This document shows positions 1 to 64,000 of a DNA stretch of 64,000 bases, piece by piece; positions within the stretch are counted from its first letter, which is position 1; each line of letters begins with the position of its first letter. Under the pieces are notes generated by a model. The model did not search any database. It saw only the letters and a list, made by a program, of their open reading frames with translations, and had not been told where the DNA came from. The DNA lies in assembly GCA_044370175.1 (NCBI GenBank), contig JBILVZ010000001.1, positions 43,579 through 107,578 of the forward strand. Reading direction: 5' to 3'. The stretch is from Methylococcaceae bacterium (lineage in GTDB: Bacteria; Patescibacteriota; Microgenomatia; UBA1400; PJMF01). A program made the position numbers and the translations under genes.

Positions 1-47
1 AAACTTAAGTTGTTAAAAGCGTCGGGGTCGAGGTCGTGCATCAAAAC

Positions 48-443
48 TTACATCGATAACTGCTCCAGGTGAGCTATAGATTTCTTCACCGCCTGCAGCC
101 CAAGCAGCAGACACTTCACCCTGCCATAGGCAATCGGCTGCTCGAGCCCTAGCAAAGCCTCGAGATCAGACTGCTGTAACGTTAAAACATCAGACACACG
201 CATCTGCGTTATTTTTTCTGAAAGCAGGCTCATCGTAGCCTGGCTAATGGCACAACCACTCCCTTGCCAACCCACTTCAGCAATCTGTTGTCCACTTGCA
301 TCAAACTTCAAAAAAACCGTCATGTCATCACCACAAGAAGCATTGGTTTCGTGTACCGATACTGCTGCATCAGTCAGCACTCGCTTATTTTGAGGATGCT
401 TCAATTCTTCTATAATTGCTTCTTGGTATAAATCTTGTGACAT
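48..443 (-). CDS. sufU: Fe-S cluster assembly scaffold protein, SufU/IscU (NifU-like) family
   Basis: 131 aa. Three conserved Cys ligand regions (..NASCGDDMTV.. and ..GSGCAISQAT..) typical of SufU/IscU. Last gene of the suf cluster. Confidence 0.8.
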   Translation of the reverse strand: MSQDLYQEAIIEELKHPQNKRVLTDAAVSVHETNASCGDDMTVFLKFDASGQQIAEVGWQGSGCAISQATMSLLSEKITQMRVSDVLTLQQSDLEALLGLEQPIAYGRVKCLLLGLQAVKKSIAHLEQLSM

Positions 444-499
444 AAGATCGTTCGCATTACTAAAGTTTCGGTTCGTACTGCCCTTGCCTGAAAAAAATA

Positions 500-1831
500 T
501 TACTTGCCAAACACTTGTGCTACTTTTGCCAAAGCTGCAACCAACTGGTCAATATCTTCTTCGGAGTTGTAGATCTGAAAACTCACCCTGACACTCGCCT
601 GCCAGCCAAACTGCTCATGTAGTGGCATCGTACAGTGGTGACCACTACGCACCGCTACTCCTTCGCTATCTAAAACTTGTGCCACATCGTGGGCGTGGAC
701 ACCATCATAGATGAAACTTACCGAGCCCACTCTATCAAGCACTGCAGCATTCTCGGCATTTTGCTGCAGAGCGTCTGTGGATGCGTTTGTCTCTACCTTG
801 TTTAAGGCAAGAGGTGTTACTGGCCCGATAATCTTTACTTGTGGAATCTGGGAAAGTTTTTCAATCGTGTAGCGTACTAACATCCTGTCATGTTCCAATA
901 CGTTGTGCATGCCGATGTTTTGCAAATACTGACAGGCTGCAGCCAACCCCACCGCACTGGCCACATCTGGGGTGCCTGGAGTAAAGCGCTCAGCGATATC
1001 TTCGTTGAACGTGGTGCCAGTGGTATGAACCTCCGCAATCATGCCTCCACCAAAAAACCAGGGCTGCATTTCGTTACTTTCGAGTAGTTGCTTGCGTACC
1101 AACAACCCACCCACACCCATCGGCCCCAGCATTTTATGACCACTAAATGCAAAGAAATCGATATCTAATTCATCAAATTTTACGGGAATATGTGGAGCAG
1201 CTTGCGCACCGTCAATGGCAATTTTTGGCCTAGTGGCTACAGATGGATACAACTCTTTTATGAGAGTGACAATATCTGAAATTGGTAGCATCGTACCTAG
1301 TGCATTGGAGATATAGCTTAACGCAATTAGCTTTACTTTTGAGCCATACTGTTCACACAACTCTCGCAAGTGACCGAGGTCCAACCGGCCAACCTCATCA
1401 AGCTGTATAAACTCCACAGCAGCACCTGTTCGCTTAGCCAGCTGCTGCCAAGGCACTATGTTAGCATGATGTTCGATCAGCGAGGTTACTATCACGTCAC
1501 CTGCGGTGATATTTGTATCTCCCCAGCCGTAAGCACTACCGTTGAGAGCTTCAGTAGTGTTGCGGGTCAGAATCAACTCAGCAGGCTGAGCGCCAAAAAA
1601 CTGAGCAATAGTGGCACGACTTTCTTCCCAAGCCCTACTGCTGGCATCAGAAAGGGTGTGTACACCACGGTGAACGTTGGCATTACTTGTTTCGTAGTAG
1701 TGAGAAATAGCATTAATAACAGCCTTGGGTTTTTGGCTTGTTGCGGCATTATCAAGGTACACGAGCGGTTTGCCTTGTACAGATCTTGAGAGAATAGGAA
1801 AGTCTGATTTTATTTTTGCACTGTCAAACAT
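500..1831 (-). CDS. sufS: cysteine desulfurase SufS (class V aminotransferase fold)
   Basis: 443 aa. PLP-lysine motif SGHKMLGPMGVGGL, C-terminal active-site loop RSGHHC, HHANIVPW motif. Immediately upstream of sufU. Confidence 0.85.
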   Translation of the reverse strand: MFDSAKIKSDFPILSRSVQGKPLVYLDNAATSQKPKAVINAISHYYETSNANVHRGVHTLSDASSRAWEESRATIAQFFGAQPAELILTRNTTEALNGSAYGWGDTNITAGDVIVTSLIEHHANIVPWQQLAKRTGAAVEFIQLDEVGRLDLGHLRELCEQYGSKVKLIALSYISNALGTMLPISDIVTLIKELYPSVATRPKIAIDGAQAAPHIPVKFDELDIDFFAFSGHKMLGPMGVGGLLVRKQLLESNEMQPWFFGGGMIAEVHTTGTTFNEDIAERFTPGTPDVASAVGLAAACQYLQNIGMHNVLEHDRMLVRYTIEKLSQIPQVKIIGPVTPLALNKVETNASTDALQQNAENAAVLDRVGSVSFIYDGVHAHDVAQVLDSEGVAVRSGHHCTMPLHEQFGWQASVRVSFQIYNSEEDIDQLVAALAKVAQVFGK

Positions 1832-1871
1832 ATCCCTGTATTGTACCGTATCCTATCAGACTCGATGAGGG

Positions 1872-2462
1872 CTATGTTCTCAACAGCTTTAATAAATTCT
1901 GCAGGAAAAGCCCCAAGCTCGGTTGCTGCTGCCCTACTGTTTCCATCCAGGCTTGCACCATGCTATATTCTGGGTATACCCTGCGCAGCTTACCGCTCCA
2001 AGGCTTTGTGTCTTGAAATGCTGCAGCAGTAGAATCCAAGTTTGGTTGTCCAAATAATAAACCCGCGGGACGCATCGCAGCCATCATTTGTTGGCGCTCT
2101 TCTGTTGAAAAATCTGGGACTTCCGCATGATCCAAAGGAGCTGGTGCATAATAAAAAACTTCATTGTCACTGACACCTACTCCATCTTGGTAGTGCCAAC
2201 GCAAACACCGCACTGGAAATGAATACCTATCGAGTGCGACGGGTTTTTTCAGAGTAACTACCAGTGAAGTAATGATGTTTTTACCCTCATGTACTTTGAG
2301 TGTTGTGTAACTCTGCGCAATTGTCCGAGTATTTAATTGCAAACCCTGATGCTGCTGCTCAATTAGTTCGCAAATTTTGGCTTTCTGCAGTTCAAATGCA
2401 GGCGGTGAGCTGGGCACCTCAAATTGTGCAAAGTTTGTACCATTTTCTCGTGAAGCAGACAT
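1872..2462 (-). CDS. hypothetical protein embedded in suf operon
   Basis: 196-aa ORF co-oriented between sufD and sufS. No family recognised by eye. Confidence 0.4.
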   Translation of the reverse strand: MSASRENGTNFAQFEVPSSPPAFELQKAKICELIEQQHQGLQLNTRTIAQSYTTLKVHEGKNIITSLVVTLKKPVALDRYSFPVRCLRWHYQDGVGVSDNEVFYYAPAPLDHAEVPDFSTEERQQMMAAMRPAGLLFGQPNLDSTAAAFQDTKPWSGKLRRVYPEYSMVQAWMETVGQQQPSLGLFLQNLLKLLRT

Positions 2463-2555
2463 GCTGCCTCCTTTCTAAAAACTGAAAACTTCCTAGTATA
2501 AACCTGTTTGGGTGGAAATACCAGACTCGAGGAAAATGTCTTCGAAAAGAGAAAA

Positions 2556-3056
2556 TTACTCAGCAGCTTCCAAAAATCCCTGCACGATCAGTGCTTCTGC
2601 CTCACTATGTGCGATACCGCGGCTCTTGAGATAAAAAAGTTGTGCTTCAGGAATATGGCTGATGCTGGCTGCATGTGAACACTTGACGTCGTCCGTTAAA
2701 ATTTCGAGTTCGGGGACAGCTTCTGCCTTGGCTGTGTCAGAAAGCAGCAAAATGCGCTCAGTCAAAAAGGCATTGGTATCTGGACAGTGCTCTGCGACGA
2801 TGATTCGTCCAGTGAAACTGACCTGAGCATGGTCTCGGACTACACCTTTGAGGACGGTGTTGGAACGAGTGTGTGCTGCCTGGTGGTTAATAATAACAGT
2901 AATATTTTTCTGTTCTTTGCCTGCAGCTGCAAAGATACCACTGATCGTAGCTTGCGCCCCCTCACCAGTGAGCTGGATTTCATACACACCAGGCGCATCG
3001 ATCGTGATGGTGCGGTGTACATCTCGAGCTAGTGTGTAGGTTTTTTTATCTTCCAT
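2556..3056 (-). CDS. sufD: SufD-like Fe-S assembly protein (short form, C-terminal beta-helix region only)
   Basis: 166 aa, similar to the C-terminal part of SufB/SufD (..ILTDDVKCSHAASISHI..EAQLFYLKSRGI..EAEALIVQGF..). Start overlaps the sufB stop (TAATG), indicating translational coupling. Confidence 0.6.
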   Translation of the reverse strand: MEDKKTYTLARDVHRTITIDAPGVYEIQLTGEGAQATISGIFAAAGKEQKNITVIINHQAAHTRSNTVLKGVVRDHAQVSFTGRIIVAEHCPDTNAFLTERILLLSDTAKAEAVPELEILTDDVKCSHAASISHIPEAQLFYLKSRGIAHSEAEALIVQGFLEAAE

Positions 3057-5617
3057 TACCCAATACTCCCTTCCATTTCGTGATCAATTAAGCGATTCAT
3101 CTCTACTGCATACTCGAGTGGCAGTTTCTTGACCAAGTTATCAATAAAACCATGGACCACCATCTTGCGGGCATCTTCTTCACCTACACCACGACTCATC
3201 AAGTAAAATAGTTGGTCATCACCAATCTTGGAAACAGTGGCTTCGTGCTGAATGGCGACGCGGGAGTTAAAAATTCTGTCCACTGGGTAGGTGTCTGAGC
3301 GCGAAAAGTTATCAAGCAATAGCGCATCACAGATCACTGTATTTTGACTTTCTCTGGCATGTGGGCCAACATTGACCATACCGCGATAACTTGTCCGGCC
3401 GCCATCTTTGGAGATAGATTTTGAAATAATGGTAGAGCTGGTGTGTGGAGCCAAGTGAATGGCTTTAGAGCCAGTATCTTGATGTTGGCCAGCGCCAGCC
3501 AGTGCCATACTGAGAGTCTCGCCCACTGCCCCGCGTCCTGCCAAGATAAAGCCAGGGTACTTCATAGTCACTTTTGAACCCATATTGAAGTCGGTCCAGA
3601 TCATCTTACCTTCTTCTTCTACGTAAGCACGTTTGGTGACCAGGTTATAGACATTTTTGTACCAGTTCTGAATTGTGGTGTACTGGCACTGGGCGCCTTT
3701 TTTGACGTAGATTTCCACAACAGCGGAGTGGAGGGAACCACTGGAGAACTGCGGGGCTGTGCAGTTGTGGACCGCAACACCGCCTGCCACATAACTTTCA
3801 TCACCTTTGACGCTAAAGTTATATACAGGGATATTTTCAATTTTTTCACTCTCAATGGCAGCCACTGGAGCATATAAATAATATTGATCTAAATGATAGT
3901 ATGTCGCTCGTTTTTTACCCCACATCTGTGGCTGTACTGGCTGCTCAACCCATTTCCCAAACTCTATCATGTATTCACCACCAATCACCAAACAATACAT
4001 TGTCTGGCGGTTTTCGTGCGTGCGGTCCCGCACATTGAGTGAAGTTGCCACACCAAGTCTAGCTAGTAGCATTCGCGCCTGCTGTGCAAGAGTTTTTGAA
4101 ACCGTACAAATTCTGAAGACTTCCTTAAAACCATGAGCGTTTTGTTTTCTATAGTAACTACCATCACCCGCATACCACCCAATTATTAACTGTTTTTGCT
4201 TTTCAGGTGCTTCTTGCAGTACCCATTTAGGAAGTATTTTACTATTGGCATGAGTACCAAATTGTTCAAAGAAACGACATAGTTTGGTGGAGCGCACCAC
4301 AACAGACACACCATGATTTTTTTCATGAGCAACTTCATGAAAACGAGTTTCACTAAAGACCGTTGTAAGCAAATTTTTTACATCATCAATATACTCACGC
4401 TCATTTTCATTAAACGAGAAGTTCAAATAATGACCTGCACTGACACTACCCTCAGCTAGATAGTAGCCAATCAACCTAAATAATTCGGGGGTGCAAACTA
4501 TTGTAAAGTCTTCTTCTACCCAGCCGTGTCTACCTGCACCACGTAGAATTGGGAAAGTTCGGGATTCTTGCACGTCTATAGTCTTGTCTATCGGTATACA
4601 AAGATAATCACCTTTTTGCACTTCTTTAACTGGCAACCACTGAGTTTCCCATACTTTGTTACGCTCATTGTGTCGTTGTCGCTTTACCACCAAAAATGGA
4701 TGCTCTTCTGTAGCATTAATGTGTTCTGAAAGTTGACCTGTCACTTTCAGGTTATACAGTTGACCAGTGTATGGACGGACTTGAGTATGACCAACTTGTT
4801 GGTATTTGCCCGTATGTGTCAGAACGGTATCGCTAGTCTTAATATCTTCAATTGCTACTAATCCGCTCTCCGTCATAATTTTGGTACCAGCAATAAAGCA
4901 TCCTTCAATGTAGTGCACTTTCGCCCCTTCATCAACAATTATTAACGTCCGCTCAAACTGGCCAGCATTTTCCGAGTTGATTCTAAAGTAGGTCTGGAGT
5001 GGCATTTTGACATCCACACCTTTAGGAATATAGACAAATGACCCACCAGACCAAACAGCGGTGTTCAAGGCAGAAAATTTGTTGTCACCACTAGGGATGA
5101 CCTTGCCGAAGTATTCTTTGACCAAGTCTGGATATTGTTTGAGTCCATCATCCATGGAAAGGAAAACCACGCCATCTTTGGCAAAAACATCTTTAAGGGA
5201 GCCATAGACGACTTCGCTGTCATATTGAGCCTTCACGCCAGCCAAGACTGCTCGCTCAGCTTCAGGAATGCCCAGACGTTCAAATGTTTCTTTCACATCC
5301 TTGGGTACATCTTCCCAAGATTTGGATTGGTGATCTGTGGGTTTGAGGTAGTAGTGAATTTTTTCAAAGTTTATTTCGGAAAGATCGGCTCCCCACTCTG
5401 GCATTTTTTTGGCTAAAAACTGTTGGTATGCCGTCAGACGCAACTGTAGCATCCAATCTGGTTCTTCTTTAATGTGGGAAAGATGGCGGATAACTTGCTC
5501 GTTTAAACCAGGTTTGCTGATAAAGGCGTATTGATCTGTAGGGAAAGAATACCCATGTTCGTACTGCTCTGAGTTACTTTCAAAGGTGGTGGTGTGTTTT
5601 TGTGCGAAGCGGGCCAT
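3056..5617 (-). CDS. sufB: Fe-S cluster assembly protein SufB interrupted in frame by a 379-aa intein
   Basis: 853-aa ORF. Residues 1-239 and 619-853 together form a canonical SufB of about 474 aa (..GAKVHYIEG / CTAPQFSSGSLHSAVVEIY..FYLMSRGV..). Residues 240-618 are an insertion starting with Cys and ending His-Asn, with Cys at +1. Confidence 0.85.
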   Translation of the reverse strand: MARFAQKHTTTFESNSEQYEHGYSFPTDQYAFISKPGLNEQVIRHLSHIKEEPDWMLQLRLTAYQQFLAKKMPEWGADLSEINFEKIHYYLKPTDHQSKSWEDVPKDVKETFERLGIPEAERAVLAGVKAQYDSEVVYGSLKDVFAKDGVVFLSMDDGLKQYPDLVKEYFGKVIPSGDNKFSALNTAVWSGGSFVYIPKGVDVKMPLQTYFRINSENAGQFERTLIIVDEGAKVHYIEGCFIAGTKIMTESGLVAIEDIKTSDTVLTHTGKYQQVGHTQVRPYTGQLYNLKVTGQLSEHINATEEHPFLVVKRQRHNERNKVWETQWLPVKEVQKGDYLCIPIDKTIDVQESRTFPILRGAGRHGWVEEDFTIVCTPELFRLIGYYLAEGSVSAGHYLNFSFNENEREYIDDVKNLLTTVFSETRFHEVAHEKNHGVSVVVRSTKLCRFFEQFGTHANSKILPKWVLQEAPEKQKQLIIGWYAGDGSYYRKQNAHGFKEVFRICTVSKTLAQQARMLLARLGVATSLNVRDRTHENRQTMYCLVIGGEYMIEFGKWVEQPVQPQMWGKKRATYYHLDQYYLYAPVAAIESEKIENIPVYNFSVKGDESYVAGGVAVHNCTAPQFSSGSLHSAVVEIYVKKGAQCQYTTIQNWYKNVYNLVTKRAYVEEEGKMIWTDFNMGSKVTMKYPGFILAGRGAVGETLSMALAGAGQHQDTGSKAIHLAPHTSSTIISKSISKDGGRTSYRGMVNVGPHARESQNTVICDALLLDNFSRSDTYPVDRIFNSRVAIQHEATVSKIGDDQLFYLMSRGVGEEDARKMVVHGFIDNLVKKLPLEYAVEMNRLIDHEMEGSIG
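3764..4900 (-). mobile_element. intein (Hint domain plus LAGLIDADG homing endonuclease) inside sufB
   Basis: Codons verified on the DNA: Cys1 is tgc at 4898-4900 (minus strand). The C-terminal ..VAVHN ends at 3764-3766, followed by the tgc Cys codon of the CTAP extein. N-terminal block CFIAGTKIMTESG, C-terminal block VYNFSVKGDESYVAGGVAVHN. Two LAGLIDADG-like motifs (LIGYYLAEGSV and LIIGWYAGDGSY). Confidence 0.75.
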
Positions 5618-5717
5618 GAGAGGTTATTTTACCATTGTTTTCAGCTTTAACCGAGGATGTGCAGTAGTGAAAAATTGCGAACGAAATAGGTTGTATAAAA
5701 TGAATTTCCCCGTTTCT

Positions 5718-6314
5718 CTACTCCCCCACAATCTTCCTGATAAATCCTTCTTTTTCCCCAGCAAAACCAAAATCATAGTTCTCGAACTCATCCTTTGCAA
5801 TCCACTTAAAGTCACTGTGCTCCTCACTCAGCAGCACACTATCCTCTTTAAAATCGCCCTCAAGCTTTATCTCCCACCCCAAAATAATGGAAAATACTTG
5901 GGCTTGCCCATCAAAAAACGTACCAATGTGAACACACTTTTTTACGTCTTCGCGCTGCAGCTCAATCCCCGTCTCTTCAAATACTTCCCGCACCACGTCA
6001 TCTTTATGCATATCTCGCAGCAACCCCTCTTTTTCACCACTAATCGCACCAGGCATCACTCGCTGACCCTGTGCGTCCACCGGCCACTCACTGTTTCCCC
6101 CAGGCAGATCCCACTGATCTGGCCGTGAAGTGCTCTTGCTACTGCGTTTCAGGATCAACACTTTGCCGTTGTGCCATAAAGCAGCTTTTTGCAGTAACTT
6201 GACGTTTTGGGTGAGTTGGTGTGGGATGATGTCCATAAATTCCTTACTAAAAGAGTTGGTGTTAGTATACATTATGAGAGAGCAAAGCAATTCGTCGACA
6301 GAGACGTTCGCCAA
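5718..6314 (-). CDS. NUDIX hydrolase
   Basis: 198 aa. Nudix box variant with insertion: ..LPGGNSE..AISGEKEGLLRDMHKDDVVREVFEETGIE.. Lies between sufC and sufB on the same strand. Confidence 0.6.
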   Translation of the reverse strand: MANVSVDELLCSLIMYTNTNSFSKEFMDIIPHQLTQNVKLLQKAALWHNGKVLILKRSSKSTSRPDQWDLPGGNSEWPVDAQGQRVMPGAISGEKEGLLRDMHKDDVVREVFEETGIELQREDVKKCVHIGTFFDGQAQVFSIILGWEIKLEGDFKEDSVLLSEEHSDFKWIAKDEFENYDFGFAGEKEGFIRKIVGE

Positions 6315-6424
6315 CAGCTCACTTCACATCAAGACTATCCATGGTTACTCAAAAAACTTATCAAAAACAGCGACGTCTTTCTAAGACTCTGTCAACAAAT
6401 CACTTTACTCTCCTGAAAAATTAT

Positions 6425-7189
6425 CTATACTAACTCTTTGTATCCTGACTTCTCCAACTCCGTCACCAGCTCTTCACCTCCAGAGCGCACAATCTTTCCC
6501 TTCACCAACACATGCACAAAATCTGGCTTCAAATAGTCTAGTATCCGCTGATAGTGGGTAATCACCAGAACGCCGGTACCACACCGCTCCACAATCTTCA
6601 CCACATTACGTGCCACTTTTTTAATCGCATCAATATCCAGACCAGAATCAGTCTCATCCAAAATCGCAAATTTTGGCTCAAGCACCGCCATCTGCAAAAT
6701 TTCCAGCTGCTTTTTTTCTCCTCCACTAAAACCTTCATTTAACCCTCGGCTCAAAAATGACGGATCAATCTCCAATTCCTGAGCAATCTGCTGGAGATGC
6801 TTGCGAAACTCGATCGCCTTTTTAAACTGCTTTTCTTCTTGCTCAGCAAACCGTGCGTTGTGGGCATGTCGCAAAAAGTTCTGCACACTTACACCGGGCA
6901 CTTCCACAGGATATTGGAATGCTAAAAACAAACCTTTGTGCGCACGTTCATCTGGTGAAAGCTCGAGTAACTCTTCACCATCCAGTAGGATGCTCGTTTC
7001 AAATTTTTCTGGCCCCACAATTTCATAGGAAGGATGCCCCGCCAGAGTACTCGCCAAGGTACTTTTACCCGAGCCATTGGGTCCCATAATTGCGTGAACT
7101 TCACCACTTTTAACTTCCAGCGAAACGCCGTGCAAAATTTCTTGTTCGGTAATACGAGCGTGAAGATTTTTAATTTTGAAAGTTGCCAT
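6425..7189 (-). CDS. sufC: Fe-S cluster assembly ATPase SufC
   Basis: 254 aa. Walker A GPNGSGKST, ABC signature LSRGLNEGFSGGEKK, Walker B ILDETDSGLD. First gene of the suf cluster. Confidence 0.9.
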   Translation of the reverse strand: MATFKIKNLHARITEQEILHGVSLEVKSGEVHAIMGPNGSGKSTLASTLAGHPSYEIVGPEKFETSILLDGEELLELSPDERAHKGLFLAFQYPVEVPGVSVQNFLRHAHNARFAEQEEKQFKKAIEFRKHLQQIAQELEIDPSFLSRGLNEGFSGGEKKQLEILQMAVLEPKFAILDETDSGLDIDAIKKVARNVVKIVERCGTGVLVITHYQRILDYLKPDFVHVLVKGKIVRSGGEELVTELEKSGYKELV

Positions 7190-7222
7190 AACAGGGGTTA
7201 TTGTACCAGATGTATTCTATAC

Positions 7223-7510
7223 TCAATTTTTCTCATGCAAGCTATAGTTTTGCAACAAAACGCTATACATCAAAAATTTTTCTGCAGAAGCCAAGTTCAA
7301 CGTATATTTAGTTGTGAGTAAATCTTCAACAATTTTTCTGATATATGGCTTTAGTTCAGTATCCTTAAGCTGAATTAACCAACGATCTGTCTGTTCATAG
7401 AATTTTTCAGCAGCTTGAATTGAGCCTCGCTGTGTTAAAGATGCAATTCTGAGCAAATCATTAGACAATGAACCCAGTAATAGATTTTGTTCAGACATAT
7501 AATTTAGCAA
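7223..7510 (-). CDS. hypothetical small protein in AT-rich islet (possible toxin-antitoxin partner)
   Basis: 95-aa ORF. TTG at 7510, or more likely ATG at 7498 (MSEQNLL..). Its start overlaps the stop of the upstream interrupted reading frame (ATGTCTGA). Very AT-rich relative to neighbours. Confidence 0.35.
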   Translation of the reverse strand: MLNYMSEQNLLLGSLSNDLLRIASLTQRGSIQAAEKFYEQTDRWLIQLKDTELKPYIRKIVEDLLTTKYTLNLASAEKFLMYSVLLQNYSLHEKN

Positions 7511-7832
7511 AAAAATGCTCAGTTAGTTCTTTATACTTTTTTTTAATCTCTTCACTTTGAATTTCATTTTTTGTATTGTTATCTCTTGGTCTAATGTTAA
7601 TAAATGAATTAAAATCTATTTCCTTTGTCTCTAAATCTATTCCACCGCCCCATAAATCTTTTTGATTAGAACCTGCCGCCAGTAAAATTTATTCTCCTTC
7701 AAAATGACGATCCATTCCCGCGATACAAATTTTCATTTCGATATCTATAACAGTTTTAATGTAAACTTCAAACATTTCCTTAAGTTGTTCAATCTCCGCA
7801 ATGGAATATTCGTTTTTTGTTGAAAGAATCAT
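7494..7832 (-). pseudogene. minimal nucleotidyltransferase (MNT/Pol-beta superfamily)-like reading frame interrupted by an in-frame TAA
   Basis: Reverse complement read by hand: ATG at 7832 gives MILSTKNEYSIAEIEQLKEMFEVYIKTVIDIEMKICIAGMDRHFEGE, then TAA. The same frame stays open for 65 more codons (ILLAAGSNQKDLWGGGIDLETKEIDFNSF..EHFFAKLYV) before TGA. The segment after the stop carries the hG[GS]x9-13Dh[DE]h nucleotidyltransferase motif (AGS-NQKDLWGGG-IDLE). Confidence 0.35.
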
Positions 7833-7890
7833 AACGCAACTATATCAAAATTTGTTAAAAAATTCAGAATAAGATCTTCCAAAAGTAGTT

Positions 7891-8403
7891 TCATCGAACT
7901 TCAAACGCATACGCTACTTCCTTACGGATATTCTCTCGTGTCTCAATTCCGGCAATTTCATCTTCCGTAAACCACTGAATGCCATCAGTCTCCACCCTAT
8001 CTTCCACAAGCACTACCTCAGCCACTGGTTTCACCAGATATAAAAATCCCAAATGCTGCTCACAGCCTTTGGGCCAGCGCGGGTGCAGCGTGTAGTTTTC
8101 AGGATCTTTTTGACGTGCCTCAAAATTTTCAGGACAAACCCAGTGTAAGTTGGTTAAGATGGGTGAGGGCAGATACTCACTTTCAGTGTCTGAAATAGTC
8201 AGACGTGGATCATAGGCAGTCACTTTTACCCCAGTTTCCTCAAAAAACTCACGTTCAGCCGCTTGGTGCGGCAACTCTCCAACTTCAATATGTCCACCAG
8301 GATTGAGCCAAATCCCTAGTTTTTTGTGTTTTACAAGTAAAACCTTGTCTTCGTGCACCAAAATACCTGCTGCGGTATAACAAACTCGGGGTGTTTTACT
8401 CAT
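7891..8403 (-). CDS. NUDIX hydrolase
   Basis: 170 aa. Canonical Nudix box GGHIEVGELPHQAAEREFFEETGV (GX5EX7REUXEEXGU). Confidence 0.75.
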   Translation of the reverse strand: MSKTPRVCYTAAGILVHEDKVLLVKHKKLGIWLNPGGHIEVGELPHQAAEREFFEETGVKVTAYDPRLTISDTESEYLPSPILTNLHWVCPENFEARQKDPENYTLHPRWPKGCEQHLGFLYLVKPVAEVVLVEDRVETDGIQWFTEDEIAGIETRENIRKEVAYAFEVR

Positions 8404-8962
8404 TTCTTTCTTCCTTTGTCACAGCATACGCAGCAGTATACACTCGCAAGTTGTGTATATCATCTAAAGATAGTGCTGCTTGCCGCAGTAATTTTCCTTG
8501 GATTTCAGATACCGTTTGTAGTTCGACACGAATTTTTGCTGCAGTAGTACTGATGACTTGATGCTGCTCTTCTTCTGCTGCTGAAAGTCCTTGTTGTTTA
8601 CGTGGAAACTTGGACAAACCTTGTAGAGTCTCAGAGAGCTCTGTTTGCAACAAAATGCTCACGGCATGTAGCTTGCGAACTAAATAAAGCACCTGCAAGT
8701 CACGCACTACCTCAGGCATACTCACGAGGATCTTCAGTTCAGCGCTACTCAGATCGTCTGTACGAAGCAGTGTTTCGAGTGCGGCTTCAGCACCAGCATG
8801 TGCCAATAATTGGTGTAGTGGGGGTGATACAGTACCATCTGGAATTGAACCACCCTCGCTAGCAGAGCTACCAGCATCAGTAACACCACCTTCAGTTTTT
8901 TCTGGAAATACTATGTACGGTAATAAACTATTGTAGACTTTAGTAAGTGCTTCGCGTGACAT
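8396..8962 (-). CDS. hypothetical protein
   Basis: 188-aa ORF overlapping the downstream NUDIX gene by 8 nt on the same strand. No recognisable motif. Confidence 0.45.
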   Translation of the reverse strand: MSREALTKVYNSLLPYIVFPEKTEGGVTDAGSSASEGGSIPDGTVSPPLHQLLAHAGAEAALETLLRTDDLSSAELKILVSMPEVVRDLQVLYLVRKLHAVSILLQTELSETLQGLSKFPRKQQGLSAAEEEQHQVISTTAAKIRVELQTVSEIQGKLLRQAALSLDDIHNLRVYTAAYAVTKEERNE

Positions 8963-9003
8963 GAAGAACCTTTCTCTAAGTTGTCACTGTTATACCACAC
9001 TTT

Positions 9004-9588
9004 TTACAACAAACTCATCTGAATTCCTGCATCTTTTTTCGGGGTAAAAGTAAAGTCCACAGGGCACTCAATCAACCGATTCCATTTATTGCGAAACTTC
9101 ACACTCCCCTTATTCAAACCATAGTCATACACATCACGGGTCACCGCTACGTCTTGCAGACAGTACTTTGCTAGAGCCTCCCAGTTCTTGGTCTGGTAGT
9201 ACTTGATAGCATCCAAACCATCACCCGTTTTTCCCACACCTAAAGTTTCTTTAGCCACCGCATCCAAACCTATGCGGTGCCCAATGCTTTTTTTTATACG
9301 CCCCATCACATCGAGGGTGGGGATCGCCGTAATATCACCTTTGTAGTAGGGCAGAAACGTCTGCATATCGAAGTCATCAATATTAAAACCAACCACTACA
9401 TCTGCTTTTTCAAGGAGCTGGAACAAGTCTGGTAAATCTTTTTCAAAGTACGAGCGCATCTCCCCTTTACCAGAGTATCCCTCTCGCACACAGACTCCCA
9501 CAAACGAGATACCCAAGCGATCTGGGAAAAAGCCGCCTGCTTCCTCAAACGTTTTTTTGGTTTCTACATCAAGAATAAGTTGCAACAT
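9004..9588 (-). CDS. RNase H-like fold 3'-5' exonuclease family protein (YprB/PolB-exo-like)
   Basis: 194 aa. Acidic motifs spaced like DEDD-type exonucleases (ILDVET.., ..GFNIDDFD.., ..YCLQDVAVTRDVY..). Confidence 0.55.
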   Translation of the reverse strand: MLQLILDVETKKTFEEAGGFFPDRLGISFVGVCVREGYSGKGEMRSYFEKDLPDLFQLLEKADVVVGFNIDDFDMQTFLPYYKGDITAIPTLDVMGRIKKSIGHRIGLDAVAKETLGVGKTGDGLDAIKYYQTKNWEALAKYCLQDVAVTRDVYDYGLNKGSVKFRNKWNRLIECPVDFTFTPKKDAGIQMSLL

Positions 9589-9604
9589 AGGAATCGTCTA
9601 TGGT

Positions 9605-10216
9605 TTAGCCAAGTGCCGCCACGTACTGGCGCTCTACTTCTGCCCAGTTCACAACACTCCAGAATGCACTAATGTATTCTGGACGACGATTTTGATACTT
9701 CAAATAATAGGCATGCTCCCAGACATCTAATCCTAGAATTGGTGTATCACCTTGCATCAGTGGTGAATCTTGATTTGGCAAAGAATAGATTGCCAATTTT
9801 TTGTCGGCAGTTACCACCAGCCAAGCCCAGCCAGAGCCAAAATGAGCTGTTGCAGTGGCAGTAAATTTTTCTTTGCATGCCTCAAAGTTACCAAAAGTTT
9901 GCGTGATCGCTTCCGCAGAACGTCCAATTGGACTGCTGTCTGCCTGTGGACCAATAACTGTCCAGAATAATGAGTGGTTGGCATGCCCTCCCCCATGATT
10001 GCGCACTGCACCTTTGACTGATTCTGGCAGACTAGCAAAGTCTTTTAAGAGATCTATAACAGTTTTTTGAGCTAATGCGGGGTGATCTTCAAGAGCAGTA
10101 TTGAGTTTGTCTACATAGGTTTGATGATGTTTCGTATGATGCAGCATCATTGTTTGCTCATCAATATATGGCTCAACTGCAGTGTATTCGTACGGTAGCT
10201 GAGGAAGTGTAAACAT
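9605..10216 (-). CDS. sodA: superoxide dismutase, Fe/Mn family
   Basis: Metal ligand regions ..[10 protein letters not shown].. and ..[19 protein letters not shown].. Start moved to the internal ATG at 10216 ([11 protein letters not shown]) because it is preceded by AAAGGA. The longer ORF to 10330 is probably an overcall. Confidence 0.9.
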
Positions 10217-10319
10217 AGATCCTTTCAAAAAATCTTTTATTAAAAATAGGCACTGGTAGCAATACCATACCAAAAAATTATCATTCGGCAATCCGCAAGT
10301 TACCCAAATCTGCCCAACA

Positions 10320-11231
10320 TCACCTAGCACTCTCTTGCGTTTGAGACTCAGTCACAATTCTCGACAACTCCACCACTCTATCACGACCAATAGTGCGTAC
10401 AAACTGTGAAAATTGTGCTTGATCAAAAGTGGGTAAACCTGTCTCAGGTTTTTCTGGCAAAAACTGTTCTAGTGCTAAAAAGCCACGTGCACCACTTTCC
10501 AAAGCGGTTCTCAATTGCTCTTTTGCTACTGGATACGGGGTGTTACGCAGTGAAACCACCCAAGGGACATCTAGTTCTGCTGTAATCGTGACAGCACCCA
10601 ACGCATTGAGTGGATACTCCAGTGCCATCAGAGAACACAGTGTTCGCAACTCCTGAACTGCTCCAAGTTGTAACTCTGGAAACTGTTGCTGATACTCATG
10701 TTCACTCCCCTCCATGTATACGAGCACTTCGAGGATTAAATCAATTCCTTGGTGTTGGCAGTAGTCGTACACCTCAGCTACCAACTGCTTTTTGGCAGCT
10801 GCTTCTCTCTCGGTAGGATTAAAAAACAACTCAAGTTTTGCAACACTATAGTTGTTGCGGATCGCTTCTACACCCCAGTTTTGAGATAAAATCGGCACTG
10901 AGAGTGGGTCTGTATCAAAGAGACGCCGCTCAAGTGGAAAATAAACGCCAATACTTTCAAATAGTTTGCCAACTTGGTCAAAACTAATCTCAGGCACAAC
11001 ACCCACACCTGAAACTGCTTGACTATATACTTGCAATAACTCCGCTACTGCTTGAGGAAGTTGGGTAGCTTGCCTCTGTATTTGGTTGTGATTCTCAGAC
11101 GGCATAGGACGGGAAAGTGTAAGTCCTGTTCTATCAGCAATAGCCACCAATTGGTCAGTGGCGAGTAGCGTAAATAAACCTTGCTCGGTTGCAAGAGATT
11201 TGAGGTTCATATAAGCAGTATACTTGAGCAA
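10320..11231 (-). CDS. hypothetical protein, possibly class I aldolase of the tagatose-bisphosphate aldolase (LacD/DUF2090)-like family
   Basis: 303 aa. N-terminal ..[24 protein letters not shown].. loosely resembles the LacD N-terminus (..GVISALAFDQRGAL..). Weak, by eye only. Confidence 0.35.
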
Positions 11232-11322
11232 TTTTTATCTGGGAAGATGAATTAGGTGATTTTAAATTTATTCAGGTGTACAATAGTGGATACTAATAGT
11301 ATTCAGTATTTGAAAAGGTTCT

Positions 11323-12918
11323 ATGACCACACCCGATAGCTCTGATGCACGCACCACGTCTGAAAGTCAAGCCAATGCTCAAATACCAGTGCATGCTCAG
11401 AGTGGACTGCCTCCTATTTCTGAGCTTTTTTCACAGTCATGGGGAAAGTTAAAATTAGGAATACTTAACGCCCTGCTACTAACGATCATATACCTGGTCG
11501 CTTTTATCCCAGTCATCTTAGTGGGTGGTGGGATCTTTGCTGGTTTAACTGCTGCAGTGATGCCACTTGGTGAGATTGCTAGTCTTATTGAAGCAGAAAG
11601 GTACATTGAGTTAGTAACAGCGCTTGGCCCTACACTGCTCATTGCGGGCGGTAGCTTTTTCATCTTTATGACCATTGTTGGTACAGTCTTGGTATCAGTA
11701 TACACGGGGGCAATGACATATGCATTTGCATGGGCTGAAAAAAAACCGTCTCTTGGAGAGGTTTTGCGTGCAGCATTTGGCAAAGTCGGTTGGCTCATTC
11801 TAGCAACTCTGCTTGTGGGGGCACTTACCTTTGGTAGTTTCTGGTTACTGTTCTTGCCTGCGTTACTTATCAGTATCTTTAGTGGATTTACACTTTTAGA
11901 AATACTCCTTGAAAATAAAAAACCGCTTGAGGCACTCCAGAATAGTATTAGTCTAACAGCCGCACATTTTTGGGGAATTGTGGGGAGATGGTTACTCTAT
12001 TTTGTTGGGTATATCATACTTTCCATGGTTTTCTCGGAGCTAGCGAGAGTCTCCAACGACTTGGTTAGTACCGTGTTTCGACTCGTTAACACTATCTTTT
12101 CTTACCTAAGCGGCTGGTTTGTGATGGCATTTATGGTTACCCTGTACATGCACGTCAAAGCTACCACACCTGCACCAGCTCCCAAAAAAGGGGTGTTTAC
12201 TACCTTTGTGGTGCTAGCTGTACTCGGCTGGCTTATCTTTGGTATAGGGTTAGTAGCGGCTATCAACCTTGTGCAAACCAACCTACCTCGCTGGTCTGAA
12301 ACTGCTGCACTGTCAAAAAGTATCAGTAAAACCTATAGCGACTCTGGAGCTGCTGCTAACATCGAAACGCTACCAGTCAAAACAAGCTGTGACTTTGAAC
12401 TTGGGATCCCGACAAACAGTGGTACAGATGAACGCTACTGGATTTATGAAGAACGCATGGTTGCTGCAAGTGCTTTTCGTGGCCTAGCACCAAATAAACA
12501 AACTGCCGCAGGTGTACAAGCAGGGTATCTTTCCTATAAAACAGATGAACAACGTCTGCCAAAAGATGGAGATGCTCCCTTTGACATTGGCTATCCTGGG
12601 CTGAGAATCTACTGTGTAGCGAATACTGAAAAGTTGACACTTGAGCGTTTTGTCGAACGGGCAACTGCTAGTACTGATTACACAATTACTACTAACGGAA
12701 GCAACCGTGCCTATGGTGATTTACTTGTACAACCAGTGACAATTGCAGGCTTAACTAATGGCGATTACTACAATGAACAAGGGTATATAGCTGTTACTCC
12801 AGGACCCACTTCTCAGTTAGTCTTAATCCAAACTGTCGGCACTGATGCAGATGATGCTGACATTGAAAAAATCTATATGCAATTAGAAGCTGCAGGCAAT
12901 ACCATCAAGAGCAACTAA
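11323..12918 (+). CDS. integral membrane protein with large C-terminal extracytoplasmic domain
   Basis: 531 aa. About 6-7 hydrophobic helices in residues 40-310, then a hydrophilic 220-aa C-terminal domain. No family recognised. Confidence 0.5.
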   Translation: MTTPDSSDARTTSESQANAQIPVHAQSGLPPISELFSQSWGKLKLGILNALLLTIIYLVAFIPVILVGGGIFAGLTAAVMPLGEIASLIEAERYIELVTALGPTLLIAGGSFFIFMTIVGTVLVSVYTGAMTYAFAWAEKKPSLGEVLRAAFGKVGWLILATLLVGALTFGSFWLLFLPALLISIFSGFTLLEILLENKKPLEALQNSISLTAAHFWGIVGRWLLYFVGYIILSMVFSELARVSNDLVSTVFRLVNTIFSYLSGWFVMAFMVTLYMHVKATTPAPAPKKGVFTTFVVLAVLGWLIFGIGLVAAINLVQTNLPRWSETAALSKSISKTYSDSGAAANIETLPVKTSCDFELGIPTNSGTDERYWIYEERMVAASAFRGLAPNKQTAAGVQAGYLSYKTDEQRLPKDGDAPFDIGYPGLRIYCVANTEKLTLERFVERATASTDYTITTNGSNRAYGDLLVQPVTIAGLTNGDYYNEQGYIAVTPGPTSQLVLIQTVGTDADDADIEKIYMQLEAAGNTIKSN

Positions 12919-12976
12919 TTTTTGACTTGATTCGGTTATTGGTCTGGGTTGCACTCTTATAGTTCGTACCTACATG

Positions 12977-13010
12977 AAAAAGGCTCTGGTTTCCCAGAGC
13001 CTTTTCTTAT
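12977..13010. terminator. bidirectional rho-independent terminator between convergent genes
   Basis: GAAAAA-GGCTCTGG-tttc-CCAGAGCC-TTTTCTTATT. A perfect 8-bp GC-rich stem flanked by an A-tract and a T-tract, sitting between the plus-strand membrane protein gene and minus-strand pnp. Confidence 0.55.
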
Positions 13011-13026
13011 TGCTAGTTAGGGACTA

Positions 13027-15327
13027 TTAGTCACGTCTCCCACCTCGGTCACCACGGTACCCTCCGCGATCGCCGCCATAACCTCCTCGGTCTCCACCGC
13101 GTCCACCGCGGAAGCCGCCACGATCACCACCTCGGTCACCACCACGGAATGGGGCGCGCGCTGGTCGGTTGGCACGAGCTTCTGCCTCTTGCTCTGCACT
13201 GAGCATGGAAAGACCAATTTTGCCATCGTCTTTGATTTCACTCAAACGGACATGTACTGCGTCACCGACTTGCACCATTGCTGCTGCATCTTGGACAAAC
13301 TCAGTAGACATATTAGAAACGTGCACCAAGCCTTCACGACCAGGAAGGTACTCGACAAAAGCACCATATGCTTCAACACGAGTGACAACTCCATCAAATT
13401 CTTCACCAATTTCTACGGTGCGGAACATATTGGAGACAGCCATTTTCGCGGCACTGATTTTCTCTTGGTCTGAAGAAGAAATGGTGACAACACCATGCAG
13501 TTTTGCAGCATCTTCATCAACGTCAATTTGTGCTCCATAGCGCTCAATTAAACCTTTGATGTTTTTGCCACCGGGCCCAATTAGTTCACCAATTTTATCA
13601 AATGGGATCATCACTTGCTCGATCTTTGGTGCGTATGCAGAAAGTTCAGTGCGAGGCGCTGGAATTGCAGCAAGCATCTTTTCTAAGATATGTAGACGAC
13701 CAACTTTTGCTTGATCGAGTGCTTGTTCAAGCACTGTGCGTGGCACACCTTTGAGTTTGATGTCCATCTGGATTGCAGTGATACCTTCAGTGGTACCAGC
13801 CACCTTGAAGTCCATATCACCGATGTGATCTTCAAGACCTTGAATGTCTGAAAGCACCACATACTCTTTGCCATCACTCATCAATCCCATGGCAATACCT
13901 GCCACAGGGCGTTTGATTGGGACACCAGCAGCCATGAGAGACATGGTTGATCCACAGACAGAAGCCTGTGAAGTAGAACCATTGGAACTCATGATTTCAG
14001 AGACAACATGAATAGCATAGGGGAATTCCTCTTGAGAAGGGATCATGGGTAGCAGGGCGCGTTCAGCTAAAGCACCATGTCCAATTTCTCGGCGCTTTGG
14101 CATTCCAAAACGACCAGCTTCACCAGAAGCGTATGGAGGCATGTTGTAGTGATGCATGTAGTGACGCACTTCTTCACCCTCAATACTTTCAATCAGTTGC
14201 CCTAAACTTGGAGCACCGAGTGTCGTAATGGTGACAGCTTGTGTAGCACCACGTTTAAACATTGCACTACCGTGAGTGCGTGGAAAAACATCAACTTCAC
14301 ACCAGATCTGGCGGATTTCGTCGGTCTTGCGTCCATCGGGACGTTGCTTATCGTTAATAATCATTTCGCGACCGACCTTTTTGGTCAGTGAATGAAAAGC
14401 TGCTGAGACTTCACTCTCAGTCAGTTTGGCAGCTTCGTCATCGACACCTTCGTTAAACTTTTCAGTGATCTGTTTGACGAGTTCTCCAGCGCCACTTTCT
14501 TCCAAACGACCTTCTTTTTCCACAACTTCGCGCAGTTCTGTTGCGTAACTTTCAAGGATACGTTGTTTGAGAGCAGCTGATTTACTTTCTGCTTCTGCAT
14601 CAAGTTCTACCAAAGTTTTTTTAGGTTTACCAATCTCAGTAACCATTGTGTTGATATCAGCACAGATACCTGCAAAAATTTCTTGCGCTTTCGTCAGGGC
14701 TTCCACCATTGTGGCTTCAGATACTTCATTGGCACCTGCTTCAACCATGACAATGGTGTCACCAGTACCAGATACGATTAAGTCCATATCTGCTGCTTTT
14801 TGCTCTGAAACGGTTGGATTGATGACAAATTGATTGGTAGCCTTTTGGTACCCCATGCGCATACCTGCGATCGGCCCATCAAATGGGATATCAGAGATTG
14901 CTAAACCAATTGCTCCACCAAGGAGGGCAAGCATATCTGGTTCGTTTTCGCCATCATAGGAAAAAACGGTAGAGATCAATTGAACTTCATTGGTGATGCC
15001 ATCAGGGAACATTGGACGAAGTGAGCGGTCTACGACACGACCTTTCAGGATAGCGTCATCACTTGGTCTGCCATCACGTTTGACCCAGCGAGAACCTTTA
15101 ATGATACCGCCTGCAAACAGTTTCTCAGCATACTCCACCGAAAGTGGAAAGTAGCCTAAGTTCACTTTACGACCTAAAGCGACGGTGGTGTGTACCACAG
15201 TGTCACCAGAACGAGTGATGACTGCTGCAGAGACTTGTTCGGTAAACTTACCAACCTCTACAGACACAATCTTGTCACCGACCTTGATGTCTTTTTTATA
15301 CGTATTCGGGTACAGAGGATATGACAT
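13027..15327 (-). CDS. pnp: polynucleotide phosphorylase (PNPase) with C-terminal Arg-Gly-rich tail
   Basis: Two RNase PH domains, KH and S1 domains (..FDGVVTRVEAYGAFVEY..). Start set at the ATG at 15327 (MSYPLYP..), which follows AAGGAG with 6-nt spacing. The last 40 aa are RGGDRGGDRGGFRGGRGGDRGGYGGDRGGYRGDRGGRRD. Confidence 0.9.
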   Translation of the reverse strand: MSYPLYPNTYKKDIKVGDKIVSVEVGKFTEQVSAAVITRSGDTVVHTTVALGRKVNLGYFPLSVEYAEKLFAGGIIKGSRWVKRDGRPSDDAILKGRVVDRSLRPMFPDGITNEVQLISTVFSYDGENEPDMLALLGGAIGLAISDIPFDGPIAGMRMGYQKATNQFVINPTVSEQKAADMDLIVSGTGDTIVMVEAGANEVSEATMVEALTKAQEIFAGICADINTMVTEIGKPKKTLVELDAEAESKSAALKQRILESYATELREVVEKEGRLEESGAGELVKQITEKFNEGVDDEAAKLTESEVSAAFHSLTKKVGREMIINDKQRPDGRKTDEIRQIWCEVDVFPRTHGSAMFKRGATQAVTITTLGAPSLGQLIESIEGEEVRHYMHHYNMPPYASGEAGRFGMPKRREIGHGALAERALLPMIPSQEEFPYAIHVVSEIMSSNGSTSQASVCGSTMSLMAAGVPIKRPVAGIAMGLMSDGKEYVVLSDIQGLEDHIGDMDFKVAGTTEGITAIQMDIKLKGVPRTVLEQALDQAKVGRLHILEKMLAAIPAPRTELSAYAPKIEQVMIPFDKIGELIGPGGKNIKGLIERYGAQIDVDEDAAKLHGVVTISSSDQEKISAAKMAVSNMFRTVEIGEEFDGVVTRVEAYGAFVEYLPGREGLVHVSNMSTEFVQDAAAMVQVGDAVHVRLSEIKDDGKIGLSMLSAEQEAEARANRPARAPFRGGDRGGDRGGFRGGRGGDRGGYGGDRGGYRGDRGGRRD

Positions 15328-15461
15328 ATCCATCTCCTTTAAGTTATTTGGGAAAAGTGTTTGAGTATTCTGGAGAAAAGACACTGTCATGCTGATGTAT
15401 ATCAGTCAGTATCATCTCTCTCGAATCCTCTTCAACGCACTTTTCCATTAGTACTAAGACT

Positions 15462-16274
15462 CTATTGTACCACAGGAATCAGGCCATTTTCTCGAGTGAT
15501 GCTAAATGCATCACTTCCTATCGCCTGGACTTCATATATATTTCCCCATCCACCCCATAGTTCGTCAGGGTCATCGTACTGAACTCGTAGCCCCCTTGTT
15601 ATGACTGGGGAAAATGACAGTATATGCCCGAGCATCATGGTCTTTTTTGTTAAAGTATGAGCCCCAAGCAGTTGCCAACTCCCAGAGCTTTCTTCATAAA
15701 CCCAAAAACTCATGTTTATTTCATCATCATACCCTGCTTTTGAATCCCAGTCTGCTCTGTAGCGGATCTGAGAAAGTTTGATTGGTTTATCAAAAGAATA
15801 TGTTATATAGGAAAAATATGGCGAATCATCGCTTGTGGTTCGCCAGTTTGTAGTCCAATTAGCATCAATAGTGTTTTTTGGAACATATATATCTTGATAA
15901 TCGTTATAAACAACTTGACCTCGGCTTGCAAGTATTTGTGAAAGTGGTGAGATATTTTTGAGACCTTCCGGAATCTTTGGAACTGCTATGGTGGGATTAA
16001 ATGAAGTTATACGAAACTTTGTAATTGGCATAAAGTTACGCGCAATAGGAATAAAAGAATCTTGATAATCAGAGGGTTTTTTGTCTATCTGTGGTGTTGC
16101 AAGTGGAGATGAAGCTCGTATTGGCTCTCGAAGTGCAACAGTATTATTTTGACTATCAGGAACTTGCCAGAATTTAAACACGGCAATAAGCACCAAAAAT
16201 CCTATAAGAAAAATTACTGCGTCCTCCACTAGCGATTCTTCACTAGAATTTGATGACAAATTTTGCGAAACCAT
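15462..16274 (-). CDS. membrane-anchored hypothetical protein (possible discoidin/F5-8 type C-like beta-sandwich)
   Basis: 270 aa. N-terminal TM helix (AVIFLIGFLVLIAVFKFW), then an extracytoplasmic domain rich in W/Y/N/D (..ANWTTNWRTTSDDSPYFSYITY..WGGWGNIYEVQAIG..). AT-rich. Inserted between rpsO and pnp. Confidence 0.4.
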   Translation of the reverse strand: MVSQNLSSNSSEESLVEDAVIFLIGFLVLIAVFKFWQVPDSQNNTVALREPIRASSPLATPQIDKKPSDYQDSFIPIARNFMPITKFRITSFNPTIAVPKIPEGLKNISPLSQILASRGQVVYNDYQDIYVPKNTIDANWTTNWRTTSDDSPYFSYITYSFDKPIKLSQIRYRADWDSKAGYDDEINMSFWVYEESSGSWQLLGAHTLTKKTMMLGHILSFSPVITRGLRVQYDDPDELWGGWGNIYEVQAIGSDAFSITRENGLIPVVQ

Positions 16275-16302
16275 ATGCTACTTAGCATAGCATATTGGGA
16301 AA

Positions 16303-16572
16303 TTACTTACTCAGACCCAAACGATCGATAAGTTTGCGGTAGCGCTCTTCACTGCGCTCGAGCAAGAAGTTGAGTAAGCGACGACGCTTAGCAACTTGTT
16401 TTAACAGACCACGACGTGAGTGGTCATCTTTTTTGTGTTGTTGGAGGTGGGCGGTCAACTCTTGGATAGACGCTGTTAACAAAGCGATCTGAACCTCTGG
16501 AGAGCCAGTATCACCCTCAAATAATTGATAGTCTGTGATGATTTGGGTTTTTTGAACTTTAGTTAATGCCAT
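16303..16572 (-). CDS. rpsO: 30S ribosomal protein S15
   Basis: [39 protein letters not shown].. Start at 16572 follows AAAGGA. The longer ORF to 16623 is an overcall. Confidence 0.9.
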
Positions 16573-16675
16573 GGTATTCCTTTCAAAGCCGATGTCTCGT
16601 GAAGTCAAACCCTTGACTAACAAGCATCGTAACCAGTTAAATATAACTTTATTATATCATACTACTTAAAATGTT

Positions 16676-18481
16676 TTACTTAAGATGAGTATTGCGCAAT
16701 CGCGCTTTAATGGCTTGCATTTCTATTGTGCTAATTTTTTTGCATGTATCAATATACGTAACCCCATATTGATACAAATCAAAGACATACGCCTGTTGAG
16801 TAGCCCCACTTGCTGAAAGAATCACTTTTTGAGGTTTAAAAGGCTTTGTTGCAGTTACATTGGTAACCAATAGTGCTTGTTGATTACTTGCCACAACTTC
16901 ACATGCGAGTTCATCCATATTCTTTTTAGAAATAATTATTTTATTTAGCTGTTTCGTATGCTGGAAACCACTTGGTTCAAGCTCATCAAGTATTGCTTCA
17001 TTTTGGTATTTTTTTGGATCATATTTATTAAAAAATGCGTAATACATTATGGGATCAGAGAAAAATGGTTGAATGTATATATAATGTGATGATTCATACC
17101 TCTGAAGATATGGCATAAGGGTATGTAAGTATGCATAGTAAAGATAATCATTCTTGTCAGAATGCACATACTGATAGTCCATGTAGAACTGTAGTGAATT
17201 AAATGTATATAACACAGTGATGCCAAGACAAATTCCCGTAAATAGCATATATTTTATTTTGTCATTTTGCGTAAAAAGACCTAAAAAGCTTTTGAATAAG
17301 GGTTTAAACAACTGAAAACCGATCGCAATACACATAACAAAGAATGGCAGGGCTACAGATAGTCTGACTCGTTGTGGGGCCCCCATTAAAGTGGAAGGAA
17401 GCACTGCGACTAAAATACCCAAGAGTATAAGTAATCTATGCTTATTCGATATATCTAGACCCAAATTTGGAACTCCAAAAAGAACATACACTATACCAAG
17501 TATAAAAAAGGGATATAAAACATATGAGAATGCTCCAAAACCTGAGACTGTCAGGTATGGTACATCAGTTTCTCCGTTTGTGGCCAAAAATTCTGCCGAA
17601 TAATTTTTAATGAAATGTCCAATTAGCTGATTACTAGCCGTAATTGGTTTATTCCAAAATATATCACACACATATCGAGGCATATGCCAGCTACAAAATG
17701 TACGATTTTCATTGATTCTCATCACAACACCTTGATCACTCAAAATCCCAGCTTGACTAAAACGCATGGTATTTACTGCGATGCTGTTAGGTAATAGAAA
17801 TGGCAGAATTGTTACAAAATAGGCTCCAAAAACTAAGACTATTGATTTTACATACAAATTCTCATGGAAATGTAGATAAACCAAGTATGCAAGTAAGATG
17901 ACAAATGTGACTGGTCGATATGCTATGTAGGCATACCAAGTTAATCCAATCACACATCCTGTTAGGAGTTTGTGCCACAACGTACTCTTTTCTTTCAAAC
18001 TCGTTAGGAAGCAAAGACCACCCATCCAGAAAAACAATCCGAGGTTAGACTCGAATCCAAATCTGCTCAAGATAAATGTCCAGGGACTAAATGCTACAAC
18101 AATTGCAGCTAGTAACCTTATACGTCGAGATAAACCTAAGTTTTTCGCTAAGACATAGGTTAGTGCGATGCTAGCTGTTCCAACTAACACTGATGGGAGC
18201 CTGACTACATATAATGATAGATCAAGCAACTTTATAAACGGTATCAGTAAATATCCGTATGCAGGCAATTTATAATCACCGAATGCTTTAAAAATGAGTG
18301 GCCATTGATTTCCATGTTCATCCGCTCCAGTTTGGAGAAGTGAATATGCAATATATCCAAAGTTCATCTCATCAACAAGTGCACCAATAGGTGCTTGATC
18401 TAATCTGTATAGCCGCAGCAATAGTCCCGCGACAACAATCAGAAAGAGCACAAACACAGAAATGTTTCTATATAATTTCAT
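16676..18481 (-). CDS. GT39/GT83-type (PMT/ArnT-like) polyprenyl-phosphate-sugar-dependent membrane glycosyltransferase
   Basis: 601 aa with more than 10 predicted TM helices. N-terminal loop motif ..LVDEMNFGYIAYSL..GADEHGNQWPLIF..DYKLPAYGYL.. is typical of the PMT_2/ArnT fold. Paralog of the gene at 26264..28096. Confidence 0.65.
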   Translation of the reverse strand: MKLYRNISVFVLFLIVVAGLLLRLYRLDQAPIGALVDEMNFGYIAYSLLQTGADEHGNQWPLIFKAFGDYKLPAYGYLLIPFIKLLDLSLYVVRLPSVLVGTASIALTYVLAKNLGLSRRIRLLAAIVVAFSPWTFILSRFGFESNLGLFFWMGGLCFLTSLKEKSTLWHKLLTGCVIGLTWYAYIAYRPVTFVILLAYLVYLHFHENLYVKSIVLVFGAYFVTILPFLLPNSIAVNTMRFSQAGILSDQGVVMRINENRTFCSWHMPRYVCDIFWNKPITASNQLIGHFIKNYSAEFLATNGETDVPYLTVSGFGAFSYVLYPFFILGIVYVLFGVPNLGLDISNKHRLLILLGILVAVLPSTLMGAPQRVRLSVALPFFVMCIAIGFQLFKPLFKSFLGLFTQNDKIKYMLFTGICLGITVLYTFNSLQFYMDYQYVHSDKNDYLYYAYLHTLMPYLQRYESSHYIYIQPFFSDPIMYYAFFNKYDPKKYQNEAILDELEPSGFQHTKQLNKIIISKKNMDELACEVVASNQQALLVTNVTATKPFKPQKVILSASGATQQAYVFDLYQYGVTYIDTCKKISTIEMQAIKARLRNTHLK

Positions 18482-18644
18482 ATACTCTGCATCTATGAAA
18501 ATAAATATCGTTGTATTTTGATATCTATAATTTGCTTCAGCAACGATGGAATTACAATTCTATTCGGCAGCGATTCAAAATAATAGTAGTAAATATACTA
18601 CGTACTGCCGTCCTAGTTTCCAAGATAAAGATGCAAAATTGGTC

Positions 18645-19862
18645 TTAATCTATAAAGGTTAACGCAATACCCTTTTGATCAGCACGACCGGTGCGACCAA
18701 TTCGATGGATATAGTCTTCGTATGTTTCAGGCACTTCGTAGTTAACAACGTGTGTGACGTTCTTCACGTCAATACCTCTTGAAGCTACATCTGTTGCGGT
18801 TAATACCTGAATCTTGTTTTTCTTGAACTGTTCCAAAGCGCGTTGGCGTTGGGACTGAGACTTATTGCCATGAATAGAAGCTACTCTAATACCACGAGCA
18901 TATAGATTCTGAGTTAATTTTTCGATACCATGTTTGGTTCTTCCAAAAATGAGTACCTTTTCCCAGCTTTCCTGGATCAAGAGCTCATGTAAGATCTCGA
19001 TCTTTGGACGACCATTGGTACGAATAACATCTTGATCAACGTTGGCAGAAGTATCCTGTGAAGGGATTTTAACGGTAATTGGATTACGCAAGAATTGCTG
19101 CATCAAACCAGCTACCTTCGCCGGCACAGTGGCCGAGAAGAAGAGCGATTGACGCTCCGTTGGTAGCTGAGCAATGATACGTTCGATGGTTTGGATGAAT
19201 CCCATGTCCAACATGCGATCAACTTCATCCAAGACAATACTTTGGAATCTATCAAAATGCAAAACCCTTTGTTTTGCCAAATCTTCAAGTCTTCCGGGCG
19301 TACCGATCACAAACTGTGGCTGCCTACGCAACCCAGCAATCTGGCCACCAAGGCCCACACCACCAATACATAACACTGAAGTAAGGCGCAGTTCACCAGA
19401 AAACCGGTGAAGCTCGTCTTCAATTTGTAGTGCCAGCTCACGAGTTGGAGCAATAATCAGGACTCGTTGTTCTGGATTGAGTGTAACTTTATTAATTAAA
19501 GGAATCAAAAACGCGGCGGTTTTACCCGTACCCGTTGATGCAATACCAATAATATCGTTACCTTCCAAAATTACAGGAATTGCCTGATCTTGAATTGGTG
19601 TTGGAGTTATGTACCCACGTCTTTCGATAGCGAAACGTAGTGCATCACAGACAGCAAAGTCTGCAAAAGCATGGGTTGGTTGATAGGCGACCTGTTCATC
19701 TGCTGTCGCCTTACGCACAAACAAAGAAGGATCGATGTATTGGCCTCTACTACGTGGTGCGCGTCTTTGACCACTGAATCCACCTGATCGTCTATTGGAA
19801 CTGAATCCGCCAGAACGTCCTTGTGAACCACGATCAGATCGCTCATTGCGAAATCGTTGCAC
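18645..19862 (-). CDS. DEAD-box ATP-dependent RNA helicase with N-terminal Arg/Gly/Ser-rich extension
   Basis: Motif I ASTGTGKTAAF, motif II DEVDRML, motif III SAT, motif VI HRIGRTGRA. The first 45 aa are RNERSDRGSQGRSGGFSSNRRSGGFSGQRRAPRSRG. Confidence 0.9.
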   Translation of the reverse strand: MQRFRNERSDRGSQGRSGGFSSNRRSGGFSGQRRAPRSRGQYIDPSLFVRKATADEQVAYQPTHAFADFAVCDALRFAIERRGYITPTPIQDQAIPVILEGNDIIGIASTGTGKTAAFLIPLINKVTLNPEQRVLIIAPTRELALQIEDELHRFSGELRLTSVLCIGGVGLGGQIAGLRRQPQFVIGTPGRLEDLAKQRVLHFDRFQSIVLDEVDRMLDMGFIQTIERIIAQLPTERQSLFFSATVPAKVAGLMQQFLRNPITVKIPSQDTSANVDQDVIRTNGRPKIEILHELLIQESWEKVLIFGRTKHGIEKLTQNLYARGIRVASIHGNKSQSQRQRALEQFKKNKIQVLTATDVASRGIDVKNVTHVVNYEVPETYEDYIHRIGRTGRADQKGIALTFID

Positions 19863-20043
19863 AAAACTTTCTTATGCTGAAAAAAAATACTAATTTGAGG
19901 GAAGTTTAACGTTGAAATTAAAGCTAACCACAGACGCACATTTAAGTCTGTGCATCACTTTTCAGTCATTAAATAGGAAGTATACCAGAATACGCCAAAA
20001 TGTCAAGAAACTATAGGATGTTTTGGCTGGTTGAGTACAAGCC

Positions 20044-21246
20044 TCAATATTTGATTGTAAGATTCTCTAGCATCGTTTTGAATGACTGAACTTTGTCTGA
20101 TATATCTTTTTCAGTGATAGTATCTGCTGTATATTCACTATTAATTGAAAGATGGAGTTGCACAGATCTATTCCCTTTTTTTACCTCTGCTCTTCCTATT
20201 TCAATAGCACCTTCTGATGGTGTGAACTTACTAACTGCAAGAGATAATAAATATCCGGTATTTGATTTTTGCTGAATATATTTATTGATATACAGTGACT
20301 TAAATTCAGAATTTGAAAAACCTAATCCGACCCCATAGTCGTCACTACACGTAGTGTTATTTAGCATTAATTGGAACTTTCCATCATCAGATACAAAAGC
20401 GTTATTTCCCATACTGTCAGAAGAACTAAATGCAAATTCATCGGGTATATTTAATGCAAACCACTCTGTTACAAATGCATCTGGTTGTTTCTCAATTAAT
20501 GTATAAAACGTACTTTCAGTTGTATTTGCTGGACAGTTAGTAATATTGGTGTAATTTTGACAAACATACGATGGAATTATTTCAGGTTTTTCACATTGCC
20601 ATGCAGGTTTTGCAGTATAGCCTGATTCACTCCACTCAAAATCAGTCAGTTTCATTTTTGCAGAACGATTAGATCCATCAAGTTTGAAGATCTCATATAT
20701 AAACCCACTTGCGGTCGCTTCACCGATCAGGATGTGTGTTTCATCTGGACTCAGTGAAAGTGGGTAAGCGTAGTTTTCGACACTAGTATAGAGTGTTGTA
20801 ACTACTTTTGATTTTCTATCAATAACCATGATGCGTGTTTTTTCATTGGGTGCAGCAGACTTAAGAGCAAGCACAATGTAGTTATTTCCAATGACACCAC
20901 CATTCAATACAGAAAAACTCTCTGATTCTACAGAATCATATTCCAGTAACACTTCTTTGGTTGCTATGTCTTGTGGAGTAACAGTTGCTGATACAACACT
21001 TGGAATACTAGCAGGATTTTCTGGGTACTTGTTCAGTTCTAAAACTGTAGGTGTCTGTATCCACCCACAACTATTCTCATTCCAACAGATACGAGTGCTA
21101 GCATCTCTAGTTGTAACAAGTGAAAGTACAGTTATATGTTTTGCTGAATAGAAAAATTTAACTAAAAAAATAACACTGATTACTAATAAAATTAATAGTA
21201 ATGATTTGTTTTTAAGAATCATGATGACTACAAGTCTAGCATGCAT
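20044..21246 (-). CDS. hypothetical secreted/membrane-anchored protein
   Basis: 400 aa. N-terminal signal-anchor LLLILLVISVIFLV. AT-rich compared with flanking infB and the helicase. Many Cys/Asn/Thr. No motif recognised. Confidence 0.45.
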   Translation of the reverse strand: MHARLVVIMILKNKSLLLILLVISVIFLVKFFYSAKHITVLSLVTTRDASTRICWNENSCGWIQTPTVLELNKYPENPASIPSVVSATVTPQDIATKEVLLEYDSVESESFSVLNGGVIGNNYIVLALKSAAPNEKTRIMVIDRKSKVVTTLYTSVENYAYPLSLSPDETHILIGEATASGFIYEIFKLDGSNRSAKMKLTDFEWSESGYTAKPAWQCEKPEIIPSYVCQNYTNITNCPANTTESTFYTLIEKQPDAFVTEWFALNIPDEFAFSSSDSMGNNAFVSDDGKFQLMLNNTTCSDDYGVGLGFSNSEFKSLYINKYIQQKSNTGYLLSLAVSKFTPSEGAIEIGRAEVKKGNRSVQLHLSINSEYTADTITEKDISDKVQSFKTMLENLTIKY

Positions 21247-21266
21247 GCAGGTAGTTATGGAAATAT

Positions 21267-22745
21267 CTAATCAGCAATTGTGTAAGCCACGATAATGTCG
21301 CCGACATGGAAGTCAAGTTTGCGGTTTTTGAAGGTAAATCCAGCTTCGTTTTTAGCTTTCACTTCTTCGATTTCTTGTTTGCCGTGCATCATGTTTTTGA
21401 TAACAGGATTCATTACAATTTCTTCACCACGCTTGAGGTGCAGTAGGTCATGTTTGCGGATCGTACCAGTCTTCACTCGTACCCCAGCAATTCTCTCACC
21501 TCTCATATCAAATATCTGCATGATCTCTGCTTCACCAGTGATCACCTCATCGATTGTGCTATCAATCAGTTTAAGCATCTGCTTTTGCAGATCTTCAATC
21601 AGATGATAGATAACATCATATTGTTTAATACGTACACCTTCATTTTTGGCATTTTGTTTAATACCGTTGGAAACTTTGATATGAAACGCAATAATCAGTG
21701 CTTCAGTCGCTTTTGCTAGCTCAATATCACCATCAGTGACTTGACCAAGCCCACTACCCACCAACTCCACATTGTCCAAGTCGAGCGTTTGGGTAATTGC
21801 CTCGAGAGTACCTGAAACGTCTGCTTTTATCAGTAGTTTCAGTTTTTGTTTACCACCTAGCAGAACATCAAAGTCAAAACCAGCCGCAACGAGGTCAATC
21901 CCCGCCACTGGATCGGTTTCCTGCGCTGCATCTGGAGCTACTACATCAGCTGAGTAATCAGCAGCTGCATCTCGCACCACTTCACCCACCTCAGCAACGT
22001 TCTTAAAGCCAATTACTTCTACAGGTGAGCCAGGCGTAGCATTCTGAAGTTGAGCTCCCAGTTCGTTACTTAACAAACGAATCCGTCCCTCAGCTGTATC
22101 AGTATAAATATCTTGGCGAGGTTGTAGGGTACCTTGTTGGACAATCACGCTGGCAACACTACCACGACGGGGATCGAGTGAAGACTCGATCACTACTGCT
22201 TTAAGGGGTGCATCTGGATCAGCTTGATAATTGTGCAGTTCTGCAGTGAGCGCTAAAGTTTCCAGAAGCTGCTCTACACCTGCCCCAGTCTTGGCAGAAA
22301 GTTCGACCGCATCAATATCACCTCCAAAGCCTTGCACAGCAATTCCCTGTTCCACCAACTGTGACTTCACAAGCGTTGGATCTGCACCTGGCATATCCAT
22401 CTTATTAATGGCCACAACTACAGGTACATTTGCTTCATGGATATGGCGAATTGATTCTATCGTCTGTGGTTTAACACCATCATCAGCAGCAACAACCAGC
22501 ACGATAATGTCAGTCACTTGAGCACCCCGCTGGCGCATTTTGTTAAATGCAGCATGGCCTGGAGTATCAATAAACGTCAACTTATTACCTTGGTACTCTA
22601 CTTGATAGGCTCCAATATGCTGGGTAATACCACCTGCCTCACGTGCTGTCACTCGAGTTTTTCGAATATAATCGAGCAGAGAAGTCTTGCCATGATCGAC
22701 ATGACCCATAATTGTGATAACTGGTGGGCGTTTTTGTAAGGCCAT
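21267..22745 (-). CDS. infB: translation initiation factor IF-2 (short form lacking N-terminal domains)
   Basis: G-domain GHVDHGKTSLLD, DTPGH, NKMD. C-terminal beta-barrel domains. Directly downstream of nusA. Confidence 0.9.
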   Translation of the reverse strand: MALQKRPPVITIMGHVDHGKTSLLDYIRKTRVTAREAGGITQHIGAYQVEYQGNKLTFIDTPGHAAFNKMRQRGAQVTDIIVLVVAADDGVKPQTIESIRHIHEANVPVVVAINKMDMPGADPTLVKSQLVEQGIAVQGFGGDIDAVELSAKTGAGVEQLLETLALTAELHNYQADPDAPLKAVVIESSLDPRRGSVASVIVQQGTLQPRQDIYTDTAEGRIRLLSNELGAQLQNATPGSPVEVIGFKNVAEVGEVVRDAAADYSADVVAPDAAQETDPVAGIDLVAAGFDFDVLLGGKQKLKLLIKADVSGTLEAITQTLDLDNVELVGSGLGQVTDGDIELAKATEALIIAFHIKVSNGIKQNAKNEGVRIKQYDVIYHLIEDLQKQMLKLIDSTIDEVITGEAEIMQIFDMRGERIAGVRVKTGTIRKHDLLHLKRGEEIVMNPVIKNMMHGKQEIEEVKAKNEAGFTFKNRKLDFHVGDIIVAYTIAD

Positions 22746-22780
22746 AATTCTCGTATTTTTTAGTACACTACTTCTTATAT

Positions 22781-24073
22781 TTACTCTGTTGCTTGAGCTT
22801 GATCGTCACGCATCACGCGAGGTTTTCGCTTAAATTGTGGTTCATTTTCTTGTTCTGCCTCAAAAGCAGTTACTTTTTCAGTAAGCATTGTAACTTGATT
22901 AGCTGGCAAATCAAACTGCATCCACTTATCTTTAAACCGTGCTAGGTCCATCACGGTAGTAAGTTTGTGTTGGATGAGTTGCTCGCGCGTCTCTGGTGCT
23001 AAACCGGTGAACGTATCAATTTCATACTCTTCCATACCCGTTGCACTAGATTGCACCTCACCACCAGCGGACGTAACGGTGATCTTATAGCCACTCAGTT
23101 TGGCAGCCAAGCGGACGTTTTGCCCACCGCGACCAATCACCAGTGAAAGTTGATCGTCCGGAGCAGTAACAGTGGCTAATTTTGTAGCTATATCCAGATC
23201 AATTTTGAGGTTTTCGGCAGGAGCTAAAGCACCCTGGAGTAACACCTTTGGGTCTTCTGAAAACGGAATAATATCAAGGCGTTCATTGTTAAGTTCACGA
23301 ATAACTTCCTGAACACGCACGCCTCGTTGTCCTACACAAGAACCAACAGGATCAACACCTTCTTGCGTAGAGCGTACAGCCAACTTAGTCCGGACACCAG
23401 CTTCGCGAGATATGAGAGCAATCTCAACTGCGCCTGAGGCCACTTCTGGGACTTCACGTTCAAATAACTTAGATACAAGTTTTTTATCTGCACGAGACAC
23501 AATAACTGACTTGCCCTTATGGGTATCACGGATTTCTTTAATCAAAACAGTAATACGGTTGTTCATCTTATAAAACTCACCACGCATCTGCTCTTCAGGA
23601 GGCATGTACCCTTGACCACGTCCAATATCTAAAATAACGGTGCGACCATCCATGCGCAAAATTTGTGCAGTAACGATTTCGCCAAGTTTGTCTTGGTACT
23701 CACCAATGATTTGATCTTTTTCTGACTCACGAATTTTTTGTAAAATTACTTGCTTGGCAGTTTGGGCAGCAATCCGACCAAAGCCAGCTGGGGTAACGTC
23801 TTCTGATTTAGTAGCATCCCACTTGGTAACTTCCAGAGTTTCTTCATCTCTCTCTAGTGCAGGTGCTTTATAGATTTTTGACTCACCACTTGCTTCATCA
23901 AGCTCTGCATAATAATGCCACTCTTCAGCGAGTGGGCCATACTGTTTGCGGTATGCAGAAACTAATGCTTGTTTAATAGCTGTATAGATTGCTTCAACGG
24001 TAATTTTGCGCTCGTTGGCAATTTGATTAATTGCAGTAGCAAAATCTGTTCTGACTATCTTTGAGTCTTGCAT
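22781..24073 (-). CDS. nusA: transcription termination/antitermination factor NusA
   Basis: 430 aa. N-terminal domain, S1 domain and two KH domains (..IGRGGQNVRLAAKLSGYKI..). Confidence 0.9.
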   Translation of the reverse strand: MQDSKIVRTDFATAINQIANERKITVEAIYTAIKQALVSAYRKQYGPLAEEWHYYAELDEASGESKIYKAPALERDEETLEVTKWDATKSEDVTPAGFGRIAAQTAKQVILQKIRESEKDQIIGEYQDKLGEIVTAQILRMDGRTVILDIGRGQGYMPPEEQMRGEFYKMNNRITVLIKEIRDTHKGKSVIVSRADKKLVSKLFEREVPEVASGAVEIALISREAGVRTKLAVRSTQEGVDPVGSCVGQRGVRVQEVIRELNNERLDIIPFSEDPKVLLQGALAPAENLKIDLDIATKLATVTAPDDQLSLVIGRGGQNVRLAAKLSGYKITVTSAGGEVQSSATGMEEYEIDTFTGLAPETREQLIQHKLTTVMDLARFKDKWMQFDLPANQVTMLTEKVTAFEAEQENEPQFKRKPRVMRDDQAQATE

Positions 24074-24103
24074 AGATACCTTTGTATGTATTTTGTGACT
24101 TAT

Positions 24104-24135
24104 AACAAAAAAGGGCAGATCTTCTCATCGCCCTT
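24104..24135 (-). terminator. rho-independent terminator downstream of the radical SAM gene
   Basis: Minus strand reads AAGGGCGATGAGAAGATCTGCCCTTTTTTGTTAT. A 6-bp GC stem followed by a T-tract. Confidence 0.5.
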
Positions 24136-24190
24136 CCCTACTAACGGTTGTAATTATACAACGATTGTAGTAAAAATCCAACTCGAGTTT

Positions 24191-25297
24191 CTATGGGATT
24201 GCTTGGTCAGTATAGGTGACAGTGATACCTTCAAAAGTTTGTGCTCTGTACTGAGTATTGGTAATTTTTTCCAACCACATAACAGGGATTTTGCCCATTC
24301 CTCTTGGCAGATCTAGAACGTACTCAGGCATACAAATACTGGATAGTGAACCACGTAGTGCCTTAAAAATATTTTTACCTTCGGCGATAGAAATTCTAAA
24401 GTGTGAAGTACCGCGCGCCTGATCTAAGTGATGCAGGTAGTATGGCTTAATACCAAAGTCAACAAGCTGTCTAAAAAAAATTTTAAGTGTTGGAACGTCA
24501 TCATTTACATTTTTTAGCAGCACTGTTTGCGATACAACTAGTATGTTTTTTTGCAACATTTTATTGACAAGACACCTGACTTGGCTAGTTAATTCTGCAG
24601 GATGATTGGTATGGATAACCACAACTTTTTTTCCCCTAAATCGATCGAGAACAGCTAGCCACTCGTCTGTTATGCAAGAGGGATCAGCAACTGGAATACG
24701 AGTATGAAAACGCCAGCACTGAATGTGTCTAATGTCACTCAGTTGCCTTCTGATGTTATCTAAAAATGCTGGTGGAAATGTGCCTGGATCTCCACCAGAA
24801 AAGATTACTTCATGGATTTCTTTGTGCATTGTTAGATACTCTCTAATTGCAGCAAATTGTACAGGGCGCACCTTGCCTACTACCTCTCTCCTAAAGCAAA
24901 ACCGACAGTGTATTTTGCAGTGTGAAGTCAGGAGGAGTAGACAGCGATCAGGGTAGCGGTGAATCAAGCCAGGCACCACTTCTCGGTCTTGATCACCAAT
25001 GGGATCTGCCAGTTCGTATGCTGCTACATTTTTCTCAATTTCTCGAGGCATGGCCATTAATCGAAGTGGATCATGGGGATTTTTCCAATCAATGAGATCG
25101 GCGTAGTAGTAGGGAATACGCAGCGGAAAACCTCTAATGCCACTACTCTCTTCAGGAGAAAGCAGAGTGGCAGGATCAAGTTTCTTAGAAACAGTTGCAG
25201 AACATGCTGGCAAACCGTTGGCAGATGTTGCCTGCTCCACGTACCGTATGCTCAAATACCGTTTGAGTTCATCAAAAGACGAAATGTATGACTGCAT
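24191..25297 (-). CDS. radical SAM protein of the lysine 2,3-aminomutase (KamA/EpmB) family
   Basis: 368 aa. Fe-S motif LLLTSHCKIHCRFCFRRE matches the KamA-family CxxxCxxC context. ..VIFSGGDP.. follows. Confidence 0.7.
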   Translation of the reverse strand: MQSYISSFDELKRYLSIRYVEQATSANGLPACSATVSKKLDPATLLSPEESSGIRGFPLRIPYYYADLIDWKNPHDPLRLMAMPREIEKNVAAYELADPIGDQDREVVPGLIHRYPDRCLLLLTSHCKIHCRFCFRREVVGKVRPVQFAAIREYLTMHKEIHEVIFSGGDPGTFPPAFLDNIRRQLSDIRHIQCWRFHTRIPVADPSCITDEWLAVLDRFRGKKVVVIHTNHPAELTSQVRCLVNKMLQKNILVVSQTVLLKNVNDDVPTLKIFFRQLVDFGIKPYYLHHLDQARGTSHFRISIAEGKNIFKALRGSLSSICMPEYVLDLPRGMGKIPVMWLEKITNTQYRAQTFEGITVTYTDQAIP

Positions 25298-25309
25298 AAA
25301 AATGGGACG

Positions 25310-26176
25310 CTATAAACCAGCGTCAGCAAGACCTTGCAGGATGCGCTTCTGTTCTCCTGTTAGTTTTTCAGGCACTTCGACAATTAAGCGTACATAGAGA
25401 TCGCCCTTGCCTGCAGCATTGACATATGGGACACCTTCACCACGCAACCGAACCAGCGTATGTGAGGCTGTACCTGGGCGCACCTTTAGTTTTAAGGTTT
25501 GATCAATTGTTTCTACCTCAGTAGTGCCCCCAAGTGTTGCTGCAGAAAAGGAAATTTTATGATCTAAAAATAAATCCTGATCTTGCCGTTTAAACCGCTC
25601 ATCTGGGGTAACATTGATTGTAATATCAAAGTCTTTAAAGCGGATACGTGTCCCATCGTTGGCACCTGCGGGTACCTTTATAGTATGTTTTTTATTGTCA
25701 ATCTTTACTTCTTTTGTAGTACCCTTGATAGAATCTAGGAAGCTAATAGTAAGTGAGTACCGTGGCCGACGCGCTGCCTGTGAAAAACCGCTAAATCCTC
25801 CACCAAAGAACTGTTCAAAAATTTCAAATGGGTCGCCAAAGTCTGCATCTTGTGCGCCACCACTTCCATAGGTTTTATAGGAATAGGTAAATGGGCCTTG
25901 ATTAAAACCTCCACCAAACGGATTGCCACCCATACCACTAGCTGCATCAAAGGCAGCATGTCCAAATTGGTCATACATTTGTTTTTTTTGGGGATCGGAA
26001 AGTACTTGGTAGGCTTCGTTAATTTCTTTAAATTTCTCTTCTGCTTCCGCCTTTTTGTCTTGATTGCGATCGGGGTGCCACTTGAGCGCCATCTTGCGAT
26101 AGGCAGCTTTCACCACGTCACTGGTAGCACCTTTTGCAACTCCTAAAATTTCGTAGTAATCTTGTTTTGTAGCCAT
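25310..26176 (-). CDS. dnaJ: DnaJ-family chaperone (J domain, G/F-rich region, no zinc-finger domain)
   Basis: J domain ..[33 protein letters not shown].., then a G/F region. Start at 26176 (MATKQDYY). Confidence 0.8.
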
Positions 26177-26263
26177 AACGGACTGATTGTACCATTTCTG
26201 AGCATGGATGTTAAGCAATCAAACTAGCAGTTTGCTAAATTACTAACTGGATACTGCTGTATG

Positions 26264-28096
26264 TTATTCTTTACGAACCCGAGCAGAAACAGAGGCTTCT
26301 AGAATTTTTCTTATTTCTTCGGTTTGAGGTGATTTTTTTCCAAAAATCACATATGCTTTCTGTTTGTTTATATACTCTATCGTGTCTATAGCTTGATAAT
26401 TTGACGGGATGTAACATGCAGAATACCCAGAATTTTCAAAATACTTTAGAACAATGTACTGTGGATCAAACTGCAGTATCTTCTCTTGCAAGAGGTTATC
26501 TTGACATAAGTCAGAAGTTTGCACAAAGATTCGATTGCCGATTTGAAACTCCTTTGTTTTTAAGAAATATTTGGTGCCCTCTGTTTTTCTAATAGGCAGC
26601 TGTAAGAAATTTTGCCCTGCGAGAAAGTAGGGATAGATAAAAGTGTAGTCGTTGTCTCCTACTACCATTCGTTCTTCAGCAGATTGTCTGTTAATCCATT
26701 CTCCCAATGCATAGTCGGGGTATGATCTAAAGTAGGGTTTGTAATGAGGATTAATATAAAAATACTTAACAACAAAGGGTAGAAAATTTACACTCGAAAA
26801 CAAGGCAACTCCACCTAGTGCAAAGAGCAGTTGCTGAGATGCTTTCAGTCGATTAAACCATGCAAATTGCGCAATTAGCATAGAGAAAGCGATCGCAGCA
26901 ACCATTTGCCAAAACGGAGTCATTATAACCCCACGCTGGAAGTTGGGAAAGTCATCGATAGTTAGTGCCGTGGGGATAGCACTACACAACAAACAAAATA
27001 CTAAAAATAATAAAATCTTGTAATTACCAGGATCTTTTACATAGGCAAAAGGAGAGATGAGTAGTCCAATTGCCAACACAAAACCTAGATACTCAAGATA
27101 GGTAATAGGCGCTACATCAACTATCGTATATCGAGCAGGTGTATCAAGCTGGCCGAGCATGATTGTGGGTGAGAAAAAACTAACATACTGCAAGAAAAAC
27201 TGGTCGAAGTTTACCGAGACTTTGTTGTATATTGCTCGAGTGACAAGTGGTGGCAACTGTGCTAAACCGGATGTCGTAATGTCTTCAAAAATAGCTGCCT
27301 GTACTGACTGACTTTGAATAACTGTTGTTTCTTTGAACCGACCTTGCGCATATGGAGTCTGCAAAAATGTCAAAAAAGGAAAAATAAAATACGCCACTAA
27401 AACGCTCACAGAACCAATAATAACTCCCTTGCCAATACGATTATTTTGTAGGTAGGCAAATGCCAGCACACCAATACCAATTGGGATAATGAGTAATCGT
27501 GAAGTGAAGTATGTTAGATAACAAACAAGCGAAGTAATATACGCACCCGCAAATAATGTAAGCTGTGAAAACTGGAAACGCTGCTTGCCACTACTCCTAG
27601 CAGCAGAAGCAACTGCTTCGTAGAGAATAATGATAAAAACAAGCAGAAAGAACGTATCAATAATCACCGTTGAAGAAGCACGTGCCATACTAATATTCCA
27701 GGGAGAAAGTGCAAAGAGCAAACTAAAGATGAGTACTACAAGACTTTTTCGCGTCACTCGATAGAGAAAAAAAGCAGCTGCAAGGAGGGTGAGTAGTGAA
27801 AAAGTTACCGTAGTTAGGCGAAATGCCGCTGTATGTAAACCAAATAGAGAAATAAACGGCACCGCCCAGTACGAATGCGCCGCTGAGACGTGTTCTCCCC
27901 ACATATCAACCGTCAGTGGGAACTTTTCGTTGTATAGGTTTGTGCCTTGTTCAGCTAAAAGAAACGCATTGTATGCAAACCAGACTTCATCATGGTGCAA
28001 ACCTGAAGGAATATTTTGTAACTGCAACACTCGAACTAATAGGGCTACCCCGATGATGCATGAAAAAATAATTTTATACAAAGCAGTAATTTTCAT
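26264..28096 (-). CDS. GT39/GT83-type (PMT/ArnT-like) membrane glycosyltransferase
   Basis: 610 aa, polytopic. N-terminal loop ..HHDEVWFAYNAFLLAEQGTNLYNEKFPL.. carries the conserved acidic DE-type motif. Paralog of 16676..18481. Confidence 0.65.
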   Translation of the reverse strand: MKITALYKIIFSCIIGVALLVRVLQLQNIPSGLHHDEVWFAYNAFLLAEQGTNLYNEKFPLTVDMWGEHVSAAHSYWAVPFISLFGLHTAAFRLTTVTFSLLTLLAAAFFLYRVTRKSLVVLIFSLLFALSPWNISMARASSTVIIDTFFLLVFIIILYEAVASAARSSGKQRFQFSQLTLFAGAYITSLVCYLTYFTSRLLIIPIGIGVLAFAYLQNNRIGKGVIIGSVSVLVAYFIFPFLTFLQTPYAQGRFKETTVIQSQSVQAAIFEDITTSGLAQLPPLVTRAIYNKVSVNFDQFFLQYVSFFSPTIMLGQLDTPARYTIVDVAPITYLEYLGFVLAIGLLISPFAYVKDPGNYKILLFLVFCLLCSAIPTALTIDDFPNFQRGVIMTPFWQMVAAIAFSMLIAQFAWFNRLKASQQLLFALGGVALFSSVNFLPFVVKYFYINPHYKPYFRSYPDYALGEWINRQSAEERMVVGDNDYTFIYPYFLAGQNFLQLPIRKTEGTKYFLKTKEFQIGNRIFVQTSDLCQDNLLQEKILQFDPQYIVLKYFENSGYSACYIPSNYQAIDTIEYINKQKAYVIFGKKSPQTEEIRKILEASVSARVRKE

Positions 28097-28105
28097 AGAG
28101 CTTAT

Positions 28106-28789
28106 TTATGTAGAGAATCTCTCTCGGAAAATAGTATGCAGTGCTGAAAACCCATCTTTCCAACTAATTTTTTTACCCTCACTAAAGTCGCGACCAAAGT
28201 AACTAATGGGTACTTCATAAATTTTTATACCCTTTTTTAAAATTTTGCAGGTAATTTCAGGCTCAATCTCAAAGTTATTAGATTGCAGATCAAGCTCGCG
28301 TAAAAGTTTGGTGGGAAGCACCTTGTAACAAGTCTCCATGTCTGAGAGAGTGGTATTGTACAGAACATTAATCACAAAGTTAAGAAAATGATTGCCTACC
28401 ATGTGCCAAAAAAGTAAATTTAGGTGTGGCCCTAAGAAGCGAGATCCATACACTACCGAAACTTTTCCTTTAGTAATTGGCTCTAATAAAACAGAGATAT
28501 CTTCTGGGTCGTATTCCAGATCGGCATCCTGAATCAAAACATAATTGCCTGATACATTCTCTAAACCAAAACGAATAGCGCTTCCTTTACCACCATTTTC
28601 TTTATAAAAATACTTAATCTTTGCGTTTTTTATAGCGTTCACAACCTGCTGTGTTGCATCTTGTGAGCCATCATCTACTACAAGTACTTCAGTTACTGCT
28701 GGTACTTTGAGTAGTCTTCGTAGTGTAGTACCTACTGTTTTTTCTTCATTGTAAACTGGCATTATGACAGAAAGCTGCATCTGAGACAT
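28106..28789 (-). CDS. GT2 polyprenol-phosphate sugar synthase (DPM1-like glycosyltransferase)
   Basis: 227 aa. ..SVIMPVYNEE..VLVVDDGSQDAT..LIQDADLEYDP.. (DxD motif). Immediately upstream of, and co-oriented with, the GT39 gene. Confidence 0.7.
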   Translation of the reverse strand: MSQMQLSVIMPVYNEEKTVGTTLRRLLKVPAVTEVLVVDDGSQDATQQVVNAIKNAKIKYFYKENGGKGSAIRFGLENVSGNYVLIQDADLEYDPEDISVLLEPITKGKVSVVYGSRFLGPHLNLLFWHMVGNHFLNFVINVLYNTTLSDMETCYKVLPTKLLRELDLQSNNFEIEPEITCKILKKGIKIYEVPISYFGRDFSEGKKISWKDGFSALHTIFRERFST

Positions 28790-28842
28790 GTATATATCAT
28801 ACCAATTTTTTTATCCATTTGCAGGGGCAAGGTTATACAAAT

Positions 28843-28876
28843 AGGGGCACTGTGTGTTATGACACACAGTGCCCCT
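28843..28876 (-). terminator. strong stem-loop downstream of dnaK (likely terminator or processing site)
   Basis: Perfect 14-bp inverted repeat AGGGGCACTGTGTG-ttatga-CACACAGTGCCCCT between the dnaK stop and the GT2 start. On the minus strand it is followed by ATTTGTAT. Confidence 0.5.
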
Positions 28877-28911
28877 GTACTTTGCAAAGTATTCAGATAC
28901 TCTGAGAGCTT

Positions 28912-30858
28912 TTACTCTTTTACTACTTCACCTTCTTCAGCGCTTCCTTTGTCATCACTTTTTTTAGCATCTGATTTACTACCTTCAGCTGAGCTTGCAC
29001 TTCCTGCAGCTGGATCTGTTCCTGCTGCACTTGGTTGAGCACCACTCTTTTGCATTGCTTCACCAATTTTTTGTGCAGACTTAAACATCTCCTCAGTAGC
29101 TTTATCAAGATCTTCTTTGGTAGCACCGTCTTGTGCTGCCAGCTCTTTGAGTTTTTTTACATTCTCTTCGATCTCAGATTTATCTTTAGGATCGAGCTTG
29201 TCACCATAGTCCTTGAGCTGCTTTTCGATCTCAAAAGCAACACTGTTGGCATGATTGCGAGCCTCAATCAGCTCCCGTTTCTTTTTATCTTCATCTGCGT
29301 ATTTTTCAGCATCTGCTTTCATCTTTTCCACTTCCTCGTCAGAGAGATTGGTAGAATTTTGAATAGAAATTTTCTGCTCTTTGCCAGTGTTTTTTTCCTT
29401 TGCAGTAACGTGCAAAATACCATTTGAGTCGATATCAAACGTCACCTCTACTTGTGGCACTCCACGGGGAGCTGGAGGAATACCATCGAGCACAAAACGT
29501 CCTAAAGAACGATTGTCTGCCGCCATCTCACGTTCACCTTGGAGGACATTAATTTCCACTTGTGTTTGGTTGTCAGCAGCTGTTGAGAAGACCTGCGATT
29601 TACTGGTTGGAATAGTCGTGTTGCGCTCGATAAGGGCAGTTCGTACACCTCCCAGTGTTTCAAGTCCTAGTGTCAGTGGTGTGACATCAAGCAAGACTAC
29701 GTCTTTAACATCACCACCAATTACTCCTGCTTGTACAGCAGCACCTAGTGCCACTACTTCATCTGGATTTACCCCTTTATGTGGTTCTTTACCAAAGAAT
29801 TTTTTAACTTCTTCAATCACTTTGGGCATGCGCGTCATACCACCCACGAGCACTACATCAGCAATGTCTTTTGGTTGGAGTTTGGCATCTTTGAGTGCTT
29901 TTTGCACTGGCTCAAACGAGCGTTTGATCAAGCCATCAACTAGTTCTTCTAGTTTGGCACGAGTCAGACTCATTGTGAGATGGAGTGGTCCCTCATCACC
30001 TTGCGTGATAAACGGTTGGTTGATCTCCGATGTTTGTGCGCTGGAGAGCTCAATTTTTGCTTTTTCTGCAGCGTCTTTAATGCGTTGGAGCGCCTGAGGG
30101 TCTTTGGAGAGATCTTTGCCTGTTTCTTTCTTGAACTCCGCCAAGATCCACTCGATGATTGCATTATCAAAGTCATCACCACCTAAAAATGTATCTCCAT
30201 TGGTAGCTTTTACTTCAAAAACACCATCACCAATTTCTAAAATTGAGATATCAAAAGTACCACCTCCCAAGTCATAGACTGCGATGGTGCTGTTACCTTT
30301 TTTGTCTAAGCCATACGCTAAGGCTGCCGCAGTAGGTTCATTGACAATACGCTCGACTGTCAGACCAGCAATCTCACCAGCCTGTTTGGTTGCTTGGCGT
30401 TGTGAGTCATCAAAGTATGCTGGCACGGTGATCACTGCACGGGTGACGGTTCCCCCCAAGTAGCTCTCTGCATCTTGTTTAGCTTTAGTTAGAATCTGTG
30501 CAGAAATTTCCTGTGGAGTATATTTTTTACCATCAATATCTACCACAGCCATACCATCTTTGCCTTCAGCGACAGTATAGGCAACGTGTTTCACCGCTGC
30601 TTTAACTGCTTGATCAGCAAACTTACGTCCCATAAAACGCTTGACAGAGTTGACGGTTTTCTTTGGATTCAAGATCATTTGACGTTTAGCAGGATCACCA
30701 ACGATGATCTCTTCACCCTTAAAAGCAACAATTGATGGGTAGGTGTTGCGTCCTTCTCGTGTTGGAATAATTTTGGCGCTACCACCCTCCATAACCGCGA
30801 TCGCGGAGTTGGTGGTGCCAAGATCTATACCAATGATTTTTCCTGTTGCATCTGCCAT
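28912..30858 (-). CDS. dnaK: molecular chaperone DnaK (Hsp70)
   Basis: 648 aa. ..[28 protein letters not shown].. and a C-terminal EEVD-like acidic tail. Confidence 0.95.
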
Positions 30859-30916
30859 AGTTCTCCTTTTATCTACTAATGATTTTTAAATTTCTAAGCT
30901 CTAAATATACACAAAC

Positions 30917-30943
30917 TTAGCAGTTAAGTCAATACACTGCTAG
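30917..30943. promoter_or_regulatory. CIRCE-like HrcA operator upstream of dnaK
   Basis: TTAGCAGTT-AAGTCAATA-CACTGCTAG. Inverted repeat with a 9-nt spacer, resembling the CIRCE consensus TTAGCACTC-N9-GAGTGCTAA. Located 59-85 nt upstream of the dnaK start. Confidence 0.5.
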
Positions 30944-30947
30944 CAAC

Positions 30948-31613
30948 CTATGTATCACTAAAATTACCTAAAAGATCTCGTTCGAGTTCTTCGAAAAATT
31001 GAGTATCTATCCGCTGTACTATTGACTCATCAAGACTAATCACACCTTGTTCAGCAAGCTCTGCTAGAGCAGCATCAAGTTCTGCCATAGTCATTGCAAA
31101 TGGTGTAACATCATGAGCGCCTTCACTTGCGCTAGCTATATAGTCCAGTATTTGTTGCTTTTCCATCTGGGGTAATGAAAGTAGCATCACAGCAGCTAAA
31201 ACATGTTGCTGGTGGACGCTAAATCTCTCGGCTAACCAGGGAAATACTTGCTGGCTTGATTTGAAGTCCTCATGGATAGTTTGTGGCGTTTTCCCAGCTC
31301 TGACTACTCCATCAAGAAATGTAAAAAATGCGGTGTTACGATATATCTGGCCATTATTTAGAGAGATAACTCCGATTGCTGATGAAGCAAGTTTTTTCAA
31401 AATCTCCTCAATTTGTTCTCTTGAAAAAACTTCAATCTCAGATTCATAATTCAAAATTTCATACACATAGTCAATATCTTCGGAGTGTGAGTCGCCTACC
31501 AGAAGTGCGTACAACACTTTAATTTCATCTCGGCTCATATCTGCGAAGAGTTTTTGAAAGTCTATATTCTCTTCTTCAGGACTTGGATACTTAATATTTT
31601 CTGGAGGTTGCAT
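30948..31613 (-). CDS. hypothetical protein inserted between grpE and dnaK
   Basis: 221-aa acidic ORF co-oriented inside the hrcA-grpE-dnaK cluster. No motif recognised. Confidence 0.45.
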   Translation of the reverse strand: MQPPENIKYPSPEEENIDFQKLFADMSRDEIKVLYALLVGDSHSEDIDYVYEILNYESEIEVFSREQIEEILKKLASSAIGVISLNNGQIYRNTAFFTFLDGVVRAGKTPQTIHEDFKSSQQVFPWLAERFSVHQQHVLAAVMLLSLPQMEKQQILDYIASASEGAHDVTPFAMTMAELDAALAELAEQGVISLDESIVQRIDTQFFEELERDLLGNFSDT

Positions 31614-31634
31614 ACAAAGTTTCCTTCTAAAACT

Positions 31635-32144
31635 CTATTTCTTGCCAATTACTACTTTTGCGTGCTGGATTATTGCACCGTTGATCGAGTAGCCGCGCTT
31701 CACAATTTTAACCACAGCACCATCTGATTCCGTTGCACCATCCACCAAATCAACCACTTCCATCTCTAAAACATCATACGGCTTTCCCAAAACTTTGAGC
31801 TCTTGCAAACCATGATCTTCAAGAACACTCCATAACTTTTGTAAGACCATATCCAGAATTGGATTTTTAAGTTGCTCCGCAGTCATGCTCAAATGTTCGA
31901 GTGGTTCAAGCATGTCTTCAACTAATGCCTTGGTGGCAAATTTAGTTACGTGGGCTTTTTCTTCTCGTGAACGACGTTGGAGGTTTTGGTAGTCAGCTTG
32001 GGCACGCAATGCACTATCTTTGGCTTGGGCGATTTGCGCTTCAAGTTCTGCAATTTTATCGCTCAGCTGCGCAACTGCAGAATCTAGTTGTAGATCATCA
32101 TTTTGTGTTGGGGAAGTTTTTTTAGGTTCGTTCATACCGCTCAC
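31635..32144 (-). CDS. grpE: nucleotide exchange factor GrpE
   Basis: 169 aa. Coiled-coil N-terminus and a GrpE core (..DYQNLQRRSREEK..DMLEPLEHL..). Confidence 0.85.
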   Translation of the reverse strand: MSGMNEPKKTSPTQNDDLQLDSAVAQLSDKIAELEAQIAQAKDSALRAQADYQNLQRRSREEKAHVTKFATKALVEDMLEPLEHLSMTAEQLKNPILDMVLQKLWSVLEDHGLQELKVLGKPYDVLEMEVVDLVDGATESDGAVVKIVKRGYSINGAIIQHAKVVIGKK

Positions 32145-32194
32145 TACTTTCTATTTTTACAGTTGGGCAAGTTACTACAATTTTTGGTGAGGAA

Positions 32195-32929
32195 TTACTC
32201 GACCATCTCTTTAACGAGTGAGCGAATATACTTCATCATCGGAATAATATACGCATAGTCGAATCTGCTTGAGCCAAGCACACCAATCTGGCAGTGACAA
32301 CCCTTGACCATAAAACTCATGTGGATCAAACCAATCGGCTCCAGATTTTTATTACCCAGTTCTGTGCCGTAAATCACATGCACTTGATTATCACTACTTG
32401 ATTGGGCAAAGATTTCTTGCATCACCTTGACTTCTTCGATCATGCTCAAGACCTGGCGCATGACGTTGATATCATAAAACTCAGGCATGTTGAGTAAGTT
32501 GGCGTGACCTGAGCTAATGATTCGTTTATCATTAAAGACAGTTAAGCCTAAGGCTTTTGATCTATCCGCTAAAACTTTAGTTAGTTCACTCAATAAGTCA
32601 TCAATTTCATTTTTTGTATGCCAAATTTTTTCTTTGGCAGATACTTCATCGGCAACTGTCAGCTCTTTCTCTTTCATGAGCTCATTAACATAGAGTTTGA
32701 GTGCAATCGGGGTTGGGACACGACCAGCACTACTGTGTGTTTTATTGAGATAGCCTTGTTTAGTAAGCTGCACCATCTCATTTCTGATGGTGGCAGGTGA
32801 AACACCAATATTGTATTTACGATCAATCGTATCAGAACCTACTGGCTCAGCAGTCTCGATGAACTCCTGAATAATAGCCCGTAGTATCTGAATTTGTCGC
32901 GCAGATAGGTCAATCATAGGTTGTAACAA
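32195..32929 (-). CDS. hrcA: heat-inducible transcription repressor HrcA (short form)
   Basis: 244 aa. N-terminal winged HTH ..LSARQIQILRAIIQEFIETAEPVGSDTI..ATIRNEMVQLTKQGYL.. Operon position upstream of grpE. Confidence 0.75.
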   Translation of the reverse strand: MLQPMIDLSARQIQILRAIIQEFIETAEPVGSDTIDRKYNIGVSPATIRNEMVQLTKQGYLNKTHSSAGRVPTPIALKLYVNELMKEKELTVADEVSAKEKIWHTKNEIDDLLSELTKVLADRSKALGLTVFNDKRIISSGHANLLNMPEFYDINVMRQVLSMIEEVKVMQEIFAQSSSDNQVHVIYGTELGNKNLEPIGLIHMSFMVKGCHCQIGVLGSSRFDYAYIIPMMKYIRSLVKEMVE

Positions 32930-32965
32930 TTAGTACGTACGTTCTACAGCAAAAAATGCTGCTCT

Positions 32966-32992
32966 TTAGCAATAATATAGCGCCTTTGCTAA
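32966..32992. promoter_or_regulatory. CIRCE-like inverted repeat upstream of hrcA
   Basis: TTAGCAATA-ATATAGCGC-CTTTGCTAA. Half sites TTAGCAA/TTGCTAA with a 9-nt core spacer, 37-63 nt upstream of the hrcA start, in the divergent intergenic region. Confidence 0.5.
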
Positions 32993-33033
32993 ATTGTCAA
33001 ATTTGGAAAACTGTGTCACTATGGTAGATACTT

Positions 33034-34449
33034 ATGTTTCGTCATACCCAGTATCGCAGTTCAGCTCGGTCAATCATTTGGAAAAGTATTGGTTTAGTAG
33101 TCGTCAGTGCAGCCTTGCTCGGAGGTATTTTTGGGATCAATACGGTTCGTGAGTACATTTCTCGTGCAAACTCTGAACCAGCAAATATAACTATAGATAC
33201 TAAAGTAGTAATCGGCCCACTACCTCGACCTTGGCGATACCTGGCGCAAGGCGGTGAAGAAGCGGACTGGCGAATTCAGCCAATCAATAAACAAGTCAAA
33301 GCACTCAACCCAGCCTACATTCGCATCGACCATATCTACGACTTCTACGATATAGTCAAAGGCACTTCTGGTAATTTAAGTTTTGATTTCTCTAAGTTTG
33401 ATGTAATTTTGAATGACATTGCTGCTACTGGGGCAAAACCCTATATTGCACTCTCCTATATGCCACCCGCCATTAGTAGCGGTGATATTGTGGCAGCTCC
33501 GCAAAACTATGCAGACTGGCAGGTAGTGGTGCAACGCACCATTGAACACGTCAGTGGTACACGAGGAATCAGTGATGTTTACTATGAAGTCTGGAATGAG
33601 CCCGATTTATTTGGCGGATGGAAAACCTACGGCAGCAAAAACTACCTCCAGCTCTACGGTGCAGCTGCACGCGGGGCACAAAGTGCTCGAGTTTCCCAAC
33701 CCTTTAAGATTGGTGGTCCGGCCATAACAGCCCTCTATAAAAATTGGTTTGATGCACTCCTCACCTATGCATCAGAAAATAACCTGCGACTCGACTTCTT
33801 TTCCTGGCATCGCTACTCTAATGATCTTGATCAGTTCCGCAAAGATATGTTTGAAGTTCAGAGTTGGATTGCCAAGTATCCCCAGTATCAACCCACTCTA
33901 GAATTTCACGTCAGTGAGTGGGGGCATGATAGTAAAAATCATCCCGGCTACGATTCAAGTTTTGGAGCTGCTCACACCGTCGCAGGTGCTATCGAGATGA
34001 TTGGGGTTGTTGACAAAGCATTTGTGTTTGAGATACAAGATGGCAAAGATCCTGCTGGGCAAGCATTTTGGGGACGCTGGGGTATGTTGACACATCGTGA
34101 CTTTGGATCTCAACAGAAACCAAGATATAAGGGGATGTTACTCCTAGAAGATCTAGGTTATGAGCGACTGCAGTTACTGGGGAAAGGGACCTACGTCAAA
34201 GCAGTAGCCGCACGTAAAAGTCAGACTCTCTTTCAGGTTCTATTGGCCAATTATGACCCAAGAGCACAAAATATTGAGACTGTCCCTGTCACCTTTCAAA
34301 ATGTTGAGCCAGGTACCTACAGAGTCACCAAAACATACATCAGTAGAGCTAAAGAAGTATCAACTGTAGCAACTACTGAGTTAGGTTTACAGATAACAGT
34401 CCCGCTCAATGTATCTGAGGTCGCACTTGTAGCGGTAGAAAAACTGTAA
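33034..34449 (+). CDS. membrane-anchored glycoside hydrolase, clan GH-A ((beta/alpha)8, GH39/GH5-like)
   Basis: 471 aa. N-terminal TM helix, then a TIM-barrel-like domain with the ..YYEVWNEPDL.. catalytic acid/base NEP motif and a later ..HVSEWGHD.. candidate nucleophile region. Confidence 0.55.
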   Translation: MFRHTQYRSSARSIIWKSIGLVVVSAALLGGIFGINTVREYISRANSEPANITIDTKVVIGPLPRPWRYLAQGGEEADWRIQPINKQVKALNPAYIRIDHIYDFYDIVKGTSGNLSFDFSKFDVILNDIAATGAKPYIALSYMPPAISSGDIVAAPQNYADWQVVVQRTIEHVSGTRGISDVYYEVWNEPDLFGGWKTYGSKNYLQLYGAAARGAQSARVSQPFKIGGPAITALYKNWFDALLTYASENNLRLDFFSWHRYSNDLDQFRKDMFEVQSWIAKYPQYQPTLEFHVSEWGHDSKNHPGYDSSFGAAHTVAGAIEMIGVVDKAFVFEIQDGKDPAGQAFWGRWGMLTHRDFGSQQKPRYKGMLLLEDLGYERLQLLGKGTYVKAVAARKSQTLFQVLLANYDPRAQNIETVPVTFQNVEPGTYRVTKTYISRAKEVSTVATTELGLQITVPLNVSEVALVAVEKL

Positions 34450-34458
34450 CCGCGAGCG

Positions 34459-34908
34459 TTAGTTAGCTTTACTAGCAAGCCCCGATGCGATAGTTGTATG
34501 TTTAGCACAAACACAGAGCTGCTCAACAGTTTGTGTAGTACCCCTTGCCTGTTCTGAAGGTGTCTTGATCGTCAGTGTATAGATTTTCTTGTCCCAGCCG
34601 ATAACCGCTTCCCCACAAAGTTGACAGTGAATCGCTACGGTCATCTGTTCAATTGGACAACCTGGTGGCACTAACATACCCCAGTGGGTTTTGTGAAAGC
34701 GCCAACCAGTTGTAAACAATGCTTCTACTGTCTGGATGCTCGTGAAATCTGGGGTCACTAGAGCTTTTTCTGTGACATATGAGTGTATACGTGCTTCAAG
34801 CTTTTCTCGGCTCAAAAGTACCGCTTGCGAAAATAAAGGTACTTCACGAGCCAACATCGTCCAAAAACCTGGAAATGTACAGATGTCTTCAGCTCGTTCC
34901 ACCATCAT
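34459..34908 (-). CDS. hypothetical Cys-rich protein
   Basis: 149 aa with a Cys cluster ..PPGCPIEQ..HCQLCGE..CVCAKH.. suggesting metal binding. No family recognised. Confidence 0.4.
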   Translation of the reverse strand: MMVERAEDICTFPGFWTMLAREVPLFSQAVLLSREKLEARIHSYVTEKALVTPDFTSIQTVEALFTTGWRFHKTHWGMLVPPGCPIEQMTVAIHCQLCGEAVIGWDKKIYTLTIKTPSEQARGTTQTVEQLCVCAKHTTIASGLASKAN

Positions 34909-34920
34909 ATGGTTTACTAT

Positions 34921-36012
34921 CTACCGATACACGCTGTCGATAAACGTCTTTATTTTCTTTTTAAACTGCTTCTTTTCGAATTGTAACGCATGGTGCTGAA
35001 TCTGAGCAATATTAAATTTTTGCCTACTAAAGACTTGTAGTGCTTCCCACAGACCCGCTTCATCTAACTGGTCAAACAACACACCAGTTTTTCCCTGTAC
35101 CACAGTTTCTTGAGGACCACCTGAGTTGTGAGCAATCACTGGCACTCCATGTCCCATTGCCTCAACAGGTACGATCCCGAAATCTTCATCTTCCACTGGA
35201 TACAGCAGTGCTTGCGCTCCCTCATACAATGTATGGAGCGTTTCATCCGAAACCGCTCCCATAAACTGTACCGTTGGACCTGCTTCTGCCTCGAGAGCTT
35301 GGCGTAGTTTGCCATCGCCAACTACTCGAAGTGGCAAGCCGTGCTCGGTGCAGACACGCACTGCCAATTCAGGATGTTTTGCAAAAGCAAGGCGATTGAC
35401 GTAGAGATAGTACGTTTTCTCTCTATCTTTTTTACTTTGTTGAGGAATATCGACTGGTGGATAAATAATTTCTGCGCTACGACGGTAAAACTTTTGAATA
35501 CGAGCGGCTGTTTCTGCTGAGTTGGCAATAAAATAGTCAACTTGTTGCGAAACCTTGAAGTCAACTACACGTAGATAATGATTTATGAGTGCACCAGCTA
35601 CCCGCAGCAGTGGATTTTGCTTCCAATCACTCATGGTGGCATAGCCATATAAAGCACGTGGCGGGGTGTGACAGTAGCAAATATGTGTACCATTTGGAAC
35701 CTGAACTGCCTTGGCGTAGTAGGCATTAGAAGATGAAATCACGATATCATACTCTGAAAGATCCAGTGTTTGAAACGCACGTGGGGCAAGAACTCGGTAC
35801 GGCGAGTACAGTTTTTTATAGAACGGCAGTTTGGTAAGCCAAGTTTCACGAATGTCCCAATCCTTGAATCGATCCCAGTGGATACCCAACGACTGGGCAT
35901 CTACAAATGCAGTGTAGACCGGGGCATCAGGGTAGAGCTCATGGAGCGCTTCCAGAACACGCTCAGCACCACCATACTCAAGGAGATAATCATGAACTAA
36001 TGCAACTTTCAT
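34921..36012 (-). CDS. GT4-family glycosyltransferase
   Basis: 363 aa. C-terminal ..EDFGIVPVEAMGHGVPVIAHNSGGPQETV.. (EX7E-type GT-B retaining motif). Confidence 0.8.
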   Translation of the reverse strand: MKVALVHDYLLEYGGAERVLEALHELYPDAPVYTAFVDAQSLGIHWDRFKDWDIRETWLTKLPFYKKLYSPYRVLAPRAFQTLDLSEYDIVISSSNAYYAKAVQVPNGTHICYCHTPPRALYGYATMSDWKQNPLLRVAGALINHYLRVVDFKVSQQVDYFIANSAETAARIQKFYRRSAEIIYPPVDIPQQSKKDREKTYYLYVNRLAFAKHPELAVRVCTEHGLPLRVVGDGKLRQALEAEAGPTVQFMGAVSDETLHTLYEGAQALLYPVEDEDFGIVPVEAMGHGVPVIAHNSGGPQETVVQGKTGVLFDQLDEAGLWEALQVFSRQKFNIAQIQHHALQFEKKQFKKKIKTFIDSVYR

Positions 36013-36050
36013 CTCCCCCTATTGTACTGTACTTTTGAGTGCTACAGAAA

Positions 36051-37022
36051 TTAGAATAAGGCATCTTGTACACCTGACTCAAAGGTGTCATCAGGTAAGA
36101 GTGGGACAAGTGACTTAAAATCTAGTTCTTCAAAAAGTTTTACGGTTTGCTCCTTGTCATAATCCGAGACACGACATGGCTCCAACGTAAATTTTATAGG
36201 CACGATACGATCTATTTTGGCAAGTTTTTGACTTAAAAATGCGTTTTCTTTATCCTGTATGAGGTTTTGCAGGACAGCGCCTTTTATAACTGGATCTTTT
36301 TGGGTAGGATCAGCCTGGAGGTACGAAACTCGCTCATAGACGCTTGCCAGTGATCCAAACGTCGTGACCAAGGTAACAGCGGTCTTTGCGCCGATTCCTT
36401 TTACTCCAGGGATGTTATCTGAAGTATCGCCCATGAGTGCTTTGAGATCTACCACTTGGGTCGGGGTCACACCCATTTTTTCAACAACTTCTTGTGCTCC
36501 GTACTCAATATTGCCACCAAATTTATTACGTGCTGGAATCCAAACATGTGTTGTCTCATCGACCAACTGCAACAGATCTTTATCGCCAGTCACCACCAAG
36601 TTATGTACCTGACAACTACTCTCAAGCACCGACAGTCGAGTGACGGTACCAATCAAATCATCTGCTTCATACCCTTCCAACTCAAACTGCGGGATATTGA
36701 GCGCACTGACAACATCCTTCACTATTTGGATCTGGTGTTTGAGCTCTTCTGGCATTGGGGCGCGGTGAGCCTTATATGCTGTATACTCTTGAGCACGGAG
36801 CGTAGGTCCTTTGTGATCAAATGCAATCGCAATAAATTCTGGTTCATACTCAGAAATGGCTGTGAGTAAGATTCTAGTAAAACCATACACAGCATTAACC
36901 AATCGACCATCTGGAGCAGTTAGACCTGGAAACGCATGGTAGGCCCGGTAAATTAGACCGTGTCCATCAACGACCATAAATCGGGTAACTTTGCCAGTAG
37001 TGCTGTCGAGTTCTTCTTCCAT
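36051..37022 (-). CDS. stand-alone 5'-3' exonuclease (Pol I N-terminal / FEN-like nuclease domain)
   Basis: 323 aa. ..MVVDGHGLIYRAYHAF.., metal-binding acidic clusters, H3TH ..VTGDKDLLQLV..DNIPGVKGIGAKTA.. No polymerase domain. Confidence 0.8.
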   Translation of the reverse strand: MEEELDSTTGKVTRFMVVDGHGLIYRAYHAFPGLTAPDGRLVNAVYGFTRILLTAISEYEPEFIAIAFDHKGPTLRAQEYTAYKAHRAPMPEELKHQIQIVKDVVSALNIPQFELEGYEADDLIGTVTRLSVLESSCQVHNLVVTGDKDLLQLVDETTHVWIPARNKFGGNIEYGAQEVVEKMGVTPTQVVDLKALMGDTSDNIPGVKGIGAKTAVTLVTTFGSLASVYERVSYLQADPTQKDPVIKGAVLQNLIQDKENAFLSQKLAKIDRIVPIKFTLEPCRVSDYDKEQTVKLFEELDFKSLVPLLPDDTFESGVQDALF

Positions 37023-37077
37023 GAGTGTGAGTGTACCACAAGGAGGTGTGGATTGTCCCTTTTACAGCAGCATCTCA

Positions 37078-37719
37078 TTATGTAAATAAACTGCTAAAAA
37101 AATCTTGATCGGGTTTTGTCCAACCATGACGATCTTCTTTCTTATGTCTTTGCTTTTTTTTGTTTGCTTTTTGGAGTTCATTTTCATGCAGTTGTTGCTC
37201 AATTAAGTCAAGTCCATTATTTATATCTCTGTGCAGATCAAAGTACAATCGCTCTGGGTCAATAATGAGATCTTTTGAAAAAATTCCCATCTGCCAACTT
37301 ACTACTTTGACCATCAGTGCTGATGGGCTTTCATCTTGTTGCAATCCATCAGGGGTACCAATCATTTTATACAGATGCACTTTCTGTGTCTGAGGATTAA
37401 ATACAATCAAGTAGTCAGTATCTTTTGCAAATTTCCTCTTAAATTCGGGGAGATTCAGTTGCTCAAAGTTTTCTTGTGCTACTGTTTTAGTATTCAACAT
37501 CTGAGTAGCTAGAATTGAATGAACTAGCAACAACACTCTACCAATTCTATCTTTGGCGAGAAAGGTGATCATGAAGTCTGCAGATCTCAGTTCAGCTTGC
37601 AACAGGGCAATCATCACTGATGCAGATAGCGCAGCTTCTTGATTGCTGTTAACTTCTCCTTTGTTTTGGTTATCATCAGGAGTAACGCCACTTTCATTTG
37701 ATTCTGGATATCTTGACAT
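37078..37719 (-). CDS. hypothetical protein
   Basis: 213-aa ORF directly downstream of ftsH (stop/start share 37719). C-terminal lysine-rich tail. Confidence 0.4.
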   Translation of the reverse strand: MSRYPESNESGVTPDDNQNKGEVNSNQEAALSASVMIALLQAELRSADFMITFLAKDRIGRVLLLVHSILATQMLNTKTVAQENFEQLNLPEFKRKFAKDTDYLIVFNPQTQKVHLYKMIGTPDGLQQDESPSALMVKVVSWQMGIFSKDLIIDPERLYFDLHRDINNGLDLIEQQLHENELQKANKKKQRHKKEDRHGWTKPDQDFFSSLFT

Positions 37720-39638
37720 TAGGTACTCATTTTTGCTTTTGGCAGGTTCATCAGTTCTGTAAACTCATCACCATCTAAACTCTCAATATCTAAAAGTTTG
37801 AGTGAGACAACATCAAGTTCTTTTTTATACTTCTTGAGAATATCCAGTGATCGTTTCTTGCCAGCTTCAATTAACTGTAGAACTTCTGCATCTACTTTTT
37901 CCTGAAGTGCTTCAGAAATTTTTTGTGGATCACCCCATGAGCGACTATAGTTCATATCGTACTGTGGAGAGAAGTTCATTGGGCCAAGTGGGCTCATACC
38001 ATAATCCATCACCATCGCACGAGCTATTCTGGTGGCCCGTTCAATATCACTACTCGCTCCCGCCGTTAGCTCCTTGAAAATCAGCTCCTCTGCAGCACGA
38101 CCACCGAGTAGAACCGCAATTTCATCTATCAGCTCTGATTTGGTGGTCTGAACTTTATCTTTTTCTGGTGGAGTTAAGGTAAAGCCAAGCGCCTGGCCAC
38201 GAGAAACAATGGAGATACGATGAACTGGATCAGCATGTGGCGAGACATGGGCAACAATAGCATGCCCTGCTTCATGATAGGCAGTCATTTTACGTTCATA
38301 CTCATCATGTAATCGCTTTTTACTTGGTCCAAGTTTCACTTTCAGTGATGCTTCTTCAATATCATCGCTCGTAATTTCTTCTCTATTTTCGCGAGCGACT
38401 GCAATTGCTGCTTCATTGAGCATGTTTTCGATATCTGCTCCAGAAAACCCAACCGTTCGGCGAGCAACTTTTTCCCAGTTTACCAATTTTGCAAATGGTT
38501 TTTTCTGAGCATGAATGGAGAGAATATATTTTCGCTCTTCAAGATCTGGCAAACTGACAGTAACGCGACGATCAAAGCGACCAGGCCGTACCAGCGCTGG
38601 ATCGAGCATATCTCCACGGTTGGTAGCAGCCATGACAATCACATTATCATTTGGAGTAAAGCCATCCATTTCTACTAAAATCTGATTTAATGTTTGTTCG
38701 CGCTCATCATGTCCACCCATACTGCCATGACCACGAACGCGTCCAATTGCATCAATTTCATCTATAAAAATAATTGCTGGAGCCAACTTCTTGGCAGTTG
38801 CAAATAAATCACGCGCACGAGACGCACCTACACCGACCAGCATTTCCATAAACTCACTACCTGCAATTGATAAGAATTGAACATTGGCTTCACCAGCTAC
38901 CGCTCGAGCAAGCAGCGTTTTACCAGTACCAGCTGGCCCTACCAGTAAGACACCTTTTGGAGTGCGTGCGCCAACCTTTTTGTATTTGCGTGGATCACGC
39001 AGGAAGTCAACAATTTCTTCAAGTTCTCGCTTTGCTTCATCCATTCCACCCACATCTTTAAAGTTAATATTTTGTTTACCCTTTACAAACAGCTTTGCTT
39101 TACTGCGCCCAATACCCATAATGCCATCTTGAGCACCACGAGCTTGGCGGAAAATAAAGAAGAGCACCCCCACCATCAGGATAATGGGTAGTAGCGTCAA
39201 AAGTAGATCCCAGAGCATATTCCAGCCTGAAACAGTTGCCACATCAATATTGGTAGTATTGAGGTCAATATCAGCTGCTGAAAAAACAGCAACTAACTCT
39301 TGGCCTTCTTCTTTTCGGGCAGTTTTTTTTGTATTGTCGTTGTAGCTGATGTTTAAATCGTTGCCAGAGACTTCAATTTTTTTAATTTCTTGATCTCGCA
39401 CATCTTGTATCATTTCTGATAAGGAAATGCGCTGTGTTTCGCCCCTTGAGAAGAGTGAAAAGAGCATCGGCAAGAACAGTAACCCAATAAATACATAGAG
39501 CAATCCCTTGCTCCAGCTCGGGCCAAAATCGAGAGGCATCATCCCAATACGTTTAGAACCATTTTTTTGCGATGTTGTGTTTGGGACCTCTGGGGGAGTG
39601 GGAGTTTTCGTTGGTACTTTTTCAGGTTGTTTTGCCAT
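37719..39638 (-). CDS. ftsH: ATP-dependent zinc metalloprotease FtsH
   Basis: 639 aa. Two N-terminal TMs, AAA module ([13 protein letters not shown]), second region of homology, Zn-binding HEAGHAIV. Confidence 0.95.
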
Positions 39639-39728
39639 AATTCCTCAAGCCTACTAATCGTAAGATTGGCACATTTTAACATATAAGTGGAATTATTACT
39701 GGTAAGATTTTCGTAAAATCTAGCCTAT

Positions 39729-40079
39729 TTAGCGGACAATCTCGCCACTTGTAAGTGATTTGTCTGGATGTACCAATGCGGCATCGACGCCACCCGCTGC
39801 AATAATCATTCCTTGACTCTCAACACCTCTGATGGTGCGAGGTTCTAGATTGGCTAGATAGAGGACTTGTTTACCCACTAGATCCTCTGGTCTGTACCAA
39901 GGCTTTATGCCTGAAGCAACGGTACGCTGCCCAAGCTCCCCAACATCTAGCAGCAGCTTGAGTAGCTTATCTGCACCCTCAATTTCGCAAGCCTCCAAAA
40001 CAGTAGCCACTCGAATATCGAGTTTGGCAAAGTCAGCATATACTATAGTTGGTTTTTTTGGTGATTCGGCTATTTGCAT
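39729..40079 (-). CDS. tRNA-binding domain protein (CsaA/Trbp111/MetRS C-terminal-like OB fold)
   Basis: 116 aa. ..KLDIRVATVLEACEIEGADKLLKLLLDVGE..LVGKQVLYLANLEPRTIRGVESQGMI.. Confidence 0.7.
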   Translation of the reverse strand: MQIAESPKKPTIVYADFAKLDIRVATVLEACEIEGADKLLKLLLDVGELGQRTVASGIKPWYRPEDLVGKQVLYLANLEPRTIRGVESQGMIIAAGGVDAALVHPDKSLTSGEIVR

Positions 40080-40106
40080 AGTTCATTTTGTACGTATATC
40101 ATTGGC

Positions 40107-40133
40107 ACCTAAATGCAAAGAAAAAGACCGATA
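40107..40133 (-). terminator. rho-independent terminator
   Basis: Minus strand reads AAAGACCG-tatat-CGGTCTTTTTCTTTG. Downstream of the small membrane-protein gene. Confidence 0.45.
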
Positions 40134-40226
40134 TACGGTCTTTAAATTTGACCATTAGATCACAAACAGAGTTATTCTACTGCTAAACTTTAGTACTGTA
40201 CAGTGATAGTTTGCTCGCCTGGCCTG

Positions 40227-40460
40227 TTAGGTTCGTCTCGTCAATAAGTAAAAGTTTAATACACTTTCGTCAGATCGTGAGAACATTGGTTTATCGAGGT
40301 TATTTTCGACTACACCTGAATTTCCTAGGCTGTGTTTTAGCCACACCATAGTCCCAGCCACACCTACTACTCCTGCCCACAGAAGAATATACTGCCACAA
40401 CCCTCGTTCACTTTTCACTCTTTCCAATGGGTGAGATCCAGTTTCTTGCTGTTGCATCAA
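40227..40460 (-). CDS. small membrane protein (hypothetical)
   Basis: 77 aa with one hydrophobic helix (WQYILLWAGVVGVAGTMVWL). Abuts the trpS stop. Confidence 0.35.
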   Translation of the reverse strand: MMQQQETGSHPLERVKSERGLWQYILLWAGVVGVAGTMVWLKHSLGNSGVVENNLDKPMFSRSDESVLNFYLLTRRT

Positions 40461-41540
40461 TTATCCTAACCCCATTGCTTCTCGTACTTTTTGTACTGTT
40501 TCTTGAGCAATGGCACGGGCGCGGGCGGCTCCAGACTCGATTACCTCCGTCACATAGGCCGGGTCTGCCTCGAGTTGGGCGCGTTTTTCTTGCATGGGTT
40601 GTAGTTCAGCAAAAATTGCTGCAGCAAGCTCTTTTTTCAAATCGCCATAGCGCAACCCAGTGCTTTCGTAGAGCGTTTCATACTCTGCACGCTTTGCAGA
40701 ACCCTGGAAGAGCTCAACAAACTCTAGCAGACTTTTCACCCCAGGTGACTCACTCCCCAGCTGATCATGGTACTCGACAGTTACTTTGCCTTTTTCATTT
40801 GCGTGGCGGCTAATGCTACCTGTACCTGAGTCAGTAGGAGCACTAGAGAGCCGCTTGGTGATAGTAGACAAATCATCAGTCAAGTTTATAAAACTACCTT
40901 CTACACTTTTGCTCATCTTGCCCTCACCCCGCAGTGATGGTACGTACTCACCCTGTGTTGCAAAGCGTTGTGGCTCAGGAAAGTCCAGACCATATGCTTC
41001 GTTCATCTTGCGTGCTACTTCACGCGCAACTTCCAGATGTGGCTCTTGATCAATCCCCACAGGCACAAGGCCAGCCTTATATACCAAAATATCAGCACTC
41101 ATCAAGATTGGGTAGTTGAGCAGTGCCATTGTGGCATGGTCTGGATACTGCTTCACTTTGTCTTTAAATGTAGGTAGGTGCTGCATCCGTGCAATACTCA
41201 TTAGAGATGAAAAATAAAATGAAAGTTCAGTGTGTTGTGGCACCATGGACTGCAAAAAAATGATGGATTTTTCAGGGTCAAGACCGGCCGCCAAGTAGTC
41301 TAAAATAACTTGCCTGCGGTTATCACGCAGCTCAGCTACTCTGTAGGGCGTCGTAATGGTGTGGATATCTGCTACCATGTACAAAGTCTCTATATTTTGA
41401 TCTTTTTGCAACTCAAGCATGCCTTCGACGGCACCCAGATAGTTACCTAGATGTAACCGACCAGTGGCACGAATTCCAGATAGGACGCGTTTTTTAGCAG
41501 TTGTGTTGTAATTGTTTTGTTCAGTTGGTGTGTTATTCAT
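40461..41540 (-). CDS. trpS: tryptophanyl-tRNA synthetase
   Basis: 359 aa. Class I HIGH-type ..SGIRATGRLHLGNYLGAV.. and KMSKS (..GKMSKSVEGS..). Confidence 0.85.
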   Translation of the reverse strand: MNNTPTEQNNYNTTAKKRVLSGIRATGRLHLGNYLGAVEGMLELQKDQNIETLYMVADIHTITTPYRVAELRDNRRQVILDYLAAGLDPEKSIIFLQSMVPQHTELSFYFSSLMSIARMQHLPTFKDKVKQYPDHATMALLNYPILMSADILVYKAGLVPVGIDQEPHLEVAREVARKMNEAYGLDFPEPQRFATQGEYVPSLRGEGKMSKSVEGSFINLTDDLSTITKRLSSAPTDSGTGSISRHANEKGKVTVEYHDQLGSESPGVKSLLEFVELFQGSAKRAEYETLYESTGLRYGDLKKELAAAIFAELQPMQEKRAQLEADPAYVTEVIESGAARARAIAQETVQKVREAMGLG

Positions 41541-41612
41541 AATTTCTTTCTTAATTGTGCTTTATTACTTGATTGTACTTGGTTTAAATCTCTTTTACAG
41601 ACCCGCGAGCTA

Positions 41613-41634
41613 CAAAAAAACCCGCTGTGGCGGG
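41613..41634 (-). terminator. rho-independent terminator downstream of the tyrosine recombinase gene
   Basis: Minus strand reads CCCGCCACAGCGGG-TTTTTTTGTAGC. A 5-bp GC stem plus a T7 tract. A-rich on the other side, so possibly bidirectional. Confidence 0.55.
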
Positions 41635-41762
41635 AGATTTTTACATACAAAAAAAATACTCTCGCCTTATTTAGAGAGTTGCCACCAAGAGAACAGTGAA
41701 AAACATGTCTGTGACATGGAACGTATTATACGCGAAAACTAAAGTGAGCCAAGCAGGAGGAT

Positions 41763-42638
41763 TTATAACTCTTCAATCTGAATATTTGGTTGCATGTCTG
41801 GAGCTTCGATCAGCTTTAAGTATTTTTCAGTGGTGGTAATGCGTTTGTGACCCACCAATTGAGAAATATATACTAGAGGAGTCCCCGCTTTGAGCTGCTC
41901 GACGATAAAAGTGTGGCGTAGATCATTTACTTTCGCATCTTTAATACCTGCCAAACGGAAGTAGCGATCGAGAGCAGTGCGGATATTGCGCACTAAAAAT
42001 GGACGGCACGTCTTGGTGAGGAACATAGTTTTTTCACGAGCACGAGGGCGGGCGGCCATATAATCCATGATCGATTGTTTAGCAGCAGCATTTAATGGTA
42101 CACGACGGGCCCCACGAGCTTCTTGTGGTTGAATCGTGATGACGTTGCGATCTAAGTCTACATCCTGGACTTGGAGCGCAGCTAGTTCACTAATGCGCAT
42201 TCCTGTCTGGAGTAGTAACTCAACGACTGCAGCCATCCGCGCATCACCCCGACAAGCATCACGCAGGGCGCGATACTCAGTCTTACTTAAAATTCTTGGT
42301 GGAGATTGGTCATATTTTGGGTGAGCAATTACGTCAGCTGGATTATCGCCGATAGCACCTTGGTTCTGTAGGTAGCGGAAAAATGCTTTAATAGAGTTAA
42401 TTTTTCGAGAGATAGATTTGCCTGTGTAACGCTGTTTTTTGAGTAGTTCTTTAAAATCTTCAATGTGTGTGTCACTGACATCAGAAGCGTTTCTGCCATT
42501 TTTTTCACGCTCAACATAGTCAATCAGCTGCTCGATGTCTTTACTATAGGCAATGACAGTAGCATGAGCTTTGGCAGCTTGCTTTAATGAATCAACAAAC
42601 TGGCCGTGTGCATCCCGCAGTGTAGTACTAGCGTCCAT
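41763..42638 (-). CDS. tyrosine site-specific recombinase (XerC/XerD-like)
   Basis: 291 aa. N-terminal core-binding domain, catalytic R..(GMRISEL)..HxxR (LRHTF).. and ..GHKRITTTEKYLKL (catalytic Tyr). Confidence 0.85.
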   Translation of the reverse strand: MDASTTLRDAHGQFVDSLKQAAKAHATVIAYSKDIEQLIDYVEREKNGRNASDVSDTHIEDFKELLKKQRYTGKSISRKINSIKAFFRYLQNQGAIGDNPADVIAHPKYDQSPPRILSKTEYRALRDACRGDARMAAVVELLLQTGMRISELAALQVQDVDLDRNVITIQPQEARGARRVPLNAAAKQSIMDYMAARPRAREKTMFLTKTCRPFLVRNIRTALDRYFRLAGIKDAKVNDLRHTFIVEQLKAGTPLVYISQLVGHKRITTTEKYLKLIEAPDMQPNIQIEEL

Positions 42639-42759
42639 AATTTCTTTCTAATTACTTCCTAGGCAAAATTCAAGCCGTTGCGTACAATGTAGCCATGTCT
42701 CAGATACATCAAAGGTGAATTTGCAGGACTTATAGTATCATAAGAAGTGATTTTTTGCA

Positions 42760-43113
42760 ATGCAAAAACTGCTATCCCATCCTATTACTCTTGCGCTCTG
42801 CACCACACTCGCAATTATATTTTATGTTTCACTAGATAAAAGTACGCAAACGGTGCACACCTCTGCTACAACTTTACAAAGTCTCGAACAACAAAATAAA
42901 AAACTCGATACAGAAGTCAAAATACTCGAGGAGCAGGTGCAGTCGGCCCAGACTGAGCTTGCTAAAGAGAAAATCATCCGCAACGAACTCTTGCTGCAAA
43001 AACCAGGAGAGTATGTTGTCCAACTACCAGAGGACATACTACAACCACAGCAAAAAACTGAAACTGAAATACCAGAAACTCCCTGGGAGGCGTGGAAGCG
43101 GCTACTCTACTAA
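42760..43113 (+). CDS. septum formation initiator FtsB/DivIC-like protein
   Basis: 117 aa. One TM helix, then a coiled coil and ..KEKIIRNELLLQKPGEYVVQLPE.., resembling the FtsB ..ARNELSMTRPGE.. motif. Confidence 0.6.
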   Translation: MQKLLSHPITLALCTTLAIIFYVSLDKSTQTVHTSATTLQSLEQQNKKLDTEVKILEEQVQSAQTELAKEKIIRNELLLQKPGEYVVQLPEDILQPQQKTETEIPETPWEAWKRLLY

Positions 43114-43129
43114 ACAGAGAATCTCTAGT

Positions 43130-44323
43130 TTAAGCCAAGATGTACAACTCTTCTTCGGCTCGAGTGATGGCGGTATACAACCAACGCACGGCATGTTCTT
43201 TAAACAAAAATGACTCATCAAATACAAGCGCACGCAGTGCCTGAGAACCTTGGGCTTTGTGCACGGTCAAAGCATAGCCAAAATCAAAACGATCACCCAT
43301 TTTGCTAAAGTGAACACCCGGTAATGTATCGAGCATTTTGGGTGCATTAAACTGCTGTTTACAGATGTGCCCCGCATACGTTTTGGCATCATCACTAAAC
43401 TCCACCTTTGCTTTATACCAGAGCTCTTCTTCTGGACTGATTGAGCTAATTGTACCAATCATGCCGTTGTAAATCGGCCCAGTTTTATTTTCATAAATAT
43501 TTTTTAAACAAACAACAGTATCACCTTTCTGGGGTTCTGGAGATTCAATTCCCTTGGCTGCACGCACTTGACCATTGAGCTTGATACGGGTTTTATTGCT
43601 GCCACATAAGATGAGTGTGTCATTGGTTTGTATAAAGAAGCGTTCCAATAAGTCTGAAGCGTCTTCACTGTAGCGGGAGACTTTGCGTACTTTGCTAGTA
43701 AAATTTTGGAACGGAATTTCCTGCCCCTGCCGAGCCATCGTCGCTAGGTGAATGATGGGATTGCCATCGGCTTGGCGGTGAATTTTTTCAAGACGTACCA
43801 TTGGTTTTTCCATCAAGTTGAAGGTATCACCAATCGGGGGTAACTGCCCATGATCTCCAAAAGCTAGGATAGGAATTTGATAGCGCTGCAGATCCTGCCA
43901 AATATCTCGCGTGATCATCGAAGCCTCATCCACAATGAGTAAGTCGTACTCTAGTTTTTTGTTTCGTTCCCAAGAAACGATACGCCCCTCCTTGTCAGTT
44001 TGCGCAGTGTAGATCAGTTTATGGATCGTACCATTGGTATCAAGCTCAGGATGAAATGCTTTTTGCTGCTGTAGTTTGTTGCCCAAGTTTTGACTGGCTC
44101 TTCCTGTAAAACTTGCAAAGGCAATCCGTTTTTTTGGCTGATGTTTGGCAATATAGTTGCGTAACACACCAATCAGTGTGGTTTTGCCTGTCCCAGCATA
44201 GCCTCCAATACTCAAAAACGCCCCTGTCGGATTGTTGAGCCAATCAATGATGGCAGTAAAAACCTTGAGTTGGTCGGGTGAGAGATCAAATGACTCAGCT
44301 AGGGATTGTAGCGAGCTTGGCAT
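43130..44323 (-). CDS. SF1 DNA helicase, Pif1/RecD-like
   Basis: 397 aa. Walker A GGYAGTGKTT, Walker B LLIVDEASMI, ..FGDHGQLPPI.., C-terminal ..ALTVHKAQGSQ.. and ..YTAITRA.. Confidence 0.7.
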   Translation of the reverse strand: MPSSLQSLAESFDLSPDQLKVFTAIIDWLNNPTGAFLSIGGYAGTGKTTLIGVLRNYIAKHQPKKRIAFASFTGRASQNLGNKLQQQKAFHPELDTNGTIHKLIYTAQTDKEGRIVSWERNKKLEYDLLIVDEASMITRDIWQDLQRYQIPILAFGDHGQLPPIGDTFNLMEKPMVRLEKIHRQADGNPIIHLATMARQGQEIPFQNFTSKVRKVSRYSEDASDLLERFFIQTNDTLILCGSNKTRIKLNGQVRAAKGIESPEPQKGDTVVCLKNIYENKTGPIYNGMIGTISSISPEEELWYKAKVEFSDDAKTYAGHICKQQFNAPKMLDTLPGVHFSKMGDRFDFGYALTVHKAQGSQALRALVFDESFLFKEHAVRWLYTAITRAEEELYILA

Positions 44324-44405
44324 AGACCGTAGTTATACACCAGTATGGAGTAAATTACATCCGAAAGGCTAGCGCGTACTCAATTTTGCAATAAATCTTG
44401 ATTTT

Positions 44406-45062
44406 TTGCTTTGGAGCATCTATATAGTACGTAACATGAAAAAAACTAAAGAAGATTTGACCACTATTGAAAGTCTTGGAAACCATATCGCTCGAGCAGT
44501 TATTGTTGCCCCAGAGCTACACCCCAAAACAAACCAAAAACATGGTGATGTAGTGGTTTTTACTCGTCGCCCATATTGGTCAAAGATAGCACCGGGGGCT
44601 ATTGCCTTGCCTGGAGGAAAAATTGAGTTTGGGGAGAATACTACTGCAGGTGACTTTACAGATATTCTTCCTGCTGAAGTCCAGAATGATCCATTCTATA
44701 GCATCACACTTGAGCAAATGATTCAGGCTGGACTCCACGCTGTAGTGCGTGAGTCTGCAGAAGAACTGGGACTCCTCCTTTTGGCTAAACAGTTGCGGTT
44801 TGTTGACAAATCAACGAATACTGCAGGATGGACAACGTATTGCTATCTAGTTCAATTACTAGAAAAACCTATACTTACAGTAGAATCAGATAGTGCAGGG
44901 ACACTTTGGATGGATACAGATACTATTTTAAACAAGCGACCAAAATTATTATCAGGACATCTTGCCGTGACGCGCAGAGCACTTCGTATACGTAGGAAAA
45001 TAATTCAACCAGATCTAACTTTTACTAATGTTGCGGGGCCGGGAGTCGAACCCGGCCTGTGA
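44406..45062 (+). CDS. NUDIX-like hydrolase with atypical, split Nudix box
   Basis: 218 aa. ..LPGGKIEFGEN.. separated by about 40 aa from ..RESAEELGL.. The 3' end of the ORF runs 32 nt into the minus-strand tRNA gene, so the real stop or extent is uncertain. Confidence 0.4.
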   Translation: MLWSIYIVRNMKKTKEDLTTIESLGNHIARAVIVAPELHPKTNQKHGDVVVFTRRPYWSKIAPGAIALPGGKIEFGENTTAGDFTDILPAEVQNDPFYSITLEQMIQAGLHAVVRESAEELGLLLLAKQLRFVDKSTNTAGWTTYCYLVQLLEKPILTVESDSAGTLWMDTDTILNKRPKLLSGHLAVTRRALRIRRKIIQPDLTFTNVAGPGVEPGL

Positions 45063-45099
45063 GATTATGAGCCTCACGTGCACCGTACACTACCCCGCG
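45031..45099 (-). tRNA. tRNA-Met (anticodon CAT), initiator-like, compact D-arm
   Basis: Minus-strand sequence CGCGGGG-TA-GTGTACGGTGCAC-G-TGAGG-CTCATAA-TCTCA-CAGG-CCGGG-TTCGACT-CCCGG-CCCCGCA-A. Anticodon loop CUCAUAA. C1xA72 mismatch and 5' CGCGGGG / 3' CCCCGCAA ends like bacterial tRNA-fMet. Only 69 nt because of a very short D-loop and a 4-nt variable loop. CCA not encoded. Confidence 0.6.
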
Positions 45100-45265
45100 C
45101 GTGCATTTTCCCAATCAAGATAACTCTTGAGGAGTCTTAATTATACCATACCCCCACCCCAACCAGAGGGGCAAAAGATGCATTGAGTACACTTTCCTGC
45201 CTGACCAACACACCAAAATCTGCTATAATTTGCGCGTTGTGAGGTACAATACAGCACAGTATAGC

Positions 45266-45339
45266 GCCAGGGTAGCTCAGTTGGTTAGAGCATGGGATTC
45301 ATAAACCCAAGGTCGTGAGTTCGAATCTCACCTCTGGTA
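45266..45339 (+). tRNA. tRNA with CAT anticodon (elongator Met or Ile2-lysidine type)
   Basis: GCCAGGG-TA-GCTC-AGTTGGTTA-GAGC-A-TGGGA-TTCATAA-ACCCA-AGGTC-GTGAG-TTCGAAT-CTCAC-CTCTGGT-A. Canonical cloverleaf with GG in the D-loop and TTCGAAT in the T-loop. A31/A39 mismatch closes the anticodon loop. CCA not encoded. Confidence 0.7.
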
Positions 45340-45343
45340 CACT

Positions 45344-45955
45344 ATGGTACGCTTTTCTTTTTCAGACCCTAATGTCATAGCAGCCACTAGTTATAAAACC
45401 ACTTCCTCCCCGTTTCCAGAACTACCTGAGCTAGCAAAAACGCATGTGGTGGCAATGAACCAAACTCACGGAGCCAACTGCAGCATCGTCACGAACTACA
45501 CAACAGAGACGGTACTCGACACCGATGCTGTTTTGACTTCACTTCCTAACCTAACACTATCCGTCAAGACCGCCGACTGTCTACCAATCCTTTTATGGCA
45601 TCCCAAAGGCATTATTGGGGCACTCCATGCTGGGAGGCTTGGAACAAGACAACATATCTTAAAAAAAACACTTCGATTGCTCAAAACTCAGTTTGCGGTA
45701 GTAGATGGTGTGGAGTTGGTTTTTGGGCCTGCTATTTGCAAAGATTGTTACTCCATTCAGCTCAACCCAACAGTTTATTTTGATTTAGTACAGGAAAACA
45801 TCAAGCAAGCTCAGGATATCTTTCCTTCTCCCCAAATTAAAATACAACTCTCTGGGCGCTGTACTGCTCACGAGGGAGAATTTTTTCATTCCTACCGACG
45901 AGATGGCAAAGGTGTGCCTATGAACTATAGTCTGATTTGTAGAGGTGAAAACTGA
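45344..45955 (+). CDS. PgeF/YfiH-family (DUF152, laccase-domain) purine nucleoside / peptidoglycan-editing enzyme
   Basis: 203 aa. ..HGANCSIV..TADCLPILL..HAGRLGT..CTAHEGEFFHSYRRDG.. (conserved His/Cys/His triad and the SYRRD motif). The true start may be an internal Met. Confidence 0.7.
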   Translation: MVRFSFSDPNVIAATSYKTTSSPFPELPELAKTHVVAMNQTHGANCSIVTNYTTETVLDTDAVLTSLPNLTLSVKTADCLPILLWHPKGIIGALHAGRLGTRQHILKKTLRLLKTQFAVVDGVELVFGPAICKDCYSIQLNPTVYFDLVQENIKQAQDIFPSPQIKIQLSGRCTAHEGEFFHSYRRDGKGVPMNYSLICRGEN

Positions 45956-45956
45956 A

Positions 45957-47201
45957 CTAGCTACCCCAACCCAAAAGGCGTTGGAAGAAGCCTGGTTTTT
46001 TTGGCTCTGCGATAGGTTCCGCAGACGGGGGTGCTGTGGGCTCTGTAGGAGCTGTCTGGGTGAGAGCAATTTTTGGAGTTTTTTCTAATGAATTAATGTC
46101 CTGGGCAGTTAGTCTTTTTACAGACTGTGCTGGCGTTTCAACTATTATTTCTGGAAGCTCTGGAAGTGCCTCGGGAGTCGGCAGAACCGCCTTCTCTTCT
46201 GGTGCATCCAACATTGCCTGCGTTTGTACCTGAGGCTCAGCTTCTCTTTTTTCTCGCGCAGTTCTCTCTTGTTGCACCTTTTGCAGCTTAGTGGTAAAGG
46301 TATCCCACAACTGGAGTGCACGATCCACCACTCTCAGTTTCTGCACAACATCGACTGCCATCAGCTGCTCGTCTTTGAGCACTAACATGATCAATTCTTG
46401 ACCAGTGACTTCTCGGGTGGGAAAGCGCACACGATACTCAGCAAGAATACGATCTGCGTTGGTTTGGACAAACGCTTCCTGCTCTCTTTTTTCTTTGGCC
46501 GCCTGCTCAGCTTGTTTTTTTGCTGCCAACTCGGCTTGGGTGCGGGCAATGTCGCGTGCTTGTTGTGCTTGCGCACGATAATCAATTCGCGGGCGACGTT
46601 CAGGCTCTGGGGCAGGTACTAGATTGGTTACTGCGGGTGCTTCTGGTGCTTGCGTAGTGGAAACTTGAGCTGCTCCTACTGTACGAGCAGCAGTTTCGGG
46701 ACTAGTATTTGAGATTTCTTGATTTACGAGCGGTGTAACAGGAGTGAGCAATACTTGAGCTCCCGCTAGAGCTTCTGGGGAAGAAGCTACAGCGTCGGTA
46801 CGATCTGGAGGTCGTTGTATGCTCGCCATAAGCTGCATAATATTTAGCTCTCTTTTTCCGCCACCGATCAAGTCTAGTACTTTCTGCCAAGGTAATTTAC
46901 GACCAGCCGTCTCTGTTTTTGCTTGCTGCTCACGGTGGGCTATCTCTGCTTTAACTGCTCTCAACTCTTCCATTCGGGCACTAAACTCACTCCTAGAAGA
47001 AGCACTATTTGCATACATTTGTAGGTTTGCTGCATGCGCGCGCAGTTCTCTCATAGATGCACTCGGATCTATCCGAAGTTTTTCTAAAATTTGTCTTCGC
47101 GCAACATCAGACCCATTATTAAGTCCACGGTTGTCGCCGCGTAGAGTGGCTTCACCATTCCCATTGGCATGCACAAGATGAACTAATTCTAGTGTGGTCA
47201 T
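45957..47201 (-). CDS. hypothetical protein with coiled-coil and Ala/Pro/Gln/Glu-rich low-complexity regions
   Basis: 414 aa. Higher GC than its surroundings. Central ..AELAAKKQAEQAAKEKREQEA.. and C-terminal PTEPTAPPSAEPIAEP repeats. Confidence 0.4.
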   Translation of the reverse strand: MTTLELVHLVHANGNGEATLRGDNRGLNNGSDVARRQILEKLRIDPSASMRELRAHAANLQMYANSASSRSEFSARMEELRAVKAEIAHREQQAKTETAGRKLPWQKVLDLIGGGKRELNIMQLMASIQRPPDRTDAVASSPEALAGAQVLLTPVTPLVNQEISNTSPETAARTVGAAQVSTTQAPEAPAVTNLVPAPEPERRPRIDYRAQAQQARDIARTQAELAAKKQAEQAAKEKREQEAFVQTNADRILAEYRVRFPTREVTGQELIMLVLKDEQLMAVDVVQKLRVVDRALQLWDTFTTKLQKVQQERTAREKREAEPQVQTQAMLDAPEEKAVLPTPEALPELPEIIVETPAQSVKRLTAQDINSLEKTPKIALTQTAPTEPTAPPSAEPIAEPKKPGFFQRLLGWGS

Positions 47202-47264
47202 ATATTTATAGTAACAAATTTATTTTGTAAATGTAAGCTACATGCGTATATTTACATATCATCT

Positions 47265-47969
47265 ATGTATGGTATAATTACCAGCTTGCCTATGCCAAAT
47301 CATACCCCTGAATCTCTTACCCCTAGACGTTCTCAAGAACCTGGATGTCAAGTAGAACGCATTATCGAACGAGCTGTATCAGTTTCTTTGCAAGGAATAC
47401 AAATAGAGCATAATGACCAATATGAAGCGATTAAAGCATATCTTGTTGCGGTCATATATAAGCAGTACCAAGGTATGCATGCTGAACATACTACCCATGC
47501 TGATTTCAGTTTTGAATATTTTTTAAAGCAAGTGCATCTTGCAGTTGCATCTGATGATCAGACATTGCAAAACGATATGCGATCTCTGCTGATTGCCAGT
47601 GGAGTTATCGAGGATACCATATCGTGGATGCAGAGGATCGTAAAAAATATAACTGCTACCTCCAACCAGGGTTCCGTATGTATTCAGGCACTCATGCAGC
47701 CTGATATTTTGTTGGATAAAACTTGTACTTTCATACCTAAACCACCGTATGAGCTCTCACCAAAATACCTATCTCAGGAGCTCCATTTGAGGGCGACACA
47801 CATACCTTCTGACTATCCTCCACTTGTCTACTGGCCATTAACTCAAGATGAACATCTGTATGTTTTTTTTGTATTAGGACTATACAGTCAACCATCAGCA
47901 ATTGAGTGGAGTGTACTTGAACTTCTTGCTGAGACAGAGACTGATTCTTATACACAAATAACTACTTGA
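47265..47969 (+). CDS. hypothetical protein
   Basis: 234-aa ORF divergent from 45957..47201. No motif recognised. Confidence 0.4.
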   Translation: MYGIITSLPMPNHTPESLTPRRSQEPGCQVERIIERAVSVSLQGIQIEHNDQYEAIKAYLVAVIYKQYQGMHAEHTTHADFSFEYFLKQVHLAVASDDQTLQNDMRSLLIASGVIEDTISWMQRIVKNITATSNQGSVCIQALMQPDILLDKTCTFIPKPPYELSPKYLSQELHLRATHIPSDYPPLVYWPLTQDEHLYVFFVLGLYSQPSAIEWSVLELLAETETDSYTQITT

Positions 47970-47989
47970 GCTCTATGAACAAACCAACA

Positions 47990-48020
47990 GACCTCCCCGA
48001 GGGGAGGTCCGTTTTGTATT
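47990..48020. terminator. bidirectional rho-independent terminator
   Basis: GACCTCCCC-ga-GGGGAGGTC, a perfect 9-bp stem, followed by CGTTTTGTATT on the plus strand. Between the convergent hypothetical gene and groEL. Confidence 0.6.
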
Positions 48021-48052
48021 GAGTAGTTACTCACTATTTTTTAGCCAACCAC

Positions 48053-49675
48053 CTACATCATGCCACCCATGTCAGGCGCACCTGCTGGGGCTTTTTTGTC
48101 TTCTGGAACATCAGTGACCAAGCAGTCAGTAGTCAAGATCATCGAGCCGATTGACTCTGAAAACTGTAGTGCAGACATAGCTACTTTTGCTGGTTCAATT
48201 ACTCCAGCTTTGATCATATCGCCATATTCATTGGTGATGACGTTAAAACCAAACGTAGGCTCATCTTGTTGTTTGATTTTGTAGATAACTTCACCCTCAT
48301 CTACCCCAGAGTTGCGTGCCAACATTCGCAATGGTTGTTCGAGCACTTCTTTGATGAGAGCAACTCCCACTCCTTCGTCATAACTTGCTGATTTGAGGTT
48401 CTGCAAGACTTTACCTGCTTGGATGTAGGTCACCCCACCACCTGGGATGATACCTTCATCAATTGCAGCTTTTAGAGCTTCTTTAGCATCTTTGACGCGT
48501 TCCTGCAGGTTCTTCATCTCGGTCTCGCTGGCAGCTCCAACCTGGATGACAGCAACTCCACCGGTCAGCTTAGCTTTACGCTCAGTCATTTTTTCTTTAT
48601 CAAAGTCTGAGGTTGCTTTTTCAATCTGAGCTTCAATTTGAGCGACACGGCCATCAATATCACTTTGGGCACCTTTGCCGCCAACTACCACTGTTTCATC
48701 TTTGGTAGAGCGCACCATGTCAGCACGACCCAAGTCTTCGACGGAAGCATCTTTAAGTGAGCGACCAGTTTCGGTAGCAATCAGATTGGCACCAGTCAAT
48801 ATAGCAATGTCTTGGAGCATTTCTTTTTTGCGATCACCAAACCCAGGAGCTTTGACTGCTAAAACATTAAATGCACCGCGTAGTTTATTGACTACCAGAG
48901 TGGTCAGCGCTTCTCCATCAATATCATCTGCGATTAACACGAGATCTTTAGAGATCTTCATGAATCCTTCAAGTAAAGGCAAAAGATCTTGAATGCTCGA
49001 GATTTTTTGATCAGTGACCAAGATGTATGGGTTCTTGATTTCTGATTCCATACTGTCGGCATTAGTCACAAAATATGCTGAAGCATAGCCCTTATCGAGG
49101 ATCATGCCTTTTTTGTGATCGATCGTGATCTCTAAGGTCTTGCCTTCTTCTACTTCAAGAACACCATCTTTACCAACCAACTTGAGTGCTTCTGCTACCT
49201 TTTTACCAATTATTTCATTTTGTGCAGAAATGGTCGCAACCTTTTCCCAATCAGATTCTTTGACAGGTTTTGCCAAGCGGCGAATTTCTGCCACCACTGC
49301 ATCTACTGCTTTATCCATACCACGCTTCATCAGCATTGGGTTGACTCCAGCAGTGACGTACTTCATGCCTTTGACTGCAATCTGCTGAGCCAATAGTGTG
49401 GCAGTCGTAGTACCATCGCCTGCAGCCTCGTTGGTTTTACTAGCTGCTTCTTTGACGAGCTGAGCACCCATATTCTCAAATTTATCTTCAAGTGAAATCT
49501 CCTTGGCAACACTCACACCATCGTGTAAGACAGTTGGGGCACCCCATGGCTTATCAATTGCCACGTTACGTCCCTTTGGACCTAGTGTTGTGGTTACTGC
49601 ATTGGCAAGTTTTGTAATACCTGCAAGCATTTTTTGTCTTGCATCATCTCCAAAAGCTAATTGTTTTGCTGGCAT
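48053..49675 (-). CDS. groL: chaperonin GroEL (Cpn60)
   Basis: 540 aa. ..AAGDGTTTATLLAQ.., C-terminal GGMM tail. Confidence 0.95.
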   Translation of the reverse strand: MPAKQLAFGDDARQKMLAGITKLANAVTTTLGPKGRNVAIDKPWGAPTVLHDGVSVAKEISLEDKFENMGAQLVKEAASKTNEAAGDGTTTATLLAQQIAVKGMKYVTAGVNPMLMKRGMDKAVDAVVAEIRRLAKPVKESDWEKVATISAQNEIIGKKVAEALKLVGKDGVLEVEEGKTLEITIDHKKGMILDKGYASAYFVTNADSMESEIKNPYILVTDQKISSIQDLLPLLEGFMKISKDLVLIADDIDGEALTTLVVNKLRGAFNVLAVKAPGFGDRKKEMLQDIAILTGANLIATETGRSLKDASVEDLGRADMVRSTKDETVVVGGKGAQSDIDGRVAQIEAQIEKATSDFDKEKMTERKAKLTGGVAVIQVGAASETEMKNLQERVKDAKEALKAAIDEGIIPGGGVTYIQAGKVLQNLKSASYDEGVGVALIKEVLEQPLRMLARNSGVDEGEVIYKIKQQDEPTFGFNVITNEYGDMIKAGVIEPAKVAMSALQFSESIGSMILTTDCLVTDVPEDKKAPAGAPDMGGMM

Positions 49676-49727
49676 ATCTTCCTTTCAAATCTTTATATCT
49701 TGTTTTTAAAATACGTATGTACTACGG

Positions 49728-50036
49728 TTACTGTTGGACTACTGCCAACAAATCTTCAAACTTGAGAAATTGATACTCGGTATCACCAATTTTAAACTCA
49801 GTCCCCCCCCATTTTTTGTAGATAACTTGTTCTTTTTCTTTGACTGGACAAGCAATTTTTGCTCCATCATCCATGACAGCATCTCCACAAGCAACAACCG
49901 TACCGTGCTGTGGTTTTTCATTGTCAGAATCGGGTAAATAAATACCGGAAGCAGTTTTGGTCTGCTTTTGTGCAGGTTCTACCAGCACGTAGCCTGGTAG
50001 TGGCTTAATTTTTGATACAGGAATAGATTGAAACAT
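49728..50036 (-). CDS. groS: co-chaperonin GroES (Cpn10)
   Basis: 102 aa. ..IKPLPGYVLVE..ASGIYLPDS.. mobile loop, ..GTVVACGD.. Confidence 0.9.
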   Translation of the reverse strand: MFQSIPVSKIKPLPGYVLVEPAQKQTKTASGIYLPDSDNEKPQHGTVVACGDAVMDDGAKIACPVKEKEQVIYKKWGGTEFKIGDTEYQFLKFEDLLAVVQQ

Positions 50037-50067
50037 AGAACTCCTTTATATACAAAGTATATTGGTA

Positions 50068-50120
50068 TGTACTTATTTTAGCAGTCTTTTGTTTCAGCTG
50101 CTATCAGCAGATAATATAAA
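50068..50120. promoter_or_regulatory. CIRCE-like inverted repeat with extended spacer upstream of groES
   Basis: TTAGCAGTCTTTT-(27 nt)-AAAAGACTGCTAA. Perfect 13-bp arms. The 9-bp core arms TTAGCAGTC/GACTGCTAA are each one mismatch from the CIRCE consensus, but the spacer is 35 nt instead of 9. Located 32-84 nt upstream of the groES start. A nested small palindrome CAGCTGCTATCAGCAG sits in the spacer. Confidence 0.45.
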
Positions 50121-50155
50121 AGACTGCTAATGACCTGTCAACAAGCAAGTATGAC

Positions 50156-50800
50156 TTATTGGGACAAAGTGGGAGGAACTTGCTGTGGGGCAAGGCCTTC
50201 AATGATGGATGGGTGCTCAACAATCAGCTCGGCATGACCATCTTTTTGACGGCGAATGGTGGAAAGTAAAAATCCTTCGCAATTGAGACCTCTTGTTGCA
50301 AAGTATTGATTGAGCTCTTCTTGCACAAGCGCCTCAACTTTGCTGCGGTTTTGTTTAATTTGATCAAGTGTGAGATCAGCAAAAACACTGGCGATTCGGC
50401 TACGGGAGATCGGGCGGACAAGTTTGGAGACAACATTCTCGCCTAAGTTTTCCCACATTTCTGGAGCATTGATTTTATCAATTCTAAAAAGCACTGAACC
50501 CTCCACTTCGATGTCTTCTCCATCGTAGGTGGTGGTCATGACAGGGGTGTCACCAAGCGCCTCTTTATTGGGTGAAAACTCAAATCCTTCACGAATTGAA
50601 TATTCAAGAATTTGTGCATTAAAAAGTTTTGCGACCTGCCAAAAGGGAAGTTTAAAATGGAGCCCAGGACCCCAGACTTTATTGAGTACTCCTCGACCAC
50701 GGTCGTAGACACAAGCAACATGACCTGGAGGCACAGAAATAAAAAATCCTCCTACAACTTCGTCAACCAAGAAGGAAACCACCAATTTATCAAATTCCAT
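50156..50800 (-). CDS. SPFH/band-7 (stomatin/prohibitin/HflKC-like) domain protein
   Basis: 214 aa. ..VPPGHVACVYDRGRGVLNKVWGPGLHFKLPFWQ..VMTTTYDGEDIEVEGSVLFRI.. A typical SPFH core. Confidence 0.6.
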   Translation of the reverse strand: MEFDKLVVSFLVDEVVGGFFISVPPGHVACVYDRGRGVLNKVWGPGLHFKLPFWQVAKLFNAQILEYSIREGFEFSPNKEALGDTPVMTTTYDGEDIEVEGSVLFRIDKINAPEMWENLGENVVSKLVRPISRSRIASVFADLTLDQIKQNRSKVEALVQEELNQYFATRGLNCEGFLLSTIRRQKDGHAELIVEHPSIIEGLAPQQVPPTLSQ

Positions 50801-50861
50801 AGAAGTCCTTAACCCCTATATTGTACCCTAATTCACCACAAAAAGGAAAAGCTGACGGATA

Positions 50862-51674
50862 TTACTTCACCTCTACCACTACTTGCTCCTGGCCATCTGC
50901 TGCGGCAGCTTCTCTGGCAGCTACTTTTTCACGGTACTTTTCAAAACGGTACTGAATCGTCTTTATTGAGTTGAGAATAATACTAATAATCAGCGTCGTG
51001 ATGATAAAGATTTTTTTGCCAGCCGGCAGACCTAAAAAGATAAAAAATGAAACAATCGGCAAGATAAACTGTAAGCGTACAAACTGTTTTTTTGAGATTG
51101 GTGTTTTAGCACCAAGCATCAGAATCGTCTCCAAAATAAAAATTAAGCTCGACTGCAGTATATTAAGCTGCATTGCAGGCCAATCAATTTTCCAATTGTT
51201 GATTGGAGCATGGGTCAGGTCATACTTTCCTAAGAATACCAAATTGAAGGGAGTTTCTATATCAGGCATAAAGGGATACAACAGGTGGAGATCTTTGCCA
51301 CTCAGTCCCAAGTTGAAAATCCGCCAGAGCATAAGCGCAACTACAACCTGGACAAGAAGATTAAACGTCTCTGCCAAGAGTACCCGCTTATTGGTTTTGA
51401 TCACTTCCCTTTTTGCCTCTCGGTAAGCAATAGGATCACTACTGTGAGCTTCTTCAATCTGTTTTATCTGCTCAGTGATCTCATGGCGGTCTGTTTCTGA
51501 TTTTGCTTCAGCTAGAGAAAGTGGATACAAGATCACTCTAATCACTATGGTGAGCAAAATAACTGCCACTCCCATGTCGCCATTACCTTGAGTGACCATG
51601 TCGAGCACCCAATAGAAAAAAGTGAGCAGATTAAAAAATGGCTGGTATATAAAAAGAACAAAGTAATGGATCAT
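50862..51674 (-). CDS. yidC: membrane protein insertase YidC/Oxa1 family (short form)
   Basis: 270 aa. ..GDMGVAVILLTIVIRVILYPLSLAEAKS.. matches the YidC TM2 signature. Four more hydrophobic helices and a basic C-terminal tail. Confidence 0.65.
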   Translation of the reverse strand: MIHYFVLFIYQPFFNLLTFFYWVLDMVTQGNGDMGVAVILLTIVIRVILYPLSLAEAKSETDRHEITEQIKQIEEAHSSDPIAYREAKREVIKTNKRVLLAETFNLLVQVVVALMLWRIFNLGLSGKDLHLLYPFMPDIETPFNLVFLGKYDLTHAPINNWKIDWPAMQLNILQSSLIFILETILMLGAKTPISKKQFVRLQFILPIVSFFIFLGLPAGKKIFIITTLIISIILNSIKTIQYRFEKYREKVAAREAAAADGQEQVVVEVK

Positions 51675-51677
51675 GGG

Positions 51678-52031
51678 CTAGCTAGATATTTTTTTGTTTT
51701 GGTACAACAAACCGTGGAACATATCTACTGTATCACGAAGCGAGACAATAAGGTCTTTGGAAAGTTGTAGTGTTTCATCATCAAAACTCAGTTCTGAAAG
51801 GGTGGCGTTTGATTCTTGCACAATGGAGTCCAGCGCGTGGTTGATAAAGTCACCATGCTCCTGCGCCCAAGCTCTGCGCTTTCTCTCGGGCATATGTGCA
51901 ACGCGCTCTAAAACTTTAGAGATCTCCTGCAACTCATGTGCTTTGAGATAGAGCGTAAACTTGACTGAACTTGGTTTGCTATTTTGTAACAGCGTGGTTG
52001 TCTCTTCGTCCATACGCCTATTATATAACAT
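51678..52031 (-). CDS. hypothetical protein
   Basis: 117-aa ORF immediately upstream of yidC on the same strand. Confidence 0.35.
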   Translation of the reverse strand: MLYNRRMDEETTTLLQNSKPSSVKFTLYLKAHELQEISKVLERVAHMPERKRRAWAQEHGDFINHALDSIVQESNATLSELSFDDETLQLSKDLIVSLRDTVDMFHGLLYQNKKISS

Positions 52032-52095
52032 ACTTTACCCGTAAAATCTGCTCAAGAAATTGTAAGGATTGTAGAGCACGGTATAATACTGCTAC

Positions 52096-53220
52096 ATGAA
52101 AATTATACAACTTGCACACACACCCCAAGAAGTAGTCATAGAGACAACCTGTGCTGTCTTGGCAGCTGGAGGTTTAGTGATTTTTCCTACCGAGACCACG
52201 TATGGCGCTGGAGTAGATGCTACCAACCAAACAGCGGTTGATAAACTACTTACCTATAAGTCGCGCCGTGAAGGAAAGCCTCTCTCGATTGCAGTAACCT
52301 CTCAAGAAATGGCAGAAAAATACGTAGTTCTCAATGACCAAGCACGTGCACTCTACGAGCAGTTTTTACCCGGCCCTGTGACCGTTGTTTCCCAAGATAA
52401 GGGAGTTGTGGCACAAGGAGTAGCCTCTGAGTTTGGGACTGTCGGGGTGCGTATCCCAGACTATCCACTGCTACTTAAACTACTTACGGTATACGGCAAG
52501 CCGATGACTGCCACTTCCGCCAATGGCTCTGGTCAAAAACGTCCCTACGCAATTCAAGATATCTTTGCCAACCTTTCTGAAAAGCAGAAAAACTTGATTG
52601 ACTTAGTGCTTGATGCTGGCACTTTGCCTGAAAATCCCCCCTCCACAGTGATTGATACCACCCTTTCTACACCAGTAACACTCCGTCAGGGTGATATTGA
52701 ACTTCAAACAGCCGTCGGCAAAAGCGGCACTGCGTATGAGCTTCGTTCTCAAAGCGAAGCAGAAACAAAAAGTATTGCAGGACGCCTTGTATTGAAGCAC
52801 TGGGATACAGTTGTAAAAAGAGGTCTCGTGATTGGACTTGATGGTCCACTGGGCGCTGGTAAAACTGTTTTTGCTAAAGGTGTGGCAGAGTTTTTGCAGA
52901 TTACTGACCTTCTCACCTCACCCACCTATACCTACAGTGAAGAATATGAGTATACCCGTCATCAAACAACAGGCAAGCTGTATCACTTAGATATGTGGAA
53001 AGTTGATTCTCAAGCAATTTTTGAAAAACTAGAGCTTGCAGCTTCACTCAAGCCTGGGACTGTGATGGTGATTGAGTGGTGGTCACAGATTGCCGCATAC
53101 TTCCAGCCCATCCTTACCGACCAAAGCGTGCCTGTGGTTACTGTTCTTTTAAACGAACAAGCTACTCCACTTGCAGATACAACTGCCCCACGTCTTTTAC
53201 AGATTCGGGAGACTACATGA
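52096..53220 (+). CDS. fused TsaC (Sua5/YrdC, threonylcarbamoyl-AMP synthase) - TsaE (YjeE P-loop ATPase) protein
   Basis: Residues 1-200 have the YrdC fold motifs (..VIFPTETTYGAGVDA..KSRREGKPLSIA..LPGPVTVV..SANGSGQ..). Residues 230-374 are TsaE-like (..GLDGPLGAGKTVFAKG..LTSPTYTY..YHLDMWKV..). The stop overlaps the tsaD start (ATGA). Confidence 0.7.
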   Translation: MKIIQLAHTPQEVVIETTCAVLAAGGLVIFPTETTYGAGVDATNQTAVDKLLTYKSRREGKPLSIAVTSQEMAEKYVVLNDQARALYEQFLPGPVTVVSQDKGVVAQGVASEFGTVGVRIPDYPLLLKLLTVYGKPMTATSANGSGQKRPYAIQDIFANLSEKQKNLIDLVLDAGTLPENPPSTVIDTTLSTPVTLRQGDIELQTAVGKSGTAYELRSQSEAETKSIAGRLVLKHWDTVVKRGLVIGLDGPLGAGKTVFAKGVAEFLQITDLLTSPTYTYSEEYEYTRHQTTGKLYHLDMWKVDSQAIFEKLELAASLKPGTVMVIEWWSQIAAYFQPILTDQSVPVVTVLLNEQATPLADTTAPRLLQIRETT

Positions 53221-54413
53221 AATTGGGTCTCATTCTGGCAATTGATACTTCTTGTGATGACACCAGTGTTGCAGTGACCTGTGGGACTCAGGTTCTTTCC
53301 AATGTAATTGCCTCACAGACCCAACTACACAAGCCGTATGGTGGGGTATTCCCCACCGTTGCTAAACTAGCACATAGAGAAAATATTGATAAAACGGTGG
53401 CAATAGCGCTCAAACGAGCACACGTTTCTATGGCTGATATCGCTGCTTTAGCAGTGACCGTTGGTCCCGGACTTGCTCCAGCACTTGAAGTGGGCATTGC
53501 TGCTGCAAAAGCTCTGGCACAGACTCATGCAAAACCACTGATTGCTTGTAATCACCTAGAGGGGCATCTGCTCTCGGTGCTGGCAGAACCACTCAGCGGT
53601 TCTGCTCGAAAACAAGCCTTCAGCACAACCCTTCTTGAGCAAGACCAACTGCTCCTTCCTGCAGATGACTTGAAAGTAAAACTCCCTGCACTCTCACTTA
53701 TCATTTCAGGAGGAAATACCTTGTTTGTGTTGGTTAAAGATGTAGGTACGTATGAAGTTCTTGGTAGAACACTTGACGACGCTGCAGGTGAGTGTTTGGA
53801 TAAGATTGGACGGATGCTCAACTTAGGATACCCGGCTGGACCAGTTATGGAAGAGTTTGCAAGGTTAGGAAATAAAGACGCCTATCCGTTTCCCCTTCCA
53901 CTGACAACTGTTAAAACCTATGACGTGAGTTTTTCAGGAATGAAGACGTTTGCTCGCAACTTGTTGGATACACTAACCGCAGAACGACCACTTAATCGTC
54001 AAGAAATGTACGACTTTTGTGCGAGTGCTCAACAAGGCGTATTTAGACATATTTGTTATAAACTCACCAAGATTTTGGAAGATCTCTATGCGCAAGCGTA
54101 TACAAAAAACTATGCAAACGTAGCATTTTCTTCTCAGCAAAATAAAGATTTTGCCGTCCAGGGAGTCTGGCTGGGTGGTGGTGTTGCAGCAAATATGACG
54201 CTGCGCAAGATGTTGCGCGATACACTACGCAACTTCACTCAAAAGAATTCACTTACTTCACTGAGACTGCGTACCCCGTATACTAAGAGACTCTGTGCTG
54301 ATAATGCAGCGATGATTGGGGTGGTGGCAGGAGTTACTGAAAAAATTCGTTTTACTGTGGAAAATCTTGCGTTTGTTGAGAGAGCTCCAAGACTACCTTT
54401 AGATGGAAACTAA
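53217..54413 (+). CDS. tsaD: tRNA N6-adenosine threonylcarbamoyltransferase TsaD (Kae1/YgjD family)
   Basis: 399 aa from ATG 53217 (MKLGLILAIDTSCDDTSVAV..). ..GGVFP.., His pair ..CNHLEGHLL.., ..SGGVAAN.. The upstream 47 codons of the listed ORF are probably not translated. Confidence 0.85.
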   Translation: MKLGLILAIDTSCDDTSVAVTCGTQVLSNVIASQTQLHKPYGGVFPTVAKLAHRENIDKTVAIALKRAHVSMADIAALAVTVGPGLAPALEVGIAAAKALAQTHAKPLIACNHLEGHLLSVLAEPLSGSARKQAFSTTLLEQDQLLLPADDLKVKLPALSLIISGGNTLFVLVKDVGTYEVLGRTLDDAAGECLDKIGRMLNLGYPAGPVMEEFARLGNKDAYPFPLPLTTVKTYDVSFSGMKTFARNLLDTLTAERPLNRQEMYDFCASAQQGVFRHICYKLTKILEDLYAQAYTKNYANVAFSSQQNKDFAVQGVWLGGGVAANMTLRKMLRDTLRNFTQKNSLTSLRLRTPYTKRLCADNAAMIGVVAGVTEKIRFTVENLAFVERAPRLPLDGN

Positions 54414-54730
54414 GTTGATTTTCCAGCCTTTTCGTACTCTTCTACCATTTTTTGGGTTACATCACTGCGTAGTTGTTCAATAGACATCCCAGTACGCTCT
54501 TGAAAGAGTTTTGATAATTTCTCAATGCGTTCTTCCTCTGATGCTGCATGCATTGAGTCTGGAGAAAGTATGACGTCTGCTAATTTTGCCGTGAGCTCAT
54601 CCATTACCCGGTTTGCTACTTGGCTCATAAAACGCCCCATCATAAATGCAATTGTTTCTTGAGAGAACCCTGCTTTTTCAAGATGCTCTCTCATACGATT
54701 AGCAGCAGTAATATCTACATTTTGTGACAT
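54410..54730 (-). CDS. hypothetical small protein downstream of the 1288-aa ORF
   Basis: 106-aa acidic, helical ORF starting 10 nt after the large ORF stop on the same strand. Confidence 0.4.
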   Translation of the reverse strand: MSQNVDITAANRMREHLEKAGFSQETIAFMMGRFMSQVANRVMDELTAKLADVILSPDSMHAASEEERIEKLSKLFQERTGMSIEQLRSDVTQKMVEEYEKAGKST

Positions 54731-54739
54731 ACTATATCC

Positions 54740-57700
54740 TTAATTAACTTTTGCTTGTGCATATTGTATGCGATAAGCCGAGTCATTTCCATTAAAAAGT
54801 GCTGGGTCAAAAATATTTATTGCAGCGAATGCCCCATTGATTCTCTCCGCAGACAATTGACCATTTACTGGCGTAAGCAACCCACTCACCTGAGGATTTC
54901 CTAATGCTCGGGCTAAGATCTCGTTTTGTTGAGCCACGGAAAGTTCTACAGATCTACCAGCTATGTTTACTGTCACCGGAGTCATATCACCCTCTATAAC
55001 ATGCGCTAACACAACTGCAGCTGGAGAAAGGCCAAGCCGAGCATCTGACACATCAATTGTAGTAGCTTCTTGTGGAGTAATTGGACTTTCTTGTGAATGC
55101 AGTGCATCCTGAATCCCGGCTTCAAGTTTTACTTGGGCCTGATGACCTAGCACCGCCAGCTTTAATTCATTATCAGGTTGTAATTTTTGTAATGCTTGCT
55201 CATATGGCTCTGTCATTACATGCTCGGCAAAATAATGAATCACATTTTTCCCTGCTTCATTGTTTCCCAACCGTTCTAGAATCTGAGGGTATTGTTGCCG
55301 TAATTCGCCATAGAGCGAATCAACATTTGGGTGAGCTTGTGCAAGATCTTCAGTTGCAGTAAGAGCAGTGGCAGTCTCCTTTTGTGCCGCATCCTGTGTG
55401 GCTACTGCTGTCGTAGTTTCTCCAGTAGTCGGCTGTTCACTTGGTTGTATCTCTGCTTGAGTAGCAGTTGCTGGTAAAACAGTACTTGCTTGATCATGGG
55501 TATTAGTTCTATCAAACAACCCCTCAAGCACGTCCGCATGATTTCGGGCTATTGTCTCTGCCGACCACTCAGTGCCAAGACCCCCGCCTCCCACAGCTGG
55601 GAGTGCATTGAAGCCAGTGCGTAAATCTGTGGCCAACTGATCGGCAGCAGTTGGACTACTGTAGGTAGCATAGAGTAACTTTGCCATAGCTTCAGCTTGA
55701 GCAGGTGAAGGCACAACCCCTGCTATTTCTGTAGTATTAGTCATAAACTGCATCATCTCATCATATGAAGCAAAGGTATCAGCACTGACAACTTGATCCC
55801 CATTTGAAAGATCCTGATATGGTTGATTACGTGCCTCTGCTATCGCTAGGTTGGTAGCTTTTGTCCAATCTTTAATGCCGTCTGCAACTTCAGCTACACT
55901 GACTTGTCTATGTCCTTCTGGAAGTGGTAAGCTATTCAGCTCAGTCACTACTTGGGTACTTGCCTCCTCTGCCATATGCCATATATGTGGTTCATTAAAA
56001 GTTTCTGGTTTGAGTGTTACTACTTCAGCAGGTTCAGTGAGAGCAGTTGACTCAACAGTTGGAGCTGTTTCAATAGGTTGCGCAGAGACGTTGGGAATAT
56101 CAAAAGTAGTAATAGCTCGCTGCCATAATCTCTGTGCCATGGTTGTGGCGGTTTCAGGCAATTTTTCTGTATCAATTTGTATGTTGTCCAGATCAATACT
56201 CTGTGGTTGAGATGGCTTTACATCTATAACTGGAGTATTTGACTGTGCCTCTGAGGCTGTCACAGTCTCTCTCCCATTGAAGTCATCATACGTCGTCGAT
56301 CTGACTGTATTTGCAGCAGTCACAGTAGTATCTTTGCCTGTACCAAACAGAGTTCTTACATTTTCTCCTACCAAAGAATCTTCTGAAAATGGTGGTTGCT
56401 CACCTGGTCGCAGGTCAGTTATTGGCTTGAGGTAAAAATCAGTTGTAATACTACGTGAATCTGCCTTTGCTGCCAGTGTTTCAGCAGCATGACCAGATGC
56501 TTCTAAAGCAAATCCTTGTGCATCTATTACTAGATGTGACTTTCCATTGGCATCAGGTTGTACTGTCAAGTGTATGGCATAGTCACCATTTTCTAGACCA
56601 AGGTCTGCGCTACCTGGTTCTTGATGGCCAATAAGCCACACCCCATTAGAATCGTTGGGATCACGAATTACTGAAGTACTTTCAAAATCAGCAAATGTGT
56701 GTGGGACCTCAACCATTTGACCATTGAGAGACACGTGATCTCCCCAGTTGACAACGTTTTCAGTAGGTTGGATAGCCGCAGAGTGTCCAACATTTAACGC
56801 ACTACTTTCAGCACGACTGACTGTGTGAAAACTCTCGTCGCCAGGGAATTCCCCATGATGGTTAGGATCAACTCTATAATTACGTGGAGGAGGAACAATC
56901 TCCCCAGATGGATTAGCTGCTTCTCCATGATGTTTATCTGTTGTTACTACAGCTATGCCACTGGTATGCGTATTCACATGAGTTGGTTCTACTCCTTCAG
57001 GGGTGGGAGTAGGCAACGGACTTTGTGGTTGTTCAAAGGATTCGGCAGTAAGGGTACTGAGTGGCGTAGGGACCTGACTGGTACTTTCTGGAGAAGGTGT
57101 AGCCACAGTCGTTGCGTCTTGTGTAAGTTGCTCTGTCTGAACTGGACTGTTGAGAGTATCAATTCCAGCAACCCCCAAATTAAATGCAAGTGAACCAAAT
57201 GCATATCCCAGCGAGAACTTAGCGACCTCAGCAACGCCTAATCTCCCTGCTGATAGCTTGTTTATTACATCTTCCAACTTATCAGATCCTCGGAAAAATG
57301 CTCGATAGACTTGCTCTGTTACGTTGGGATCAGTATTGTAATAATTGGCCAGCCTTCCCCGGAGATAGGCTGCCCCACCGAACGATGCTGCAGTAACCAA
57401 ACTGCTCACCATTTGAATTGTCATATTTATATTGGCAATATCAGCTTCAACACCAACCGACCGCAAACCCAGCGCTACTGCATTGACCGCCACACCTGAG
57501 CCTATACCCGCATACAGTGACTTTCCTGCTGTCAGAGCTGTTAACATTTTTTTCCACTTAGGAATACGTTGCTCTTCAGCTAAAAATCCTTCCAGTACTC
57601 TTGCTTGATCTTCACTGAGCGCTTCTTGACTCAGTTTTACGTTAATTTCTTGATCTGCAGTTATTGTTGAGCTATATCCATCATCGTTGGTAAATAGTGT

Positions 57701-58606
57701 GCCATCAAGTCGAGTAATCAGTGCTGCTGATTCAAGTGTTTGTGGGTCAATCTTGCCTAGTACAAGCCTCAGCTTGATCAGTGAACATCGCAGTTCTAGC
57801 CCTTGCTCATACACCGGGATCTTATCAGTGTCCCTATTAATCGAAATCATTCGATTTAAAGTGTCCATGACTTCCCAGGTGAGATCATACTGTAGTACAT
57901 TGGATTGCCTCAAGGTGAGGATATGCTTTTTAAATTCTGCAGCAGATTGTAGTGCCAGCTCTCGTATGAGACGATCTGCGGTACGCATCTGTTCAGCCGA
58001 GCCAAGTGGGGTGACATGAACAAGGCGATCAAAAGTATTTTCATTACCCTGTTCATCTTCAGGGAGTGTTAGTCCCAATCTTTTCCGCAAACCAATATAG
58101 AGAAGTAACATTTGGTACGTTTGTCGTGCTTTTTCCTCTAAGTCAGCGTGTAACGTATTGTGCGTGGGTGCGGAATCTGCAGCAGTTGCTAACGAGTCTG
58201 TTGATAGATTTTCCTTAATGTCTTGCAGGCTCCGCATCTCTGCACGTAGTCGACTACCTAGATCTGATAAACCTATAAACTTTAGTTCATCAGTCCTGAG
58301 TGTAGAATCCTGTGTATCGTAGGAGTTTTGCCATGCATCTACAACAGTTCTAATATGGCTATTCTCCTGTCTAGAACTTTCTTGGGCTGGTTGATGTTCT
58401 GATGCCGTGGTTTGTAGAGCGTTTACTACTTCAGTATCTAGAGAGGACTCTTTTTCTTGAGATTTCGTTGTCCAGATTTTATCAAATCCTTCAAAAAATT
58501 CCATATGTCCTTTTGTAGTTTTTGTGGTATTACTTTTGCTCGGCTGTATACACAATATACTATCACTATAGCAAAGAGAGCTGCCATAGTGCAAATTACA
58601 ATGCAC
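54740..58606 (-). CDS. very large hypothetical multi-domain protein (1288 aa)
   Basis: Continuous ORF. About 350 aa of N-terminal hydrophilic region, then three hydrophobic segments (..GIGSGVAVNAVALGLRSV.., ..MTIQMVSSLVTAASFGGAAYL.., ..LGYAFGSLAFNLGVAGI..). A Pro/Thr/Ser-rich linker (..TPSPESTSQVPTPLSTL..PLPTPTPEG..) and about 700 aa of further domains follow. No N-terminal signal peptide. No known motif recognised. Confidence 0.5.
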   Translation of the reverse strand: MHCNLHYGSSLCYSDSILCIQPSKSNTTKTTKGHMEFFEGFDKIWTTKSQEKESSLDTEVVNALQTTASEHQPAQESSRQENSHIRTVVDAWQNSYDTQDSTLRTDELKFIGLSDLGSRLRAEMRSLQDIKENLSTDSLATAADSAPTHNTLHADLEEKARQTYQMLLLYIGLRKRLGLTLPEDEQGNENTFDRLVHVTPLGSAEQMRTADRLIRELALQSAAEFKKHILTLRQSNVLQYDLTWEVMDTLNRMISINRDTDKIPVYEQGLELRCSLIKLRLVLGKIDPQTLESAALITRLDGTLFTNDDGYSSTITADQEINVKLSQEALSEDQARVLEGFLAEEQRIPKWKKMLTALTAGKSLYAGIGSGVAVNAVALGLRSVGVEADIANINMTIQMVSSLVTAASFGGAAYLRGRLANYYNTDPNVTEQVYRAFFRGSDKLEDVINKLSAGRLGVAEVAKFSLGYAFGSLAFNLGVAGIDTLNSPVQTEQLTQDATTVATPSPESTSQVPTPLSTLTAESFEQPQSPLPTPTPEGVEPTHVNTHTSGIAVVTTDKHHGEAANPSGEIVPPPRNYRVDPNHHGEFPGDESFHTVSRAESSALNVGHSAAIQPTENVVNWGDHVSLNGQMVEVPHTFADFESTSVIRDPNDSNGVWLIGHQEPGSADLGLENGDYAIHLTVQPDANGKSHLVIDAQGFALEASGHAAETLAAKADSRSITTDFYLKPITDLRPGEQPPFSEDSLVGENVRTLFGTGKDTTVTAANTVRSTTYDDFNGRETVTASEAQSNTPVIDVKPSQPQSIDLDNIQIDTEKLPETATTMAQRLWQRAITTFDIPNVSAQPIETAPTVESTALTEPAEVVTLKPETFNEPHIWHMAEEASTQVVTELNSLPLPEGHRQVSVAEVADGIKDWTKATNLAIAEARNQPYQDLSNGDQVVSADTFASYDEMMQFMTNTTEIAGVVPSPAQAEAMAKLLYATYSSPTAADQLATDLRTGFNALPAVGGGGLGTEWSAETIARNHADVLEGLFDRTNTHDQASTVLPATATQAEIQPSEQPTTGETTTAVATQDAAQKETATALTATEDLAQAHPNVDSLYGELRQQYPQILERLGNNEAGKNVIHYFAEHVMTEPYEQALQKLQPDNELKLAVLGHQAQVKLEAGIQDALHSQESPITPQEATTIDVSDARLGLSPAAVVLAHVIEGDMTPVTVNIAGRSVELSVAQQNEILARALGNPQVSGLLTPVNGQLSAERINGAFAAINIFDPALFNGNDSAYRIQYAQAKVN

Positions 58607-58636
58607 TATGGCAGCTCAGCCGTTATGTGGCAGCCG

Positions 58637-60841
58637 CTATATCGGACAGGCACCACTCTCACACTTCAAGTGTTCATAGTCGATGTCTTCAAGCAACTCC
58701 TCTTCATTTTCGATCTCATTGAGGACGCGCATAAACTCACTGATAGTGACTGGTTGTTCTGGTTGGTACTCATAGGCAGTACTATCTTGTTGTGGCATAA
58801 CTGAGCAACACTTAATGAGTCCTTGGTACTTGCGCACCATCTCAGCAAACTCCTCATACTTCACCCGTTTTGGATCATACTTGAGGGTGTAGGAGACTTG
58901 GTTGCCCGTGTCTTCTAGTGGTTTGCCATTCTCATTAACCCCGACAATCCAGTATTTTTCAAGCAACATTAGCCATTTGTACTGCTCTTCTGGAGTGGCT
59001 TCACCTGCAGTCACGAGCTCACCATTCATACCCAGACGGCAAATGAGTGGCTGGGTGGGAAAGCCCACCACGGTAGAACCTTGATAACTCCTCAGCTCTT
59101 TGACTGGATACCCTTTTTTCTTGTACTTCTCCACCTGTGGATCGTCACTGCGATACTGCACCCAGCGGATGTACTCACGCATAGATGGTAAGTGGGCACC
59201 TTCCGTCAGAGCAAACAGCTTAGAGATCGTCCCCGAAGGTTTGATGGTCGTGTTGGTGTGCGGCACATTCACCTTCAAGAGCTTGGAGTACTTTTCTGCC
59301 TCATCAACGACGGCTCGTTTAAAACGGGACAGCGTCATCCAGAAGTCTTTGGTTTTTTCTTCATCGATCAGGTCGCGAAAGGCATAGCCAAACGTATTCC
59401 AGGCAAATTCGTGAATCCCCGTCATACCCACACCAATCCGGTTGGTGCGCTTGACCTCGCGGTTGTACAAACTATCCATGAAACTGTTGACCCGGATCAA
59501 TGCCCGAGTAGTAGCTCGGAAAGCCTCTTCAGCGTCGTTAATGGTAGGACAGTAGTAGGGTACGACATCAGAGATCACACAGTAGCCTCCCAGCATGTTG
59601 AGTGAAATCTCACCACAGGGGTTGGGGATCTGCGTGTAGACTTTGGCGGCTGCATTACGAGCAATACGAGACAACATTTTTTCTGTACGAGCTAATGGCT
59701 TGTATTTTTTACTCTCGGCATACTTGCCATCAGCATAGTTATCAAAACCTTCGTCGTTCTGCACTAGGCGGTGTTGATTGACAAAACCTGGCTCACCGGT
59801 GCCATCTTCATAGGCTGCTTTGAGAATTGTCTCCAAGACTTTGCGGGCATGATTGGTGCGCTGCTTCCAGAACTTGTCGTCAACAGCCACTGAGTTGTTG
59901 GCACTCCACAAGAAACCGCCACGTTTGATATTGATGAAGTCAAAAATTTCAGGATCATTCCATGCTTTAGTAGCAATCCGTGCACTGCGGCGAGCACCAC
60001 CCACCAGCACACACTCAGCCAAGTAGTGATCGACAAACATCGCTTGCTTCCAAGGAGACATCCCAGCACCTTTGATGGTGGCCACTTTTTCAATTGCATT
60101 CATCAGTGGCTTTGGACCAGAAGAAGGGCGGTTCTGCATACCACGGATTGGTGCTCCTTTAGGGCGAACTTTAGAAAAGTCCAAAATGAGGATACCGTCT
60201 TTGTGTTTTTTCTCAAAAGCCATCATTTCCATCATTTCAATGGCTTGCGACCAGCCTTCTCGGCTGTCTGGTACTTCAAACCAAGTGACACTTTCACTCT
60301 CGCCATATTTGTGGCGTGCATCGCGGACACTTTCATCAAAACCCCAGACGAAATCAGCGTGTGAGTCATCAATTACGCAGCGAACATTTGGCATGTTGTC
60401 CCAGTTGACTACACACAGATCATCGTCATAAGGCCTGCCTACTCCTGAGCCATTCATCAGTAAGTAAAACAGGACGTATGATGCAGTAGCAGTAGAACAG
60501 TTGGTAAAGACCTCCATGTTGCGCTCTGCTTGAGAGATATCCCCATGTTGGAGGTGGCGACCAGACATCAGAATCGAGCCATTACTAATATGTTTTTTCA
60601 AAATGGCATAGTCTTCTTGGCGGTGTTTGTCAAACTTCTTATTTTTTGAGTACCCCAGCAAACTAGTATTTCCCAGAGCCACACGTTCGGCCACTTCTTC
60701 CCAAGTTTCCCAGCGCTCATGACCACTTTTAGCATCGATGACACGGCGCAAATAGGTACGGCGCGCCACAGCCATTCCCATCCCACCATCGAGTTTACGA
60801 TTGATAAAGGTCATTTTCTTTTTTGGCAGACTTGGTGACAT
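58637..60841 (-). CDS. nrdJ: class II (adenosylcobalamin-dependent) ribonucleotide reductase, NrdJ-like
   Basis: 734-aa monomeric RNR-sized protein. N-terminal ATP-cone-like region. Finger-loop catalytic motif ..IPNPCGEISL.. C-terminal redox Cys pair ..CESGACPI. No glycyl-radical motif. Confidence 0.7.
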   Translation of the reverse strand: MSPSLPKKKMTFINRKLDGGMGMAVARRTYLRRVIDAKSGHERWETWEEVAERVALGNTSLLGYSKNKKFDKHRQEDYAILKKHISNGSILMSGRHLQHGDISQAERNMEVFTNCSTATASYVLFYLLMNGSGVGRPYDDDLCVVNWDNMPNVRCVIDDSHADFVWGFDESVRDARHKYGESESVTWFEVPDSREGWSQAIEMMEMMAFEKKHKDGILILDFSKVRPKGAPIRGMQNRPSSGPKPLMNAIEKVATIKGAGMSPWKQAMFVDHYLAECVLVGGARRSARIATKAWNDPEIFDFINIKRGGFLWSANNSVAVDDKFWKQRTNHARKVLETILKAAYEDGTGEPGFVNQHRLVQNDEGFDNYADGKYAESKKYKPLARTEKMLSRIARNAAAKVYTQIPNPCGEISLNMLGGYCVISDVVPYYCPTINDAEEAFRATTRALIRVNSFMDSLYNREVKRTNRIGVGMTGIHEFAWNTFGYAFRDLIDEEKTKDFWMTLSRFKRAVVDEAEKYSKLLKVNVPHTNTTIKPSGTISKLFALTEGAHLPSMREYIRWVQYRSDDPQVEKYKKKGYPVKELRSYQGSTVVGFPTQPLICRLGMNGELVTAGEATPEEQYKWLMLLEKYWIVGVNENGKPLEDTGNQVSYTLKYDPKRVKYEEFAEMVRKYQGLIKCCSVMPQQDSTAYEYQPEQPVTISEFMRVLNEIENEEELLEDIDYEHLKCESGACPI

Positions 60842-60853
60842 ACATTCCTCCTT

Positions 60854-61327
60854 CTAGGTTACTGCTGCACTTGGCAGTGGCTGCTTCAGCCTTTTTATTT
60901 CCTGTTCAAAATCTTCTACACTTTCAAAATCTCGGTATACACTCGCAAAGAGCAGATACGATAGTGGGTCAACTACTTTGAGCCGTTCGATCACTAAGTT
61001 GCCGATCTCCCAACTTTTAATCTCACACATTTCGCGTTGCCTCAATTTGCGCTCAATATCATCAATCATCTCTTCTACGACACTCATGGAAACTGGTCTC
61101 TTCCATGTAGCTTTGACGACACCACGACGGAGCTTGTCTCTATTAAAGTCTTCCTTCGTACCATTCTTCTTTATAACTTTTAAATCAATGCCCTCTACCC
61201 GCTCATAGGTAGTAAAGCGCTTGCCACACTCAGTGCAGTGTCGGCGACGGCGAATGCTCGTCACTTCATCAGCTTCGCGCGAGTCCACTACTGAAGTTTC
61301 TGTTTTACCACAATATGGACATTTCAT
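60854..61327 (-). CDS. nrdR: transcriptional repressor NrdR
   Basis: MKCPYCG..HCTECGKRFTTYE (zinc ribbon) plus an ATP-cone (..KKNGTKEDFNRDKLRRGV..). Start at 61327. Confidence 0.9.
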   Translation of the reverse strand: MKCPYCGKTETSVVDSREADEVTSIRRRRHCTECGKRFTTYERVEGIDLKVIKKNGTKEDFNRDKLRRGVVKATWKRPVSMSVVEEMIDDIERKLRQREMCEIKSWEIGNLVIERLKVVDPLSYLLFASVYRDFESVEDFEQEIKRLKQPLPSAAVT

Positions 61328-61343
61328 ATGTATACTTTTAAAG

Positions 61344-61389
61344 CACAATCTATTGTGTCTCCAAGACCTACTTTACACAATCTGTTGTG
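61344..61389. promoter_or_regulatory. two tandem NrdR boxes upstream of nrdR-nrdJ
   Basis: Box 1 CACAATCTATTGTG (61344-61357) and box 2 CACAATCTGTTGTG (61376-61389). Both are 14-bp palindromes with centres about 32 bp apart, 17-62 nt upstream of the nrdR start. Confidence 0.6.
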
Positions 61390-61458
61390 CCTATAGCTTG
61401 GCGGATATAAAGAATCTCACGGTTTGGGGATCGCTGTCAACTAATCAAAAAAGATCAA

Positions 61459-62058
61459 TTATCGACTTTTTTGAAGATCTAAAGTACTCAATTTTTGATA
61501 AATGATTTGAGTATCTCGGTGCAGGTCATCAATTGTTTGTGTGTCGGTATTAGCCATCTGCTGTTTGAAAGTTGGTAGCTGTGTAAGGGAGTTGGCAAAT
61601 GCAGTTTGTACTACCTGTATCGTCTCTGGAGTATACAGATCAGGATTAGCAAGAACTTCATTACCTGCAATAAATAAGTACTTTTGCGATTTTGTCAGGG
61701 TGGTAAGTGCTAGTACTGGCTGCTCTTTTTCGATTAGCTGTACGGCATACCCATAGCGTCGCGCCGAAAACTCAATGCGCAGCAGTATTTTTGCTTCACC
61801 ATCTGCAGTCAATAGCTTGGCTCGATCACCCACCATGAGTAGTGGATAAAAAATATTATCAGGTAAAATTGTTTGATTAAAATACACCTTCTGAGCCAAT
61901 AATCGGCTTGTATCTCCCGCTGCATTGCGGTTGGCAGAAAGTAGCGACACGAGCAAAATAAACGTGCCAAAGAGCAAGAGTAACACAGGAAAACTTTTTT
62001 TAAGCATTTTTTCCATAAGTAAGTTGGTAGCTGTACTATAGGTACGCACCACAGACAC
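61459..62058 (-). CDS. membrane-anchored hypothetical protein
   Basis: 199 aa. N-terminal TM helix (FPVLLLLFGTFILLVSLL), then an extracytoplasmic domain. Confidence 0.4.
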   Translation of the reverse strand: MSVVRTYSTATNLLMEKMLKKSFPVLLLLFGTFILLVSLLSANRNAAGDTSRLLAQKVYFNQTILPDNIFYPLLMVGDRAKLLTADGEAKILLRIEFSARRYGYAVQLIEKEQPVLALTTLTKSQKYLFIAGNEVLANPDLYTPETIQVVQTAFANSLTQLPTFKQQMANTDTQTIDDLHRDTQIIYQKLSTLDLQKSR

Positions 62059-62085
62059 CTCAACGAGTTGTATATTGTACGCTAC

Positions 62086-62787
62086 TTACCAAGTATGAAC
62101 TAACAGGACCATGCCCCAGATGGCATGGGAAAGTATGAGTGCGTAGGTATTTCTTCTTCCAATAAACAAAAATGATTGCCCGAGGGCAAATAAGAATAAT
62201 AGAATTGCCTGGAAAAACATCGCTTGGATCGAGATATCAGAAAAGCGCAAATAAATATTGGGAAGGTGAAAGATGAGAAAGATGAGGGCTGCTAAAAGTG
62301 CTTGGTTGGAAACTGCCCACCGAGAGTATTTTTCTTGGATGACGGTCAGGATAAAAGTGAAAAATAGTAGTGTCTCCCAAAAGCCAGTAAATAAAGCCAG
62401 AATAAACTCACCCCAGAATCGCTCAGAGCTAAAGAGCGCTACGGACTGCACCGGGACATCACGAGTGAATAGGGTGAGTATTGAGGTGGCAAAGCCAAAA
62501 ATACCACCAACTGCTAGGCCTAGTAAAACTCCTGATTGAAACTTACGCAATGACATTGTTTCAAGGATTTTTTTGGCCCCTACCATATTGATATAGAGCC
62601 AAACCGGAAAACCAAAGAATAATGCTTTTCCTATTGTTTCATCAAAAAGAACGGGGAAATCAAATAGTCGACGATACAGAATCCACAAGACGAGCGTCAA
62701 GACCACCATGGGATAGAAGACGATGTGGGACTCTTGTCCGATCGAGCTTGCTGCTGTTTTAGTGCGCTTCTTTGCGAGTGATGGCAT
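62086..62787 (-). CDS. polytopic membrane protein, possibly CPBP (CAAX protease/Abi)-family
   Basis: 233 aa with about 6 TM helices. Partial CPBP motifs ..GFWETLLFF.. and ..FLIFHLPN.. (FxxxH). The third motif is unclear. The start may be an internal Met, since the listed ORF overlaps the upstream gene by 29 nt. Confidence 0.4.
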   Translation of the reverse strand: MPSLAKKRTKTAASSIGQESHIVFYPMVVLTLVLWILYRRLFDFPVLFDETIGKALFFGFPVWLYINMVGAKKILETMSLRKFQSGVLLGLAVGGIFGFATSILTLFTRDVPVQSVALFSSERFWGEFILALFTGFWETLLFFTFILTVIQEKYSRWAVSNQALLAALIFLIFHLPNIYLRFSDISIQAMFFQAILLFLFALGQSFLFIGRRNTYALILSHAIWGMVLLVHTW

Positions 62788-63409
62788 GTATAACTAAGTC
62801 CAGTGCTTCGCTTTGGTTTGTGGAGTACGTATCTACAACTATATCGTATAAATTTGGCTGCCAAAAATCAATCGGATCACTCTCGGTCGCTTTTCCTTTT
62901 GCTACGACCCAATCATGCCACTCTTGCTTGTACATTCTGCGCCATTTAGCAACATTAGTACGATAGCGGTGGTTCATATTTTCAAGCGCTTGCTCTGGTG
63001 TGACCTTATCGCGATTAACAATGCGATCCACCTTGACTGCAGTGTTGCTACAGATCATCAGAATTTTACAGGTACCCGCAACACCTTGAGCCATAAAACC
63101 CGACAACCAAGATTCTAAGATCCAGAAATTTTCTGTGGAGAGACGATTTCGCATCCCCATATCTACTTCTCGATCAAAGTCTTCTCCATACGCTTCTGCA
63201 GTGTGATGGAGTTTACCATCTTGATCGAGTAAATCTCGTTCTGCTGCGTATGCACGCATAAACTCACCACCACTAAACCCCTTCCAGCCGTGCAACTTTA
63301 GATCAGGATGTTCGCGGAGTTTATTGAGTAAAGTTGTAGAGCCAGAACCAGGCAACCCTGAAACACTAATGTTCTTATATACAAAATTATCTGCAAGGAG
63401 GTTTGACAT
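62759..63409 (-). CDS. P-loop nucleoside/nucleotide kinase-like protein (cytidylate kinase-like fold)
   Basis: 216 aa. N-terminal Walker A ..ISVSGLPGSGSTTLLNKL.. Confidence 0.5.
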   Translation of the reverse strand: MSNLLADNFVYKNISVSGLPGSGSTTLLNKLREHPDLKLHGWKGFSGGEFMRAYAAERDLLDQDGKLHHTAEAYGEDFDREVDMGMRNRLSTENFWILESWLSGFMAQGVAGTCKILMICSNTAVKVDRIVNRDKVTPEQALENMNHRYRTNVAKWRRMYKQEWHDWVVAKGKATESDPIDFWQPNLYDIVVDTYSTNQSEALDLVIHAITRKEAH

Positions 63410-63511
63410 AAGACCTTAAAATAGTAAGTATGTATTATAGGCACACTCTTGTATAAGTGCAAACATCTGGAATTTGCTTGTAAATACACCCCAACATGCT
63501 ACAGTACAAGT

Positions 63512-63787
63512 ATGGAGGAAATGCTAGTTTCTCAGGATCACCTAGAAGTACTCGTGCATGACGAACACGGGATATTGTATCAAGGTGCTGCGCAAGCAGT
63601 TACCTCAATCAATGAGCAGGGTATTTTTGATATTTTACCCGACCACACCAACTTTATTACTCTTATCAAAGACAAACTAGAGATCGTAACAACACAAGGT
63701 GAAAAACAAACCTTTGCAGTAGCAGGAGGAATTCTGCACTGTTACACCTCGCAAGTGGAAGTGTACTTGGGTGTAGGTGAAAAATAA
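63512..63787 (+). CDS. ATP synthase epsilon-subunit-like beta-sandwich domain protein (orphan)
   Basis: ..LEVLVHDEHGILYQGAAQAVTSINEQGIFDILPDHTNFITLIKDKLEIVTTQGEKQTFAVAGGILHCYTSQVEVYLG.. follows the AtpC N-terminal domain pattern (..GELGIYPGHAPLLTAI..IYLSGGILEV..). No other atp genes nearby. Start taken at the ATG at 63512. Confidence 0.4.
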   Translation: MEEMLVSQDHLEVLVHDEHGILYQGAAQAVTSINEQGIFDILPDHTNFITLIKDKLEIVTTQGEKQTFAVAGGILHCYTSQVEVYLGVGEK

Positions 63788-63806
63788 TCGGGGCACGTAT
63801 CTGCTA

Positions 63807-64000
63807 GTGCAGTTGCAGCTCAGCTAAACTACCACCCTGTAGGAAGCGCTCAGGATCAGTGCTATCAAATGTGCCTTGTAAGATATCTGCTACATCTTGA
63901 ACACACGTCATGCGGGGGACAAAAGTGCCGGGCTTGCCAGTTTGAACAGCACTGACAAAGAAACTCTGTGTTAGGTAGTTTTTTAAGATTTGCGCGCGTT
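63807..64000 (-). CDS. partial CDS (C-terminal fragment), unknown function
   Basis: Minus-strand frame stays open from the window edge to TAG at 63804-63806 (..AVQTGKPGTFVPRMTCVQDVADILQGTFDSTDPERFLQGGSLAELQLH*). Truncated by the window end. Confidence 0.3.

Follow-up and report, generated by a model that had tools for sequence, protein, structure and literature searches.

A probable full-size class 1 intein with a nested LAGLIDADG endonuclease domain in a Patescibacteria sufB gene

The window, i.e., the whole stretch of 64,000 nucleotides that was analysed, holds a sufB frame of unusual length, which raises the question of what its middle part is and how it relates to inteins known from SufB elsewhere. 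Every gene or intein part given with coordinates below lies on the minus strand.

The sufB precursor and its insert

The sufB precursor ORF (3056..5617), recognised from the ORF list and from matches to TIGR01980 and SUFBD_core, is an uninterrupted frame of 2562 nt that encodes 853 amino acids plus a stop. The NCBIfam sufB profile TIGR01980 scores 685.6 bits on the precursor against a cutoff of 346.4, with the match falling in two stretches around the insert, and a Pfam profile search finds SUFBD_core at E=3e-79. The score above the equivalog cutoff, the presence of both SufBD_N and SUFBD_core, and the suf operon context together place the protein in the SufB family.

The insert itself (3764..4900; precursor residues 240-618) is in frame, starts with CFIAGTKIMT and finishes with YVAGGVAVHN; translation, profiles and the structural model characterise it as a 379-aa, class 1 intein with an endonuclease domain. 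On its N-terminal side, the N-extein coding part (4901..5617; 239 aa) ends with ...GAKVHYIEG, which supplies His-5 and Gly-1, and aligns to Escherichia coli SufB through residue 253. On the other side, the C-extein coding part (3059..3763; 235 aa) starts with CTAPQFSSG at Cys+1 (codon 3761-3763), which stands opposite Cys254 of E. coli SufB, the acceptor of sulfur from SufE (PMC5571166). Removal of the insert in silico yields a SufB of 474 aa that aligns with E. coli SufB (5awf) at E=4e-114 and without a gap across the YIEGC(T/S)AP junction. An earlier, sequence-only reading of this DNA had described an 853-aa sufB ORF with an insert at 3764-4900, 379 aa long between ...VHYIEG and CTAP, whose excision would leave a 474-aa SufB; the ORF list and translation give the same coordinates and lengths, and the clean 379-aa gap at EG|CTAP that it anticipated in alignments to intein-free SufB appears both with E. 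coli SufB and with eleven syntenic relatives.

It is very improbable that sufB is instead a pseudogene carrying a dead insertion, or a misassembled chimera, a reading for which the unusual ORF length is the one point in favour. The 2562-nt frame is open, and no catalytic residue has been lost. Thirteen contigs encode the identical precursor, and the four displayed and retrieved come from three JGI metagenomes (3300043099, 3300035666, 3300042289) and one Logan run (SRR35365871); since JGI and Logan assemblies, which are independent, carry identical DNA, an assembly artefact is excluded. The suf operon is also intact. Its genes, identified by profile scan, are arranged in the order sufC (ABC ATPase, the upstream member; 6425..7189), a Nudix-like gene, sufB, a short sufD-like gene (2556..3056; 166 aa, matching only the C-terminal part of SUFBD_core), a 196-aa gene without a family match, sufS (cysteine desulfurase, Aminotran_5; 500..1831) and sufU (NifU_N-type sulfur acceptor or scaffold; 48..443), and the sufB stop codon shares 1 nt with the start of the sufD-like gene. 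Finally, we saw no other sufB in the list of window ORFs, of which the ten longest others and the suf neighbours were covered by the profile scan.

Splicing domain and nested endonuclease

Profiles for both functions of a bifunctional intein match the insert, a check that the sequence-only reading had proposed. For the splicing domain, Pfam Hint_2 is found at E=4e-7 (32.4 bits on the intein alone, cutoff 28.4), the Intein_splicing profile at E=1e-7, and TIGR01443 (intein_Cterm) at 18.8 bits on the isolated intein and 22.3 bits on the whole precursor (cutoff 15.6); the intein_Nterm profile matches as well, and the intein sequence matches the bacterial intein-like domain 2lwy at E=1e-5. Alignment locates block A (4862..4900; C1 FIAGTKIMTESG), with Cys1 as the predicted first nucleophile, block B (4688..4720; INATEEHPFLV), in which the T64-x-x-H67 pattern is written T64-E-E-H67, block F (3779..3829; PVYNFSVKGDESYVAGG), which carries Asn360, and block G (3764..3778; VAVHN), with His378 and Asn379.

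The residues on which splicing would depend are well conserved. Cys1, Cys+1 and the terminal His-Asn, the splicing signals singled out in the sequence-only reading, are kept in 79, 78 and 67 of 80 homologous inteins, respectively, and 12 homologs end in Ser-Asn. A 43-sequence alignment shows T64, H67, E150, K221, D246 and N379 as conserved or invariant: T64, H67 and E150 at a level of at least 90%, and G151, D246 and N379 without exception. Many inteins have Asp and His in block F at the positions held here by Asn360 and Glu367; the block F Asn also occurs, as VYNLDV, in actinobacterial SufB inteins of the Mycobacterium tuberculosis (Mtu) type, which are characterised and do splice. Clean restoration of the host protein, Cys1 with Cys+1, block B, His-Asn and a HINT fold are all found in the insert, which, as judged from sequence and model, fits the hallmarks of class 1, and we infer from the residue conservation that the 853-aa precursor would splice, where the sequence-only reading held that it must.

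The splicing domain is interrupted by a LAGLIDADG homing-endonuclease core (3941..4495; intein residues ~136-320), which DSSP assignment of the model divides into two alpha-beta-beta-alpha-beta-beta-alpha halves. The two LAGLIDADG-like motifs described in the sequence-only reading lie at intein residues 140-153 (motif 1, 4442..4483; LFRLIGYYLAEGSV, containing LIGYYLAEGS with the acidic E150) and 238-249 (motif 2, 4154..4189; LIIGWYAGDGSY, from the string LIIGWYAGDGS with the acidic D246), and Pfam LAGLIDADG_3 matches in two stretches at E of about 1e-17 (4e-18 to 1e-17). An AlphaFold (AF2) model of the intein was computed with a pLDDT of 95.7 and a pTM of 0.92, and its order of DSSP elements over residues 138-317 is consistent with the pseudo-dimeric alpha-beta-beta-alpha-beta-beta-alpha fold. 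Foldseek matches the middle domain to I-DmoI and I-Tsp061I (TMt 0.66-0.75). These features point to a monomeric, two-motif LAGLIDADG enzyme that is predicted to cleave DNA.

Mini-inteins are those without an endonuclease domain, about 130-200 aa long. The term "mini-intein" used in the sequence-only reading is therefore to be dropped for this 379-aa element with a complete LAGLIDADG domain, while the endonuclease assigned to it stands. True mini-inteins of 151-189 aa, without the endonuclease, do occur at the same site (P0089, P0105, P0106, P0108, P0110 and L017), and the segment they lack corresponds in the alignment to roughly intein residues 113-335.

In the Foldseek search with the model, the best PDB matches are endonuclease-bearing inteins, with TliVMA at the top (E=4e-20). 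TliVMA and PhoVMA (7qsu, 7qss, 7qst), PI-SceI (1vde), PI-PkoII (2cw7) and PI-PfuI (1dq3) all have, like the window intein, a HINT domain with a double-motif LAGLIDADG endonuclease nested in it, and these solved bifunctional inteins match it at E 4e-20 to 6e-13 and TM 0.6-0.7 with 12-18% identity. They differ from it in their hosts, which are VMA ATPase, DNA polymerase and RNR rather than SufB, and PI-SceI, PI-PkoII and PI-PfuI are larger than the window intein.

The insertion site and homologous inteins

The window intein occupies the M. tuberculosis SufB site, HY(I/V)EG|CTAP, and this site was already known. With a query that we take to be the Mtu intein sequence, the comparison was drawn only from the returned sequences P0121-P0124 (83-88% identity) and P0143 (99% over the overlap); in the actinobacterial SufB proteins P0143, P0123 and P0121, the junctions read ...YVHYVEG|CLPAGE... 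and ...HN|CTAPIYK. Mtu SufB consists of an N-extein of 252, an intein of 359 and a C-extein of 235 residues, with His-5 and block-B His67 (PMC8891592). The window precursor thus shares with the Mtu type the 235-aa C-extein, Cys1, the block-B His at position 67, the terminal His-Asn, Cys+1, His-5 and Gly-1, and both inteins have YN(L/F) in block F and a LAGLIDADG endonuclease, with overall sizes of 359 aa in Mtu and 379 aa here. By contrast, His-38 of the N-extein, proposed as a helper of N-cleavage in Mtu, is Asp in the window SufB as counted by hand, and the host is a Patescibacteria bacterium instead of an actinomycete.

The site is shared but the lineage is distant, because the window intein aligns end to end with actinobacterial P0123 at only 26% identity (E=3e-30) and the two types fall on opposite sides of a neighbour-joining split found in 100% of bootstrap replicates. 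One side of it holds the actinobacterial SufB inteins together with a single NifU_N intein; window-type SufB inteins, ferredoxin inteins and one intein in a methyltransferase-domain (PF00145) protein are on the other, where the deeper nodes, and hence the order of the clades, are unsupported.

Taken together, the insert is very probably a full-size, canonical class 1 intein in which a LAGLIDADG homing endonuclease is nested. Its site in sufB is the one used in M. tuberculosis, and its host, as judged by SufB similarity and by synteny to labelled MAGs, appears to belong to the Patescibacteria (Microgenomates group). The SufB intein here is real but ordinary, an element of a type already known, and it leaves the current understanding of inteins unchanged. 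What it adds is host range: to the SufB inteins of actinomycetes and Ferroplasma it joins one from the ultra-small Patescibacteria. Our literature search found no report of such an intein from CPR, Patescibacteria or DPANN.

The closest homologs are uncharacterised SufB inteins from metagenomes (P0001-P0016), which have the same site, domain layout and block sequences (DESYVAGGVAVHN|CTAP) as the window intein and form a clade of its own with it. They are 37-61% identical to it over the full length, with no full-length relative above 61% among the homologs listed; the fragment P0003 reaches 73% identity over 63% of the query. Where their sources are labelled, these include Diapherotrites, Nanoarchaeota and Thermoflexales.

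Inteins in proteins with a NuoI-like 2x[4Fe-4S] ferredoxin domain (P0020-P0099, some labelled Bathyarchaeia) come next, with 30-36% identity over 100% of the window intein, and are closer to it than the Mtu-type SufB inteins are. The blocks LIGYYLAEG, WRGDG and DESYVAGN..HN|C are common to both, and the ferredoxin inteins likewise sit directly before a cysteine with a function in an Fe-S protein, here the third one in CxxCxxCxxxCP. They differ in host protein and target site and form a separate, well-supported clade. One might suppose a lineage that targets codons for functional cysteines in Fe-S proteins (the sulfur acceptor of SufB, the third cluster ligand of the NuoI-like ferredoxin, and one case in a NifU_N protein) and that has moved among SufB, NuoI-like ferredoxin and NifU_N hosts and among CPR, DPANN, Bathyarchaeia and Chloroflexota, so that two old lineages, the window's and the actinobacterial one, would each have reached the SufB site on their own, and Cys1/Cys+1 may make SufB maturation redox-conditional here. 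We regard this broader proposal as speculative and on balance improbable.

Distribution, mobility and a possible role in regulation

The mechanism that we propose is modelled on the conserved residues and on the characterised Mtu SufB intein. The 853-aa precursor would be translated whole. An N-S acyl shift, helped by Thr64 and His67 of block B, would follow, in which Cys1 attacks the carbonyl of Gly-1. The N-extein would pass to Cys+1 by trans-thioesterification, cyclisation of Asn379, helped by His378, would free the intein, and an S-N shift would leave ...HYIEG-CTAP... in the 474-aa SufB. Since the Cys+1 thus regenerated corresponds in the alignment to E. coli Cys254, the persulfide sulfur acceptor, an unspliced precursor would presumably lack activity. 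At the DNA level, the endonuclease, with E150 and D246 of its two LAGLIDADG helices, would cut an intein-less sufB at GAAGG|TGCAC, and repair of the cut allele would copy the intein in.

Intein-less alleles are indeed present in related genomes, where the sequence-only reading had suggested looking for them. Eleven syntenic Microgenomates/Patescibacteria sufB loci (L006-L016) are without the insert, read HY(I/V/L)EG|C(T/S)AP at the junction and share 69-84% extein identity with the window gene; their junctions are candidate targets of the endonuclease, and a further example of an intein-less junction is GAAGGGGCGAAAGTGCACTACATTGAAGGA|TGCACAGCCCCGCAGTTCTCCAGTGGTTCC. A 379-aa intein occupies the same site in L005, and among the 78 loci with a SufB frame found, only L005 and L017 have an intein there. 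Judged by the spans of the locus matches, the nearest relatives would carry minis and many actinomycetes full inteins, both of which were ruled out by translating the loci; endonuclease-less minis occur in lineages more distant than the syntenic relatives. Empty, full-size and endonuclease-less alleles at one site together give a full picture of the homing cycle, and the patchy presence among syntenic relatives fits homing.

This patchiness could also reflect loss rather than ongoing homing, because no intein-minus allele was found within the same population: over the whole of sufB, the four contigs retrieved show 100% identity, with neither variation nor an empty allele, and their mismatches are confined to sufS/sufU. 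Accordingly, the intein might splice and yet be immobile now, its endonuclease inactive and its inheritance vertical, with the patchiness produced by precise losses or old invasions. We consider this possible but the less probable course. The uniform contigs are consistent with it, as are the same-site minis, which indicate that endonuclease decay happens in this family, and the third-position GC (GC3) of the intein, which equals the window average. Against it, E150, D246 and K221 are intact here and invariant or nearly so across the family, a complete double alpha-beta-beta-alpha-beta-beta-alpha endonuclease fold is modelled with very high confidence, and the inteins of the window and L005 are more diverged than their exteins (59% vs 77% identity), yet both are exactly 379 aa long. 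Base composition was rejected as evidence for a recent horizontal acquisition: the intein has a GC3 of 0.33, at the mean of 31 other long window ORFs (0.366 +/- 0.055), whereas the exteins (0.48) are the atypical part, so that composition is uninformative on this point. An intein that would be capable of homing, as inferred from its intact endonuclease, remains the reading we favour.

A second proposal, compatible with this main reading, is that a Cys1-Cys+1 disulfide formed under oxidative or nitrosative stress could stall splicing and tune the maturation of SufB. In Mtu SufB, H2O2 inhibits splicing via such a disulfide (Topilina et al., 2015, as relayed in PMC8529194), and the window intein has the same site and Cys1/Cys+1 pair, with Cys+1 opposite the cysteine that functions as sulfur acceptor in E. 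coli SufB (PMC5571166). By analogy a redox switch may operate here, but the identity to the Mtu type is low and the N-extein His-38 is absent, and we think such a role doubtful; it would in any case be dispensable, because the intein is absent from eleven close relatives. An intein directly before a cysteine aligned with the sulfur acceptor nonetheless offers a compact natural system for asking whether Fe-S assembly is gated by splicing outside mycobacteria. The 379-aa intein and its mini relatives could, in addition, supply Cys1/Cys+1 splicing modules or a LAGLIDADG scaffold whose target is known and highly conserved.

Of the remaining window ORFs, the ten longest, which include PNPase, class II RNR, DnaK, FtsH, GroEL and IF-2, gave no Hint or LAGLIDADG match that would indicate further inteins. 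Rfam and tRNA scans of the window returned two tRNA-Met genes only.

The intein and its sufB host gene

The sufB ORF (ORF listing, 3056..5617, minus strand) encodes an 853-aa precursor, which scores 685.6 bits (cutoff 346.4) against TIGR01980, the NCBIfam SufB equivalog, in two stretches on either side of an insert, and also matches Pfam SufBD_N and SUFBD_core. Translation gives an N-extein of 239 aa ending in ...GAKVHYIEG, a 379-aa insert (window 3764..4900; CFIAGTKIMT...YVAGGVAVHN), and a C-extein of 235 aa starting with CTAPQFSSG; the coordinates and every residue quoted in the earlier, sequence-only reading were right on re-translation. In-silico removal of the insert leaves a 474-aa product that aligns with E. 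coli SufB (PDB 5awf, E=4e-114) without gaps across ...VHYIEG-CTAP... (E. coli ...VSYIEGCSAP...). Counted along this alignment, the first C-extein residue, Cys+1, pairs with E. coli Cys254.

The gene sits within a suf operon comprising sufC (6425..7189), a Nudix-like gene (5718..6314, minus), sufB, a short sufD-like gene of 166 aa (2556..3056, minus) that begins on the last nt of the sufB stop (1-nt overlap), a 196-aa ORF (1872..2462, minus) with no Pfam family match, sufS (500..1831), and a NifU_N/sufU gene (48..443). The SufD-like protein spans the C-terminal part of SUFBD_core; SufD is also short in Microgenomates relatives (150-187 aa) compared with 396 aa in Pseudonocardia, and several relatives likewise have a small gene separating sufC from sufB. 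No second sufB was found among the window's listed ORFs, part of which were profile-scanned.

Alignment of the insert with 18 homologous inteins placed block A at intein residues 1-13 (with Cys1), block B at T64-E-E-H67, LAGLIDADG motif 1 at residues 140-153 (with E150) and motif 2 at 238-249 (with D246), block F at 358-374, and block G at VAVH378-N379. N379, D246, K221, and G151 are invariant in a 43-sequence alignment, and conservation there is at least 90% at T64, H67, and E150. The boundary residues are also conserved, as the sequence-only reading had proposed: among 80 homologs with both ends aligned, Cys occupies position 1 in 79 and position +1 in 78, and the intein ends with His-Asn in 67 and with Ser-Asn in 12. 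Searches of the insert against Hint and LAGLIDADG profiles matched Pfam LAGLIDADG_3 (E=4e-18, in two stretches), Hint_2, Intein_splicing, and weaker Hint families, together with NCBIfam intein_Nterm, intein_Cterm, and the intein portions of several archaeal and bacterial proteins that carry inteins. By PDB sequence search, residues 2-71 match 2lwy, a bacterial intein-like HINT domain, and residues 138-286 match the PI-PkoII endonuclease. A very confident AlphaFold2 model built on the 43-sequence alignment (mean pLDDT 95.7, pTM 0.92) has a beta-rich splicing domain split by two alpha-beta-beta-alpha-beta-beta-alpha units (residues 138-317). Its best whole-model Foldseek matches in the PDB are endonuclease-bearing inteins (TliVMA, E=4e-20, TM 0.71; PhoVMA; PI-SceI; PI-PkoII; PI-PfuI), and its middle domain is matched by the free-standing LAGLIDADG enzymes I-Tsp061I and I-DmoI. 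Because of this block, profile, model, and Foldseek evidence, the insert is classed as a full-size intein with predicted bifunctionality. The original finding is thus real and its interpretation right except for the word 'mini' in its title, a misnomer for a 379-aa insert with an endonuclease.

The residue set of the four-step class-1 pathway is complete (Cys1, Thr64/His67, His378/Asn379, and Cys+1), and we infer that the intein splices, which would recreate HYIEG-CTAP. Because the intein immediately precedes the Cys aligned with the E. coli sulfur acceptor, the unspliced precursor would be expected to be inactive, and SUF function in the host would depend on splicing. The two metal-binding acidic residues and the invariant lysine are kept, which makes activity of the predicted endonuclease plausible.

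Insertion site and relatives of the intein

The insertion site is already known as the M. tuberculosis-type SufB site. The M. tuberculosis (Mtu) SufB precursor has an N-extein of 252 aa, an endonuclease-bearing intein of 359 aa, and a C-extein of 235 aa, with Cys1, block-B His67, and His358-Asn359 in the intein, Cys+1 after it, and a conserved His-5 in the N-extein (PMC8891592). The window protein matches it in C-extein length, His-5, Gly-1, and block-B His67, whereas position -38 of the N-extein, which is His in Mtu (GVHVDIP), is occupied by Asp in the window (GVDVKMP) by hand count. The junctions were read directly from proteins that a database search with an Mtu intein query returned, these proteins alone serving as evidence: P0121-P0124 (83-88% identity to the query) and P0143 (99% over the covered part) have the junctions ...YVHYVEG|CLPAGEL... 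and ...HN|CTAPIYKSDSLH.... The window intein and that of P0123 align end to end, Cys1 through the final His-Asn, with 26% identity (E=3e-30), and Asn occupies the block F YN(F/L) position in both window and P0123-type inteins. Judged by this alignment and the matching junctions, the window and actinobacterial SufB inteins occupy the same site and are homologous but distant.

Two other SufB insertion sites were found. Mycobacterium sp. P0162 carries an intein at AAQYE|SEVVYH with the VEG|CTAP site empty; this may correspond to the differing site on record for species such as M. leprae (PMC8891592), and the wording 'SufB-b in M. leprae' appears in PMC5050341. A Deltaproteobacteria MAG protein (P0117) has a second SufB intein, at NLG|SKLTMKYP.

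With the identical precursor set aside, the closest intein relative among the matches listed is P0001 (61% identity). Further same-site SufB inteins align full length at 37-49% identity, with labelled contigs from Diapherotrites, Nanoarchaeota, and Thermoflexales. True mini-inteins of 151-189 aa (P0089, P0105, P0106, P0108, P0110, and the Solirubrobacterales locus L017) keep the splicing blocks and lack residues ~113-335. A large set at 30-36% identity full length (P0020-P0099) resides in ~530-aa NuoI-like 2x[4Fe-4S] proteins, some from hosts labelled Bathyarchaeia, immediately before the third Cys of CxxCxxCxxxCP, and one further homologous intein (P0111, 27% identity) lies in a NifU_N protein. 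Judging by these placements, functional cysteines of Fe-S proteins are a recurrent insertion point of the intein family.

A neighbour-joining tree groups the window intein with those of L005 (a locus from another genome) and P0001 at 100% bootstrap, and the ferredoxin inteins form their own clade, also at 100%. One 100% split separates actinobacterial SufB and NifU_N inteins from window-type SufB inteins, ferredoxin inteins, and one PF00145 (methyltransferase-domain) intein. The tree is only indicative because the deeper branching on the window's side lacks support (4-36% bootstrap) and the ferredoxin inteins, cut by pattern, are ~35-55 residues overlong at the N-terminus. Read alongside the pairwise identities, it suggests occupation of one and the same SufB site by two old intein lineages.

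Host and occupancy of the site

A scan for SufB loci, with one genome per species, returned 80 loci, and those closest by extein identity (69-84%) belong to MAGs labelled Woesebacteria, Pacebacteria, Microgenomates group, or Patescibacteria group. Loci of close relatives have their suf genes arranged as in the window, down to the unusually short sufD, and are therefore orthologous to it; this orthology and the extein similarity point to a Microgenomates-group Patescibacteria genome as the most likely source of the window. The window intein would then add a fairly divergent member to the SufB inteins known from the M. tuberculosis-type site, and in a phylum for which our literature search found no published report of SufB inteins. 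Several TPA MAGs labelled 'uncultured Pseudomonadales bacterium' (L005, L008, L010, L011, L014, L015) have SufB and suf synteny typical of Microgenomates/Patescibacteria, and these labels are doubtful.

Locus match spans hinted at widespread inteins, an impression overturned by translating the loci. In eleven relatives (L006-L016), HY(I/V/L)EG|C(T/S)AP is uninterrupted, bearing out both the clean gap at EG|CTAP and the intein-minus alleles anticipated in related genomes. L005 has a 379-aa intein at the window's site (intein 59%, exteins 77% identical to the window). A redox-conditional role, as for the Mtu SufB intein, is possible by analogy, since both inteins have a Cys1-Cys+1 pair able to form a disulfide (PMC8529194), but eleven relatives live without the intein, and the role is not backed by anything specific to the window copy. 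As for homing, the empty junctions share 36-43 of 60 nt with the window's reconstructed junction, and 15-18 of the central 24 nt, a similarity expected of a target in conserved codons. The co-occurrence of empty, full, and mini alleles at a single site is the classical homing-cycle picture, the present mobility of this copy aside.

Population, composition, and other features of the window

The identical precursor is encoded on 13 contigs, of which the four shown (L001-L004) come from three JGI metagenomes and one Logan run. L002 equals the window over all 8562 nt compared. L001, L003, and L004 are 100% identical to it from 1821 to at least 8917, and their 90-319 differences, reaching 89 per 250 nt, all fall in sufS/sufU (window 1..1820), as if recombination had replaced alleles in strains that do not differ otherwise. 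No polymorphism was found inside the intein among these four contigs. Base composition gave no sign of recent arrival because the intein's GC3 of 0.33 matches the genome average of 0.366 +/- 0.055; the exteins (0.48) are a GC3-rich outlier.

RNRs are frequent intein hosts; the class II (B12-dependent) ribonucleotide reductase of the window (58637..60841, minus) has no Hint or LAGLIDADG match. ORFs of 1288 aa (54740..58606, minus) and 610 aa (26264..28096, minus) match no Pfam family at E<=1e-5. Two divergent tRNA-Met (CAT) genes, ~170 nt apart at 45030..45099 (minus) and 45266..45340 (plus), are the sole RNA genes detected across the 64 kb.

Follow-up and report, generated by a model that had tools for sequence, protein, structure and literature searches.

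What kind of protein is encoded by the largest gene in a 64,000-nt stretch of DNA from an ultrasmall bacterium (hereafter the window), and what is the role of the small ORF directly behind it? The first-pass annotation, made from the letters alone, described an orphan multi-domain protein of 1288 aa with an acidic helical neighbour of 106 aa, and likened the large protein to membrane-anchored surface proteins, secreted effectors or giant proteins of ultrasmall bacteria. The host is indeed a member of Patescibacteria/CPR (Microgenomates/"Pacebacteria"), and the rank of the gene as the biggest of the window, its position next to nrdJ and its want of any recognisable family or motif were all borne out by the analysis below. 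Patescibacteria account for a large part of bacterial diversity and presumably spend their lives attached to other cells; to our knowledge, the molecules that mediate such contacts are mostly unknown outside Saccharibacteria. Judging from sequence and gene order, the two genes most likely form a lineage-restricted accessory cassette that occupies, in a patescibacterial clade, a flexible slot bounded by nrdJ and tsaD. As a tentative reading, the large gene may encode a fast-evolving envelope or surface protein that is anchored in the membrane and served by a small cytoplasmic helper.

The genes between nrdJ and tsaD

Both annotated ORFs are present on the minus strand, at 54740..58606 (1288 aa from a GTG) and 54410..54730 (106 aa), with a gap of 9 nt between the large stop codon and the small ORF, but the large protein is shorter than annotated. 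The GTG at 58606 falls within the hairpin of the intrinsic terminator of nrdJ (58578..58617, minus strand), a perfect 16-bp hairpin with a T-tract directly after the nrdJ stop codon, so the true start should be the ATG at 58504. This hairpin position, a Shine-Dalgarno sequence (AAGGA) 5 nt upstream of the ATG, and the JGI call of 1254 aa for an orthologue of 98 % identity together put the gene at 54740..58504 (1254 aa plus stop). Since the ORF is unbroken in all relatives, namely three strains and one distant homologue, the 1254 codons are, by this comparison, a genuine gene and not a chance ORF.

No match to the large protein was found in Pfam, NCBIfam, PADLOC or the PDB (the last by sequence and by profile), and none of its domains could be assigned to a housekeeping family. 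From 1.84 billion representative proteins, an exhaustive HMMER search recovered only P0001, a strain copy of 98 % identity, and P0002, a distant homologue; a word-indexed search of 5.8 billion proteins gave no others. Similarly, scans of genome contigs with the large protein, and of metagenome contigs with the single sequence and with the alignment, revealed no relatives. P0002 has 1726 aa and the same layout of nrdJ, big gene, small gene and tsaD. Between its locus and the window, nrdJ is 89 % identical and tsaD 52 %, while the large proteins share only about 24 % identity, in three blocks only. Where GroEL identity is 84 %, the large protein is already unrecognisable.

The slot is flanked upstream by the conserved nrdJ (58637..60841, minus strand), which encodes a class II ribonucleotide reductase, and downstream by the conserved convergent tsaD (53217..54413, plus strand), which leads the series tsaD-tsaC/E-yidC-SPFH-groES/EL. 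The stop codon of the small gene overlaps that of tsaD. Homology between loci ends at the nrdJ stop codon, and the nrdJ terminator forms the upstream border of the variable slot. The slot spans between 16 nt and 8.4 kb, with unrelated orphan genes among its content; it is empty in one genus-level relative and holds unrelated cargo in others. Conserved flanks around variable content with unrelated orphans are also typical of flexible islands between core genes, but here no integrase, tRNA or direct repeats mark the borders, and the cargo is mostly one very large orphan ORF, on the same strand as nrdJ, rather than several genes. RNA elements were also sought at the borders and were not found.

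Such presence or absence between related genomes, together with a large helical orphan bearing Gly/Ala-rich hydrophobic segments at its centre, might be expected of a mobile-element or prophage remnant, for example of a tape-measure-like protein. However, neither phage, integrase or transposase genes nor tRNA-type elements or repeats occur at the slot borders, the PHROG collection gave two non-significant matches only to the large protein (E above 0.05), and tblastn against 50,697 phage records returned nothing. GC and GC3 are native-like, by which foreign codon usage was also rejected. We disfavour a phage origin and find it hardly credible.

The large proteins that occupy the slot together with a small partner fall into three subfamilies, A (with P0002), B and C. 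What unites the three is limited to a short motif, a trio of Gly/Ala-rich helices of marginal hydrophobicity, and a linker of Pro, Thr and acidic residues. With the pattern S-x-L-[ST]-x-x-[QK]-K-[END]-x-[LFV], the motif directly precedes the hydrophobic block in A (P0002), B and C. Among the ORFs of the loci and the window, 721 k aa in total, it occurs nine times, most of these occurrences appearing to be family members. BLAST, jackhmmer and hhalign between A, B and C detected nothing significant, with hhalign of the central module of A against B/C giving E = 0.02-0.05, and an HMM built from the B and C core failed to retrieve the query among 3,562 decoy ORFs. Because these profile comparisons were not significant, homology across the subfamilies rests only on the motif, the architecture, the shared partner and synteny. 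The N-terminal and C-terminal regions of the large proteins show no similarity between subfamilies.

Architecture and proposed membrane topology of the large protein

The annotated order of a soluble N-terminus, three hydrophobic segments, a PT-rich linker and C-terminal domains proved to be correct (all positions that follow are on the minus strand). The N-terminal helical region (residues 1-314; 57563..58504) has a cytoplasm-like K+R content, is hypervariable between strains and cannot be aligned with P0002. The central module (residues 315-448; 57161..57562), which is conserved with P0002, starts with the basic juxtamembrane stretch PKWKKML and continues with three Gly/Ala-rich, marginally hydrophobic helices. 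It is followed by a linker (residues ~449-525; 56930..57160) rich in Pro, Thr, Ser and acidic residues, which has no K or R in its first 30 residues and holds SPLPTPTPEGVEPTH, common to the query and P0002; P+T amounts to 29 % in residues 501-600. The middle region (residues ~526-826; 56027..56929) is poorly conserved and mostly predicted to be disordered; it contains a small patch of beta structure and two HHGE motifs. The C-terminal domain (residues 827-1254; 54743..56026) is mostly helical, poor in K and R and free of Cys, and of all parts of the protein it shows the highest conservation with P0002 (two blocks, E = 5e-11 and 9e-10). An AF2 model of residues 55-1254, based on a 3-sequence alignment, reached a pLDDT of 30, which is too poor for a fold search.

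There is no signal peptide, the N-terminus (MEFFEGFDKIWTTKSQEKESS) being without a hydrophobic core, and neither a C-terminal hydrophobic tail nor an LPxTG motif nor, in the Pfam search, a wall-binding domain was found. A Sec-exported or wall-anchored surface protein of the Gram-positive type was rejected on these grounds. The Pfam search also found no adhesin, Ig, FN3 or other surface-type domain. The three segments at 363-381, 397-415 and 464-482 (in the numbering of the 1288-aa version) are the most hydrophobic stretches of the protein, though marginal, with a Kyte-Doolittle maximum of 1.46. A crude Hessa summation gives them dG values of +4.2 to +5.3 kcal/mol, compared with -0.9 to +3.8 kcal/mol for the TM helices of YidC and an Rce1-like protein from the same window. 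Across the family the crude sums are about +2 to +8 kcal/mol (+2.2 to +8.2), several of the helices contain charged residues, and those of P0002 are the weakest.

On the other hand, the distribution of charges and cysteines is asymmetric. The net charge is +4 before helix 1 and -2 in loop 1, loop 2 carries six K/R, and after helix 3 there is no K/R and a net charge of -4, a pattern that fits the positive-inside rule and a C-terminal flank compatible with export. In six of six full-length family members, K+R is 8-12 % on the N-side of the hydrophobic block, compared with 12 % in housekeeping proteins, and 5-7 % on the C-side, which has no Cys at all. Of the 1254 residues of the query, one is Cys (P = 0.007 at the Cys frequency of housekeeping proteins). 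Thus, the earlier suggestion of a membrane-anchored surface protein holds in part: the family-wide K/R asymmetry, the Cys depletion and the K/R-free linker fit it and favour an N-in/C-out topology with an exported C-terminal part, but the putative TM helices are marginal in every member.

Our tentative proposal is that the central module of three Gly/Ala-rich helices holds the protein in the cell membrane while the helical N-terminal region of about 315 aa stays in the cytoplasm. Helix 3 would serve as an internal, uncleaved export signal, so that Sec/YidC would carry the Pro/Thr/acid linker, and a further ~730 aa behind it, to the outside. Acting as a stalk through the wall, the linker would then display the C-terminal helical domain, which is conserved, at the cell surface, where this domain could plausibly contact a partner or host cell or the environment. 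Patescibacteria depend on Sec-SRP/YidC together with type IV pili, and the surface is the preferred destination of their very large proteins (PMC13059738). Moreover, CPR bacteria are known for rapidly evolving large orphan surface proteins (PMC11809585) and PT-rich hypervariable surface genes (PMC6851277). In these terms, the cassette is a new and tiny family within a known kind, the fast-evolving CPR envelope proteins.

Variation between strains does not follow this topology in a simple manner. Forty-four of the 48 strain substitutions in the gene fall in the N-terminal region 1-314, with pN/pS about 0.6, and a small hypervariable patch lies at 56033-56066 in the middle region. The N-terminal region is the fastest-evolving part both between strains and between the window and P0002. 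The highest variation would be expected in an exposed ectodomain, yet it is the N-terminal region, predicted to be cytoplasmic, that varies most; this argues against the anchored envelope protein and weakens the first-pass likening to a membrane-anchored surface protein. Of the substitutions, 36 are transitions and 12 are transversions. They show no bias for A and are spread over 925 nt, and internal or tandem repeats were sought in the protein and its region without any being found. A target of a diversity-generating retroelement was rejected for these reasons.

Fast N-terminal evolution would pose no problem if the whole protein were intracellular and weakly constrained, that is, a cytoplasmic or membrane-peripheral scaffold that is never exported and has the small protein as a subunit. 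HMW1, HMW3 and P65 of the Mycoplasma attachment organelle are acidic, proline-rich cytoskeletal proteins. The query could be compared with them in its long helical regions and its acidic, Pro/Thr-rich disordered region, and a scaffold would also need neither a signal peptide nor helices strong enough for confident TM segments. However, it leaves unexplained the drop of K/R on the C-side, the zero Cys there in all six proteins and the positive-inside pattern, and no homology to these Mycoplasma proteins was detected. We consider such a scaffold unlikely.

The small partner

The small gene (54410..54730, minus strand) encodes 106 aa with four predicted helices, and its AF2 model (pLDDT 80.5) also has four helices. 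The protein is helical as annotated, but its acidity is only mild (18 D+E against 14 K+R). Its family consists of seven clusters in 5.8 billion proteins, and in each cluster whose context was examined the small gene comes directly after a large orphan ORF between nrdJ and tsaD. Across the large-protein subfamilies, the small partners are homologous to one another (jackhmmer E = 1e-33 to 1e-39), and they are the most conserved element of the family, more so than the large protein, with Gly21 and Gly32 invariant. Curated families (Pfam, NCBIfam, PHROGs and PADLOC) gave sub-threshold matches only, and Foldseek of the model against the PDB and BFVD gave no significant neighbour. A WXG100-type small substrate of a T7SS was rejected, as the protein has no Trp and four helices instead of two; no EssC/FtsK-type ATPase was seen among the window ORFs examined.

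Because it has neither a signal peptide nor a hydrophobic segment, the small protein would remain in the cytoplasm. Its strong conservation, and the fact that its large partners have only the motif and the hydrophobic module in common, suggest that it most likely binds this module, as a dedicated holdase, an insertion adaptor or a cytoplasmic subunit. A chaperone or adaptor role for the small ORF is a possible one.

The annotation had also proposed an immunity-like partner, and a polymorphic toxin with its immunity protein would account for a large multi-domain protein with a small ORF 9 nt behind it, at a variable locus whose cargo is exchanged. The likeness to polymorphic toxin/immunity cassettes extends to the modular large protein, the tight linkage and the replaceable cargo. 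However, the small protein is homologous across A, B and C although the C-termini and N-termini of its partners are dissimilar, the opposite of the co-variation of toxin and immunity protein. Nor is there a conserved N-terminal trafficking domain or a match to any toxin or immunity family. We therefore disfavour this assignment as very improbable.

Weak, sub-threshold matches of residues about 3-45 to HTH_ParB, HTH_3, DUF6074 and a PADLOC 'control protein' raise another thought, namely a transmembrane signalling pair in which the large protein senses the outside through its C-terminal domain and holds or releases a small HTH-like regulator, by a logic like that of anti-sigma and sigma factors. 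The two invariant glycines and QETIAFMMGRFMSQVANRVM, which when read by eye matches five of the seven canonical HTH positions, would agree with it. On the other hand, all HTH-type matches, HTH_3, HTH_ParB and 'control protein' among them, score lower than the curated thresholds, AF2 makes residues 24-54 one continuous helix (pLDDT about 90) and not an HTH, and there is no significant structural match to HTH or sigma region 4 proteins. A helix-turn-helix protein was rejected accordingly. Moreover, the small protein is net acidic and the large protein has no anti-sigma domain, and we regard such a pair as quite improbable.

Comparison with secretion systems and surface giants

Hydrophobic translocators of the T3SS pair with class II chaperones, and the cassette resembles them in its central set of weakly hydrophobic helices (a pair or trio) and its small, all-helical, acidic neighbour. 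It is conceivable that the large protein is a secreted effector or translocator whose marginal Gly/Ala helices leave it soluble in the cell that makes it and insert later, under certain conditions only, into a target (host) membrane, the small partner being a chaperone that masks them before export. The marginal hydrophobicity conserved across the whole family, the lack of a signal peptide, the high acidity of the large protein and the close coupling and co-inheritance of the partner would all suit such a role. Other slot proteins also lack a signal peptide and carry effector-like C-terminal enzyme domains, PP2C (L030, L032) or AAA_5 (L033), but these have no small partner. In addition, no T3SS, T4SS, T6SS or T7SS was seen in the window and no other specialised secretion genes lie near, the partner is not a TPR protein and lies downstream, and neither sequence nor fold similarity to known translocators or chaperones was detected. 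Such bacteria possess essentially Sec/YidC and type IV pili (PMC13059738). Export as an effector is therefore, in our view, rather unlikely.

The proposed membrane-anchored envelope protein has its closest counterparts among the surface giants of Patescibacteria, such as the FhaB/DUF2341-containing giants of Patescibacterium danicum (PMC11809585), those proteins of Absconditicoccaceae that exceed 1,500 aa and are targeted to the surface (PMC13059738) and the hypervariable PTD-repeat surface gene of a Gracilibacterium (PMC6851277). Shared features are the CPR host, the rank as largest gene of the region, the lack of full-length homologues, the strain hypervariability, the Pro/Thr-rich linker and the presumed envelope location. 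In contrast to these giants, the query has no signal peptide or N-terminal TM helix, no FhaB, FN3, Ig or SLH domains and no repeats; its anchor would be an internal module of three marginally hydrophobic helices, its small partner is conserved and probably cytoplasmic, and its most variable part is the N-terminal, predicted cytoplasmic one.

A more far-reaching idea, to which we give a small chance, is that the slot is a hotspot of domain swapping, where a conserved chassis (the motif, the three-helix module and the partner) is combined again and again with unrelated N- and C-terminal domains to make a modular display or delivery system for interaction with host or partner cells in Sec-only ultrasmall bacteria. 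If so, it would parallel polymorphic toxin loci in function, or the swapping of phage receptor-binding proteins, but with entirely new parts. The family is very small, with seven clusters of partners and three subfamilies of large proteins. It has a fixed place in the genome, is present or absent among genus-level relatives and is hypervariable between strains, and these are properties expected of a determinant of host range or envelope interaction. If the protein is cytoplasmic instead, it would still be a clear example of fast divergence of large CPR proteins. Finally, the small partner and the juxtamembrane motif can be used for finding members that searches with the large protein have missed.

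Gene pair and architecture of the large protein

The minus strand carries an uninterrupted open reading frame at 54740..58606, which amounts to 1288 aa when counted from GTG, and 9 nt downstream a 106-aa ORF for a small partner (54410..54730, minus strand). The GTG at 58606 lies inside a perfect 16-bp hairpin with a T-tract (58617-58578), which directly follows the nrdJ stop codon and, from its sequence, looks like the nrdJ terminator; because of this position, we rejected the GTG as the real start. An ATG at 58504 has AAGGA 5 nt upstream, and the JGI gene call for the 98 % identical orthologue also gives 1254 aa. For these reasons, the 1254-residue numbering (that of the first-pass annotation minus 34) is adopted here.

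No signal peptide is present in the N-terminal region of the large protein. Further along come three hydrophobic stretches (residues 329-347, 363-381 and 430-448), then a Pro/Thr-rich linker and, on the C-terminal side, a remaining part of about 730 residues. The protein is strongly acidic, with a net charge of -82, and contains one Cys. AF2 modeling of residues 55-1254 with a three-sequence alignment reached pLDDT 30 and is usable just as a secondary-structure trend, in which helix prevails to about residue 450, coil dominates at 470-770 apart from a small beta patch, and helix returns from about 835 to the end. The first-pass annotation had described both ORFs and this architecture, and its observation is confirmed apart from small corrections for the start (ATG 58504) and for the hydrophobicity, which is marginal. 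Its interpretation as a surface protein or effector with a chaperone- or immunity-like partner is partly supported, and the toxin-immunity version is disfavoured.

The large protein had no match in Pfam, NCBIfam or PADLOC, nor in PDB by sequence or by profile. The word-indexed search of 5.8 billion proteins returned solely P0001, a strain copy with 98 % identity, and exhaustive HMMER over 1.84 billion cluster representatives added only P0002, a distant homologue of 1726 aa in the same genomic place. PHROGs gave nothing significant, and no further relatives emerged when the large protein was used to scan phage records, metagenome contigs and species-representative genomes; that the pair is a remnant of a phage or mobile element seems very remote. 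Two more proteins in the window, of 610 aa (26264-28096, minus strand) and 531 aa (11323-12918, plus strand), had no Pfam match at E <= 1e-5.

A variable slot between nrdJ and tsaD

From its nrdJ relatives, the host is assigned to the Microgenomates/"Pacebacteria" group of Patescibacteria. The remainder of the window is housekeeping, including SufB, PNPase, DnaK, FtsH, IF-2 and GroES/EL. SufB itself (3056-5617, minus strand, 853 aa) is split by an intein with a LAGLIDADG homing-endonuclease domain, with the Pfam domains Hint_2, Intein_splicing and LAGLIDADG_3 located between SufBD_N and SUFBD_core.

In 50 loci the frame is kept as nrdR-nrdJ, a gap, convergent tsaD with tsaC/E, then yidC, SPFH and groES/EL, and inter-locus sequence homology breaks off precisely at the stop codon of nrdJ. 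Gap lengths vary between 16 nt and 8.4 kb. In the near clade (nrdJ at least about 79 % identical), the gap is empty in three loci (L002, L011 and L018), and in most others it is filled by large same-strand ORFs (540-1450 aa), one to three per locus, which are mostly orphans and apparently unrelated to one another by BLAST. A few of these slot proteins bear C-terminal PP2C, AAA_5 or glycosyl-hydrolase domains, for example the large orphans ending in PP2C in L030 (15459-18473) and L032 (12188-13990) and one with AAA_5 in L033 (14481-18833), all three without a signal peptide or a small partner. In the distant clade (nrdJ about 70 % identical), the gap is occupied by ordinary conserved genes, namely class A PBP and cytidylate kinase. 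Since nrdJ is unusually conserved, divergence was calibrated on other flanking genes. The slot is empty in L002, a genus-level relative with GroEL at 92 %, and holds unrelated cargo in L030 (nrdJ 93 %); the cassette is therefore accessory.

At the other end, the small partner and tsaD (plus strand) converge so closely that their stop codons overlap at 54410-54413, leaving the two genes without an intergenic terminator; packing is equally tight in L083 and L086. Upstream of tsaD, a fused tsaC(Sua5/YrdC)-tsaE gene for 374 aa (52096-53220, plus strand) overlaps the tsaD start with its end, its Pfam assignment being taken from the 99 % identical copy in L087, another strain of the window organism.

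Small partner and the common module

A jackhmmer search covering every small ORF of the loci retrieved homologues of the small partner from L001, L005, L008, L019 and L082, and a profile search of the 5.8-billion-protein database gave only seven clusters. Wherever genomic context was examined, a large orphan ORF immediately precedes the small gene, and convergent tsaD comes next after it. Judged by sequence, the small partner is the conserved element of the cassette, which represents a new family with extremely few members. Where GroEL is 83-84 % identical and yidC, the fastest-diverging flank gene, 50 %, the small partner retains 26 % identity and the large partner no detectable similarity. 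A toxin-immunity pair, in which the small protein would protect against the large one, is highly improbable because the small partner does not co-vary with the C-terminus of the large protein.

The AF2 model of the small partner (eight-sequence alignment; pLDDT 80.5, pTM 0.65) predicts four helices at residues 7-19, 24-54, 65-80 and 84-104, and Foldseek against PDB and BFVD found no significant neighbour. Weak HTH-type sequence matches, none of which reaches its threshold, cover residues 3-45 and are at odds with the model, where residues 24-54 form one continuous helix. A signalling pair with the small protein as regulator is improbable. JGI labels P0003, the 98 % identical orthologue, as 'rubrerythrin', a name that looks spurious because it is not backed by any Pfam or NCBIfam match.

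The large partners fall into subfamily A (the window protein, P0001 and P0002), subfamily B (L005, 994 aa; L008, 1031 aa) and subfamily C (L019, 914 aa; L083, 892 aa; L086). Within A, the query and P0002 align in three collinear blocks: the hydrophobic module (query 291-510, P0002 626-843) and two C-terminal blocks (query 827-1030 and 1060-1244; E = 5e-11 and 9e-10), and the linker motif SPLPTPT..EPTH is common to both. Between subfamilies, profile-profile values are E = 0.02-0.05, not significant alone, and the top match in all three pairs coincides in position, at the beginning of the hydrophobic block. The aligned region there shows, in order, a motif, three Gly/Ala-rich hydrophobic helices with a basic loop between helices 2 and 3, and a Pro/Thr/Ser/acid stretch without K/R. 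The motif, S-x-L-[ST]-x-x-[QK]-K-[END]-x-[LFV], is found in every member of B and C as well as in P0002. Across 721 k aa of ORFs (loci plus window) it has nine occurrences, most of which appear to be the family members themselves; the query version is degenerate (GFLAEEQRIPKWKKML). An HMM from the B and C cores missed the query and matched P0002 in the right position, but with an E-value of just 6. Because this test failed, homology of the module across A, B and C is regarded as likely but unproven.

Topology, variation and a possible envelope role

The charges around the three query helices follow the positive-inside rule for N-in/C-out. The segment preceding helix 1 carries +4 and loop 1 carries -2, loop 2 contains six K/R, and the 30 residues that follow helix 3 lack K/R and have a net charge of -4. 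Exported regions of monoderm bacteria are typically depleted of K/R and exclude Cys. In all six full-length family members, K+R is 7.7-12.4 % on the N-side, near the 12.0 % of housekeeping proteins, and 5.0-7.3 % with no Cys on the C-side.

Tentatively, we interpret the pair as an accessory envelope cassette. The three-helix module would anchor the large protein N-in/C-out, the PT/acid linker would be exported by Sec/YidC together with the C-terminal helical domain, which is conserved, and the small cytoplasmic four-helix protein, serving as holdase, adaptor or subunit, may bind the conserved juxtamembrane/membrane module. Patescibacteria depend on Sec/YidC and type IV pili, and their largest proteins are directed to the surface (PMC13059738); giant orphan proteins that evolve rapidly, as well as hypervariable surface genes rich in PT, are also reported from them (PMC11809585; PMC6851277). 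The cassette fits the known kind of fast-evolving large envelope proteins of CPR bacteria. Unlike those, its large protein has an internal anchor of marginal hydrophobicity and no adhesin domains, and it comes with a conserved small partner, encoded at a fixed address within a flexible slot of the genome.

The Kyte-Doolittle maximum of the hydrophobic stretches is only 1.46. A crude and approximate Hessa dG is +4.2 to +5.3 kcal/mol for them; genuine TM helices in the window, those of YidC and of an Rce1-like protein, give an equally approximate -0.9 to +3.8. The helices are only marginal in all family members (+2 to +8 kcal/mol), and embedded charges are common. This family-wide marginality leaves room for conditional insertion or a soluble protein. 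A secreted effector or translocator that inserts conditionally and is served by a chaperone is fairly unlikely, and a cytoplasmic scaffold, which would match the soluble reading and not the charge pattern, distinctly so.

The main tension in the envelope reading, our best explanation, is that the N-terminal region, for which a cytoplasmic location is predicted, evolves fastest. Between the query and P0002, too, it is this region that cannot be aligned. Between the window and the strain L001, flanking genes are 99.8-100 % identical, and 44 of the 48 substitutions of the large gene lie within its first 925 nt (pS = 0.067, pN = 0.041, pN/pS = 0.62; pS = 0.003 in the rest). Such a distribution fits the import of a divergent allele, the region being either under weak constraint or diversifying. 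The substitutions comprise 36 transitions and 12 transversions without adenine bias, a pattern which does not fit a diversity-generating retroelement. In L087, the third strain, the C-terminal 612 aa are intact and 98.9 % identical in a gapless protein alignment. Changes against this strain cluster in 34 nt at 56033-56066 (about residues 813-824, disordered) as substitutions and compensating indels that keep the frame, and the surrounding kilobases are nearly identical.

Some further features of the relatives' loci were seen. L083 carries a 575-aa large serine recombinase with a Resolvase domain (18194-19921, minus strand), about 8 kb downstream of the slot, beyond groEL and not adjoining the cassette. 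The nrdJ orthologues of L083/L084 (4131-7229) and L048 (10001-13072) are 1032 aa, about 300 aa longer than that of the window (734 aa), probably by intein insertion. Moreover, many GTDB records with this synteny (among L005-L080) are titled 'uncultured Pseudomonadales', 'Vitreimonas', 'Limisphaerales' or 'TM6'; with their Patescibacteria-type nrdJ-tsaD-yidC-groEL loci, they are probably mislabelled or contaminated bins.
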